DNA from: Hypanus sabinus
Lineage: Eukaryota
DNA length: 64,000 nucleotides
Assembly: GCF_030144855.1 (NCBI RefSeq)
Contig: NC_082706.1
Coordinates: 106,578,001 to 106,642,000, forward strand
Direction of reading: 5' to 3'
The position numbers were made by a program, and so were the translations under genes. Every line of letters begins with the position of its first letter. Position 1 is the stretch's first letter. Below, piece after piece: positions 1 through 64,000 of the stretch. The notes beneath the pieces were generated by a model. The model was given only the letters and a program-made list of their open reading frames with translations, ran no database searches and was not told the DNA's origin.

Positions 1-289
1 TGAACATATTCACCACTTCGCCTGAACGAGGCCCAGTGTCTGCCTTGCTAGCATGCGGTCAGGTAGGGGAGCCGCTCGCTGCACTCCTCTTGGACACAGG
101 CTCTGCAGTGTTGCTTTTTTTAATTTCCATTCCTTTTCCCCATTCTTTCCCCTCTTTTCCGATCAAATAGTTATTGAAAAATATTATATTTGATGTGTTA
201 ACAGGGCTTAATATGTGTTTTCCAGAGGCTAGTGACTTAAGCAGCCATTCTCGATGATGACATCACTGGAAAAAAAAACCAGACATGTG

Positions 290-3200
290 ATTCTGTGAAC
301 GCTGGAAAGAAATTCAGATGGTAGGTTGCATCCCAGGTGCCAGGGTCCGGGATGTTTTGGATCGCGTCCAAGATATCTTGCAGTGGGAGGGAGAACAGCC
401 AAAGGTTGTGATACATCTTGGTACCAATGACATTGGTAGGAAAAGTGAAGACGTCTTGAGGAAAGACTACAGGGAGTCAGGCAGGTAGTTGAGAAGCAGG
501 ACCACAAAGGTAGTAATATCAGGATTACTGCCTGTACCACACAACGTTGAGAATAGGAATAGGATGAGGTGGAAGATAAATGCATGGCTGAGGGATTGGA
601 GCAGGGGGCAGGGATTCAGAATTCTGGATCATTAGAACTTCTTTTGGGGCAGGTGTGACCTGTACAAAAAGGACAGGTTGCACTTGAATCCCAGGGGAAC
701 CAATGTCCAGGTGGGGAGTTTTCCTAAGGCTACTGGGGAGAGTTTAAACTAGAGTTGTTGGGAGTGGGAGCTGAACTGAAGAGACTGGGGAAGAAGAGGT
801 TAGCTCACAGATAGAGAAAACTTGGAGACAATGTGAGAGGGAGGTTAGGCAGGTGATAGAGAAGGGATGCACTCTGACTGAAGGTTTGAGATGTGTCTAT
901 TTTAACACATAGTATTGTGAACAAAGCAGATGAGTGTGGAGCATGCATCTGTACTTGGAGATATGTGGGGTGGCATAGCACTGTTGATCAGAGATGGTGT
1001 CACAGCTGCAGAAAAGGTGGACACCATGGAGGGATTGTCTACACAGTATCTTGTGGGTGGAGGTAAGGAACAGGAAGGGGACAATAACTTTACTGGGTGT
1101 TTTTTATAAGCTGCTCAATCGTAACAGGGATATCAAGGAGCAGATAGGAAAACAGATCTTGGAAAGGTGTAATAATAACAGGGTTGTCATGATGGGAGAT
1201 TTTAATTTCCCTAGAGCAAGGGGTTTAGATGGGGTGGAGTTTGTTCGGTGTGTTCAGGAAGGTTTCTTGACACAATAGGTAGACAAGCCTACAAGAGGAG
1301 AGACTGTATGTGATTTGGTATTAAGAAATGAACCTGGTCAGGTATCAGATCTCTCAGTGGGAGAGAATTTTGAAGATAGTGATCATAATTTTGTCTCCTT
1401 TACAATAGCTTGGAGAGAGATAGGAACAGACAAGTTAAAAAAAGAGTTTAATTGGAGTAAGAGGAATTATCAGGGTATCGGGTAGGAAATTGGAAGCTTA
1501 AATTGGAAACAAATGTTGTCAGGGAAATGTATGGAAGAAATGTGGCAAATGTTCAGGGGATATTTGTGTGCAGTTCTGCATAGGTACATTCTAATCAGAC
1601 AGGGAATTTATGGTAGGGTACAGGAAGCATGGTGTACAAAGGCTGTAATAAATCGAGTCAAGAAGAAAAGAAAAATTTTCAAAAGGTTCAGAGAGCTAGG
1701 TAATGTTAGAAATCTAGAAGATTAAAAGGCTAATAGGAAGGAGTTTAAGAAGGAAATTAGGAGATCCAGAAGGGGCCATGAGAAGGCCTTGGCAAGCAGG
1801 ATTAAAGAAAACCCCAAGGCATTCTACAAGTATGTGAATTGCAAGAAGATAAGACTTGAAAGAATAGAAACTATCAAGTGTAACAGTTGGAAAGTGTGTG
1901 TGGAACTGGAGGAAATAGCAGAGGTACTTAATGGATACTTTACTTCAGTATTCACAATGGACTAGGATCTTGGTGATTGTAGTGATGACTTTCAGCAGAC
2001 TGAAAAGCTTGAGCATGTAGATATTAAGAAAGAGGATTTGCTGGAGCTTTTGGAAGGCAACAAGTTGTATAAATTGCCAAGACCAGATTGCCAAGGCTAC
2101 TGTGGGAGGTGAGGGAGGAGATTGCTGAGCCTCTGGCTATGATCTTTGCATCATCAATGGGGATGGGAGAGGTTCCAGAAGATTGAAGGGTTGCGAATGT
2201 TGTTCCTTTATTGAAGAAAGAGAGTAGAGATAGCCCAGGAAATTATTGACCAGTGATTCTTACCGCAGTGGTTGGTAAGTTGATGGAGAAGATTCTGAGA
2301 GGCAGGATTCATGAACATTTGGAGAGGTATAATATGATTAGGAATAGTTAGCATGGCTTTGTCAAGGGCAGGTCATGCCTTACGAGCCTGATATGTGACT
2401 AAACACATTTGGATATGTGACTAAACACATTGATGAAGCAAGAGCAGTAGATGCAGTGTATATGGATTTCAGCAAGGCATTTGATAAGTGACCCCATGCA
2501 AGGCTTATTGAGAAAGTAAAGAGGCATGGGATCCAAAGGGACATTGCTTTGTGGATCCAAAACTGGCTTGCCTACAGAAGACAAAGAGTGGTTGTAGGCG
2601 GGTCATATTCGGCATGGAGGTCGGTCACCAGTGGGATGTCTCAGAGATCTGTTCTGGGACCTCTTTGTGATTATTATAAATGACCTGGATGAGGAAGTGG
2701 AGGGATGGGTTAGTGAGTTTGTTGTTGACACAAAGGTTGGGGCCAGGATGTGTGGTGGATAGTGTGGAGGGCTGTCAGATGTTACAGCGGGACATTGGTA
2801 GGTTGCAAAATAGGGCTGAGAAGTGGCAGACGGAGTTCAGCCCAGAGAAGTGTGAAGTGGTTCATTTTGGTATGTCATATATAGAACATAGAACAATACA
2901 GCACAGTACAGGCCCTTCGGCCCACAATGTTGTGCCGACCCTTTACCCCTGCCTCCCATATAACCCTCAACCTTAAATTTCTCCATATACCTGTCTAGTA
3001 ATCTCTTAAATTTCACTAGTGTAGCTGCCTCCACCACTGACTCAGGCCGTGCATTCCATGCACCAACCACTCTCTGAGTAAAAACCCTTCTTCTAATATC
3101 CCCCTTAAACTTTCCACCCCTTAACTTAAAGCCATGTCATCTTGTATTGAGCAGTGGGGCCCTAGGAAAGAAGCGCTAGTTGTCCACTCTATCTATTCCT

Positions 3201-3767
3201 CTTAATATATTGTATACCTCTATCATGTCTCTTCTCATCCTCCTTCTCTCCAAACAGTAAAGTCCTAGCTCCCCTAATCTCTGAACATAATCCATACTCT
3301 AAACCAGGCAGCATCCTGGTAAATCTCCTCTGTACCCTTTCCAATGCTTCCACATCCTTCCTATAGTGAAGCGACCAGAAATGGACGCAGTACTCCAAGT
3401 GTGGCCTAACCAGTGTTTTATAGAGCTGCATCATTACCCCGTGACTCTTAAACTCTTTCCCTGCACTTATGAAAGCTAACACTCCATAAACTTTCTTAAC
3501 TACTCTATCTACTTGTGAGGCAACTTTCAGGGATGTGTGGACTTGTACCCCCAGATCCCTCTGCTCCTTCAAGCTCCCAAGCTTGATGGCAGAATATAGT
3601 ATTAATGGTAAGACTCTTGGCAGTGTGGAGGATCAGAGGGATCTTGGAGTCCGAGTCCAGGGGACGTTCAAAGCAGCTGTGCAGATTGACTCTGTGGTCA
3701 AGAAGGCTTATGGTTTATTGGTCTTCATTAATCTTGGAATTGAATTTAGAAGCCGAGAGGTAATGTT
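290..3767 (+). mobile_element. Degenerate CR1 LINE (end of ORF1 esterase, ORF2 EN/RT), 5' part; interrupted by later insertions and resumes at 8024
   Basis: Fragments read as CR1 motifs: GARVRDV..GTNDIG (ORF1 SGNH), LGVFY..N, VMMGDFNFP (EN), GFVKGRSCL, DFSKAFD (RT); many stops. Homologous copy at ~47140-50700. Confidence 0.85.
2878..3575 (-). mobile_element. 5'-truncated CR1 3' fragment inserted antisense into the + strand CR1
   Basis: ORF 3189..3572(-) RDLGV..RPHLEYCVHFW..LERVQRRFTRM; ends in (TTCTATG)-type tail at ~2880; same insertion at ~49228-49945. Confidence 0.85.
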
Positions 3768-3855
3768 ATAGACAATAAACAATAGGTGCAGAAGTAGACC
3801 ATTTGGCCCCTCGAGTCTGCACCGCCATTCTGAGATCATGGCTGATCATTCACTA

Positions 3856-6800
3856 TCAATACCCAGTCCCTGCCTTGTCCCCATATCCCTTGATTCCCCT
3901 ATCCATCAGATATCTATCCAGCTCCTTCTTGAAAGCATCCAGAGAATTGGCCTCCACCGTCTTCTGAGGCAGTGCATTCCACACCTCCACAACTCTCTGG
4001 GAGAAGAAGCTCTTCCTCAACTCTGTTTTAAATAACTGACCTCTTATTCTCAATCCATGCCCTCTGGTACTGGACTCTCCCAACATCTGGAACATATTTC
4101 CTGCCTCAATCCTATCAAATCCTTTAATTATCTTAAACGTTTCAATCAGATCCCCTCTCAATCTCCTCAATTCCAGCGTGTACAAGCCCAATCTCTCCAA
4201 TCTCTCTGCGTAAGACAGCCCTGCCATCCCAGGAATCAACCTAGTGAATCTACGCTGCACTTCCTCAATTGCCAGAATGTCCTTCCTTAAACCTGGAGAC
4301 CAAAACTGTACACAATATTCCAGGTGTGGTCTCACCAGGGTCCTGTACAAATGCAAAAGGACATCCTTGTTCTTGTACTCAATTCCCCTTGTAACAAAGG
4401 CCAACATTCCATTTGCCCTCTTCACTGCCTGTTGCACTTGCTCATTCACCTTCATTGACTGGTGAACTAGGACTCCTAGGTCTCTTTGAATTTCTCCCTT
4501 ACCTAACTCTACACCGTTCAGACAATACTCTGCCCTCTTGTTCCTGCTTCCAAAGTGGATAACTTCACATTTATTCACATTGAATGACATCTGCCAAGTA
4601 TCTGCCCACTCACCCAGCCTATCCAAGTCTCCCTGTATTCTCCTAACGTCCTCTTCGCATGTCACACTGCCACCCAGTTTAGTATCATCAGCAAACTTGC
4701 TGATATAGTTTTCAATGCCCTCATCTAAATCATTGACATAAATCGTGAAGAGCTGTGGTTCCAATACAGAGCCCTGTGGTACCCCACTAGTCACCTCCAG
4801 CCAGTCCGAGAAACACCCATTCACTGCTACCCTTTGCTTTCTACCTGCCAACCAGTTTTCTATCCATGCTGAAACCCTGCCCCCAATGCCATGAGCTCTG
4901 ATTTTACTCACCAATCTCCTATGTGGCACCTTATCGAATGCCTTCTGAAAATCTAGGTACACAACATCCACTGGCTTACCCTCATCTAACATCCTTGTTA
5001 CACCCTCAAAAAAACTCCAACAGATTAGTCAAGCATGATTTGCCCTTGGTAAATCCATGCTGGCTCGGCCTAATCCTATTTCTGCCATCAAGATGTGCCA
5101 CTATTTCGTCCTTAATAATGGACTCAAGCATCTTCCCCACGACTGACGTTAGGCTAACAGGGTGATAGTTCTCCGTTTTCTCCTTCCCTCCCTTCTTGAA
5201 AAGTGGGATAACATTAGCCACTCTCCAATCTTCAGGAACTGATCCTGAATCTAAGGAACATTGGAAAATGATTACTAATGCATCCACAAATTCCTGAGCC
5301 ACCTCTTTTAGAACCCTCGGATGCAGACCATCTGGACCCGGGGATTTATTAGCCTTCTGTCCTACCAGTCTACTCATCACAGTTTCTTTCCTAATGTCAA
5401 TCTGTCTCAATTCCTCTGATATCTTATGACCCTGGCCCATCCATACATCTGGGAGATTGCTTGTGTCCTCCCTGGTGAAGACAGATCTAAAGTACGCATT
5501 AAATTCTGTTGCCATTTCCCTGTTTCCCATAACAATTTCTCCCAATTCATTCTTCAAGGGGCCAACATTGTTCTTAACTATCTTCTTTCTCTTCACATAG
5601 CTAAAAAAGCTTTTGCTATCCCCTTTTATATTCCTGGCTAGACTCTCATACCTGATTTTTTCTCTCTGTATTGCTTTTTTAGTTAAGATCTGCTGTTCCT
5701 TAAAACTTTCCCAATCATCTGTATTCCCACTCATCTTAGCCCTGTCATACTTCTTTTTCTTTAATGCTATACAATCTCTGACTTCCTGTGGCCCCTTCCC
5801 CCTCTTTGAATCCTTCCTTCTCATTGGAATGAACTGCTTTTGCATCTTTTGTATTATGCCCAAGAATATCTGCCACTGCTGATCCACTGTCTTTCCTGCC
5901 AGGGCATCCGCCCATTTAACTTTGGCCAGCTCTTCCCTCATGGCTCCGTAGTCTCCTTTATTTAATTGCAACACTGACACCTCTGATCTGCCCTTATCCC
6001 TCTCAAATTGTAGATAAAAACTTATCATGTTATGATCACTACTTCCTAATGGCTCCTTTACTTCAAGATCACTTATCAATTCCTGTTCATTACACATCAC
6101 CAAGTCCAAAATAGTCTCGTTCCTGGTTGGCTCAAGCACAAGCTGTTCCAAAAATACATCCCTTAAACACTCCACAAACTCCCTATCCTGGGGTCCAGCA
6201 CCTACCTGATTCTCCCAGTTCACCTGCATGTTGAAATCTCCCATAACGACTGCATTACCTTTAGCACATGCCAATGTTAACTCCCTAATCAACTTGTACC
6301 CAATATCCACGCTACTGTTTGGGGGCCTGCACACAACACCCATTAGGGTCTTTTTACCCTTACTGTTCCTCAGCTCAATCTACACAGACTCTACTTCCCC
6401 TGTTCCCAGGTCACCTCTTGCTAAGGACTGAATCTCATTCCTCACCAACAGGGCCACCCCACCCCCTCTTCCCATATTTCTGTCTCTACGATAGCACGTA
6501 TACCCTGGTATACTCAATTCCCAGGCCTGATCCCCTTGCAGCCATGTCTCCGTTATCCGAACAATATCGTAGTTCCCCATTTTCATCTGAGCTTCAAGCT
6601 CATCTATCTTATTTCTGACACTACGCGCATTCAAGTATAGAACTCTTAGCCCATTCCTCCTCTCTTTGCTTAAAACACTGTCTACTGTACCTAACCCAGC
6701 TCCTTGAACTTCCATCGGGCAAATTGCACCCTGAATTTTGATGACCTTCTCAAGATCACCCAAACCTTCTGCACATTTAACCCCATGCTCCTTCTGACCA

Positions 6801-6883
6801 ACCCTCTGGATCTGGATCCCTGCCCCCTGCACATCTAGTTTAACCCCCCCCTCCCCGAACAGCACTGGCAAACACTCCTGCAA
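3856..6883 (-). pseudogene. CR1 ORF2 (APE endonuclease + reverse transcriptase), broken into three ORFs
   Basis: YLNARS..ITETW (6380..6883), VMGDFN, SPGPDGLHP, QHGFTKGKSC (5006..6343), DFQKAFD, GVPQGSVL, FADD (3856..4992). Confidence 0.9.
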
Positions 6884-7781
6884 GAATGTTAGTACCCCTC
6901 CGGTTCAGATGTAGACCGTCCCTTCGAAATAGATCCCAATGTCACTGGAACAAAGACCAATTATCCAAAAACCTGAACCCTTCCTTCCTGCACCATGCTC
7001 TCAGCCTCGTACTAATGTGCATAATCATTCTATTCTTCGCCTCACTCGCAGGTGGCACAGGTAGCAATCCCGAGATCTTCACCCTGGAGGTCCTGCCTTT
7101 CAGCTTCACTCCTAACTCCCTGAACTCTCTAAGCAGGACCCCCTCACTCGCCTTACCTACATCATTGGTCCCTACATGGACCACTACATCTGGGTTCATG
7201 CCCTCATTCTCAAGAATAGCCTGCACCCGATCTGAGATGTCCCGGACCCTGGCACCAGGGAGGCAACATACCATCCAAGACTCCCGATCTGCCCCACAAA
7301 ATCTCCTATCTGCCCCCCTAACTATAGAATCCCCTAAAACTATCGCTCTCTTCTCTTCCCTCCTCCCCTTTCTAGTTGAGGGTTCAACCTCTGTGCCAGA
7401 GGCAGGACCACTACAACTCATTCCTGGTAGGTCAACCCCATCAACAGTATCCAGTACGGTAAACTTATTGTTAATGGGAATGGCCGCAGGGGTGCACTGC
7501 TCTCTCTGCCTGCTCCCCCTGCCTCTCTGGACCGTCACCCATCTGCCTACTTCTTGGTTTTTTGGTGTGACTACCTCCTGATAACTCCTATCTATCTCTG
7601 CTTCTGCCTCCCGAATGATCCGTAGTTCATCCAGCTCCAGCTCCAACTCCCTAACTCGGGCTGATAGCACCTGCAGCTGGACGCACCTCTTGCAGGTGTA
7701 GTCATCAGGGACAACTGTGTTGACCCTGACTTCCCACATACTGCATACGGAGCACACCACTGCTCTGACTGTCTCCCCCAT
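6836..7781 (-). pseudogene. CR1 ORF1 (Cys-rich N-terminus + SGNH esterase domain) with one in-frame premature stop at ~6942
   Basis: CSVCSMWEV..DYTCKRC; AIVLGDSIVRG, VHVGTND, and after the TGA the same frame continues HWDLFRRDGLHLN (SGNH blocks I, III, V). Confidence 0.85.
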
Positions 7782-8023
7782 ACCTGAACTGGATTAATAG
7801 AATGTCTAAAAAGCACCTAGCGACCTTACCTTCTTCCCCTCAGCGAGCAAACACACAGGCTTGCCGAAGGCCACTTAGCCAAAGCCCAGGACTCTGCTCC
7901 CACGGACTCCGCTGCCCGCTCTGAAAAGAAGTCCTGCCTTTTAAAGTGCGCGCTCGACGCTGACGTCACTCGCGCCTGCGCAGTTCCCCCTCCTCCACAG
8001 GTATTGACCAGGTGGTCTATATA

Positions 8024-8575
8024 GTTGCAGCTATATAGGACCCTGGTCAGACCCCACTTGGAGTACTGTGCTCAGTTCTGGTCATCTTACTGCAGGAAGG
8101 ATGTGGAAGCCATAGAAAGGGTGCAGAGGAGATTTACCAGGATGTTGCCTGGATTGGGGAGCATGCCTTATGAGAATAGGTTGAGTGAACTCAGCCTTTT
8201 CTCCTTGGAGCGAAGGAGGATGAGAGATGACCTGATAGAGGTGTATAAGATGATGAGAGGCATTGAGAGTGTAAATAGTCAGAGGCTTTTTCCCAGGGCT
8301 GAAATGGTTGCCACAAGAAGACACAGGTTTAAGGTGCTGGGAATAGGTACAGAGGAGATATCAGGGTAAGTTTTTTACTCAGAGAGTGGTGAGTGCATGG
8401 AATGGGCTGCTGGCAATGGTGGCGGTGGCGGATACGATAGAGGCTTTTAAGAGACTTTTAGATAGGTACATGGAGCCTAGTAATTTCTAAGGTAGGGACA
8501 TGTTTGGCACAACTTTGTGGGCTGAAGGGACTGTATTGTGCTGTAGGTTTTCTATGTTTCTATGATTCTATGAAA
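8024..8575 (+). mobile_element. 3' end of the + strand CR1 host
   Basis: MQLYRTLVRPHLEYCAQFW..RFTRMLPGL; ends with TTCTATG tail at ~8550-8573. Confidence 0.85.
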
Positions 8576-10529
8576 TGAAAACATAAAATGCTGAAAATAC
8601 TCAAATAATCAGATGGCATCTGTGTAAAGAGAAACAGAGTTAAGGGAAGTCAAAGATAGCATAAAAGAAAAAGAGAGGGCAGGAAGTCTGAAGAAGGATG
8701 GGGAGAGATTAGGAGAATTGAGATAAAAGTGGCAGATGGGACAAAGTGTGGGGAAGCGTGTCGTGATGCAATTTGGTGGAAGGAATAAAGGCACAGACTA
8801 TTCTCTAAACAGAGAGAGAGAGAGCAGAAACCAAACATGCAAGAAGACTTGAGAGTTCTGGTGCAGGATTCCCTAAAGGCTAATTAGCTGTTTGAGTTGG
8901 TAGTGAAGAAGACAAATGATAGCAATCATTGCTATCATCCAGAATATAATCAGAATAGAATGAGAATCAGGTTTAGTATTACTGGCATAGGTCGTGAAAC
9001 ATGTTACTTTGCAGCTGAAGTAGAGTGCATTTTATGATAAAAACTATAAATTATAATTATATATTAAATTAAATAAGTAGCGGAAAAGAGCAAAGAAAGA
9101 AAAAATACTGAGGTAGTACATGAGAATTCATTGTCCATTCAAAAATCTGATAAAAGCAAAAATGTAATGTTGAGTCTTCATAAGACATTGGTTAGACTAT
9201 ATATGGAGTATAGTGAGCAATTTTGGGCTCCATATCTGAGAAAGAATGTCCTGGCATTAGAGAGGGTCCAGATGGGGGTTTAAGAGAATGGTCCAAGGAA
9301 TGAAAGGGTTATCACATAAGGAACATTCGATGGTTCTAGCCTGTTCTCGCTGGAGCTTAGAAGACTGAGGAACATCTCTCTGAAACCTACTAAATATTTA
9401 ACGGCCTGGACGATGAGACAATTTTTCAAATAGTGGGAGAGTCCAGGACTAAAGTACACAGACTCATAATAGGACATTTCTTCAGAACAGAGACCAGGAG
9501 GAATTTCAATGAATCTGTGAAATTCATTGCCATAAACGACTATGGAGGCCAAGTTATTGAATTTATTAAAAAACCGAGGCTGATAGGTACCTGATGGTGT
9601 CAAAGGTTACGGGGAGAAGACAAATAAGTGGGGCTGAGAGGGAAAACGAAACAGAGATGATTCAATGGTCGAGCTGACTCAATGGATCGAATGGTCTAAT
9701 CCTGTTCCTATGTCTTACCGTCTTACGGCTGGGAGAGCGATTGCAGTCGGAGCCTGTACGGAGGAAGCTTCTTAATCGATTAACCTAAACTGCCCTAAAG
9801 GGGTTATCCGAGAAAAAATATACTAACAAATGAGTTGATTTTAACGGGAACGTTTGCGGGAGAGGTTTGCAACTAGTTTTGGGTTACTAATGGAACTTGG
9901 ATGTTTACAGAAAGAGAGTCCTGGACATTCAATAAAGGACGTGCACTGCCTGGGCACCACGGTAGCCTCGAGAAAACCGCGACTCTATTAAAACTCCGGG
10001 TTGTAAATTGTTCCATGATTAGGTTAGGATTAATAAGATTTGTCGCGGGTACCTGGGCCTACACAACGGTCTATTGCTAAATAAACAAATAGATATTGTG
10101 CTTCCCAATTTTCCAACGGAAGCCAATGTAAGCGAATATCTACTGACAGGTTCTGCCCAGTTGGAATCATTAAAACCACGTTCAAAGGGAAAGATGAAAA
10201 ATTCACAGACATGTTGCAGATGGCATTCGGATCATCAAACATCCCACCCAACGGAACGTACAGGGAATATGGTCGCAGCGACGGGAGCGAATGCGAGGCA
10301 GTTCCAGGGTCGGCACTTTAAGGGCGTGTGTGGGGAGGATATCGGTCTCTTGCTCTGTCACAGAATCTGGAGACAAAAGATTAGACAAAGTGAAGTCCAA
10401 AATGATGAAACCAGGGGTGTCTGGGTGAATTATCTCCACGTACTCCTGCCGCCTGAAGGCGCCGAACAACACACCTCTCTACCACTCGCTGAAGACAGTT
10501 GCTCCAACTAGGGAGTTGGGGGGTGGGTG

Positions 10530-10862
10530 ATTTGTACGTTATTCCTGTGACCGCGTGGGTTTCCTCCAGCTGCTCCGGTTTCCTCCCACGTTCAAAACAC
10601 GGGCGGGTTAGCAGGCGCCCAAAACAACACACACAAAATGCTGGAGAAACTCAGCAGGCCAAGCAGCGTTTATGGAAAAGAATAAATAGTCGATGTTTCG
10701 GGCCGAAACTCTTTTTCAGGACTGGAAAGGAAGCAGAGAAGTCAGCGTGAGAAGTCCTACATAATCTGCAAAATTTCTCCTGTTTGCGGGTTAGTAGGTT
10801 AATTGATCACATGGATGTAATTGGATGGCCCGGGCTTGTTGGCCCGAAAGATCTGTTATCGT
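10530..10862 (+). mobile_element. V-SINE (HE1-like) body split by a ~172-bp insert; repeated in all four units (also ~30925-31322, ~41755-42152, ~53020-53350)
   Basis: Core TTTGTACGTT..GCGTGGGTTTCCTCC.GCTGCTCCGGTTTCCTCCCAC; tRNA-like head with A/B-box remnants retained in units 2 and 3; insert flanked by CGGGTTAG(C/T)AGG repeats (exact in unit 4: 53094-53105, 53278-53289). Family name is from recall. Confidence 0.7.
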
Positions 10863-11113
10863 GACGTATTTCTTCATGTTAAGCGAGAGCAAGTTCGAAC
10901 TCCCCAATTGAATTCGACTAATGAACTGCTGTGGAATTCCACCAAAATCTCATTTTATGCGGAGGAAGTAATAGTGTGTCGTTTTCAAATGGGGTTGGAA
11001 GGCGTGGTCTGTGACACGTTGACAGAAAGTGGGACGTGAAGTCTGGTGTAATTTATAACTAGCCAGGCCACATCTGAATCTGTGTCACATTCAGTCACAA
11101 CTCGACAAACAAC
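10861..11113 (+). promoter_or_regulatory. Candidate V-gene promoter (unit 1; conserved upstream of all four V genes)
   Basis: CRE-like GTGACGTA (10861), ETS motif GAGGAAGT (10962), TATA-like TTTATAAC (~11052) about 60 bp before the leader ATG; all present in the four copies. Confidence 0.55.
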
Positions 11114-11537
11114 ATGCGGCGGGGTTGCGTGGCTTTTGTGATACTTTTTCTCCGTTAGTTGATTGATTTTCATCTACTTACACTCTGTTTGTTTCAGTCT
11201 TTCAAACATGTTATGACTTTGATTTCTGTTTCCACAGGCAGATGCCTCGGTGCTGAATTGATACAGTCTCCGATGTCCATCACCCTAAATGAGGGCAAAA
11301 TGGCTAGAATGACCTGTGATCTGGGCACAGCGAACACGGAGTATATCCACTGGTATCGGCAGTCAGATGGGCAACGCCCGGTCAGGATCGTTTATTACAA
11401 TAACGGGGGCACCGTGCGCGATGATGGAATTGATAACAGATTTAAAACGAGGAAAATTGGAGAAAAACTGCATTCTCTAAGTGTGTACCACCTCAAGAAA
11501 GAGGATTCCGGCACCTATTACTGTGCCTATTGGGACC
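11114..11537 (+). CDS. TRGV: TCR V gene segment 1 (gamma-like): leader exon 11114-11153, intron 11154-11237, V exon 11238-11537
   Basis: Spliced product MRRGCVAFVILFLRRCLG-AELIQSP..TC..IHWYRQ..EDSGTYYCAYWD; GT..AG phase-1 intron; followed by 23-RSS; no J/C nearby (translocon). CAYWD and IHWYRQ fit TRGV. Confidence 0.8.
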
Positions 11538-11576
11538 CACAGAGTTAAACTGCAACCGGTGCCTCTGACAAAAACC
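11538..11576 (+). other. 23-bp recombination signal sequence of V1
   Basis: CACAGAG + 23 nt + ACAAAAACC (consensus nonamer). Confidence 0.95.
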
Positions 11577-12289
11577 CTTCCTCGGCGTAGGTTTCATTTC
11601 CGACTCTGCGAATTCGCAGTTTATGCCATAAATTCCATCACCTTTCTTCGGATAAACAACTCTTATCCAATTCTACAGAAGTTACCCGATCAGCCTCATC
11701 GACAGTTTATACACTTACACCTGTCACTCGAGAACTGGGAGTTGGGAGAATATTTTCCCAGGGTACGAGAGCACAGACTAGAGGGGATAGTTTTAAAGTG
11801 AGAGGGGAAAGATCTATAAGAGACCTGTGTGGTATGTTTTTCAGAGAAAGGGCGGTGGGTACAGGCAACAAGCTGCCAGAGGAAGAGTTAGAGGCAGGAA
11901 CCATCCAGAGATTTAAAAGTCATTTGGGCATCTACATGGATAAGAAAGGTTCCGATAAATACGGGTTAAATGCATGTAAACAGGGCTGGTTTCCGTGGGT
12001 AACTTGCTCGGTAAGGACGAGTTGGGCCGAAGGACCTGATTCTGTGCTGTAGATCTCAATGGCTCTTAGAATTACTTCAGATCTCTGCACGGTCGCCACT
12101 CACGCTCCTTTATTCCGTGGAAAACTTTCCCAATCTATCCGACCTCGAAAACTAAATCCTTCAATCCCAGAAACATACCTTCTGCGTCCTCTCTAGTTCA
12201 ATCACAAACAAATATTTAAGCAATAAATACTGAGAAACTGAGGCGTAAAGTCCTTTAAAGTGACTCCATGTGTAGTGGAAACATTTCAG

Positions 12290-12890
12290 TGATGGGGCAA
12301 GTGAAGTCATACCTTTCGGTACAAGAGCCTGATTGTGGAGGGGTAATACCTGTCCCTGAACCTGGTGGGGTGAGTTCTGTAGCTCCTGTACGTGCTTCCT
12401 GACGGGAGCAGTGAGGGGAGAGCATGACCTGCAATGTGGAGGTGGGTCGGGTGGGTGGTGTTTCTGATGACGGATGTTGCTTTCCTTAAAACGTCACTTC
12501 TTAAAACATTTCCTCACTGTGGATTTAAGTGCTACTGGACTTTAGTCATTGAGGCAGGTTACCATGTTCTTATTAGGCACCAGAATAAGTGAAGTCTGAT
12601 TGAAGCAGATGGGTACATTCAGCCAAAGTGAGAGGTTAAACATCAGTGAACAGTCCAGCCAGTTGGTAAGCATTGGTCTTCCGTTCTTGGCCAGGTATCA
12701 TCTCACGGCTGGATGATTTTCATGGGTTCATCTTCCTGAAGGCTGCCTGCACATCAGCCTCAGTGACTAAAACCACTCGATCATCTGGTGTTCTGGGTGT
12801 TTGTGATGGTTCCTCCATGTTTTGATGGTCAAAGCAAGCATAGAAGGCATTGCGTTCATCTGGAAATGAGCCCTGGTGTTACCTATGTCA
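12290..12890 (-). mobile_element. Old Rex1/Babar-like LINE fragment (continues at ~22566-23080; copies in every unit)
   Basis: Minus strand gives frameshifted matches to the L.GLFTD.FNLSL..VP.CF..T.I..VP...VTCLND..PVAL...KCF segment of this RT family; recognised by recall, heavily decayed. Confidence 0.5.
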
Positions 12891-15800
12891 CTTAATAGAC
12901 AAGGGACAATAGACAATAGGTGCAGAAGTAGACCATTCGGCCCTTCGAGCCTGCACCACCATTCTGAGATCATGGCTGCTCATCTACTATCAATACCCGG
13001 TTCCTGCCTTGTCTCCATATCCCTTGATTCCCTTATCCATAAGATACCTATCTAGCTCTTTCTTGAAAGCATCCGGAGAATTGGCCTCCACTGTCTTCTG
13101 AGGCAATGCATTCCACACCCCCACAACTCTCTGGGAGAAAAAGTTTTTCCTTAACTCTGTCCTAAACGACCTACCCTTTATTCTTAAACCATGCCCTCTG
13201 GTACTGGACTCTCCCAGCATCTAAAACATATTTCCTGCCTCTATCTTGTCCAACCCCTTAATAATCTTATATATTGCAATCAGATCCCCTCTCAATCTCC
13301 TTAATTCCAGCGTGTACAAGCCCAGTCTCTCTAACCTCCCTGCGTAAGACAGTCCGGACTTCCCAGGAATTTACCCTGTGAATCTACGCTGCACTTCCTC
13401 TACAGCCAGGGTGTCCTTCCTTAACACTGGAGACCAAAACTGTACACAATACTCCACATGTGGTCTCACCAGGGCCCTGTACAAATGCAAAAGGATTTCC
13501 TTGCTCTTGTACTCAATTCCCTTTGTAATAAAGGCCAATATTCCATTAACCTTCTTCAATGCCTGCTGCACTTGCTCATTCACCTTCAGTGACTGATGAA
13601 CAAGATCTCTTTGTATTTCTCCCTTACCTAACTCTACACCGTTCAGATAATAATCTGCCTTCCTGTTCTGACTCCCAAAGTGGATAACCTCACACTTATT
13701 CACATTAAATGTCATCTGCCAAGTATCTGCCCACTCACCCAGCCTATCCAAGTCACCCTGAATTCTCCTAACATCCTCATCACATGTCACACTGCCACCC
13801 AGCTTAGTATCATCAGCAAACTTGCTGATGTTATTCTCAATGCCTTCGTCTAAATCATTGATATAAATCGTAAACAGCTGTGGTCCCAATACCGAGCCCT
13901 GTGGCACCCCACTAGTCACCACCTGCCATTCCGAGAAACACCCATTCACCGCTACCCTTTGCTTTCTATCTGCCAACCAGTTTTCTATCTATGTCAATAT
14001 CTTCCCCCCAATGCCATGAGCTCTGATTTTACCCACCAATCTCCTATGTGGGACCTTATCAAATGCCTTCTGAAAATCGAGGTACACTACATCCACTGGA
14101 TCTAACTGTCTAATTGTCTACCTTCCTGGTTACATCCTCGAAAAACTCCAATAGATTAGTCAAGCATGATTTGCCCTTGGTAAATCCATGCTGGCTCAGC
14201 CCAATCCTATCACTGCTATCTAGATATGCCACTATTTCATCTTTAATAATGGACTCTAGCATCTTTGCCACTACTGATGTTAGGCTGACAGGATGATAGT
14301 TCTCTGTTTTCTCCCTCCCTCCTTTCTTAAAAAGTGGGATAACATTAGCCATTCTCCAATCCTCAGGAACTGATCCTGAATCTAAGGAACATTGGAAAAT
14401 GATTACCAATGCATTCACAATTTCCAGAGCCACCTCCTTTAGTACCCGTGGATGCAGACCATCTGGACCTGGGGATTTGTCAGCCTTCAGTCCCATCAGT
14501 CTACTCATCACCATTTCCTTCCTAATGTCAATCGGTTTCATTTCCTCTGTTACCCTATGTCCTTGGCCCATCCATACATCTGGGAGATTGCTTGTGTCTT
14601 CCCTAGTGAAGACAGATCTAAAGTACTTATTGAATTCTTCTGCCATTTCTCTGTTTCCCATAACAATTTCACCCAATTCATTCTTCAAGGGCCCAACATT
14701 GTTCTTAACTATCTTCTTTCTCTTCACATACCTAAAAAAGCATTTGCTATCCTCCTTTATATTCCTGGCTAGCTTGCGACTGTACCTCAATTTTTCTCCC
14801 CATATTGCCTTTTTAGTTAAGTTCTGTTGTTCCTTAAAAATTTCCCAATCATCTATCTTCCCACTCACCTTAGCTCTGTCATACTTCTTTATTTTAATAT
14901 TATACAATCTCTGACTGCCTTTGTCAACCACTGTGGCCCCATTACCCCCTTTGAATCCTTCCTTCCCCGGGGGATGAACTGATTTTGTACCTTGTGCATT
15001 ATTCCCAAGAATACCTGCCATTGCTGTTCCACTGTCTTTTCTGCTAGGATGTCCATCCAGTCAACTTTGACCAGCTCTTCCCTCATGGCTCCATAGTTTC
15101 CCCTGTTCAACTGCAACACTGACACCTCCGAGCTGCCATTATCCTTCTCAAATTGCAGATAAAAACTTATCATATTATGATCACTACCTCCTAATGGCTC
15201 TTTACTGCAAGATCGCTTATCAATTCCTGTTCATTACATAACACTAAATCCAGAATATTCTTGTCCCTGGTCGGCTCTCGTACAAGCTGTTCGAAGAATG
15301 CATCCCGTAGGCACTCTACAAACTCCCTATCCTGGGGTCCAGCACCAACCTGATTCTCCCAGTTCACCTGCCTGTTGAAATCCCCCATAACTACTGCGAC
15401 ATTACCTTTGCCACATGCCAATGTTAACTCCCTAATCAACTTGCACCCAATATCCATGCTACTGTTTCGGGGGCTGTAGACAACACCCATTAGGGTCTTT
15501 TTGCCCTTACTGTTCCTCAGTTCTATCCACACAGACTCTGCTTCTCCTGATCCTATGTCCCCCCTTGCAAAGGACTGAATCTCATTCCTCACCAACAGGG
15601 CCACCCCACCCCCTCTGTCCCTACGATAGCACGTATACCCTTGTACATTCATTTCCCAGGTCTGATTTCCCTGCAGCCATGTTTCCGTTATCCCAACAAC
15701 ATCATAGTTAGCCATTCGCACCTGAGCTTCAAGCTCATTGGCCTTATTTCTGACACTTTGTGCATTCAGATATAGAATTTTTAGCCCATTTCTCCTCTCT

Positions 15801-15930
15801 CTGTTTAAATTGCTGCCTATTGTGCTTAACCCAGCTCCTCAAACTCCCATCGGGCTATACGCCCCTAGAATTTTGTCATCCTTCCTAAATTTACTTATTC
15901 TTTCTGCACATTTAACTCCATGTTCCGACA

Positions 15931-16344
15931 TAAGGAGTCCATTTAGAATGTGCTGACACAGAAAGAACGTGCAAAGCAACTTGCAGGGCAACGTATAAAC
16001 CAATTTGCAAAATCAGGATGAAACAATAGCTTGCTGATTAAAGAAGCGATACGGGTAACGGGAAGACATGCTTAACGGTTGAACAATAACGGTGTTAATG
16101 CGCTGAGGCTGATAAGTGGGCCAAAGGGGTAATCACATTTGTAATTTTGTAATGAGATTAAAGAAGAATGTCTGCACCTCACATGGGTGCAACTCACAAA
16201 GTCGTAAACAAGTAGGGTATAAAAAACTGTGCAAAGTGTAATTCGGCACTCAATCTAGCAGGAGCTGGTTGGGTCCGACTCTGCAGACTCGAAAAATAAA
16301 GTTTACCGTTCTGCAAATTGCTGAGACTCAGTGTGTTTCTGACA
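15931..16344 (+). repeat. 5' LTR (414 bp; lacks the first 16 bp present in the 3' LTR)
   Basis: Matches 21258-21671 with one difference seen (position 7); TATAAA 16218, AATAAA 16295, ends ..TGACA. Confidence 0.97.
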
Positions 16345-16347
16345 ACG

Positions 16348-16365
16348 TGGGGGCTCGTCCGGGAT
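16348..16365 (+). promoter_or_regulatory. Primer-binding site, tRNA-Pro
   Basis: TGGGGGCTCGTCCGGGAT, the 18-nt MLV-type Pro PBS, 3 nt after the LTR-terminal CA. Confidence 0.95.
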
Positions 16366-16550
16366 CCACACTCCGGCCGCGGTGGACACGGGGAAGGACA
16401 TCGGAGACGGTGCACCCCGCCGAGTTTGGCGGTCCCTGACTCCTTGCTCGTCGCTCCAGCGCGGCTTGAGCGAGTGATATCCGGACAGCGCAGAGCGGTA
16501 AACGGGGAGAAGGGGACAGTACCTGGTACTGGAAGTCCCCAGGACGCACC

Positions 16551-16558
16551 GGGTAAGT
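16551..16558 (+). promoter_or_regulatory. Probable retroviral major splice donor
   Basis: GG|GTAAGT in the leader between the PBS and gag. Confidence 0.6.
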
Positions 16559-16725
16559 GCCTACTATTATAGTAGAAGGGTGCGGGAATAAGTAAGGACG
16601 GAGAAGACCGGGATCGCTACCCGGGGGTCCTCCTGATAAAAGTCCTTGGGACGCACCGGGTAAAGTGCCTACTGTTGCAGTAGAAGGGTGCGGGATTAAG
16701 TAAGAGCGGAATAAGATGGGAGGGG

Positions 16726-19700
16726 GTGGCTCTAAAAAGAAAGAGGAGACGGAGAAGACCGGGACCATACCCGGGGGTTCCTCCTGATAGCCCCCTCGGT
16801 AGAATGTTTGAGAATTGGGGATGTGGAAGACTAAAAGGGAAACAAAAGAAAAAAATGATACAGTACTGTTTAATTTGGTCGAAACAGCCGATAGAAAAAC
16901 CTGCGGTCTGGTGGCCGCGGCTTGGGTCTGAGGAGGATTGGGTACGACAAGCCTTAAACATTTACGTTAATTCAAAACCAAATGTAAAACCGGAAGAAAT
17001 TACTTATGCTTTTTGTTGGGCTCCCTGGCCAGGAGTAACAACAAAGAGTTTTAAATTGGGCATTAAAGGGGAGCGGAAGTGGGACCCACTCGATCATTTA
17101 CCCCCTCCCTATGTCCAGCCTTCTGCGCCCCTTGCGGGAGCAGAGGGAGGACGTGAAGAAAGTGAAAAAACAGAAGAAATAGACCCGGAGAGGGAAGAGA
17201 GGGATGTTAGGGAAAAAGCAAAAGCAAGGATTGAAACAAGGAGTGTGACAGGAGCAGATAAGAAAAAGAAAGACGAATTAAAAAAGGAAGAGGTACAGCT
17301 GTGTCCCCTTCGAGAGGTTCCAATGGGAGGAGAACGGGGAGGAACAGGATTTGTAAACGTCCCTCTGACAAGTACCGAAGTACGAGGATTTAAGAAAGAT
17401 ATGAAAACTTTATTAGAAGATCCAATGGGACTGGCAGAACAGTTGGATCAATTCTTAGGACCTAATGTTTACACTTGGGAAGAAATGCATGCGATTATGG
17501 GAACGCTATTTTCTGCACAAGAGAGGCAAATGATACGACAAGCTGCAATATCAATTTGGGGAAGGGAACAGCCGAATGAGTTACCGGGGGACCGGAAATT
17601 TCCAGTAAACGACCCACAGTGGGACAAACAAGCAGAAGAGAGAAGACGGCAATATCCCATTGCCATGGAAGGGAGGAGGGGATTACAACCTGTAATTGAG
17701 ACATTAGTATCAGATGGACTCCTGGAAGAATGTATGTCACCCTTTAATACCCCCATCCTACCGGTCCGAAAGCCCGACGGCACGTATCGAATGGTTCAAG
17801 ATCTGAGAGGCTTAAATGCGGTAGTCCAAACACGATACCCGGTAGTGCCTAACCCCTATACATTAATGAGCAAAATACCTCCTGAACATGAATGGTTCAG
17901 TGTGATAGATCTAAAAGATGCCTTTTGGAGTTGCCCGTTGGAGGAAGGTAGCCGAGATATGTTCGCATTTGAATGGGAAAATCCCTTCACTGGGCGGAAG
18001 AAGCAACTCCGGTGGACCGTCTTGCCCCAAGGGTTCACGGAGTCCCCAAACCTATTCGAACAGGTACTGGAGCAAGTATTGGCTGGATTTCATTGTACCG
18101 AAAAGAACCAACTATTACAGTATGTCGATGACCTACTACTATCGGGACCAGCAGAGGAGGTAGTGCGAGACGATACTATAAGACTCCTGAATTACCTAGG
18201 AGAAAAAGGATTGCGGGTGTCCAAGAAGAAACTGCAATTTGTCGAGAAGGAAATAACATATCTCGGACACAGAGTCAGTAAAGGGCACCGCCAAATAACC
18301 CCAGAAAGAATAGCGGGAATAACTAAAATACCGCTTCCCAGGACAAAGAAGGAAATAAGACAATTTCTGGGCTTAGTGGGCTATTGCCGGATTTGGATAG
18401 AGAATTATACCTCCCTGGTGAAGTTTATGTACGACAAATTGACAAAGGAAAACCGGGGAATAATCAGCTGGACCGAAGAAGAACAGAAGTTCAGGAAAAT
18501 AAAAGGGCAACTAATTCGGGCCCCGGTATTAACACTGCCAGCACTGGAAAAACCCTTTCAGCTGTATGCAACAAACAATGAAGGAACTGCGTTAGGAGTA
18601 CTAACCCAAGAAAAAAGAGGAAAGCGGCAACCTGTGGCCTTTTTATCAAAAATGTTAGACCCGGTATCCCGGGGATGGCCGACGTGCATACAAGCTGTAG
18701 CGGCAGCAGCCGTACTAGTAGAAGAAGCACGGAAATTAACCTTTGGGGGAAGAATGACGGTGTATACCCCGCACTCCGTTAGCACTCTCTTAGCCCAAAA
18801 AGCTCAGCGGTGGTTGACGGACTCTCGCATACTGAAATACGAAACCATTCTGATGGTCGGGGATGATTTAAGCTTTGAAAAGAACAATAGTTGTAACCCG
18901 GCACAGTTCTTATACGGGGAATCAACAGGGGAGGAAACCGAGCATAACTGCGTGGAGCTAACAGACCTTCAGACAAAAAGTAGGGAAGATCTACAAGGAG
19001 TTCCCCTAATCGAAGGCGAGGAACTATATATCGACGGCTCCTCCAGATGCATCAATGGGGTACGACACAGTGGATATGCTATTATAAACGGGAGGACTAG
19101 GGAGACGGTGGAGTCCGGCCGGCTCCCGGGTAATTGGTCAGCCCAGTCTTGTGAACTATATGCCTTGCAGAGGGGACTGCAACTGTTAAGAAACAAAATA
19201 GGCACTATATACACCGATTCTAAGTATGCCTATGGAGTGGTACACACCTTCGGAAAGATTTGGAAAGAACGGGGGTTGATAACAGCCAGGGGAAGGGAAT
19301 TAGCTCACGAACAAATTATAAGCATGACTCTGGAAGCACTAACATTACCTCAAGAAATTGCAGTGGTACACGTTCCAGGACATCAACGAGGAACAGCCCC
19401 GGAAGCAATAGGAAACCGGCTCGCAGATGAAGAAGCCGAACGGGCAGCAATGGAAAAAACGGTCCGACTTCTAACCCTGATACCAATAAGGGAAGGGCTT
19501 AACAAACTACCAGTCTTCACCCAAGTAGAAATAGACGCTATGAGCCAGCTGGGAGCCCGACAAACATCAGAAGGCGAGTGGAAGACCCCCGACGGACGGC
19601 AAGTACTGAATAAGGAAGTAACTCGTCATATACTGCAACAACTACACCAACAAAGCCATTGGGGAGTGCAAGCTATGTGCGACACTATCCTAAGGGACTA

Positions 19701-20670
19701 TGTTTGTAAAGGGATATTCACACTAGCTCAACAGGAGGTGTGGGGCTGTTACACCTGCCAAAAGGTAAACAAGAAAATGATGCGTGCCACCCATAAGGGG
19801 GGACAAACACTAGCCGTCCGACCGCTCCATCGGATCCAAATAGACTTTACGGAACTACCACAAGTTCAGAGATGGAAGTACCTGTTAGTAATTGTGGATC
19901 ACTTCACTCGGTGGGTGGAAGCATTCCCAACCACTAAAGCGGACGCCCCTACAGTGGCACGGATCCTATTAGAAAATATAGTCCCAAGATATGGAATAAT
20001 GGGGTCTATTGATTCAGATAGGGGAACACACTTTGCCTCAAAAACACACCAGCTAATCTGTGACGCCTTAGGAATCCAGTGGAAGCTGCACACCCCCTGG
20101 CACCCTCAGAGCTCAGGAAGAGTTGAGAGGATGAACAGTACTTTGAAGATGCAATTGACAAAACTAATGATGGAAACCAAGCTACCCTGGACCAAGTGTC
20201 TACCCCTGGCCCTACTAAGAATCCGCACGGCTCCTCGAAAAGATATAGGAGTATCCCCTTATGAAATGTTGTTTGGCCTTCCATATTGGAACAAGGTGGA
20301 GGGCTATCCTTCCCTGCAAGGGGGAGATGTCTTTGTAAGGGACTATTTACAGGCACTGTCTCGTTCTTTTGCAGAATTGCACAGGAAGGGGTTACTCGCA
20401 CAAACCCCACCTCTGGACTTCGCACTCCACCGAACTCAGCCCGGTGGCTGGGTCCTGATTAAGACTTGGAAGCCAGAGAAGTTACAGCCGCAGTGGGAAG
20501 GCCCATTCCAGGTGCTACTGACCACCGAAGCCGCAGTAAGGACAAAAGAAAAAGGGTGGACCCACGCCGCGAGAATCAAGGGACCCGTAAAGCCCGAAGA
20601 AGGTGCAGAATGGACTTGCGTCCAGGGAGAAGACCCGATGGTGCTAAAGCTCAAAAGACGGACAGAATGA
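16726..20670 (+). CDS. gag-pol: Gag(MA, partial CA)-RT-RNaseH-integrase fusion ORF, 1314 codons; no NC or protease
   Basis: SPLG..W (MA), PLTS..LLEDP..YTW..FP..DPQWD (CA NTD), then RQYP..SPFNTPILPV, QDLR, LPQG, YVDD; DGSS/E/TDSKY/ADEEA; HQQSH..CYTC, IDF/DSD/ERMN, GPF. Confidence 0.9.
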   Translation: MALKRKRRRRRPGPYPGVPPDSPLGRMFENWGCGRLKGKQKKKMIQYCLIWSKQPIEKPAVWWPRLGSEEDWVRQALNIYVNSKPNVKPEEITYAFCWAPWPGVTTKSFKLGIKGERKWDPLDHLPPPYVQPSAPLAGAEGGREESEKTEEIDPEREERDVREKAKARIETRSVTGADKKKKDELKKEEVQLCPLREVPMGGERGGTGFVNVPLTSTEVRGFKKDMKTLLEDPMGLAEQLDQFLGPNVYTWEEMHAIMGTLFSAQERQMIRQAAISIWGREQPNELPGDRKFPVNDPQWDKQAEERRRQYPIAMEGRRGLQPVIETLVSDGLLEECMSPFNTPILPVRKPDGTYRMVQDLRGLNAVVQTRYPVVPNPYTLMSKIPPEHEWFSVIDLKDAFWSCPLEEGSRDMFAFEWENPFTGRKKQLRWTVLPQGFTESPNLFEQVLEQVLAGFHCTEKNQLLQYVDDLLLSGPAEEVVRDDTIRLLNYLGEKGLRVSKKKLQFVEKEITYLGHRVSKGHRQITPERIAGITKIPLPRTKKEIRQFLGLVGYCRIWIENYTSLVKFMYDKLTKENRGIISWTEEEQKFRKIKGQLIRAPVLTLPALEKPFQLYATNNEGTALGVLTQEKRGKRQPVAFLSKMLDPVSRGWPTCIQAVAAAAVLVEEARKLTFGGRMTVYTPHSVSTLLAQKAQRWLTDSRILKYETILMVGDDLSFEKNNSCNPAQFLYGESTGEETEHNCVELTDLQTKSREDLQGVPLIEGEELYIDGSSRCINGVRHSGYAIINGRTRETVESGRLPGNWSAQSCELYALQRGLQLLRNKIGTIYTDSKYAYGVVHTFGKIWKERGLITARGRELAHEQIISMTLEALTLPQEIAVVHVPGHQRGTAPEAIGNRLADEEAERAAMEKTVRLLTLIPIREGLNKLPVFTQVEIDAMSQLGARQTSEGEWKTPDGRQVLNKEVTRHILQQLHQQSHWGVQAMCDTILRDYVCKGIFTLAQQEVWGCYTCQKVNKKMMRATHKGGQTLAVRPLHRIQIDFTELPQVQRWKYLLVIVDHFTRWVEAFPTTKADAPTVARILLENIVPRYGIMGSIDSDRGTHFASKTHQLICDALGIQWKLHTPWHPQSSGRVERMNSTLKMQLTKLMMETKLPWTKCLPLALLRIRTAPRKDIGVSPYEMLFGLPYWNKVEGYPSLQGGDVFVRDYLQALSRSFAELHRKGLLAQTPPLDFALHRTQPGGWVLIKTWKPEKLQPQWEGPFQVLLTTEAAVRTKEKGWTHAARIKGPVKPEEGAEWTCVQGEDPMVLKLKRRTE

Positions 20671-21211
20671 ACTTTGGGACTGTAATGTATATACTGCTAT
20701 TGTTGAGAAGCGCTGAAGGGGGATGTGATAAGTGCAGAACGACGGTAAGGGTGGGCATGACGGTTTTTCCAGGGTCCTTTGTATCACACTCGCATGTAAA
20801 CGAGAAATGTTATGACTACAACAAAAAGGAGGAGTATGTGGAAAGTTTAATCTAACCAACTGCTGCTTAAAGATAGATGACAACGGAAAGGTGGTTCAAA
20901 AAATATCAGATAAAATAAGGAAACTGGCCCACGTGCCGGTACAGACCTGGAAGCCGCTGGGGTATTGGGACTGGCTGGACGGATGGTTGAAAGGAGGCTG
21001 GTGGCGAACCGCTTTAGGGGTTATAGGAGGGGGATTGATGGTCCTCCTTCTGCTACCATGTCTGATCCCCTGCTTGCGGGAGCTAGTAGCTCGGGTGGCA
21101 AGACAAGTCATGCAACCAGGGGCCCCAGCTGATCCTGTTCAGGTACTCCTACAAAGGGAAATAGAGCTAGAGGAAGAAGCCTATGTAAACCCGTGGCAAA
21201 AGCCCAACTGA
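20667..21211 (+). pseudogene. env: env remnant: signal peptide + SU start fused out of frame to the TM C-terminal half
   Basis: ATG overlaps the pol stop (ATGA); MNFGTVMYILLLLRSAEG; from 20828 another frame reads [27 protein letters not shown]..hydrophobic anchor. Confidence 0.9.
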
Positions 21212-21222
21212 TAGCACATTCT

Positions 21223-21241
21223 AAAAAGAAAAAGGGTGGAT
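21223..21241 (+). promoter_or_regulatory. Polypurine tract
   Basis: AAAAAGAAAAAGGGTGGAT immediately before the 3' LTR TG. Confidence 0.9.
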
Positions 21242-21671
21242 TGAGAGAAATGATACTTAAGGAATCCATTTAGAATGTGCTGACACAGAAAGAACGTGCA
21301 AAGCAACTTGCAGGGCAACGTATAAACCAATTTGCAAAATCAGGATGAAACAATAGCTTGCTGATTAAAGAAGCGATACGGGTAACGGGAAGACATGCTT
21401 AACGGTTGAACAATAACGGTGTTAATGCGCTGAGGCTGATAAGTGGGCCAAAGGGGTAATCACATTTGTAATTTTGTAATGAGATTAAAGAAGAATGTCT
21501 GCACCTCACATGGGTGCAACTCACAAAGTCGTAAACAAGTAGGGTATAAAAAACTGTGCAAAGTGTAATTCGGCACTCAATCTAGCAGGAGCTGGTTGGG
21601 TCCGACTCTGCAGACTCGAAAAATAAAGTTTACCGTTCTGCAAATTGCTGAGACTCAGTGTGTTTCTGACA
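21242..21671 (+). repeat. 3' LTR (430 bp, complete)
   Basis: TGAGAGAAA...TTTCTGACA imperfect inverted termini; TATAAA 21545, AATAAA 21622. Confidence 0.97.
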
Positions 21672-24600
21672 TTTAACTCCATGTTCCGACAGACCATGTA
21701 TCTGTACATGTGTCCTTATCACTTGTTCCGCCTCTCCTTTCTCTGCTACACACTTAATATTCCAGAACCGTGTAGTCCCCACCTGTCCTTTATTCTTCAG
21801 CTCGCTATCCTCTCTCACATTCTGGATCCCTGCCCCCTGCAAATTTAGTTTAAACCCCCCCGAGCAGCACTAGCAAACTTTCCTACAAGAATGTTAGTAC
21901 CGCTCCGGTTCAGGTGTAAATCGTCCTGTCGGAACAGATCCCACCTTCCCTGGAACAAAGCCCAATTATCTAAAAACCTGAAGCCCTCCCTCCTGCACCA
22001 TCCTCTCAGCCACATATTAATCTGTATAATCCTTCTGTTCCTTATCTCACTCGCACATGGCACAGGTAGCAATCCTGAGATTGTTACCCTGGAGGTCCTG
22101 CCCTTCAGCTTCGCACCTACCTCCCTGAACTCACTACGCAGGACCCCCTCACTCATCCTACCCACATCGTTGGTCCCTATATGGACCACAACATCTGGTT
22201 TCTTGCCCTCCCTCTCGAGCATAACCTGCACCCGACTTGAGATATCCCAGTCCCCGGCACCAGGGAGGCAACATACCATCTGAGACTCCCAATCTTCCCC
22301 ACAAAATCTCCTATCTGCCCCCGACTATAGAATCCCCTATCACTACCGCTCTCTTCTCTTCCCTCCTCCCCTTCCTAGTCGAGGGTCCAATCTCAGTGCC
22401 AGAGACAGGACCACTGCAACTTGTTCCTGGTAGGTCATCCCCACCATCAGTATCCAAAACGGTATACTTACTGTTGATGGGAACAGCCGCAGGGGTGCTC
22501 TGCTCTCTCTGTCTGCACCCCCTGCCTCTCTTGACTGTCACCCATTTGCCTACCTCCTGTCTTTTCTTGATTTTACTTTATTAGAAGTGATAGCATTCAA
22601 GCCCTGCCACAACTGTTGAGTATTCTTCGTTGATTCAGGTTTAGTCTGGCAATGCCATTTTGCCCATAAGGAGGCTTTCCAGAGAATGTACCAGGACCTC
22701 TTGTAACTTTATAGGTCACCACACGTGAATGCCTCTGATCTGGCCCTCAGCAAATTGCTGATTTCATGATTCATACAAGGTTTCTGGCAGGAGAAGACTC
22801 TGAATGATTTTGTGGTGACACACTCGTCTACAACTATTTTTCTAAAGTCCAAAATGTAGGTGCACATTGAGCCTACATGGTGTAGGTGTATTTATTCAGA
22901 TCCATAGATGAGTCCCTAAAAATGGCCCCGTACACTCAAAGGAATTCCATATAGCAATAGCCACACATCTGCCTCCCTCGACCTCTTTGTTGTACTAATC
23001 TCTGGAAATTATATCCAGCTCCTTGATTTCCCTCCCTCATAGCTTGTGACATCTGCATATTGTCTTTCAGTGAATAATGTGCAAAGGTGTCCTGGGCCCT
23101 CTGAACATACACGCCTTGCAAACTCCCATCATTTGCAGGAAAGCTTCATTTGAACTAGCGAAGATGAAGTCATATTTTCTTCAGTTCATTCCCTTCAGCA
23201 ACAAGCATTTCATTGGATACTACAGTGGGGGTGGGGATAGAATGACCTATCAGTACACAGCAGCAGCAGCCAGGCCAATGGCAGTACAGCCAGCTCTGAG
23301 GCTCAGCAGTGAAGGGTAAAATCAAGTAGACAGACAGTGATAGGAGACTCAATAATTCAGGAACAAACAAGAGATTTGGTGGCCATGACAAAGATGCAGA
23401 ATGGTTTAACGAAAAATTCCTTGGCAGATGAGCCTTCCATGTGTCATCTGAGCATTCCTGTGACAATAATCTGATGAATAATGTATGAGTACTTCCTCCC
23501 CCTTCAATACCTCCTTCCCTGTCATGTCTAAATCAGTCGAATGCCAGAACATTCAGCTGCCAGTCCTGCCCCTCCTGTAACCATGTCTCAATAATGGTTT
23601 CAATATCATATCCACACATGGATCCATTCTCTATGTGCATCAGCCTCACCTACAACCCTTCTTGCCTTCCAATAGATGCAATTCAGAATACTTATCCACC
23701 ATGCTCAACCTTGCAGTTTCCATATCTGCTTAAAAACAAGAAATTCCACAGATGCTGGAAATACAAAGCAATATCCACAAAATCTTTGTTTGTAGTCATT
23801 ACATCTGTATTTTTTCCACAACCATTGCTGTCCTGCCACTCTGGATACCATCCCTCTTAAACATTAGTTTGAACACTTCCGAGCAGGATTAGCAAACCTT
23901 CCTGAAAGGATATTGGTTCCTCTCCAGTTTGGGTGAAACTGTCCTGTTTCCTGACATCCCACCTACCCTGGAATGAAGTTCAGTAATCCAAAAACTCTGA
24001 AGCCTTCCCCCATGCACCATCTGGTAAGCCACATTTTCAACTGCACTGTCCTCCTTATTTTTTGTCTCACTAGCATGGATAGCTTCCTGTGATCTCCATC
24101 TTGGGGGTCCTGTCTTTTAACTTTACAGTTTAGGCATCCGTTAGTCTCGTGAGACCATGGAGTTGCACCTTGGAAGGTTTCCAGGGCACAGGCCTAGGCA
24201 GGTTTGTATGGGAGACTGACAGTTGCTCAAGCTGCAAGCCTTCCCCTCCTCAAGCCACCGATGTTGTTCAAGGGAAGGGCACAAGGACCTAAGCAGCTTG
24301 GCACCGGTGTCATTGTAGAGCAATGTGTTGTTAAGTGCCTTGCTCACAGACACAACCACGCTGCCTCAGCTGAGGCTCGAACCATAACCTTCAGATCACT
24401 AAACCGATGCCTTATCCACTAGGCTATGTGCCAGCAGAAAAGAAAGTAATTTTACCTTCAGTAAAGAAAGAAGTTAGAAGAACTTAAGCTCGTAGAAGTT
24501 TATGAAATCACGAGGAATATAGTGGAGTTATAGCCTTTTCCCAGGATTGGAGAGTCCAAAACTAGAGGTCACTGATACAAGGTAATACAGAAGCAATTCA

Positions 24601-24954
24601 AAAGAGCCCTAAAAGATAATTTCTTTATGCAGAGGATAGTGAGCTGCCTGAGGAAGTGGTTGAGTTTGTGTATTTGTAATATTGAAGAGGTATTTGAAAG
24701 GGTACATGGAAGGAAAGGTATTAGAGGACAATGAGTCAAGTGTAGCAGCTGGAACTAGCAGGGAGAATGTGGTCATCATGGACCATTGGGGCCGAAGGGC
24801 CTATAATCCATACTCCGTTACTCAATGGTTCCATGAAATAAAAACATAAAATGCTTAAAATACTCAAATGGACAGATGGCATCTCTGTGAAAAGAAACAG
24901 AGTTAAGGGAAGTCAAAGATAGCATAGAAGCAAAAGAGAGGGCAGGAATTATGC

Positions 24955-25910
24955 TAGAACCATTGAACACTACAACACAGTACAGGCCCTTCAGCCCTCC
25001 ATGTTGTGCCGCCCCTTTTCATCCTTAAAAAAAAGTACTAAATCCACACCCCCATAACCCCTTCATTTTTCTTTCATCCATGTTCCTGTCCGAGAGGCTC
25101 TTAAATACCCCTAATGTTTTAGCCTCCACCACCAGCTCTGGCAAGTCATTCCAGGCACTCACAACCCTCTGTGTAAAAAACTTATCCCTGATGTCTCTCC
25201 TAAACTTCCCTCCCTTTATTTTGTACATATGCCCTCTGGTGTTTGCTATTGGTGCCCTGGGAAACAGGTGCTGATTATCCACCCTATCTCTGCCTCTCCT
25301 AATCTTGTAGACCTCTATCAAGTCGCCCCTCATTCTTCTATGCTCTAAAGAGAAAAGTCCCAGCTCTGCTAACCTTTCTTCATTTGACTTGTTCTCCAAA
25401 GCAGGCAACATCCTGGTAAATCTCCTCTGCACCCTCTCCATAGCTTCCACATCCTTCCTATAATGAGGTGACCAGAATTGAACTCAATACTCTAAGTGCA
25501 GTCTCACCAGAGATTTGTAGAGTTGCAACATGACCTCTCTACACTTGAACCCCTGTTAATGAAGCCTGGCACCTCATAGGTCTTCTTAACTAGCCTATCA
25601 ACCTGCACAGTGACCTTGAGGGATGTATGGACAGGAATCCCAAAGTCCCTTTGTTCAACCACACTCTTAAGTAACTGACCATTAATCCTGTACTCAGTCT
25701 TCTGGTTTGTCCTTCCAAAATGCATCACCTCACACTTATCCGAATTGAACTCCATCTGCCATTTTTCTGCCCAGCTCTGCAGCCTGTCTATATCCTCCTG
25801 TAAACATCGACAACGTGCAGCTCCATCCACAACTCCTCCAATCTTCGTGTCATCCGCAAACTTACTCACCCAACCTTCCGCCTCTACATCCGGGTCATTT
25901 ATAAAAATCA
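24955..25910 (-). mobile_element. 5'-truncated CR1 3' fragment (copies at ~35795-36755 and ~57100-58055; related piece ~43445-44145)
   Basis: ORFs 25025..25450 and 25504..25911 (FADD, VQRRFTRMLP). Confidence 0.85.
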
Positions 25911-25992
25911 CAGATTTTTCTCGGAGAAGACAATAAAAATAAGGCTGAAAGAGAAAACTGATCAGATATGTTTAAATGGCTGAGCTGACTCA

Positions 25993-28900
25993 TAGAAACA
26001 TAGAAAACCTATAGCCCAATACAGGCCTTTCAGCCCAGAATGCGGTGCCAAACATGTACCTCCTTTAGAAACTACCTATGGTTACTCATAGCCCTCTATT
26101 TTTCTAAGCTCCATGTACCTATCCAAGAGTCTCTTAAAAGACCCTTTCATCTCTGCATCCACCACCATTGCCGGCAGCCCATTCCACCCTCTGTGTAAAA
26201 AACTTACCCTTTATATCTCCTCTGTACTTACTTCAAAGCGCATTAAAACTGTGCTTTCTCATGCAAGGCGTTTCAGCTCTGGGAAAATGCCTCTGACTAT
26301 CCACACGATCAATGCCTCACCTCATCTTGAACACCTCTGTCAGGTCACCTCTCATCCTCCTTCGCTCCAAGGAGAAAAGCCCAAGTTCATTCAACCTATT
26401 CTCATAAGGCATGCTCTCCAATCCAGGCAACATCCTTGTAAATCTTTTCTGAACCCTTTCTATGGTTTCCACATCCTTCCTGTAGTTAGGTGACCAGAAC
26501 TGAGTACAATACTCCAAGTGGGGTCACACCAGGATCCTATATAGCTGCAACATTACCCCTCAGCTTTTAAACTCAGTCCCACAGTTGATGAAGGCCAATG
26601 CACCATATGCCTTCTTGACCACAGAGTCAATCTGTGTAGCAGCTTTGAGTGTCTTATGGACTCAATCCCCAAGATCCCTCTGATCCTCCACACTGCCAAG
26701 AGTCTTACCATTAACACTATATTCTGCCATCATATTTGACCTACCAAAATGAACCACCTCGCACTTTTCTGGGTTTAATTCCATCTGCCAATTCTCAGCT
26801 TAGTTTCTCATCTTATCAATGCCCGGCTGTAACCTCTGACAGGCCTCCTCACTCTCCAAAATACCCCCAACATTTGTGTCATCAGCAAATTTACTAACCC
26901 ATTCCTCCACTTCCCTTACAAGTCATTTATAAAAATCACAAAGACTAGAGGTCTCAGAACAGATCCCTGAGGCACGCCATTGGGCACTGACCTTCATGCA
27001 GAATATGACCCATTTACAACCACTCTTTGCCTTCTGTGGTCAAATCAATTCTGGATCCACAAAGCAATGTCCCCTTGGATACCATGCCTCCTTAACATCT
27101 CTATGAGCCTTGCATTGGGTACCTTATCAAATTCCTTGCTGAAATCCATATACTCTAAATCTCCGGCTCTACCTTTATCAATGTGTTTAGTCACATCCTC
27201 AAAAAATGCACTCAGGCTCGTAAGGCACAACCTGCCTTTCACAAAGTCATGCTGACAATTCCTAATCATATTAGCCTCTCCAAATGTTCATAAATCCTGC
27301 CTCTCAGGATCTTCTCTATCAAATTACCAACCACTGAAGTATGACTCACTGGTCTATAATTTCCTGGGCTATCCCTACTCCCTTTCTTGAATAAGGGAGC
27401 AATATCTGCAACACTTAACCCTCCAGAATCTCTCCTGTTCTCATTGATGATGTGAAGATCAATGCCAGAGGCTCAGCAATCTCCTCCTTCACCTCCCACA
27501 GTATCCTGGGGCAGATCTCATCCTGTTCCGGTGACTTATCCAAATGAATGCTTTCCAAAAGCTCCAGAACATCCTCTTCCTTAATATCTACATGCTCAAG
27601 CTTTTCAGTCTACTGGAAGTCATCCCTACATTCACCAAGATCCTTTTCCATAGTGAATACTGAAGCAAAGTATTCATTAAATACCTCTGCTATCTCCTCT
27701 GGTTCCACACACCCTTTTCCATTGTCGCACTTGATTGGTCCTACTCTCTCACATCTTATCCTCTGGGTTCTTCATATATTTGTAGAATGCCTTGGGGGTT
27801 TCCTTAATCCTGTCTGTCAAGGGCTTCTCCTGGCCCATTCTGGCTCTGCTAATTTCATACTTAAGCTCCTTCCTGCTAGCCTTATAACCGGCAAGATCTC
27901 TATCATACTTACTTTTTTTGAATCTTTCATAAGCTCTTCCTTTATTATTGACTAGGTTTATAACAGCCTTTGTACACCACAATTCCTGTACCCTACCAGA
28001 CATTCCGTCATTTTGAAATGTATCTATGCAGAACCCCACAAAAATATCCACTGAACATTTGCAACATTTCTTTCGTACATTTCCCTGAGAACATCTGTTT
28101 TCAATTTATGATTCCAAGTTCCTGCCTGGTAGCCTCTTATTTCCCCTTACTCCAATTAAACACTTTCCTAACTTGTCTGTTCCTATCCCTCTCCAACGCT
28201 ATGGGAAAGGAGATAGAATTGTAATCACTATCTCCAAAAAGCTCTCCCACTGAGGGATCTGACATCTGAACAGGTTAATTTCCCAGCACCAGATCTAGTA
28301 CAGCCTCTCCTCTTGTAGGCTTATCTACATATTGTGTCAAAAAACCTTCCCAAACACAACTAGCATATTCTACCCCATCTAAAACCCTCGCTCTAGGGAG
28401 ATGCCAATCTATATTTTGGAAATTAAAGTCTCCCACAACAACAACCCTGATATTAACACATCTTTCCAGAATCTGTCTCTCTATCTGCACCTCAATATCC
28501 CTGTTACTATTGGGCGGTCTGTAAAAAACACCCAGTAGAGTTATTGACCCCTTTCTGTTCCTAACTTCCACCCACAGAGAGTCCGTAGACAATTCCTCCA
28601 AAACTTCCTCCTTTTCTGCAGCCGTGATCAATAGTGCCATGCCCCCACCTCTTTTGCCTCCCTCCCTGTCCTTTCTCAAACATAAAAAGCCTGGTACCTG
28701 AAGTATCTATTTCTGCCCGAGCCATCCAAGTCTTTCTAATGGCCACAACATCATAGCTCCAATTACTGATCCACGCTCTAAGCTCATCCACTTTGTTCAT
28801 AATACTCCTTGCATTAAAATAGACACATCTCAAACCACAAGTCTGAGCATGTCCCTTCTCTATCACCTGATTATCCTCCCTCTTGCACTAACTCCAAACT

Positions 28901-29716
28901 TTCACTATTTGTCAGCCAACCACCTCTTCCTCCGTCACTTGAGTTCTTTTCCCACCCCTCAGCAATTCTACTTTAAACTTTTCACAATAGCTTTTGAAAC
29001 GTCCCCGCCAAGATATTGGTCCTCCTGAGATTCAAATGCAATCCGTCCATTTTGTACACGTCATACCTGCCACAAAAGAGGTCCCAATGATCTAGAAATC
29101 TGAAATCCTGCCCTCTGTTCCAATCTTCCAGCCACACATTTATACTCCACCTCATTCTATTCCTATACTCTGTCACGTGACACAAGCAGTAACCCTGAGA
29201 TTACTATCTTTGAGGTCGTGCTTATCAACTTCTTTCCTAACTCCCTGCAGTCTGTTTTCGGGACCTCCTCCCTTTTCCTACCTATGTCGTTGGTACCAAT
29301 ACGTACCACAACCTCTGGCTGTTCTCCTTCCCACTTCAGGATATCGTGGAGACGTTCAGAAACATTTCGGACCCTGGCACCTGGGAGGCAAACTACCATC
29401 CGTATTTCTTCCCTGCATCCACAGAATCGCCTATCTGACCCCCCTAACTCCAGAGTCCCCTATCACTGCTGCCATCCTCTTCCTTTCCCTACCCGTCTAA
29501 GCCACAGGGCCAGACACTGTGCCAGAGGCACAGCCACTGTTGCTTCCCCCAAGTAGGCTGTCTCCCCCACCGTATTCTACACAGAAAACCTACCTGCGCT
29601 CGACCTGTATTCGCCGAAGACCCGTTGAGCCAAAGCCTTCCCACTCTGTCGTCCGCTCCTCCCACTCCCGCTCTATAAAGCTGACTTCTTTTAAACTCTT
29701 CTCGCTGTTCTCACTG
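25993..29716 (-). mobile_element. Near full-length CR1 of unit 2 (type-B marker), ~340-bp ORF1 deletion relative to the unit-3 copy
   Basis: Tail, RT, EN and ORF1 (GTNDIG) fragments; flanks GCTGACTCA (25984-25992) / GCTGGCTCA (29717-29725). Confidence 0.85.
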
Positions 29717-30365
29717 GCTGGCTCAATGGATCGAATGGCCTAATCCTGCACCGATGTTTTGTCTTCTTACGTCTGGGAGAGCGATTGCAGTCGGAAAATG
29801 TACAGAGGAAGCTTCTTAATCGATTAACTGAACCTGCGCTAAAGGAGTTATCAGAAGGAGAAATAGTGAACGAATGAGTTGATGTAAGGAGAAGGTTTGC
29901 GGGTGGTTTGTAATTAGTACTGGGTTAGTTATGGCACTTGGATGTTTACAGAAAGAGGGTCCTGGGCATTCAGGAAAGGACGTGCACTGCCTCGGCACCA
30001 TGGTAGCCTAGCGATTAGCGCGACTCTATCACAACTCCGGGTTTTGTCAGGGGTGGCTGGGCCTACCTCGCCGTGTATCGCTCAATAAACATACAAATAT
30101 CGTGCTTTCAACATTTCCCATCGGAAGCTAATGTAAGCGGATATTTACTGACAGGTTCTGCCCAGTTGGAATCATTAAAACCACATTAATGGGGAATGAT
30201 GAAGAGATTCACAGACATGTTGCAGATGGCATTCGGCTCATTAAACATCCCACCCAACGGAACGTACAAGGAATACGTTGGCAGCGACAGGAGACACCAG
30301 ATGAGACAAAGTGAAGGCCAAGTTGATGAAACTGGGGGTGCCTGGGTGAATTATCTCCACGTACT

Positions 30366-30737
30366 TGTTACAAGGGGCGACGGCGGAGAACCCAAGTGCA
30401 GGACACTGGAACGTCGACTCGGAGAGGCTGTCGTAGAATTGAACGTGGAGCAGAAAACCAGGGGGATCTTGACAAGGAGACGGGACTCACAGGGATTCTC
30501 TAGAACTAGAGCGGAATTTAAAATTACCTATTCTAATCAGACTAGGGAACGAAGTATCACACAAGGACTGACCAATGAACTGACACCTGAAATAGGGTCG
30601 TCCTCGTATTTATTTCCCATTCTCTGATTGAAAGCCAGATGAACGGTAATTGGGTGACTAGCAGCAATTAACTGAAATTGGAGCATGATCAGTGAGAAAG
30701 GAGTGTTAAAGTGGAACGGCCGACCGGAACCATAACA
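30366..30737. mobile_element. Solo LTR, 372 bp, unit-2 specific
   Basis: TGTTA...TAACA termini with a perfect 5-bp TSD GTACT (30361-30365, 30738-30742); empty site CACGTACTCCTGCC at ~10438. Confidence 0.85.
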
Positions 30738-31590
30738 GTACTGCTGCCGCCTGAAAGCGCCGGGCAACACCCCTCCCACCGCTCAATGAAGTCACTTGCT
30801 CCAACTGTGGTGATAGGCGAGAAATTTCGGGTATTTCACAAAACAGAGATAAAGGGAGCATAAATATTTTAAATATGTTGATATATGATTGAGAAGTCAA
30901 CTGGCAGGAGTTGATAAATTTGGGGAAAGTTAGTGTAACGCTATTATAGAGACAGCGATCCAGGTTAAATTCCGCTGTAATTCTGAAAGGGATTTGTACG
31001 TTATTCCTGTGACCGGGTGGGTTTCCTCCGGCTGCTCCGGTTTCCTCCCACGTTCAAAACACGTATGGGTTAGCAGCCGCCCAAAGCAACACACACAAAA
31101 TGCTGGAGGAACTCAGCAGGCCAAACAGCGTTTATGGAAAAGAGTAAATAGTCGACGTTTCGGGCCAAAACCCTTTTCCAAGACTGGAAAGGACGGGGAG
31201 AAGTCAGCGTGAGAAGTCCTTCAGCATCTGAAAATTTCTCCTGTTTGCGGATTATTAGGTTAATTCATCACACAGATGAAATTGGATCCCCGGGCTCGTT
31301 GGCCCCGAAAGGCGTGTTATCGTGACGTATTTCTTCATGTTAAGCGAGAGCAAGTTCGAACCCCCCCCCCCCCCCCAACCAAAAAAAAACTCGTCTAATG
31401 AACTGCCGTGCAATTCCAGCAAAATCTCATTTCATGCGGAGGAAGTAATAGTGTGTTGTTTTCAAATGGGGTTGGAAGGCGTGGTCTGTGACACGTTAAC
31501 AGAAAGTGGGACGTGAAGCGTGGTGTTATTTATAACTAGCCAGGCCACATCTAAATCTGTGTCACATTCAGTCACAACTCGACAAACAAC

Positions 31591-32014
31591 ATGCGGCTGG
31601 GTTGCGTGGCTTTTGTGATACTTTTTCTCCGTTAGTTGATTGATTTTCATCCACTTACACTCTGTTTGTTTCAGTCTTTCAAACATGTTATGACTTTGAT
31701 TTCTATTTCCACAGGCAGATGCCTCGATGCTGAATTGATACAGTCTCCGATCTCCATCACCCGAAATGAGGGCGAAAGTATTGGAATGTCCTGTGATCTG
31801 GGCACAGCGAACACGGAGTATATCCACTGGTATCGGCAGTCAGATGGGCAACGCCCGGTCAGGATCCTTTATTACAATAAAGGGGTCAACGTGCGCGACA
31901 ATGGATTTGATGACAGATTTACAACGTGGAAAGTTATTCAAAACCAGTATTCTCTAATTGTGACTCCTCTCAAAAAAGAGGATTCCGGCACCTATTACTG
32001 TGCCTATTGGGACT
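31591..32014 (+). CDS. TRGV: TCR V gene segment 2 (gamma-like): leader 31591-31630, V exon 31715-32014
   Basis: Same exon/intron architecture as V1, open frame, conserved Cys/Trp/Cys. Confidence 0.8.
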
Positions 32015-32053
32015 CACACAGTTAAACTGCAACCGGTGCCGCTGACAAAAACT
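32015..32053 (+). other. 23-RSS of V2
   Basis: CACACAG + 23 nt + ACAAAAACT. Confidence 0.9.
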
Positions 32054-35000
32054 CTTCCTCAGCGCAGAGGTCGCACGAATCATTTCCGACTCAGCGAATT
32101 CGCAGCTTCTGCCATAAACTCCATCACCTTTCTTCGGATAAACAACTCTATCCAAATCTACGAAAGTTACCCGATCAGCCTCATCGATAGGTTATACATT
32201 TTCACCTGTCGCCCGAGAAGAGGGAGTTGGAAGAATATTTCACCAGGGTACGAGAGCCCAGACTAGGGCAGATAGTTTTAAAGTGAGAGGGGAAAGATCT
32301 ATAAGAGACCTGTGTGGTATGTTTTTCAGGGAAAGGGCGGTGGGTACAGGCAACAAATTGCCAGAGGAAGAGTTAGAGGCAGGAACCAATTAGGGATTTA
32401 AAAATCATTTGGGCATCGACATGGACAAGAAAGGTTCCGAGAAATACAGCTGAAATGCATGTAAACAGAACTGGTATAAGTGGGTAACTTGCTCGGTAAG
32501 GACGAGTTGGGCCGAAGGGCCTGATTCTGTGCTGTAGATCTCAATGGCTCTTAAAATTACTTCAAATCTCTGCACGGTCGCCACTAACGCTCCTTTATTC
32601 CGTGGAAAACTTTCCCAACCTATCCGACCTCGAAAACTAAATCCTCCAATCCCAGAAACGGACCTTCTGCATCCTCTCTAGTTCAATCACAGACAAATAT
32701 TTAAGCAATAAATACTGAGAAAATGAGGTGTAAAAACCTTTAAAGTGACTCCATATGTTTTGGGAACACTTCAGTGATGGGGCAAGTGAAGTTATACCTT
32801 TTGGTACAAGAGCCTGATTGTGGAGGGGTAATACCTGTCCCTGAACCTGGTGGTGTGAGTTCTGTAGCTCCTGTACGTGCTTCCTGACTGGAGCAGTGAG
32901 AGGAGAGCATGACCTGCAATGTGGAGAGGGTTTCCAATGTGGTGATTCTGATGACGGATGTTGCTTTCCTTAAAACATCACTTCTTAAAACATTTCCTCA
33001 CTGTGGATTTAAGTGATACTGGACTTTAGTCATTGCGGCAGGTTACCATGTTCTTATTAGGCCCCAGAATAAGTGAAGTCTGATTGAAGCAGATGGGTAC
33101 ATCAGTCAAAGTGAAAGGTTAAAGATCAGTGAACAGTCCAGCCAGTTGATTAGCACTGGTCTTTAGTTCTTGGCCAGGTATCATCTCTCAGCTGGATGAT
33201 TTTCATGGGTTCATCTTCCTGAAGGCTGCCTGCACATCAGTCTCGGAGACTAAAATCACTCGATCATCTAGTGCTGTGAGTGCTTCTGATGGTTCCTCCA
33301 TGTTTTGATGGTCAAAGCAAGCATATAATGCATTGTGTTCATCTGGAAGTGAGCCCTGGTGTCACCTATTGTCACTTGATTTTACTTTATTAGAAGAGAT
33401 AGCATTCAAGCCCTGCCACAACTATTGAATATCCTTCGTTGATTCAGGTTTAGTCTGGCATTGCCACTTTGCCTGTGATGTGGCTTTCTGGAGACTGTAT
33501 CAGGACCTCTTGTAACTTTCTTGGTCACCATACGTGAATGCCTCTGATCTGGCCCTCAGCAAATTGCTGATTTCATGATTCATACAAGGTTTCTGGCAGG
33601 AGAAGACCATGATGTAGGTGCACATTGAACCTACATGGTGTAGGTGTATTTATTCAGATCCATAGACGAGTCCCTAAAAATGGCCCCGTCCACTCGAAGG
33701 AATCCCATACAGCAATAGTCGCTCATCTGCCTCCCTCGACCACCTATTTGTTGTCCTAAACTCTGGAAATTATATCCACCTCCTTGATTTGCCTCCCTCA
33801 TAGCTTGTGATATCTGCATATTGTCTTTCAGTGAATAACGTGCAAAGGTGTCCTGGGCCCTCTGAATGTACACACCTTGCAAACTCCCATCATTTGCAGG
33901 AAAGCTACTATTAAGCTAGTTAGGATGAAGTTGTATTTTCTTCAGTTCATTCAGTATGGCCGACTCTGAGGCTCAGCAGTGAAGGGTAAAATCAGGTAGA
34001 CAGATAGTGTTAGGAGACTCAATAATTCAGGAATGAACAAGAGATTTGGTGGCCGTTAAAAAGACACAAACTGGTGTGCTGCCTCCCAAGTGCAAGGATT
34101 AAGGATATCTCAGAGAAGCTGCAGGAGAGGTAGGGTAACCAGACAAAGGCCATGGTGCACGTTGATGCCAATGACATTGGTGAAAATGGGGAGGCGATTT
34201 TGCACATTGAGTATAAGGAGTTAGGGAATCCATTCTTTATTCCAGTTTAACAAAAAATTCCTTGGTGAATGAGCCTTCTGTGTGTCATCTGAGCATTCCA
34301 CTGACAATGATCTGATGAATAATGTATGAATACTCCCTCCCCCTTCAATACCTCCTTCTCTGTCAGGTCTAAATCAGTCGAATGCCAGAACATTCAGCTG
34401 CCAGTCCTGCCCCACCTGTAACCATGTCTCAATAATGGTTTCAATATCATATCCACACATGGATCCATTCTCTATGTGCATCAGCCTCACCTACAAATCT
34501 CCCTGTCTTCCAATAGATGCAACTCAGAATACTTATCCACCATGCTCAATCTTGCAGTTTCCATATCTGCTTAAAAACAAGAAATTCCACAGATGCTGGA
34601 AATACAAAGCAATATCCACAAAATCTTTGTTTGTAGTCATTACATCTGTATTTTTTCCACAACCATTGCTGTCCTGCCACTCTGGATACCATCCCTCTTA
34701 AACATTAGTTTGAACACTTCCGAGCAGGATTAGCAAACCTTCCTGAAAGGATATTGGTTCCTCTCCAGTTTGGGTGAAACTGTCCTGTTTCCTGACATCC
34801 CACCTACCCTGGAATGAAGTTCAGTAATCCAAAAACTCTGAAGCCTTCCCCCATGCACCATCTGCTAAGCCACGTTTTCAACTGCACTGTCCTCCTTATT
34901 TTTTGTCTCACTAGCATGGATAGCTTCCTGTGATCTCCATCTTGGGGGTCCTGTCTTTTAACTTTGCAGTTTAGGCATCCGTTAGTCTCGTGAGACCATG

Positions 35001-36834
35001 GAGTTGCACCTTGGAAGGTTTCCAGGGCACAGGCCTGGGCAGGTTTGTATGGGAGACTGACAGTTGCTCAAGCTGCAAGCCTTCCCCTCCTCAAGCCACC
35101 GATGTTGTTCAAGGGAAGGGCACAAGGACCTAAGCAGCTTGGCACCGGTGTCATTGCAGAGCAATGTGTTGTTAAGTGCCTTGCTCACAGACACAACCAC
35201 GCTGCCTCAGCTGAGGCTCGAACCATAACCTTCAGATCACTAAACCGATGCCTTATCCACTAGGCTATGTGCCAGCAGAAAAGAAAGTAATTTTACCTTC
35301 AGTAAAGAAAGAAGTTAGAAGAACTTAAGCTCGTAGAAGTTTATGAAATCACGAGGAATATAGTGGAGTTATAGCCTTTTCCCAGGATTGGAGAGTCCAA
35401 AACTAGAGGTCACTGATACAAGGTAATACAGAAGCAATTCAAAAGAGCCCTAAAAGATAATTTCTTTATGCCGAGGATAGTGAGCTGCCTGAGGAAGTGG
35501 CTGAGTTCGTGTATTTGTAATATTGAAGAGGTATTTGAAAGGGTACATGGAAGGAAAGGTGTTAAACGACTATAAGTCAAATGCAGCAGCTGGAACTAGC
35601 AGGGAGAATGTGGTCATCATGGACCATTGGGGCCGAAGGGCCTATAATCCATACTCCGTTACTCAATGGTTCCATGAAATAAAAACATAAAATGCTTAAA
35701 ATACTCAAATGGACAGATGGCATCTCTGTGAAAAGAAACAGAGTTAAGGGAAGTCAAAGATAGCATAAAAGCAAAAGAGAGGGCAGGAAATATGATAGAA
35801 CCATTGAACACTACAACACAGTACAGGCCCTTCAGCCCTCCATGTTGTGCCGCCTCTTTTCATCCTTAAAAAACAGTACTAAATCCACACCCCCATATCC
35901 CCTTCATTTTTCTTTCATCCATGTTCCTGTCTGAGAGGCTCTTAAATACCCCTAATGTTTTAGCCTCCACCACCAGCTCTGGCAAGTCATTCCAGGCACT
36001 CACAACCCTCTGTGTAAAAAAACTTACGCCTGATGTCTTCCCTAAACTTCCCTCCCTTTATTTTGTACCTATGCCCTCTGGTGTTTGCTATTGGTGCCCT
36101 GGGAAACAGGTGCTGACTATCCACCCTATCTCTGCCTCTCCTAATCTTGTAGACCTCTATCAAATCGCCCCTCATTCTTCTACACACTAAAGAGAAAAGT
36201 CCCAGCTCTGCTAACCTTGCTTCATATGACTTGTTCTCCAAAGCAGGCAACATCCTGGTAAGTCTCCTCTGCACCCTCTCCATAGCTTCCACATCCTTCC
36301 TATAACGAGGTGAACAGAATTGAACTCAATACTCTAAGTGCAGTCTCACCAGAGATTTGTAGAGTTGCAACATGACCTCTCTACTTTTGAACCCCTGTTA
36401 ATGAAGCCTGGCATCTCATAGGTCTTCTTAACTACCCTATCAACCTGCGCAGTGACCTTGAGGGATGTATGGACAGGAATCCCAAAGTCCCTTTGTTCAA
36501 CCACACTCTTAAATAACTGACCATTAATCCTGTACTCAGTCTTCTGGTTTGTCCTTCCAAAATGCATCACCTCACACTTATCCGAATTGAACTCCATCTG
36601 CCATTTTTCTGCCCAGCTCTGCAGCCTGTCTATATCCTCCTGTAAACATCGACAACGTGCAGCTCCATCCACAACTCCTCCAATCTTCGTGTCATCCGCA
36701 AACTTACTCACCCAACCTTCCGCCTCTACATCCGGGTCATTTATAAAAATCACAGATTTTTCTCGGAGAAGACAATAAAAATAAGGCTGAAAGAGAAAAC
36801 TGATCAGATATGTTTAAATGGCTGAGCTGACTCA

Positions 36835-39800
36835 TAGGAACATAGAAAACCTACAGCACAATACAGGCCTTTCAGCCCAGAATGCGGTGCCAAACATGTA
36901 CCTCCTTTAGAAACTACCTATGGTTACTCATAGCCCTCTATTTTTCTAAGCTCCATGTACCTATCCAAGAGTCTCTTAAAAGACCCTTTCATCTCTGCAT
37001 CCACCACCATTGCCGGCAGCCCATTCCACCCTCTGTGTAAAAAACTTACCCTTTATATCTCCTCTGTACTTACTTCAAAGCGCATTAAAACTGTGCTTTC
37101 TCATGCAAGGCGTTTCAGCTCTGGGAAAATGCCTCTGACTATCCACACGATCAATGCCTCACCTCATCTTGAACACCTCTGTCAGGTCACCTCTCATCCT
37201 CCGTCGTTCCAAGGAGAAAAGCCCAGATTCACTCAACCTATTCTCATAAGGCATGCTCCCCAATCCAGGCAACATACTTGTAAATCTCTTCTGAACCCTT
37301 TCTATGGTTTCCACATCCTTCCTGTAGTCAGGTGACCAGAACTGAGCACAGTACTCCAAGTGGGGTCACACCAGGATCCTATATAGCTGCAACATTACCC
37401 CTCAGCATTTAAACTCAGTCCCACAGTTGATGAAGGCCAATGCACCATATGCCTTCTTGACCACAGAGTCAATCTGTGTAGCAGCTTTGAGTGTCTTATG
37501 GACTCAAACCCCAAGGTCCCTCTGATCCTCCACACGGCCAAGAGTCTTACCATTAACACTATATTCTGCCATCATATTTGACCTACCAAAATGAACCACC
37601 TCGCACTTTTCTGGGTTTAACTCCATCTGCCACTTCTCGGCCCAGTTCTGCATCTTATCAATGCCCGGCTGTAACCTCTGACAGGCCTCCACACTATCCA
37701 CAATACCCCCAACATTTGTGTCATCAGCAAATTTACTAACCCATTCCTCCACTTCCCTTACAAGTCATTTATAAAAATCACAAAGACTAGAGGTCTCAGA
37801 ACAGATCCCTGAGGCACGCCATTGGACACTGACCTTCATGCAGAATATGACCCATTTACAGCCACTCTTTGCCTTCTGTGGTCAAATCAATTCGGGATCC
37901 ACAAAGCAATGTCCCCTTGGATACCATGCCTCCTTAACCTCTCTATGAGCCTTGCATTGGGTACCTTATCAAATTCCTTGCTGAAATCCATATGCACTAA
38001 ATCTCCCTCTCTACCTTTATCAATGTGATTAGTCGGATCCTCAAAAAAATGCACTCAGGCTCGTAAGGCACAACCTGCCTTTCACAAAGTCATGCTGACA
38101 ATTCCTAACCATATTAGCCTCTCCAAATGATCATAAATCATGCCTCTCACAATCTTCTCTATCAAATTACCAACCGCTGAAGTAAGACTCACTGGTCTAC
38201 AATTTCCCGGCTATCTCAACTCCCTTTCTTGAATCAGGGAACAATATCTGCAACACTCCAACCCTCCGGAATCTCTCCTGTTCTCACTGACGATGTGAAG
38301 ATCATCGCCAGAGGCTCAGCAATCTCCTCCTTTGCCTCCCACAGTATTCTGGGGCAGATCTCTTCCAGTTCCGGTGACTTATCCAACTGAATGCTTTCCA
38401 AAAGCTCAGGATCATCCTTTTCCTTAATATCTACATGCTCAAGCTTTTCAGTCTACTGGAAGTCATCCCTACAATCACCAAGATCCTTTTCCATAGTGAA
38501 TACTGAAGCAAAGTATTCATTAAATACCTCTGCTATCTCCTCTGGTTCCACACACACTTTTCCACTGTCACACTTGATTGGTCCTACTGTCTCACATCTT
38601 ATCCTCTGGTTCTTCACAAATTTGTAGAATGCCTTGGGGTTTTCCTTAATCCTGTCTGCCAAGGCCTTCTCCCGACCCATTCTGGCTCTGCTAATTTCAT
38701 AAATGATCTCTTTCCTGCTAGCCTTATAACTTTCTAGATCTCTATCATACCTAGTTTTTTGAATCTTTCGTAAGCTCTTCTTTTATTCTTGACTAGGTTT
38801 ACAACAGCCTTTGTACACCACAGTTCCTGTACCCTACCAGACATTCCCCGTCTCTTTGTAATGTATCTATGCAGAACCCCACAAAAATGTCCTCTGAACA
38901 TTTGCAACATTTCTTTCGTACATTTCACTGAGAACATCTGTTTTCAATTTATGCTTCTAAGTTCAGGCCTGGTAGCCTCTTATTTCCCCTTACTCCAATT
39001 AAACTCTTTCCTAACTTGTCTGATCCTATCCCTCTCCAATGCTATGGGAAAGGAGATAGAATTGTAATCACTATCTCCAAAAAGCTCTCCCACTGAGGGA
39101 TCTGACACCTGAACAGGTTAATTTCCCAACACCAGATCTAACACAGTCTCTCCTCTTGTAGGCTTATCTACATATTGTGTCAAAAAACCTTCCCAAATAT
39201 AACTAACATACCCTACCCTATCAAACACCCTGGCTCCAGGGAGATGCCAATCTATATTTTGGATATTAAAGTCTCCCACAACAACAACCCTGATATTAAC
39301 ACATCTTTCCAGAATCTGTCTCTCTATCTGCACCTCAATATCCCTGTTACTATTGGGCGGTCTATAAAAAACACCCAGTAGAGTTATTGACCCCTTTCTG
39401 TTCCTAACTTCCACCCACAGAGAGTCTGTAGACAATTCCTCCAAAACTTCCTCCTTTTCTGCAGCCGTGATCAATAGTGCCATGCCCCCACCTCTTTTGC
39501 CTCCCTCCCTGTCCTTTCTCAAACATAAAAAGCCTGGTACCTGAAGTATCTATTTCTGCCCCTGAGCCATCCAAGTCTTTGAAATGGCCAAAACATCATA
39601 TCTCCAATTACTGATCCACGCTCAAAGTTCATCCACTTTGTTCATAATACTCCTTGTATTAAAATAGACACATCTCAAATCACCGGTCTGAGCATGTCTC
39701 TTCTCTATCACCTGATTATCCTCCCTGTTGCACTGTCTCCAAACTTTCACTATTTGTCAGCCAACCCCCTCTTCCTCCGTCACTTCAGTTCTTTTCCCAC

Positions 39801-40897
39801 CCCTCAGCATTTCTAGCTTAAACTCTTCACAATAGCTTTTGCAAAACTCCCCGCCAAGATATTGGTCCTCCTGGGATTCAAGTGCAATCCGTCCATTTTG
39901 TACACGTCACACATGACCCAAAAGAGGTCCCAATGATCCAGAAATCTGAATCCCTGTCCTCTGCTCCAATCCCTCAGCCACGCATTCATACTCCACCTCA
40001 TTCTATTTCTATACTCTCTGTCACGTGGCACAGGCAGTAACCCTGAGATTACTGTCTTTGAGATCGTGCTTATCAACTTCTTTCCTAACTCCCTGTAGTC
40101 TGTTTTCAGGACCTCCTCCCTTTTCCTACCTAGGTCGTTGGTACCAATATGTACCACAACCTCCGGCTGTTCTCCTTCCCACTTCAGGATATCTTGGACG
40201 CAGTCAGAAATGCCTCGGACCCTAGCACCTGGGAGGCAACATACCTCCTTGTTTCTTTGCTGCATCCACAGAATCGCCTGTCTGACCCCCCCTAACTATA
40301 GAGTCCCCTATCACTGCTGTCATCCTCTTCCTTTCCCTACCCCTCTGAGCCACAGGGCCAGACACTGTGCCAGACACAGCCACTGTTGCTTCCCCCAAGT
40401 AGGTTATCTCCCCCACAGTACTCAAACAGTACGTATTGTTAAGGGGGACACCCACTAGTGCTCTTTAGCATCTTCCTTTTGCCCATCCCTCTCCTGGCTG
40501 CTACCCACTTATGTGTCTCCCAAGGCCTCGATTTGACGACCTGCCTATAGCTCCGATCTGTCACCCCCTCACTCTCCCTGACCAGACGAAGGTCATCGAG
40601 CTGCAACTCCATTTCCCTAACGCGGTTCCGAAGGAGCTGCAGATCGATGCACCTGGCACAGATGTGGCCGTCCGGGAGGCTAGGAGTCTCCACGACTTCC
40701 CACATCTGACACCGAGCACAGAACACCGGCCTCACACACATAGTTCCTGTCTGTATTCTACACAGAAAACCTACCTGCCCTCGACCTGTATTCGCCGAAG
40801 ACCCGTTGAGCCAAAGCCTTCCCACTCTGTCGGCCGCTCCTCCCACTCCCGCTCTATAAAGCTGACTTCTTTTAAACTCTTCTCGCTGTTCTTACTG
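36835..40897 (-). mobile_element. Full-length CR1 of unit 3 (type-B marker)
   Basis: ORF1 with CARC..CARC and GDSIV/GTND/DGLH (39813-40846); exact 9-bp TSD GCTGACTCA (36826-36834, 40898-40906); empty site at ~9672 and ~52173. Confidence 0.88.
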
Positions 40898-42412
40898 GCT
40901 GACTCAATGGATCGAATGGCCTAATCCTGCACCGATGTCTTGTCTTCTTACGGCTGGGAGAGCGATTGCAGTCGGAAAATGTACAGAGGAACTTTTTAAT
41001 CGATTAACCTAACCTGCGCTAAAGGAGTTATCAGAAGGAGAAATAGTGAAGGAATGAGTTGATGTAAGGAGAAGGTTTGCGGATGGTTTGTAACTAGTAC
41101 TGGGTTAGTTATGGTACTTGGATGTTTACAAAAAGAGGGTCCTGGACATTCAGAAAAGATGTGCACTGCCTAGGCACCATGGTAGCCTAGCGATTAGCGC
41201 GACTCTATGACAACTCCGGGTTTTGTCAGGGGTGGCTGGGCCTACCTCGCCGTGTATCGCTCAATAAACAAACAAATATCAAGGTTCCCAACGGAACCTA
41301 ATGTAAGCGGATATTTACTTACAGGTTCTGCCCAGTTGGAATAATTAAAACCACGTTAATAGGGAAAGATGAAGATATTCACAGACATGTTGCAGATGGC
41401 ACTCGGTTCATCAAACATCCCACCCAACAGAACCGACAGAGTACACATTCGTAGCTACGGGAGACAGGAGGCACCAGATTAGACAAAGTGAAGGCCAAGA
41501 AGATGAAAACAGGGGTGTCTGGGTGAATTATCTCCATGGACTCCTGCCGTCTAAAGGCGTCGGGCAAGACCCCTCCCCACCGCTCACTGAAGCCACTTGC
41601 TCCAACTCTGGTGTTAGGCGGGAAATTTCGGGAATTTCACAAAACAGCGATAAAGGATAGGATAAATATTTTAAATATGTTGACATATGATTGAAAAATC
41701 AACTAGCAGGAGGTGATTAATCTGGGGAAGTTTCGGGAGGGAACGGGACCGGATCGGTTAGTGTAACGCTGTCATAGCAGCAGCGACCCAGGTTAAATTC
41801 CGCCGTTGTTCTGAAAGGGATTTGTACGTTGTTCCTGTATCCGCGTGGGTTTCCTCCGGCTGCTTCGGTTTCCTCCCACGTTCAAAACACGTTCGGGTTA
41901 GTAAACGCCCAAAGCAACACACACAAAATGCTGGAGGAACTCAGCAGGCCAAGCAGAGTTTCCGGAAAAGAGTAAATAGTCGGCTTTTCGGGCCAAAACC
42001 TTTTCCAAGACTGGAAAGGAAGGGGAGAAGTCAGCGTGAGAAGTCCTTCAGAATCTGAAAATTTCTCCTGTTTGCGGGTTAGTAGGTTAATTGATCACAT
42101 GGATGTAATTGTATGGCCATGGCTTGTTGGCCCCGAAAGACCTTTTATCGTGACGTATTTCTTCATCTTAAGCGGCTTTCTTCAAGCGTATTTCTTCAAG
42201 TTCGAACCCCCCAAAAAACTCGTCTAATGAACTGCTGTGGAATTCTACCAAAATCATGCGGAGGAAGTAATAGTGTGTCGTTTTCAAATGGGGTTGGAAG
42301 GCGTGGTCTGTGACACGTTGACAGAAAGTGGGACGTGAGGCGTGGTGTTATTTATAACTAGCCAGGCCACATCTAAATCTGTGTCACATTCAGTCACAAC
42401 TCGACAAACAAC

Positions 42413-42836
42413 ATGCAGCTGGGTTGCGTGGCTTTTGTGATACTTTTTCTCCGTTAGTTGATTGATTTTCATCTACTTACACTCTGTTTGTTTCAGTCTT
42501 TCAAACATGTTATGACTTTGATTTCTGTTTCCACAGGCAGATGTCTCGGTGCTGAATTGATACAGTCTCCGATGTCCATCACCCAAAATGAGGGCAAAAT
42601 GGCTAGAATGACCTGTGATCTGGGCACAGCGAACACGGAGTATATCCACTGGTATCGGCAGCCAGATGGACAACGCCCGGTCAGGATCGTTTATTACAAT
42701 AACGGGGGCACCGTTCGCGATGATGGATTTGATAATAGATTTACAGCGAGGAATGATAGACAAAACCAGAATTCTCTAATTGTGACCTCTCTCAAGAAAG
42801 AGGATTCCGGCACCTATTACTGTGCCTATTGGGACT
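42413..42836 (+). CDS. TRGV: TCR V gene segment 3 (gamma-like): leader 42413-42452, V exon 42537-42836
   Basis: Same architecture, open frame. Confidence 0.8.
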
Positions 42837-42875
42837 CACACAGTTAAACTGCAACCGGTGCCGCTGACAAAAACT
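42837..42875 (+). other. 23-RSS of V3
   Basis: CACACAG + 23 nt + ACAAAAACT. Confidence 0.9.
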
Positions 42876-44479
42876 CTTCCTCAGCGCAGAGGTCGCACGA
42901 ATCATTTCCGACTCAGCGAATTCGCAGCTTCTGCCATAAACTCCATCACCTTTCTTCGGATAAACAACTCTATCCAAATCTACGAAAGTTACCCGATCAG
43001 CCTCATCGATAGGTTATACATTTTCACCTGTCGCCCGAGAAGAGGGAGTTGGAAGAATATTTCACCAGGGTACGAGAGCCCAGACTAGGGCAGATAGTTT
43101 TAAAGTGAGAGGGGAAAGATCTATAAGAGACCTGTGTAGTATGTTTTTCAGAGAAAGGGCGGTGGGTACAGGCAACAAGCTGCCAGAGGAAGAGTTAGAG
43201 GCAGGAACCATCCAGAGATTTAAAAGTCATTTGGGCATCGACATGGATAAGAAAGGTTCCGAGAAATACGGGTTAAATGCATGTAAACAGGACTGGTTTC
43301 CGTGGGTAACTTGCTCGGTAAGGACGAGTTGGGCCGAAGGGCCTGATTCTGTGCTGTAGATCTCAATGGCTCTTAGAATTACTTCAGATCTCTGCACGGT
43401 CGCCACTCAGGCTCCTTTATTCCGTGGAAAACATTCCCGACCAATAGAATCATAGAACACTGCAGCACAGTACAGGCCTTCAGCCCTCCATGTTGTGCCG
43501 ACCCATATAATCCTTAAAAAAAAGTAAAAGAAATCCACACTACCCCATAACTCTTCATTTTTCTTTCATCCATGTGCCCGTCCAAGAGGCTCTTAAATAC
43601 CCCTAATGTTTTAGCCTCCACCACCATCCCTGGCAAGTCATTCCAGGCACTCACCACCCTCTGTGTAAAAACTTACCCCAGATGTCTTCCCTAAACTTCC
43701 CTCCCTTTATTTTGTACATATGCCCTCTGGTGTTTGCTATTGGTGCCCTGGGAAACAGGTACTGACTATTCACCCTATCTCTGCCTCTCATAATCTTGTA
43801 GACCTCTATCAAGTTGCCTCTCATTCTTCTACACGCTAAAGAGAAATGTCACAGCTCTGCTAACCTTGCTTCATATGACTTATTCTCCAAACCAGGCACC
43901 ATGCTGGTAAATCTCCTCTGCACCCTCTCCATAGCTTCCACATCCTTCCTATAATGAGGTGACCAGAATTGAACACAATAATCTAAGTGCAGTCTCACCA
44001 GAGTTTCGTAGAGTTGCAACATGACCTCTCTATTCTTGAACTCAATCCACATGTTAATGAAGCCTAGCATCCCATAGGCTTTCTTAACTACCCTATAAAC
44101 CTGTGCAGCGACCTTAAGGGATGTATGGATTTGAACCCCAAGTTCCGACCTCGTAAACGAAAATGCTCCAATCCCAGAAACATACCTTCTGCATCCTCTC
44201 TAGTTCAATCACAAACAAATATTTAAGCAATAAATCATGTGAAAATGAGGCTTAAAACATTGAAAGTGACTACATATGTTGTGGGAACATTTCAGTGATG
44301 GGGCAAGTGAAGTCATACCTTTCGGGACAAGAGCCTGATTGTGGAGGGGTAATACCTGTTCCTGAACCTGGTGGTGTGAGTTCTGTAGCTCTTGTATGTG
44401 TTTCCTGATGAGAGCAGTGAGAGGAGAGCATAATCTGCAATTGGAGGGGGGCAAGGGTGGGTGCTGTTTCTGATGAAAG

Positions 44480-45312
44480 TGTCATGGTCCGGTCCAAAGT
44501 CCGCATTCCGGTTCACGTTCCAGTCCACGGACTCCGGACTCCAGGTCCACCGACTGTCCCTTGTTTCGGTTGGACGCAAACATTTGCACTTGATGCTCAT
44601 CTTGTTGGCTGGGAATATAAGTGGCTGTGGGATTGAGTGTCGTTGGGGGGTTGTCTTGACAGTCTCCCACTGGTGGAAGGCTAGTGCGTTCATTGAGTTA
44701 TGGATCTGGCTGTTCCGTAGCCCGCCAGGTTTACCGGCCACCTCGAGTCTTGGGGCCACCCCAGAACGAGTTCCCTTCCTGTCCTTGGCCTCCGTCGGGT
44801 AAGCCAGGCCGTTTGCCGTTACCCTGTGGTTGATTCTGTCCCTTTCTGTCCTTCGCCTCCGTCGGGTAAGCCAGGCAATTTGCCGTTTCCCTGCAGTTGG
44901 TTCTGTCCCTTCCTGTTCCTTGCCTCCATCGTGTTGTGTCCCATGTCCTGCCTAGGAGTCCAGTTCCAAGAACCCCAAGCCCCCAGCCCCAAGCTCCAAG
45001 AACCCCTAGCCCCCAAGAACCCCTAGCCCCGAGCTACTCAAGCCTCTAAGAACTCCAAGTCTCCGACTCCTAGAACCCAGGCTTTGTCACGTCTTCACCT
45101 GGTGTGGGGGTCCGAGCCCGAGTCAAGGCCCAGGCTCTGGGTCGGTGTCCAGTCTCGAGCTCAAAGTCCACCCCAGGGTCTTTGCTCCCAGACCTGCTTC
45201 CCAGCCCAGTCTGTGACATGCCCTGTACTTTAGTTTTGTCCCGTCCTGTTCCTTGTACTTCAGTGTCCATGTCCTGCATTTGGGTCCAGTTTCAATGCCC
45301 CCACTTATGACA
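44480..45312. mobile_element. Solo LTR, 833 bp, unit-3 specific, with internal tandem repeats
   Basis: TGTCAT...ATGACA termini; 5-bp TSD GAAAG (44475-44479, 45313-45317); absent at the homologous sites ~12468 and ~32950. Confidence 0.85.
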
Positions 45313-47139
45313 GAAAGATGTTGCTTTCCTTAAAACATCACTTCTTAAAACATTTCCTCACTGTGGATTTAAGTGATACTGGACTTTAATCATTGAGGCA
45401 GGTTACCATGTTCTTCTTAGGCACCAGAATAAGTGAAGTCTGATTGAAGCAGATGGGTACATCAGCCAAAGTAGGAGGTTAAAGATCAGTGAACAGTCCA
45501 GACAGTTGATTAGAACTGGTCTTTAGTTCTTGGCCAGGTATCATCCCTCGGCTGGATGATTTTCATGGGTTCATCTTCCTGAAGGCTGCCTGCACATCAG
45601 TCTCAGAGACTAAAATCACTCAATCATCTGGTGCTGTGGGTGTTTGTGATGGTTCCTCCATGTTTTGATGGTCAAAGCAAGCATAGAAGGCATTGTGTTC
45701 ATCTGGAAGTGAGCCCTGTTGTCACCTATGTCACTCGATTTTACTTTATTAGAAGTGATAGCATTAAAGCCCTGCCACAACTGTTGAGTATTCTTTGTTG
45801 ATTCAGGTTTAGTCTGGCAATGCCAGGTTGCCCATAAGGAGGCTTTCGAGAGAATGTACCAGGACCTCTTGTAACATTATAGGTCACCACACGTGAATGC
45901 CTCTGATCTGGCCCTCAGCAAATTGCTGATTTCATGATTCATACAAGGCTTCTGGCAGGAGAAGACCATGATGTAGGTGCACATTGAACCTACATGGTGT
46001 AGGTGTATTTATTCAGATCCATAGATGAGTCCCTAAAAATGGCCCCGTCCACTCAAAGGAATCCCTTATAGCAATAGTCGCTCATCTGCCTCCCTTGACC
46101 ACCTCTTTGTTGTCCTAAACTCTGGAAATTATATCCAGCTCCTTCATTTGCCTCCCTCATAGCTTGTGATATCTGCATATTGTCTTTCAGTGAATAATGT
46201 GCAAAGGTATCCTGGGCCCTCTGAACGTACACACCTTGCAAACTCCCATCATTTGCAGGAAAGCTGCTATTAAACTAGTTAGGATGAAGTCATATTTTCT
46301 TCAGTTCATTCCTTTCAGCAACAAGTATTTACATAGAAAGTGGCAAATGCTTGGAATGCACCTGCTGGTAGAGGTAGATAAGCACCTGGATGTGAAAATA
46401 AATGGAGCAGGGAAGGGTTTTATAGATTATGAAGAATGTTTATACAGTGCGGCACAACATTGTGGATGAAGAACTTGTACTTTACTGTACTGCTCTATGT
46501 TCTAAGTTTGCAAGGTAGAAATGCAGCTAATGACCGAATTCCCACCTGGCAGATGGCTGCAGCCCCACTGGAGCCAGCAAATCCATGCCAGCAATCTCCC
46601 AAACACTAATTTATATGAACGTATATAAATCACAAGCTGAGGAGACCTGTACTGAGGCATTCACTGGATTAATTTTACCTCTTCTAGTGAATTAGGTACT
46701 GATTAGCTTGAGCACTTTTTTCATGAAATTGCCTGTCTTCTTAACAAAGAGAACAGAAGCTTTTCTATAACCTGGCTGGCAATTCATTGAGTTACTCGGT
46801 GTGCGTTATTGAGTTAGATGTTGGTCTCTCATTATGACTTGCTTGGACAACACCTAACTGTCAAAAAGTGTAATGTGAACCAAGTTAATGAAGCCAGGCA
46901 AGAACGTGCTGAGGGATATAATTAAGATTTGGAGGTAAGGTATCCACAGAACTAAAATAGCAGAGAAGGAGACTATACAACACACAAGGAATGTGCTAAC
47001 TTATTGGTTATCCAATACTCCTCTTTCTCAGTCCTGAAAATGTCTTGGAGGTTTTCTTGGGAATGGAGAATACCTTAATATGAATAAATTGTAGAAAAAA
47101 ATATTTTGTTGAGGCACATATACCCTATGAATTGTTTAA

Positions 47140-50100
47140 AGTGGAATTGTTGGGAGTGGGAACTGAACTGAAGAGACTAGGAAAGAGGAGGTTAGCTCAC
47201 AGATAGAGAAAACTTGTAGACAATGTGAGAGGGAGGATAGGCAGGTGATAGAGAAGGGATGCGTTCAGACTGAAGGATTGAGATGTGTCCATTTTAACAC
47301 ATAGTATTGTGAACAAAGCAGATGAGCTTAGAGCATGTATCATTACTTGGAGAAATGATGTGGTGGCGTGCCACTGTTGATCAGAGATGGTGTCATGGCT
47401 GCAGAAAAGGTGGACGCCATGGAGGGCTTGTCTACACAGTCTCTGTGGGTGGAGGTTAGGAACAGGAAGTGGTCAATAATTTTACTGGGTGATTTTTATA
47501 GGCCGATCAATTGTAACATATCGAGGAGCAGATAGGGAAACAGATCCTGGAAAGGTGTAATAATAACAGGGTTGTCATAATGGGAGATTTTAATTTCCCT
47601 AGAGCAAGGGGTTTAGATGGGGTGGGGATTGTTTGGTGTGTTCAGGAAGGTTTCTTGACACAATAGATAGATAAACCTACAAGAGGAGAGGCTGTATGTG
47701 ATTTGGTATTGGGAAATGAACCTGGTCAGGTGTCAGATCTCTAAGTGGGAGAGAATTTTGGAGATAGTGATCATAATTCTGTCTCCTTTACAATAGCTTG
47801 GAGAGAGATAGGAACAGACAAGTTAGAAAAGTGTTTAATTGGAGTAAAGGGAATTATTAGGCTAACGGGCAGGAAATTGGAGGCTTAAATTGGAAACAGA
47901 TGTTTTCAGGGAAATGTAGCAAATATTCCAAAGATATTTGTGTGCAGTTCTGCATAGGTACGTTCTAATCAGACAGGGAATTTATGGTAGGGTACAGGAA
48001 GCATGGTGTACAAAGGCTGCAATAAATTGAGTCAAGAAGAAAAGAAAAGCTTACAAAAGGTTCAGAGAGCTAGGTAATGTTAGAGATCTAGAAGATTAAA
48101 AGGCTAATAGGAAGGAGTTTAAGAGGGAAATTAGGAGAGGCAGAAAGGGCCATGAGAAGGCCTCAGGCAGGATTAAAGAAAACCCCAAGGCATTCTACAA
48201 GTATGTGAAGATTAAGAGGATAAGACTTCAAAGAATAGAGCCTATCAAGTGTGACAATTGGACAGTGTTATGGAACCAGAGGAAATAGCAGAGGTACTTA
48301 ATGAATACTTCAGTATTCACTATGGACAAGGATCTTGGTGATTGTGGTGATGACTTCCAGTCAACTGAAAAGCTTCAGCATGTAGATGTTAACAATGAGG
48401 ATTTGCTGCAGCTTTTGGAAAGCAACAAGTTGTATAAATTGCCAAGACCAGATGAGATGTACCCCAGCCTAATATGGGAGGTGAGGGAGGAGATTGCTGG
48501 CCCTCTGGCTATGATCTTTGCATCATCAAAGGGGATGGAAGAGGTTCCGGAGGATTGAAGGGTTGCAAATGTTTTTCCTTTATTGAAGAAAGGGAGTAGA
48601 GATAGCCCAGGAAATTATCAACCAGTGATTCTTCCCTGGGTGGTTGGTAAGTTGATGGAGAAGATCCTGAACATTTATGAACATTTGGAGATGTATAATA
48701 TGATTAGGAGTCATTAGCATGGCTTTGTCAAGGGCAGGTCATGGCTTACGAGCCTGATTGAATATTTTGGGGATGTGACTAAACACATTGATGAAGGAAG
48801 AGCAGTAGATGTAGTGTACATGGATTTCAGCAAGGCATTTGATAAGTGACCCCAAGCAAGGGTTATTGAGAAAGTAAAGAGGCATGGGATCCAAAGGGAC
48901 ATTGCTTTGTGGATGCAGAACTGGCATGCCCACAGAAGGCAAAGAGTGGTTGTAGGCAGGTCATATTTGGCATGGAGGTCGGTCACCTTTGGGGTGTCTC
49001 AGGGATCTGTTCTGGGACCTCTTTGTGATTATTATAAATGACCTTGATGAGGAAGTGGAGGGATGGGTTAGTGAGTTTGCTGTTGACACAAAGGTTGGGG
49101 GCAGAGTGTGTGGTATTGAGGGCTGTCAGATGTTACAGCGGGATATTGGTAGGATGCAAAATAGGGCTGAGAAGTGGCAGATGGAGTTCAGCCCAGAGAA
49201 GTGTGAAGTGGTTCATTTTGGTATGTCATATATAGAACATAGAACACAGAACTAAACAGCAGAGTACAGGCCCTTCGGCCCACAATGTTGTGCCGACCCT
49301 TTCCCCCTGCCTCCCATATAACCCTCAACCTTAAATTCCTCCATATACCTGTCTAGTAGTCTCTTAAATTTCTGCTGCCTCCACCACTGACTCAGGCAGT
49401 GCATTCCATGCACCAACCACTCTCTGAGTAACAACCCTTCCTCTAATATCCCCCTTAAACTTTCCACCCCTTAACTTAAAGCCATGTCATGTTGTATTGA
49501 GCAGTGGGGCCCTAGGAAAGAAGTGCTGGTTGTCCACTCTATCTATTCCTCTTACTATATTGTATATCTCTATCATGTCTCTTCTCATCCTCCTTCTCTC
49601 CAAACAGTAAAGTCCTAGCTCCCCTAATCTCTGATCATAATCCATACTCTCTAAACCAGGCAGCATCCTGGTAAATCTCCTCTGTACCCTTTCCAATGCT
49701 TCCACATCCTTCCTATAGCGAGGCGACCAGAACTGGACGCAGTACTCCAAGTGTGGCCTAACCAGAGTTTTATAGAGCTGCATCATTACCCAGCGACTCT
49801 TAAACACTTTCCCTCAACTTATGAAAGCTAACACTCCATAAGCTTTCTTAACTACCCTATCTACTTGTGAGGCAATTTTCAGGGATGTGTGGACTTGTAC
49901 CCCCAGGTCCCTCTGCTCCTTCAAACTCCCAAGTAACCTGCTATGATGACAGAATATAGTATTAATGGTAAGACTCTTGGCAGTGTGGAGGATCAGAGGG
50001 AGCTGGGGGTCTAAGTCCATAGGTCGCTCAAAGCAGCTGTGAAGGTTGACTCTGTGGTTAAGAAGGCCTATGGTGTATTGGACTTCATCAATCGTGGAAT

Positions 50101-50700
50101 TAAATTTAGAAGCCAAGATGTAATGTTGCAGCTGTATAGGACCCTGGTCAGACCCCACTTGGAGTACTGTGCTCAGTTCTGGTCACCTCACTACAGGAAG
50201 GATGTGGAAGCCATAGAAAGGGTGCAGAGGAGATTTACCAGGATGTTGCCTGGATTGGGGAGCATGCCTTAGGAGAATAGGTTGAATGAACTCGGCCTTT
50301 TCTCCTTGGAGCGAAGGAGGATGAGAGAAAACCTGATAGAGGTGTATAAGATGATGAGAGGCATTGATAGTGTGGATAGTCAGAGGCTTTTCCCCAGGGC
50401 TGAAATGGTTGCCACAAGAAGACACAGGTTTAAGGTGCTGGGGGTAGGTACACAGGAGACGCCGGGGTAAGTTTTTTACTCAGAGAGTGGTGAGTGCATG
50501 GAATGGGCTGCTGGCAATGGTGGCGGAGGTGGATATGATAGGAGTTTTTAAGAGACTTTTAGATAGGTGCATGGAGCTTAATGAAATAGAGGGCTATAGG
50601 TAAGCCTAGTAATTTCTAAGGTAGGGAGATGTTCGGCACAACTTTGTAGGCCAAAGGGACTGTATTGTGCTGTAGGTTTTCTACGTTTCTATGATTCTAT
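47140..50700 (+). mobile_element. Degenerate + strand CR1 of unit 4 (paralogue of 780-8575 without the 4.3-kb insert)
   Basis: Colinear with 780-3767 + 8024-8575, including the antisense fragment at ~49228-49945. Confidence 0.85.
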
Positions 50701-51390
50701 TGTAACCCCCTGGTTTGCCGCAGGCTCGCTCAGCTCGTTCTTGTCTAGGGGGAGCAGCTGGTAATCAGCTGGTGTGGATGCTGTGTGATGTCTCCGCCTT
50801 GCCCAAAAACAGACAGTACACCATATGCGATTAAATGAGTACAATTTATAAAGGTTACTATAACTAAATGATTAATAGCGATACTGTCTGTATGAAGAAA
50901 AAAAATAAAGAAAAGGCGCCAAACTTATCAAAGTCCAAACCACTTCGTGCACAACCGTTGGAGCTCAATTACTGAAGTCTTCTGGCCACCATTTGATCCC
51001 CTCCGAACTCCTTGACTTGCAGCTTAGGACCATCCGAATTGGTCAACCAAGCACATCTAACTTCATCTCCTCTCCTCTGAGTAACTCCTGGCCTCGGACC
51101 CCCGCTTGGGGTCCGTTCCTCGCCCAGCTTACAGCATCGCGCCCTCTCACTCTCACCCCCTTGTGCTGATCTCCCCAAAAGCCCGCCAACAATAGCTTAC
51201 AGACTCAGAAGAAAGAACAACATTAATCCCAATTGGTTTACAAAGGAATATTATTCTCGTTATCAGTAAATTTTAACCCAAACAAGCTTCCAGCACTCTC
51301 TCGCAACAAAGAAACATTCCTGCTTTTAACAAAACAAAGAAGCCATTTTGATTACATACACAGTAACAAAGAAGAAAAAAACCCTTTACG
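50701..51390. mobile_element. Probable solo LTR, ~690 bp, unit-4 specific
   Basis: Absent from the paralogous site at ~8570; TGTAA...TTACG termini and CTAT/CAAT flanks (two substitutions away from TGTAA..TTACA with a 4-bp TSD). Confidence 0.6.
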
Positions 51391-53597
51391 CAATGAAATA
51401 AAAACATAAAATGCTGAAAATACTCAAATCAGATGGCATCTGTGTAAAGAGAAACAGAGTTAAGGGAAGTCAAAGAAGGCATAAAAGAAAAAGAGACGGC
51501 AGGAAGTCTGAAGAAGGATGGGGAGAAATTAGGAGAATTGACAAAAAAAGTGGCAGATGGGACAGAGTGTAGGGAAGTGTATGGTGATGCACTTTGGTAG
51601 AAGGAATAAAGGCACAGACTATTCTCTAAACAGAGAGAGAGAGTACACAAACTGAACGTGCAAGAAGACTTGAGAGTTCTGGTGCAGGATTCCCTAAAGG
51701 CTAACTAGCTGTTTGAGTTCATAGTGAAGAAGGGAAATGATAGCAATCATTGCTATCATCCAGACTATAATCAGAATAGAATGAGAATCAGGTTTAGTAT
51801 TATTGGCATAGGTCGTGAAACTTGTTACTTTGCAGCTGAAGTAGAGTGCATTTTATAATAAAAACTATAAATTACAATTATATATTAAATTTAAAAAGTA
51901 GAGGAAAAGAGCAAAGGAAGAAAAAATACTGAGGTAGTACATGTGAATTCATTGTCCATTCAGAAATCTGATAAAAGCAAAAATGTAATGTTGAGTCTTC
52001 CTAAGACATTGGTTAGACTATATATGGAGTATAGTGAGCAATTTTGGGCTCCATATCTGAGAAACAATGTCCTGTCATTAGAGAGGGTCCAGAGGAGGTG
52101 TCAAAGGTTACGGGGAGAAGACAAATAAAAGGGGCTGAGAGGGAAAACGAAACAGATATGATTCAATGGCCGAGCTGACTCAATGGATCGAATGGCCTAA
52201 TCCTGCTCCTATGTCTTACTGTTTTACGGCTGGGAGAGCGATTGCAGTCGGAGCATGTACAGAGGAAGCTTCTTAATGGTTTAACCTAAACTGCCCTAAA
52301 GGGGTTATCCGAGAAAAAATATACTAACAAATGAGTTGATTTTAACGGGAACGTTTCCGGGAGAGGTTTGCAACTAGTTTTGGGTTACTAATGGAACTTG
52401 GATGTTTTCAGAAAGAAGGTCCTGGACTTTCAATAAAGGACGTGCACTGCCTCGGCACCATGGTCGCCTCGCGAAAACCGCGACGTTATTACAGCTCTGG
52501 GTTGTAAATTGTTCCGTGATTAGGTTAGAGTTAATTGGATTTGTCGGGGGTGCCTGGGCCTACACAACGGTCTGTCGCTAAATAAACAAATAGATATTGT
52601 GCTTTCCAATTTTCCAACGGAAGCCAATGTAAGCGAATATTTACTGACAGGTTCTGCCCAGTTGGAATCATTAAAACCACGTTCACAGGGAAAGATGAAG
52701 AGATTCACAGACATGCTGCAGACGGCATTCGGATCATCAAACATCCCACCCAACAGAACGTACAGGGAATACGGTCGCAGCGACGGGGGCGGTTGCGAGA
52801 CAGTTCCAGGGTCGGCACTTTAAGAGCGTGTGTGGGGAGGATATCGGTCTCTTGCTCTGTCACAGAAAAAAGATTAGACAAAATGAAGCCCAAAAATGAT
52901 AAAACCAGGGGTGTCTGGGTGAATTATCTCCATGTACTCCTGCCGCCTGAAGGCGCCTTGCAACACCCCTCTCTACCACTCGCTGAAGCCACTTGCTCCA
53001 ACTGTGGTGTTAGGCGGGAATTTGTACGTTGTTCCTGTGACCGCGTGGGTTTCCTCCAGCTGCTCCGGTTTCCTCCCACGTTCAAAACACGTACGGGTTA
53101 GTAGGCGCCCAAAACAACACACACAAAATGCTGGAGAAACTCAGCAGGACAAGCAGCGTTTACGGAAAAGAGTAAATAGTCGCCGTTTCGGGCCGAAACC
53201 CTTTTTTCAGGACTGGAAAGGAAAAGGAGAAGTCAGCGTGAGAAATCCTTCAGAATCTGCAAAATTTCTCCTGTTTGCGGGTTAGTAGGTTAATTGATCA
53301 CATGGATGTAATCGCATGGCCCGGGCTTGTTGGCCCGGAAAGTCTATTACTGTGACGTATTTCTTCATGTTAAGCGAGCAAGTTCCAACCCAAAAAACCG
53401 TCTAATGAACTGTTGTGCAATTCTACCAAAATCTCATTTTATGCGGAGGAAGTAATAGTGTGTCGTTTTCAAATGGGGTTGGAAGGCGTGGTCTGTGACA
53501 CGTTGACAGAAAGTGGGACGTGAAGCGTGGTGTTATTTATAACTAGCCAGGCCTCATCTAAATCTGTGTCACATTCAGTCACAACTCGACAAACAAC

Positions 53598-54021
53598 ATG
53601 CGGCTGGGTTGCGTGGCTTTTGTGATACTTTTTCTCCGTTAGTTGATTGATTTTCATCCACTTACACTCTGTTTGTTTCAGTCTTTCAAACGTGTTATGA
53701 CTTTGATTTCTGTTTCCACAGGCAGATGTCTCGGTGCTGAATTGACACAGTCTCCGATGTCCATCACCCGAAATGAGGGCAAAACGGCTAGAATGTCCTG
53801 TGATCTGGGCACAGCGAACACGGAGTATATCCACTGGTATCGGCAGCCAGATGGACAACGCCCGGTCAGGATCCTTTATTACAATAACGGGGTCAACGTG
53901 CGCGACAATGGATTTGATGACAGATTTAAAGCGAGGAAAGATGGAGAAAAGCTGCATTCTCTAAGTGTGTACCATCTCAAGAAAGAGGATTCCGGCACCT
54001 ATTACTGTGCCTATTGGGACC
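53598..54021 (+). CDS. TRGV: TCR V gene segment 4 (gamma-like): leader 53598-53637, V exon 53722-54021
   Basis: Same architecture, open frame. Confidence 0.8.
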
Positions 54022-54060
54022 CACAGAGTTAAACTGCAACCGGTGCCGCTGACAAAAACT
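54022..54060 (+). other. 23-RSS of V4
   Basis: CACAGAG + 23 nt + ACAAAAACT. Confidence 0.93.
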
Positions 54061-57000
54061 CTTCCTCAGTGCAGAGGTCGCACGAATCATTTCCGACTCT
54101 GCGAATTCGCAGCTTATGCCATAAATTCCATCACCTTTCTTCGGATAGAGAACTCTATCCAATTCTACAGAAGTTACCCGATCAGCATCATCGACAGTTT
54201 ATACATTTACACCTGTCGCTCGAGGACAGAGAGTTGGGAGAATATTTCCCCAGGGTAGGAGAGCCCAAACTGGGGGGGGATAGTTTTAAAGTTGGTCAGG
54301 AAAGATCTATAAGAGGCCTGTGTGGTATGTTTTTCAGGGAAAGGGCGGTGGGTACAGGCAACAAGCTGCCAGAGGAAGAGTTAGAGGCAGGAACCATCCA
54401 GAGATTTAAAAGTCATTTGGGCATCTACATGGATAAGAAAGGTTCCGATAAATACGGGTTAAATGCATGTAAACAGGACTGGTTTCCGTGGGTAACTTGC
54501 TCGGTAAGGACGAGTTGGGCCGAAGGGCCTGATTCTGTGCTGTAGATCTCAACGGCTCGTAGAATTACTTCAGATCTCTGCACGGTCGCCACTCACGCTC
54601 CTGTATTCCGTGGAAAACATACCCGACCTATCCGACCTCGAAAAGTAAAATCATCCAATCCCAGTAATATACCTTCTGCGTCCTCTCTAGTTCAATCACA
54701 AACAAATATTTAAGCAATAAATACTGAGAAAATGAGGCATAAAAACCTTGAAATTGTGTCCATATGTTGTGGGAACATTTCAGCGATGGGGCAAGTGAAG
54801 TTATACCTTTTGGTACAAGAGCCTGATTGTGGAGGGGTAGTACCTGTTCCTGAACCTGGTGTTTTAGCCTCAGAGACTAAAATCACTCGATCATCTGGTG
54901 CTGTGAGTGTTTGTGATGGTCCCTCCATGTTTTGATGGTCAAAGAAAGCATAGAAGGCATTGTGTTCATCTGGAAGTGAGCCCTGCTGTCACCTATGTCA
55001 CTTGATTTTACATTATTAGAAGTGATAGCATTCAAGCCCTGCCACAACTGTTGAGTATTCTTCGTTGATTCAGGTTTAGTCTGGCAATGCCAGGTTGCCC
55101 ATAAGGAGGCTTTCCAGAGAATGTACCAGGACCTCTTGTAATGTTATAGGTCACCACACGTGAATGCCTCTGATCTGGCCCTCAGCAAATTGCTGATTTC
55201 ATGATTCATACAAGGTTTCTGGTGGGAGAAGACTCTGAATGATTTTTTGTGGACACACTCCTCTACAACTGTTTTTCTAAAGTCCATGATGTAGGTGCAC
55301 ATTGAACCTACATGGTGTAGGTGTATTTATTCAGATCCATAGATGAGTTCCTGAAAATGGCCCCGTCCACTCAAAGGAATTCCATATAGCAATAGCCACA
55401 CATCTGCCTCCCTCGACCTCTTTGTTGTCCTAATCTCTGGAAATTATATCCAGCTCCTTGATTTGCCTCCCTCATAGCTTGTGATATCTGCATATTGTCT
55501 TTTAGTGAATAATGTGCAAAGGTGTCCTGGGCGCTCTGAACGTACACGCCTTGCAAACTCCCATCATTTGCAGTAAAGCTTCATTTAAACTAGTTCGGAT
55601 GAAGTCATATTTTCTTCACTTCATTCCCTTCAGCAACAAGTATTCCATTGGATACTACAGTGGGGGTGGGGATAGAATGACCTATCAGTGCACAGCAGCA
55701 GCAGCCAGGCCAATGGCAGTACGGCTGGCTCTGAGGCTCAGCAGTGAAGGCTAAAATCAGGTAGAGAGATAGTGATAGGAGACTCAATAATTCAGAAATG
55801 AACAAGAGATTTGGTGGCCATTAAAAAGACACAGAATGGTGTGCTGCCTCCCAAGTGCGAGGATTACGGATATCTCAGAGCAGCTGCAAGAGAGGTAGGA
55901 TAACCAGACAGAGGCCATTCACCATTTGCTAAGCCACGTATTAAACTGCACTGTCCTCCTTATTTTTTGTCTCACCTGCATGGATAGCTTCCTGTGATCT
56001 CCATCTTGGGGGTCTTGTCTCTGAGCTTCACAGTTTAGGCATCTGTTAGTCTTGTGAGACCATGGAGTTGCACCTTGGAAGGTTTCCAGGGTGCAGGCCT
56101 GGGCCGGGTTGTATGGGAGACCGGCAGTTGCCCAAGCTGCAACCCTTCCCCTCTCCAAACCACCTATGATGTCCAAGGGAAGGGCATGAGGACCCAAGCA
56201 GCTTGGCACCGGTGTCATTGCAGAGCAATGTGTTGTTAAGTGCCTTACTCACAGACACAACTACTCTGCCTCAGCTGAGAGTCCAACCAGTGACGTTCAG
56301 ATCACTAGACCGATGCATTATCCACTAGGCCACGTGCCAACAGAAAAGAAATTAAGTTTACCTTCAGTAAAGAAAGAAGTTAGAGAAACCTAAACTCGTA
56401 GAAGTTTATGAAATGTCTAGGAATATAGAGTAGTTATACCCTTTTCCCAGGATTGGAGTGTCCAATACTAGAGGTCACTGACACAAGGTAATAGAGAAGC
56501 AATTTAAAAGAGCCCTAAAAAAACATTTCTATATGCCGAGGATAGTGAGCTGCCTGAGGAAATGGTTGAGTTCGAGCATTTGTATCCACCCTATCTATGC
56601 CTCTCCTAATCTTGCAGGGAAGTCGTGGTCAGCATGGACCATTGGGCCCAAAGGGCCTATATCCATACTCTGTTACTCAATGGCTCTATGAAATAAAAAC
56701 ATAAAATGCTTAAAATACTCAAATGGACAGACGGCATCTGTGTAAAAAGAAACAGAGTTAAGGGAAGTCAAAGATAGCGTAAAAGCAAAAGAGAGGGCAG
56801 GAAGTCTGCAAAAGGACCAGGACAGATTAGGAGAATGGACAAAAAAGTGGCAGATGGAACATAGTGTAGGGAATTGTATGGCCATGCACTTTGGTAGAGA
56901 GAATGAAGGCACAGACTGTCTCTAAACTGAGTGCAAATGCAAAAACCGAATGTGCAAGAAGACTTGAGAGTTCCAGTGCAGGATTCCCAAAACGCTAATT

Positions 57001-58141
57001 TGCTCTATAAGTCAGTAGTGGAGGAGGGAAATACAATGTTAGCAATGATTTCAAGAGGACTAGAATATAATCAGAATAGAACGAGTATCAGGTTTGTATC
57101 ATAGAACCATGGAACACTGCAGCACAGTACAGGCCCTTCAGCCCTCCAAGTTGTGCTGACCAATATAATCCTTAAAAAACAGTACTAAATCCACACTTCC
57201 CCATAACCCTTCATTTTTCTTTCATCCATGTTCCTGTCCAAGAGGAACTTAAATACCCCTAATGTTTTAGCCTCCACCACCAGCTCTGGCAAGTCATTCC
57301 AGGCACTCACAACCCACTGTGTAAAAACTTACCCCTGATGTCTTCCCTAAACTTCCCTCCCTTTATTTTGTACATATGCCCTCTGGTGTTTGCTATTGGT
57401 GCCCTGGGAAACAGGTACTGACTATCCACCCTATCTCTGCCTCTCCTAATCGTGTAGACCTCTATCAAGTCGCCTCTCATTCTTCTACACTCTAAAGAGA
57501 AAAGTCCCAGCTCTGCTAACCTTGCTCATATGACTTGTTCTCCAAAGCAGGCAACATCCTGGTAAATCTCCTCTGTACCCTCTCCATAGCTTCCACATCC
57601 TTCCTATAATGAGGTGACCAGAATTGAACACAATATTCTAAGTGCGGTCTCACCAGAGATTTGTAGAGTTGCAACATGACCTCTCTGCTCTTGAACTCAA
57701 TCCCCCTGTTAATGAAGCCTGGCATCTCATAGGTCTTCTTAACTACCTTATCAACCTGCGCAGTGACCTTGAGGGATGTATGGACAGGAATCCCAAGGTC
57801 CCTTTGTTCATCCACACTCTTAAATAACTGACCATTAATCCTGTACTCAGTCTTCTGGTTTGTCCTTCCAAAATGCATCACCTCACACTTGTCCGGATTG
57901 AACACCATCTGCCATTTTTCTGCCTAACTCTGCAGCCTGTCTATATCCTCCTGTAACCTTCGACAACCTGCAGCTCCATCCACAACTCCTCCAATCTTCG
58001 TGTCATCCGCAAACTTACTCACCCATCCCTCCGCCTCTACATCCGGGTCATTTATAAAAATCACAGATTTTTCTTGGAGAAGACAATAAAAATAGGGCTG
58101 AAAGAGAAAACCAATCCGATATGTTTAAATGGCTGAGCTGA

Positions 58142-58547
58142 CTCATAGAAACATAGAAAACCGACAGCCCAATACAGGCCTTTCAGCCCACAATGTGGTG
58201 CCAAACATGTACCTCCTTTAGAAATTACCTTGGGTTACCCATAGCCCTCTATTTTTCTCAGCTCCATGTACCTATCCAGGAGTCTCTTAAAAGACCCTTT
58301 CATCTCTGCCTCCACCACCATTCCCGGCAGCCCATTCCACGCACTCACCACCCTCTGCGTAAAAAACTTAGCCCTTATATCTCCTCTGTACTTACTTCAA
58401 AGCACCTTAAAACTGTGCCTTCTCATGGAAGGCATTTCAGCCTTGGGAAAATGCCTCTGACTATCCACATAATCAATGCCTCGCCTCATCTTGTACACCT
58501 CTATCAGATCACCTCTCATCCTGCGTCGCTTAGGAGAAAAGCCCAAG
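58142..58547 (-). mobile_element. 3' end of the type-B CR1 in a fifth unit, interrupted by the L1
   Basis: Colinear with 25993-26385 and 36835-37225, including the left GCTGACTCA flank. Confidence 0.8.
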
Positions 58548-61500
58548 CTGAGGTCAGCAGGAGACGCTGATGGAGTGAGCACAGTTTCAGATTCGCTCCA
58601 TAAACTTTACTTTTTTTAACCTATGATCACCCTTATTTAACTTACTTTTAACTACACCAAAAGATTCTTGCTACCTTTTTGGACTTATCTTTAAGAGTCT
58701 ATTGTGAATTTTGAAGAAATGAGTACAGAAATGGCTAAAGGGCGAGAACCTGGGAAAAATCCTAACGGGAACGGAAAGAAGAAAAAGACCGATCCTAAGC
58801 GCACTGAATTGACTTATGAAATGTTATTGGAACTTTTAAATGAAAAATTTGAAGAGCAACGACAAATTTTCAAACAAGATATAAAGGCTTTTCAGGATTA
58901 TATGGATAAGACTGATTCAGTAGTTAACCAGCAGCAAGCTGTAATCGCAACTTTGCAAGAGGACGCTCAGAAGCGAGACTTGATAATCGAAAAACTGGAG
59001 CAGAAATTATCTTCGACGATTAAACAGGTGGAAACACTTAAAGCCAAGAGTGTCGACTTTGAAAATCGGTCCAGAAGACAGAACTTACGCATACTTGGTC
59101 TCCCGGAAGGTAGTGAACAAGGGGGACCCCTCGAGGTATTTTGCTCAACTTTTAAAGGATGCGTTCCCTTCTGTATTCCCAGACGGTCCTCCGTTACTTG
59201 ATCGCGCTCACAGAAATATGCGCCGAACACCAAGTTCTGCATCTGAACCACTGGTTGTAATTGTCCGATTTCACTATGTGCATGTTAAAGAGCAAATTAT
59301 TCATGTGGCTCGGCGTGTAGGGCTGGTCAAATTCCAAGAATTCGATTTTTGATTAGTGGCGGATTTTAGTCCAGAAGTAATGAAGGCAAGGCTTCTTTTT
59401 AAACCTCTGATGTCCGAATGTTATGAGAAAAATCTAAAACCTGCGCTCTTATACCTTGTGAAGCTCAGAATCTCACCTCCGAATGCACCACGGGGTATTT
59501 TCCTTTCTGCATCTGAAGCTCGAAGCTTTCTGAATGAGAACTACCCTACTGCTTCGGATTCTCATCTCTAGTAAATGAGTGACTTTGATTGTTACAAGAT
59601 AGTTTTTGTTTCCAAAATCAGATTTTGCTTCTGGCTATTGGTGTAGGTTTACTCTATATTTTATACTCTAATTAATTTTTTTTTTCAACGTACTAATCTT
59701 TTTATTTTACTTACTTTAACCACTGTACTTTATCTTTGGTCATTATTATTAATCCTTCGAAGGCAATTTTTTTATACTAACCTGGCGGGTTCTTCTCTAA
59801 AATATTTTTGGCTTTTTTTTATTTTGCCATTTTTTTCTCTTGTCTTCTTCCTATAATGCATTCCTTATCACAGTTTAATTTTTTTTTTGGTTTGTTTGGG
59901 TTTTAACCCGATTTATAAGTTACTAGTGATTATATTATTTTTGTTTTTTTTACTAGCAATTACATTAAGAAGTTTGGTTTTAGTATAGTGATCATTTTTT
60001 TTTGAGTTTGGGTGGATCTTTTTTTCCTTTGTATATGGAGTTGCCTTCTGCTGATATGGGGATAGATTTAGTTTCATTCCTCTTTCTTCCCAGCCTTCTC
60101 CTGGCTGGAGAAGAGCTTTCTCTTCTTGGGTGGGGAGTGAGGATTTTTTTTCTAAATCTAATGTTCTTTTTATCAGTTCTTTTTAGTTTTTTCATTTGGG
60201 CTATTTTAAACTACTAAAATGTCCGCGATGTCGTCATTTCCGGGTCCGCCCCTTATTTTTGTTCCTCTTCCGGGTGCATGAGTTCATAATTTGGTCAACC
60301 CATATTTCAGAAATATGGCTCAGACCATTGATTTTGTCCCTTGGAATACTAATGGCTTAAACCATCCGATTAAACGGAAAAAGATTTTCAAAGTATTCCA
60401 AAGACTGAATGCACATATTATTTTTGTACAAGAAACTCATGTGAGGTAAGAGGACATACATTGTTTTTTTAGGTTTGGGGGGGTCAACAGTACCATTCGA
60501 ATTCGAATGCTAAAGTAAACGGAGTTTCAATTTTTATTGATTCCTCTATTGCATTTGTCCAACACAATATTTTTTCGGAACCGAATGGTAGATTTTTGTT
60601 AATTACTGGGTTACTTTTTAACAAAAAGTTTGCTATGGTTAATGTTTATGCTCCAAATGTGGATTATCCCGATTTTTTAAGTCCTTATTTACTTCTGTAC
60701 TTAATCTAAATGAATATAGGTTAATAATGGGTGGTGACTTTAATTGTTGTTTAAATCCTTTGTTGGAAAGATCTATATCTACTCAGACTTTACCTATTAA
60801 GTCGGCCACTTGTATTAACTCTTTTTTGACTGATAATGGAATTTTTGATATTTGGAGATTTCGGCATTCTAAGGAAAGTGTTTTCATTTTTCTCACATGT
60901 TTATCATTCTTACTCGAGAATTGATTACTTTTTTATTGACTCTTGTTTAATTCCATTGGTAATTGGTTGTAATTATGATATTATAGCCATCTCTGACCAT
61001 GCTCCATTAAAACATTCTGTTAAATTTACGGATACAGCTTCTAGTGCTAGACAATGGCGATTTGATTCTACCTTACTGCAAGATCCGGATATTATTAAGT
61101 TTATGAAGAAACAGATTGATTTCTTCTTTTCAACTAATTCCACAGATGATATTTCTTGCAGAACACTTTGGGACACTTTTAAAGCATATATACGTGGACA
61201 GATTAAATCCTATTCCGTTGGTTTGAGAAAATGCATTAAGAAGGAAACTCTTTTATTGGTTGATAAAATTAAGGAGATTGACAAGAAATATTCGACTCCT
61301 CCTAGTAAGGAGTTTTACAAACAAAGGGTTGAACTTCAAATGGAACATAGTTTATTACTTACATCTTCGACTGAAAATCAATTAATGAAAACCAGATCTG
61401 ATTTTTATACACATAGTGATAAATCGGGTAAACTGTTAGCTAGTCAATTGAAGAATGCTTTGGTTAAACGCCAAATTATTAAGATTCGTCAGCAGAATAG

Positions 61501-64000
61501 GGATCTGACATTTAACCATGATGAAATAAACAAATCTTTTCAAGATTTTTATACCTCCCTCTATCATTCTGAATTCCCTCATGATTATAATATCATGTAT
61601 GATTTTCTTGGGAAATTGAATTTTCCAAAATTATCATCAGATGATCTTTCAATATTAGGAACTCCTATTACAGATGCAGAAATTAAAGGGGTTATTTCCT
61701 CTATGAATTCTGGGAAAGCACCAGGTCCAGATGGGTATACAGTAGAATTTTTAAAATGTTTTTCCTCTATTCTTTCCCCTTGGTTATGCAGGGTTTTTGA
61801 AGAAGCAATTAGATTGGGTAATCTGCCACAATCTTTTTATAGAGCTTCCATTTCTTTAATATTGAAGGAAGATAAAGACCCTACTGACTGTGCATTCTAT
61901 AGACCAATATCCTTATTGAATGTAAATTCCAAGATCTTTTCCACGTTACAGGCATCCAGGCTGGAGAAGATATTACCTCAAATTATCTTGGAAGATCAAA
62001 CTGGTTTTATTAAAAGTCGCTATTCTTTTTTTTCAATTTTAGGAGATTATTGAATATTGTTTATACTCCTTCACATAGCACTTCAGAATGTGTCATTTCA
62101 TTAGATGCGGAGAAAGCATTTGATAGAGTTGAATGGCCATACTTATTTACCGTGCTTGAGAAGTTTAATTTTAGTCCAACATTCATTTCCTGGATTAAAC
62201 TGATATATCATACTCCAGTAACCTCGGTTTTTACTAACAATCAAAGATCTCCCTTTTTTCGTTTATTTCGGGGTACTAGACAAGGCTGCCCTCTTAGTCC
62301 ATTATTATTTGATATTGCTTTAGAACCCTTGGCAATTGCTATCAGAGAATCACCAAACATTTTTGGCATTATTCGTAGGATGGTTATGCATAAGTTATCA
62401 TTATATGCAGATCATTTATTATTATTTATTTCTGATCCTGAGAAATCCATTCCTGCAGTTATATCATTCTCGGCTCAATTTAGTAATTTTTCCGGGTATA
62501 AATTAAATCTTAATAAGAGTGAATTGTTTCCTTTAAATAGACAGGTTCTAATTTATGGAAATTTACCTTTTAAATTAGTTAATGACTCTTCTATTTACTC
62601 AGGGATTAAAATCACAAAAAAATTATAAGGACTTATTTAAGGTTAAGTTTTTTACCCCTAATCGATCAGATTAAATGTTTGTTTACTAAATGGTCACCAT
62701 TATCTTTATCTCTGATAGGTCAGATTAATGCTATTAAGATGGTTATTTTACCCAAGTTTTTATTTATATTTCAAGCGGTACCAGTTTTTATTCTGAAAAC
62801 TTTTTTTGCTAATGTTGATTCAAAAATTTCCTCATATATATGGCAGAATAAAAATCCTAGATTAGGTAAACAGTATTTACAGAAGGCAAGGAAGGAAGGT
62901 GGATTGGCATTGCCTAATTTTAGATTTTATTATTGGGCAGTCAATATCCGATATTTGATATGTTGGTTAAGGGATTGGGATTTATCCTTTAGCCCTCATT
63001 GGGTGAACCTGGAAATTAAATCTGTACAAGGATTTTCATTGGGTTCTATTTTAGGGTCTTCTCTTCCCTTTGCTCTGTCTAAATTGCAGAAACGAATTGA
63101 CAATCCGAAAGTTAAACACACCTTACGTATATGGTTTCAATTTTGGAAAATTTTTGGGTTGACTCAGTTTGATTTAAATATTCCGATTGTATCCAATTGC
63201 TTTTTTTTATCCTTCTATAATAGACCAAGCTTATTCAGCTTGGAAGACTAAAGGATTACTACGATTTTCCGATTTATTTTTGGATAATTGTTTTATGTCT
63301 TTTGAACAATTATCTAATAAATATAATTTGCCTAGATTTCATTTTTTTAGATATTTACAGATTAGGAATTTCTTAAATACTGTACTTCCTACCTTTCCAA
63401 ATCTTGTGTATTCCGGTATTTTGGAGAATTTGCTAGAACTAAATCCTTCTCAGAAAGGGGTAATATCAAAACTCTACAATATAATTATGAAGATACATTC
63501 AGAGACCTTCTATAAGATTAAAAGTGATTGGGAAAGAGAACTATTGAGAATTGGGATAAAATTCTTCAATTAGTTAATTCATCATCTATATGTGCTAAAT
63601 ATTCATTAATACAGTTTAAATTTGTGCACAGGGCTCATATGTCCAAGGATAAATTGGCTCATTTTTATTCCTATATAAACCCTATTTGTGACAGATGTCA
63701 TTCTGAGGGAGCGTCTTTAACTCATATGTTTTGGTCTTGTCCGCTTTTGAAAAAATATTGGAAAGACTATTTGATATTATTTCCACAGTATTAAACATTC
63801 ATTTACAACCTTATCCTAATACTACAATTTTTGGTTTACCAATGATGGGCTCAGTCCATTTATCCTCTTCTGCTTGTCAAATGATTGCATTTCTTACATT
63901 AATGGCTAGAAGATCTATTTTGTTGAATTGGAAGGAAATTAATCCTCCTACTGTATTTCATTGGTTTTCTCAAACTATGTTATGTCTAAATTTAGAAAAC
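58548..64000 (+). mobile_element. L1-clade LINE, 5'-complete, runs off the window; ORF1 ~58719-59571, T-rich spacer, ORF2 from 60315 (frameshifted)
   Basis: ORF1 coiled-coil + ENRSRRQNLRILGLPE + DRAHR; ORF2 WNTNGL..QETH, GGDFNC, SRIDYF..SDH, GKAPGPDG, YRPISLLN, DAEKAFD, GTRQGCPLSP, LYAD, CDRC..HMFWSC. Confidence 0.92.

What the first reader, a model, noticed from the sequence alone, without database searches (positions are those of the whole stretch)
15911..21691. Provirus with one normal end, one clipped end and a 20-bp target duplication
Seen: TTTAACTCCATGTTCCGACA occurs directly left of the 5' LTR (15911-15930) and directly right of the 3' LTR (21672-21691). The 3' LTR is complete (TG..CA after the PPT), but the 5' LTR lacks exactly its first 16 bp (TGAGAGAAATGATACT), and the only LTR mismatch lies 7 bp from that junction. 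Established: concerted integrase action gives 4-6-bp duplications and intact TG..CA ends; one-ended integration with host repair of the other end, giving long duplications and terminal loss, has been described for HIV-1 under integrase inhibition. Inference: this is a germline fossil of a half-site integration (U5 end by integrase, U3 end by host repair).
Basis: partly seen in the sequence, partly recalled or inferred. Interest (0 to 1): 0.75.

Follow-up and report, generated by a model that had tools for sequence, protein, structure and literature searches.

The report
Retrovirus junction likely overwritten by host
A young, internally deleted retrovirus sits in a LINE repeat, and its odd left end, where 16 viral bases are swapped one-for-one for 16 host bases, is likely an ordinary insertion blurred by mixing the filled and empty alleles during genome assembly rather than a rare one-ended integration.

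Summary
In detail: a 20-bp direct repeat flanks the provirus, the 5' LTR lacks 16 bp that do belong to the LTR, and the only LTR mismatch lies 7 bp inside. The left junction is therefore a length-neutral, in-register swap of LTR bases 1-16 for the host's next 16 bases, and the lone mismatch (15937) equals this locus's own host base in the same register. One-ended integration predicts neither, and the clipped end has no microhomology, while the 'normal' end does. Best reading (0.55): an ordinary insertion whose left junction was overwritten by empty-allele sequence in the assembly consensus. Rivals: one-ended integration (0.25), in-register recombination between alleles (0.12), homology-primed capture (0.08). 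No genome was held, the four runs laid show neither junction, and the family's duplication length was not measured, so nothing is proven. Even if real, long duplications with a clipped U3 end are published (XMRV, HIV-1; long duplications in germline HERV-K). The scan's notes held no earlier report of this.

The parts
12905..15930 (-). Host CR1-type LINE, part left of the insertion (endonuclease and RT side)
   Evidence: 85.9% identical over 3046 bp to the copy at 3771-6791; Exo_endo_phos E 2e-13 at 15194-15838
15901..15910 (+). Host bases just before the target that resemble the U5 end (3 exact, 9 of 9 LTR bases with one gap)
   Evidence: present in the paralogous LINE, so host-derived; 3 of 3000 random sites score as well (post hoc)
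15911..15914 (+). Inferred true 4-bp target duplication, left copy
   Evidence: arithmetic: 5741+20 = 5757+4; 4 bp is the general ERV1 value; inferred
15915..15930 (+). 16 host bases standing in register where LTR bases 1-16 would be
   Evidence: column table: 13 columns host-only, 3 shared, 0 LTR-only
15931..16344 (+). 5' LTR, 414 bp, lacking its first 16 bp
15937..15937 (+). Only LTR-LTR mismatch; equals host base 21698 in the same register
   Evidence: the LINE family reads a different base there (loose ends)
16348..16365 (+). Primer binding site, tRNA-Pro type (assignment recalled, not from a call)
   Evidence: sequence
16684..20670 (+). Open frame joining a partial gag to RT-RNase H-integrase across an internal deletion near 17640; gag start at 16716 is out of frame with it
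   Evidence: integrase HHCC, D-D(35)E and GPF present; no protease or zinc knuckle among the 8 Pfam families hit
20667..21211 (+). env remnant: N-terminal stub, then a broken junction to the C-terminal part of TM
   Evidence: TLV_coat E 2e-4, below cutoff; syncytin-2 E 0.002
21223..21241 (+). Polypurine tract plus 2 bases
   Evidence: sequence
21242..21671 (+). Complete 3' LTR, 430 bp, TG..CA
21672..21691 (+). Right copy of the 20-mer, the start of the host right flank
21672..22565 (-). Host CR1-type LINE, part right of the insertion (ORF1 esterase side)
   Evidence: 85.0% to 6811-7562; Lipase_GDSL_2 E 6e-11

Best explanation
A young, internally deleted class I endogenous retrovirus lies inside a CR1-type LINE, and its left junction is an in-register swap of the first 16 LTR bases for the next 16 host bases, likely made when the assembly consensus mixed the filled and empty alleles of what was probably an ordinary insertion with a 4-bp duplication. 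Shown: the swap is length-neutral if the duplication was 4 bp, and the one further difference (15937) also carries the host base in that register. Inferred: the family makes 4-bp duplications; the insertion is polymorphic (LTRs 413/414 identical); empty-allele reads aligned a short way past the breakpoint and outvoted the LTR in columns 1-16 and 23. The software step responsible is not identified.
For: Insert length is 5741+20 = 5757+4. In-register column calls for 40 positions are host for 1-16, LTR for 17-22, host at 23, LTR after, with no column matching neither source. Column 23 matches this locus's own right flank, not the LINE family (loose ends), pointing to the locus's empty allele as donor. 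Under my own flat assumption of a 0-60 bp duplication, hitting 4 has chance 1/61 (4-6: 3/61); a sole mismatch in the first 10 of 414 bases that equals the host base has chance about 0.8-1.4%. Left junction microhomology is 0 bp. ERV1 elements generally make 4-bp duplications (PMC4299795, passage); 13 of 15 XMRV sites did (PMC2857682, passages). Polishing is documented to introduce haplotype switches and to lower identity of most TEs in one test (PMC12016036, passages).
Against: No raw reads of the source animal were available, and no contig joining the left flank to a full LTR start, nor this locus's exact empty allele, is among the 14 joints listed. The family's duplication length was not measured, and PMC4299795 itself says the length is not consistent within classes. 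The right junction shows no overwrite, although the U5-like host bases would hide only about 9-10 bases of one. The rest of the provirus looks accurately assembled (1328-codon open frame). A-to-G is a common transition, so column 23 may be chance. PMC12016036 does not describe this exact junction artefact, and my search for one found none. The U5/flank similarity (3 of 3000) stays a coincidence under this reading.
Confidence: 0.55

Rival explanations
1. One-ended integration: integrase joined the U5 end; the U3 end, perhaps already short through plus-strand priming downstream of the purine tract (my inference), was joined by host repair, duplicating 20 bp.
For: U5 ends exactly at CA and only the 5' LTR is clipped. 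Direct precedent without any drug: XMRV clone C-3, 273-bp duplication with a 5-bp U3 deletion in the left LTR, 1 of 15 sites (PMC2857682, passages). HIV-1 aberrant proviruses have one normal and one often truncated end with host duplication (PMC5041404, passages and Discussion). Germline HERV-K has 8 loci with 13-450 bp duplications (PMC5488345, Results and Discussion).
Against: Needs two coincidences (20-16=4; column 23 equals host). The published aberrant end usually, not always, has short homology and duplications are usually much larger; here homology at the clipped end is 0 bp.
Confidence: 0.25
2. Real in-register conversion: after a normal insertion, recombination between the filled and empty chromosomes (or a template switch between the two similar junctions) carried host sequence 16 bp into the LTR and was resolved there; motor-driven branch migration would keep the register (recalled biochemistry).
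For: Explains length neutrality and can use the junction similarity, 13 of 14 bases once the 4-bp core is counted.
Against: Needs passage through 13 mismatches in 16 bases; no pairing at the return point; the isolated host base at column 23 needs patchy repair or chance; no such vertebrate case in one paper search (listing only).
Confidence: 0.12
3. Homology-primed or integrase-independent capture: the U5 end annealed to the look-alike host bases at 15901-15910 and primed copying, so the 'normal' end is the host-made one.
For: 3 bp exact and 9 of 9 gapped homology at the U5 junction; 3 of 3000 random sites score as well; fits the priming model in PMC5041404.
Against: The test was post hoc and one-sided; the clipped U3 end lacks CA and would have to be joined by integrase or end-joining; does not explain 20-16=4 or column 23.
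Confidence: 0.08

Closest known systems
XMRV clone C-3 provirus (PMC2857682)
   Same: Gamma-type provirus, left LTR clipped at U3, intact U5 end, long host duplication, no inhibitor involved
   Different: 273-bp duplication and 5-bp loss, not length-neutral; verified by cloning; somatic
Aberrant one-ended HIV-1/ASLV proviruses (PMC5041404)
   Same: One normal end, one truncated end, duplicated host DNA
   Different: Duplications usually hundreds to thousands of bp; short homology usually at the aberrant end, here absent there and present at the other end
HERV-K(HML-2) loci with long target duplications (PMC5488345)
   Same: Germline proviruses or solo LTRs flanked by 13-450 bp direct repeats, including 13 and 18 bp
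   Different: Class II; the sections read report no matched terminal LTR loss; authors also consider pseudo-duplications from rearrangement
Class I (ERV1, gamma-like) endogenous retroviruses of birds, reptiles and skate
   Same: Pol 55-66% identical to proteins from swallow, other birds, rattlesnake, lizard and little skate; same domain set
   Different: This copy lacks protease, the gag end and most of env, so it is non-autonomous; no tree was built
Haplotype-switch and overcorrection errors of assembly polishing (PMC12016036)
   Same: Bases of another haplotype written into a collapsed consensus, commonly in repeats
   Different: The paper's passages concern base-level errors, not false long target duplications at insertion breakpoints

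Membership tests
Class I (ERV1, gamma-like) endogenous retrovirus | Two LTRs with TG..CA ends, PBS and PPT | tested here: met
   (3' LTR complete; 5' LTR clipped in the assembly)
Class I (ERV1, gamma-like) endogenous retrovirus | Gag p30-type capsid, RT-RNase H-integrase order, MLV-type integrase C-terminus with GPF/Y | tested here: met
   Pfam Gag_p30 E 2.5e-4 (below cutoff), RVT_1, RNase_H, rve, MLVIN_C E 7e-8; GPF at codon 1273
Class I (ERV1, gamma-like) endogenous retrovirus | Gamma-type envelope TM | tested here: inconclusive
   only a remnant: TLV_coat E 2e-4, syncytin-2 E 0.002
Class I (ERV1, gamma-like) endogenous retrovirus | RT tree placement with gamma/epsilon retroviruses | not tested
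   no tree built; only similarity hits
Class I (ERV1, gamma-like) endogenous retrovirus | 4-bp target duplication in this family | not testable with these tools
   no genome held; no related loci with flanks found; contigs do not link both flanks
HERV-I / ERV3-like subgroup | RT and TM clustering with HERV-I, HERV-IP or ERV3 | not tested
   resemblance of the TM cysteine motif is recalled only; one search gave no usable feature
One-ended (host-completed) aberrant provirus | One end processed to CA and joined cleanly | tested here: inconclusive
   ends at CA, but the last 3 bases are shared with the host, so the join point is ambiguous
One-ended (host-completed) aberrant provirus | Other viral end truncated, host DNA duplicated beyond 4-6 bp | tested here: met
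   in the assembled sequence only
One-ended (host-completed) aberrant provirus | Short homology at the aberrant end (usual, not obligatory) | tested here: not met
   0 bp; criterion from PMC5041404
One-ended (host-completed) aberrant provirus | Junction present in single DNA molecules | not testable with these tools
   only contigs of other samples were available; none listed bridges it

The most novel reading that the evidence does not exclude
The junction is real and is a germline fossil of recombination between a provirus-bearing chromosome and its empty homologue that ran 16 bases into non-homologous DNA in register, so that a normal 4-bp duplication was lengthened to 20 bp at the exact expense of the LTR. 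Some short 'long duplications' of endogenous retroviruses would then be post-integration conversions, recognisable because duplication minus LTR loss equals the family's normal duplication.
Probability: 0.12. Interest if true: 0.6.

Novelty: not a real feature. Interest (0 to 1): 0.22.

Why it matters
If the best reading holds, it is a caution: collapsed assemblies can turn an ordinary polymorphic insertion into a false aberrant integration, and 'duplication minus LTR loss equals the normal duplication' is a quick way to flag such cases. If the junction is real and one-ended, it adds one germline example to a published class. Only the in-register conversion reading would be new biology.

Tried and rejected
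No genome is held, so family copies could not be collected. LTR-start pattern in metagenome contigs: 0 hits. U5-end 16-mer in viral contigs: 9 hits, 9 of 9 limited to 16-22 bases of match, chance. Integrase query in metagenome contigs: 1 of 77 candidates passed, a 32-residue match with no LTR similarity, discarded. RT query in viral contigs: 0 of 6. Best run held only 0.70 of the words; 4 of 20 runs were laid, all contigs; tables were cut (40 of 262 letter rows, 24 of 506 loose ends, 32 of 7574 pieces shown), so lack of a bridging contig is no evidence either way. Rejected: the 16 bp are not LTR; a tandem 20-mer already in the host family; overwrite by LINE paralogues rather than the empty allele (family bases differ at the 20-mer end and at column 23); LINE-mediated insertion of viral RNA (U3 at the 5' end, U5 at the 3' end and no A-tail). 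Earlier scan notes: none nearby, none by sequence, two unrelated LINE-tail notes by words. A paper on CA-independent U3 integration was not held; only its title was seen in a reference list. PMC4724089 and PMC10435555 (passages) gave no duplication length for this group. No read simulation was run, so which assembly step could do this remains open. Supplements of the papers were not opened; those of PMC5041404 and PMC5488345 may list junction-level cases that bear on the length-neutral test.

Full report
Observation. The 20-mer stands at 15911-15930 and 21672-21691 and nowhere else in the window; 0 of 100 shuffles gave two matches. With three shared bases before each copy the repeat is 23 bp. 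The 3' LTR is 430 bp (21242-21671), TG..CA, behind a purine tract; the 5' LTR (15931-16344) is the same sequence minus the first 16 bp, with one mismatch at 15937/21264.

What the element is. Between the LTRs lie a primer binding site (tRNA-Pro type, recalled), a 1328-codon open frame with Gag_p30, RT, RNase H, integrase and MLV-type integrase C-terminus hits, and an env remnant. The integrase keeps HHCC, D-D(35)E and GPF. The capsid end, nucleocapsid and protease are missing through a deletion near 17640, gag's start is out of frame, and env is broken, so the copy is non-autonomous. Pol is 55-66% identical to its best hits, class I-type proteins named from birds, reptiles and the little skate (120 of 464 hits listed). 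No tree was built, so the subgroup is open. The host is a CR1-type LINE on the minus strand, split between its esterase-like ORF1 and its endonuclease. The host animal is probably a cartilaginous fish (my inference from recalled repeat types; not tested).

No genome is held. Of 20 runs listed, the best held 0.70 of the words; I laid 4, all contigs. The 16 bp are LTR: one X15 contig runs through them from env, and one X3 contig starts exactly at the TG. The host family has a single 20-mer-like sequence: in 4 of 4 runs, loose ends at 15927 continue into sequence like the right flank, and one X17 contig joins 15927 to 21714. No listed contig bridges either junction, and none of the 14 joints is this locus's exact empty allele or a full-length left end; the tables were cut and these samples need not hold the locus, so this decides nothing.

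The insert measures 5741+20 = 5757+4: a full-length provirus plus a 4-bp duplication has exactly the length seen. Four bp is the general ERV1 value (PMC4299795, passage, which also warns of exceptions) and was found at 13 of 15 XMRV sites (PMC2857682, passages). Laid in that register, the observed bases are host in columns 1-16, LTR in 17-22, host in 23 and LTR afterwards; no column of 40 matches neither source. Column 23 is the lone LTR mismatch, and it matches this locus's own right flank, where the LINE family has another base. Under a flat 0-60 bp prior of my choosing, the first coincidence has chance 1/61 (3/61 for 4-6 bp), the second about 0.8-1.4%, higher if repair near a junction is error-prone. 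The clipped junction has 0 bp of microhomology; the CA end has 3 bp exact and 9 of 9 LTR bases with one gap, matched by 3 of 3000 random sites (post hoc). The look-alike bases are host, since the paralogous LINE has them.

Mechanism. Shown: a length-neutral, in-register replacement, conditional on a 4-bp family duplication. Inferred: its cause. A column-wise mixture of two alleles is what a read consensus gives when empty-allele reads are aligned a short way past a breakpoint; near-identical LTRs make polymorphism plausible; polishing is known to switch haplotypes and damage TE sequence (PMC12016036, passages). I give this 0.55. Against it: the right junction is untouched, the rest of the copy looks clean, no tool step was identified, and two searches found no paper on this exact artefact (listings). 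One-ended integration (0.25) has real precedent: XMRV clone C-3 has a 273-bp duplication with a 5-bp U3 loss, and HIV-1 aberrant proviruses have one normal and one truncated end, though usually with much longer duplications and short homology at the aberrant end (PMC5041404, passages and Discussion). It needs both coincidences. Real in-register conversion between alleles (0.12) explains the register but must cross 13 mismatches in 16 bases; one search showed no vertebrate case (listing). Homology-primed capture of the U5 end (0.08) explains the look-alike bases only.

Novelty. Long duplications at germline proviruses are published: 8 HERV-K loci of 13-450 bp among 451 estimated duplications, two validated against empty alleles (PMC5488345, Results and Discussion). 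So even a real one-ended event would be a new member of a known kind. On the best reading the odd junction is not a real feature, and the provirus is an ordinary young defective class I element. Raw reads of the source animal settle it. Interest 0.22.

Noticed in passing
window 17640-17669: The gag-pol deletion junction is held by contigs in two other organisms' runs (X3, X15), with contigs branching exactly there and depth rising after it (496 to 642; 19 to 32), so the deleted form looks like a multi-copy non-autonomous lineage spread in trans.
   Followed up: partly
window 21254 (3' LTR start): One X3 contig shows an LTR variant about 15 bases longer near U3 position 12, close to where the 5' LTR is clipped.
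   Followed up: no
window 15500-15930 and 21690-22100: In run X16 a small residual depth (about 15-55 at most listed sites) carries the window's own bases in both flanks beneath a depth of 1e4-1e5 from paralogues, hinting that an orthologous LINE copy exists in that organism; whether it is empty was not shown.
   Followed up: no
window 16533-16789: The leader holds two imperfect tandem repeats (about 70 and 43 bases, spacing 108 and 151); X3 and X15 contigs skip 59 bases there.
   Followed up: no
window 23404-29577 and 34245-40423: A 6.2-kb segment is duplicated in direct orientation at 95.4% identity.
   Followed up: no
window 60830-63251: An AT-rich, frameshifted L1-like ORF2 (endonuclease-RT appearance by eye) unlike the CR1-type copies that fill the rest of the window.
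   Followed up: no
window 21692-21820: About 130 bases of the host right flank have no counterpart in the in-window paralogue but match the high-copy family in the runs, so two LINE subfamilies differ between ORF1 and ORF2.
   Followed up: partly
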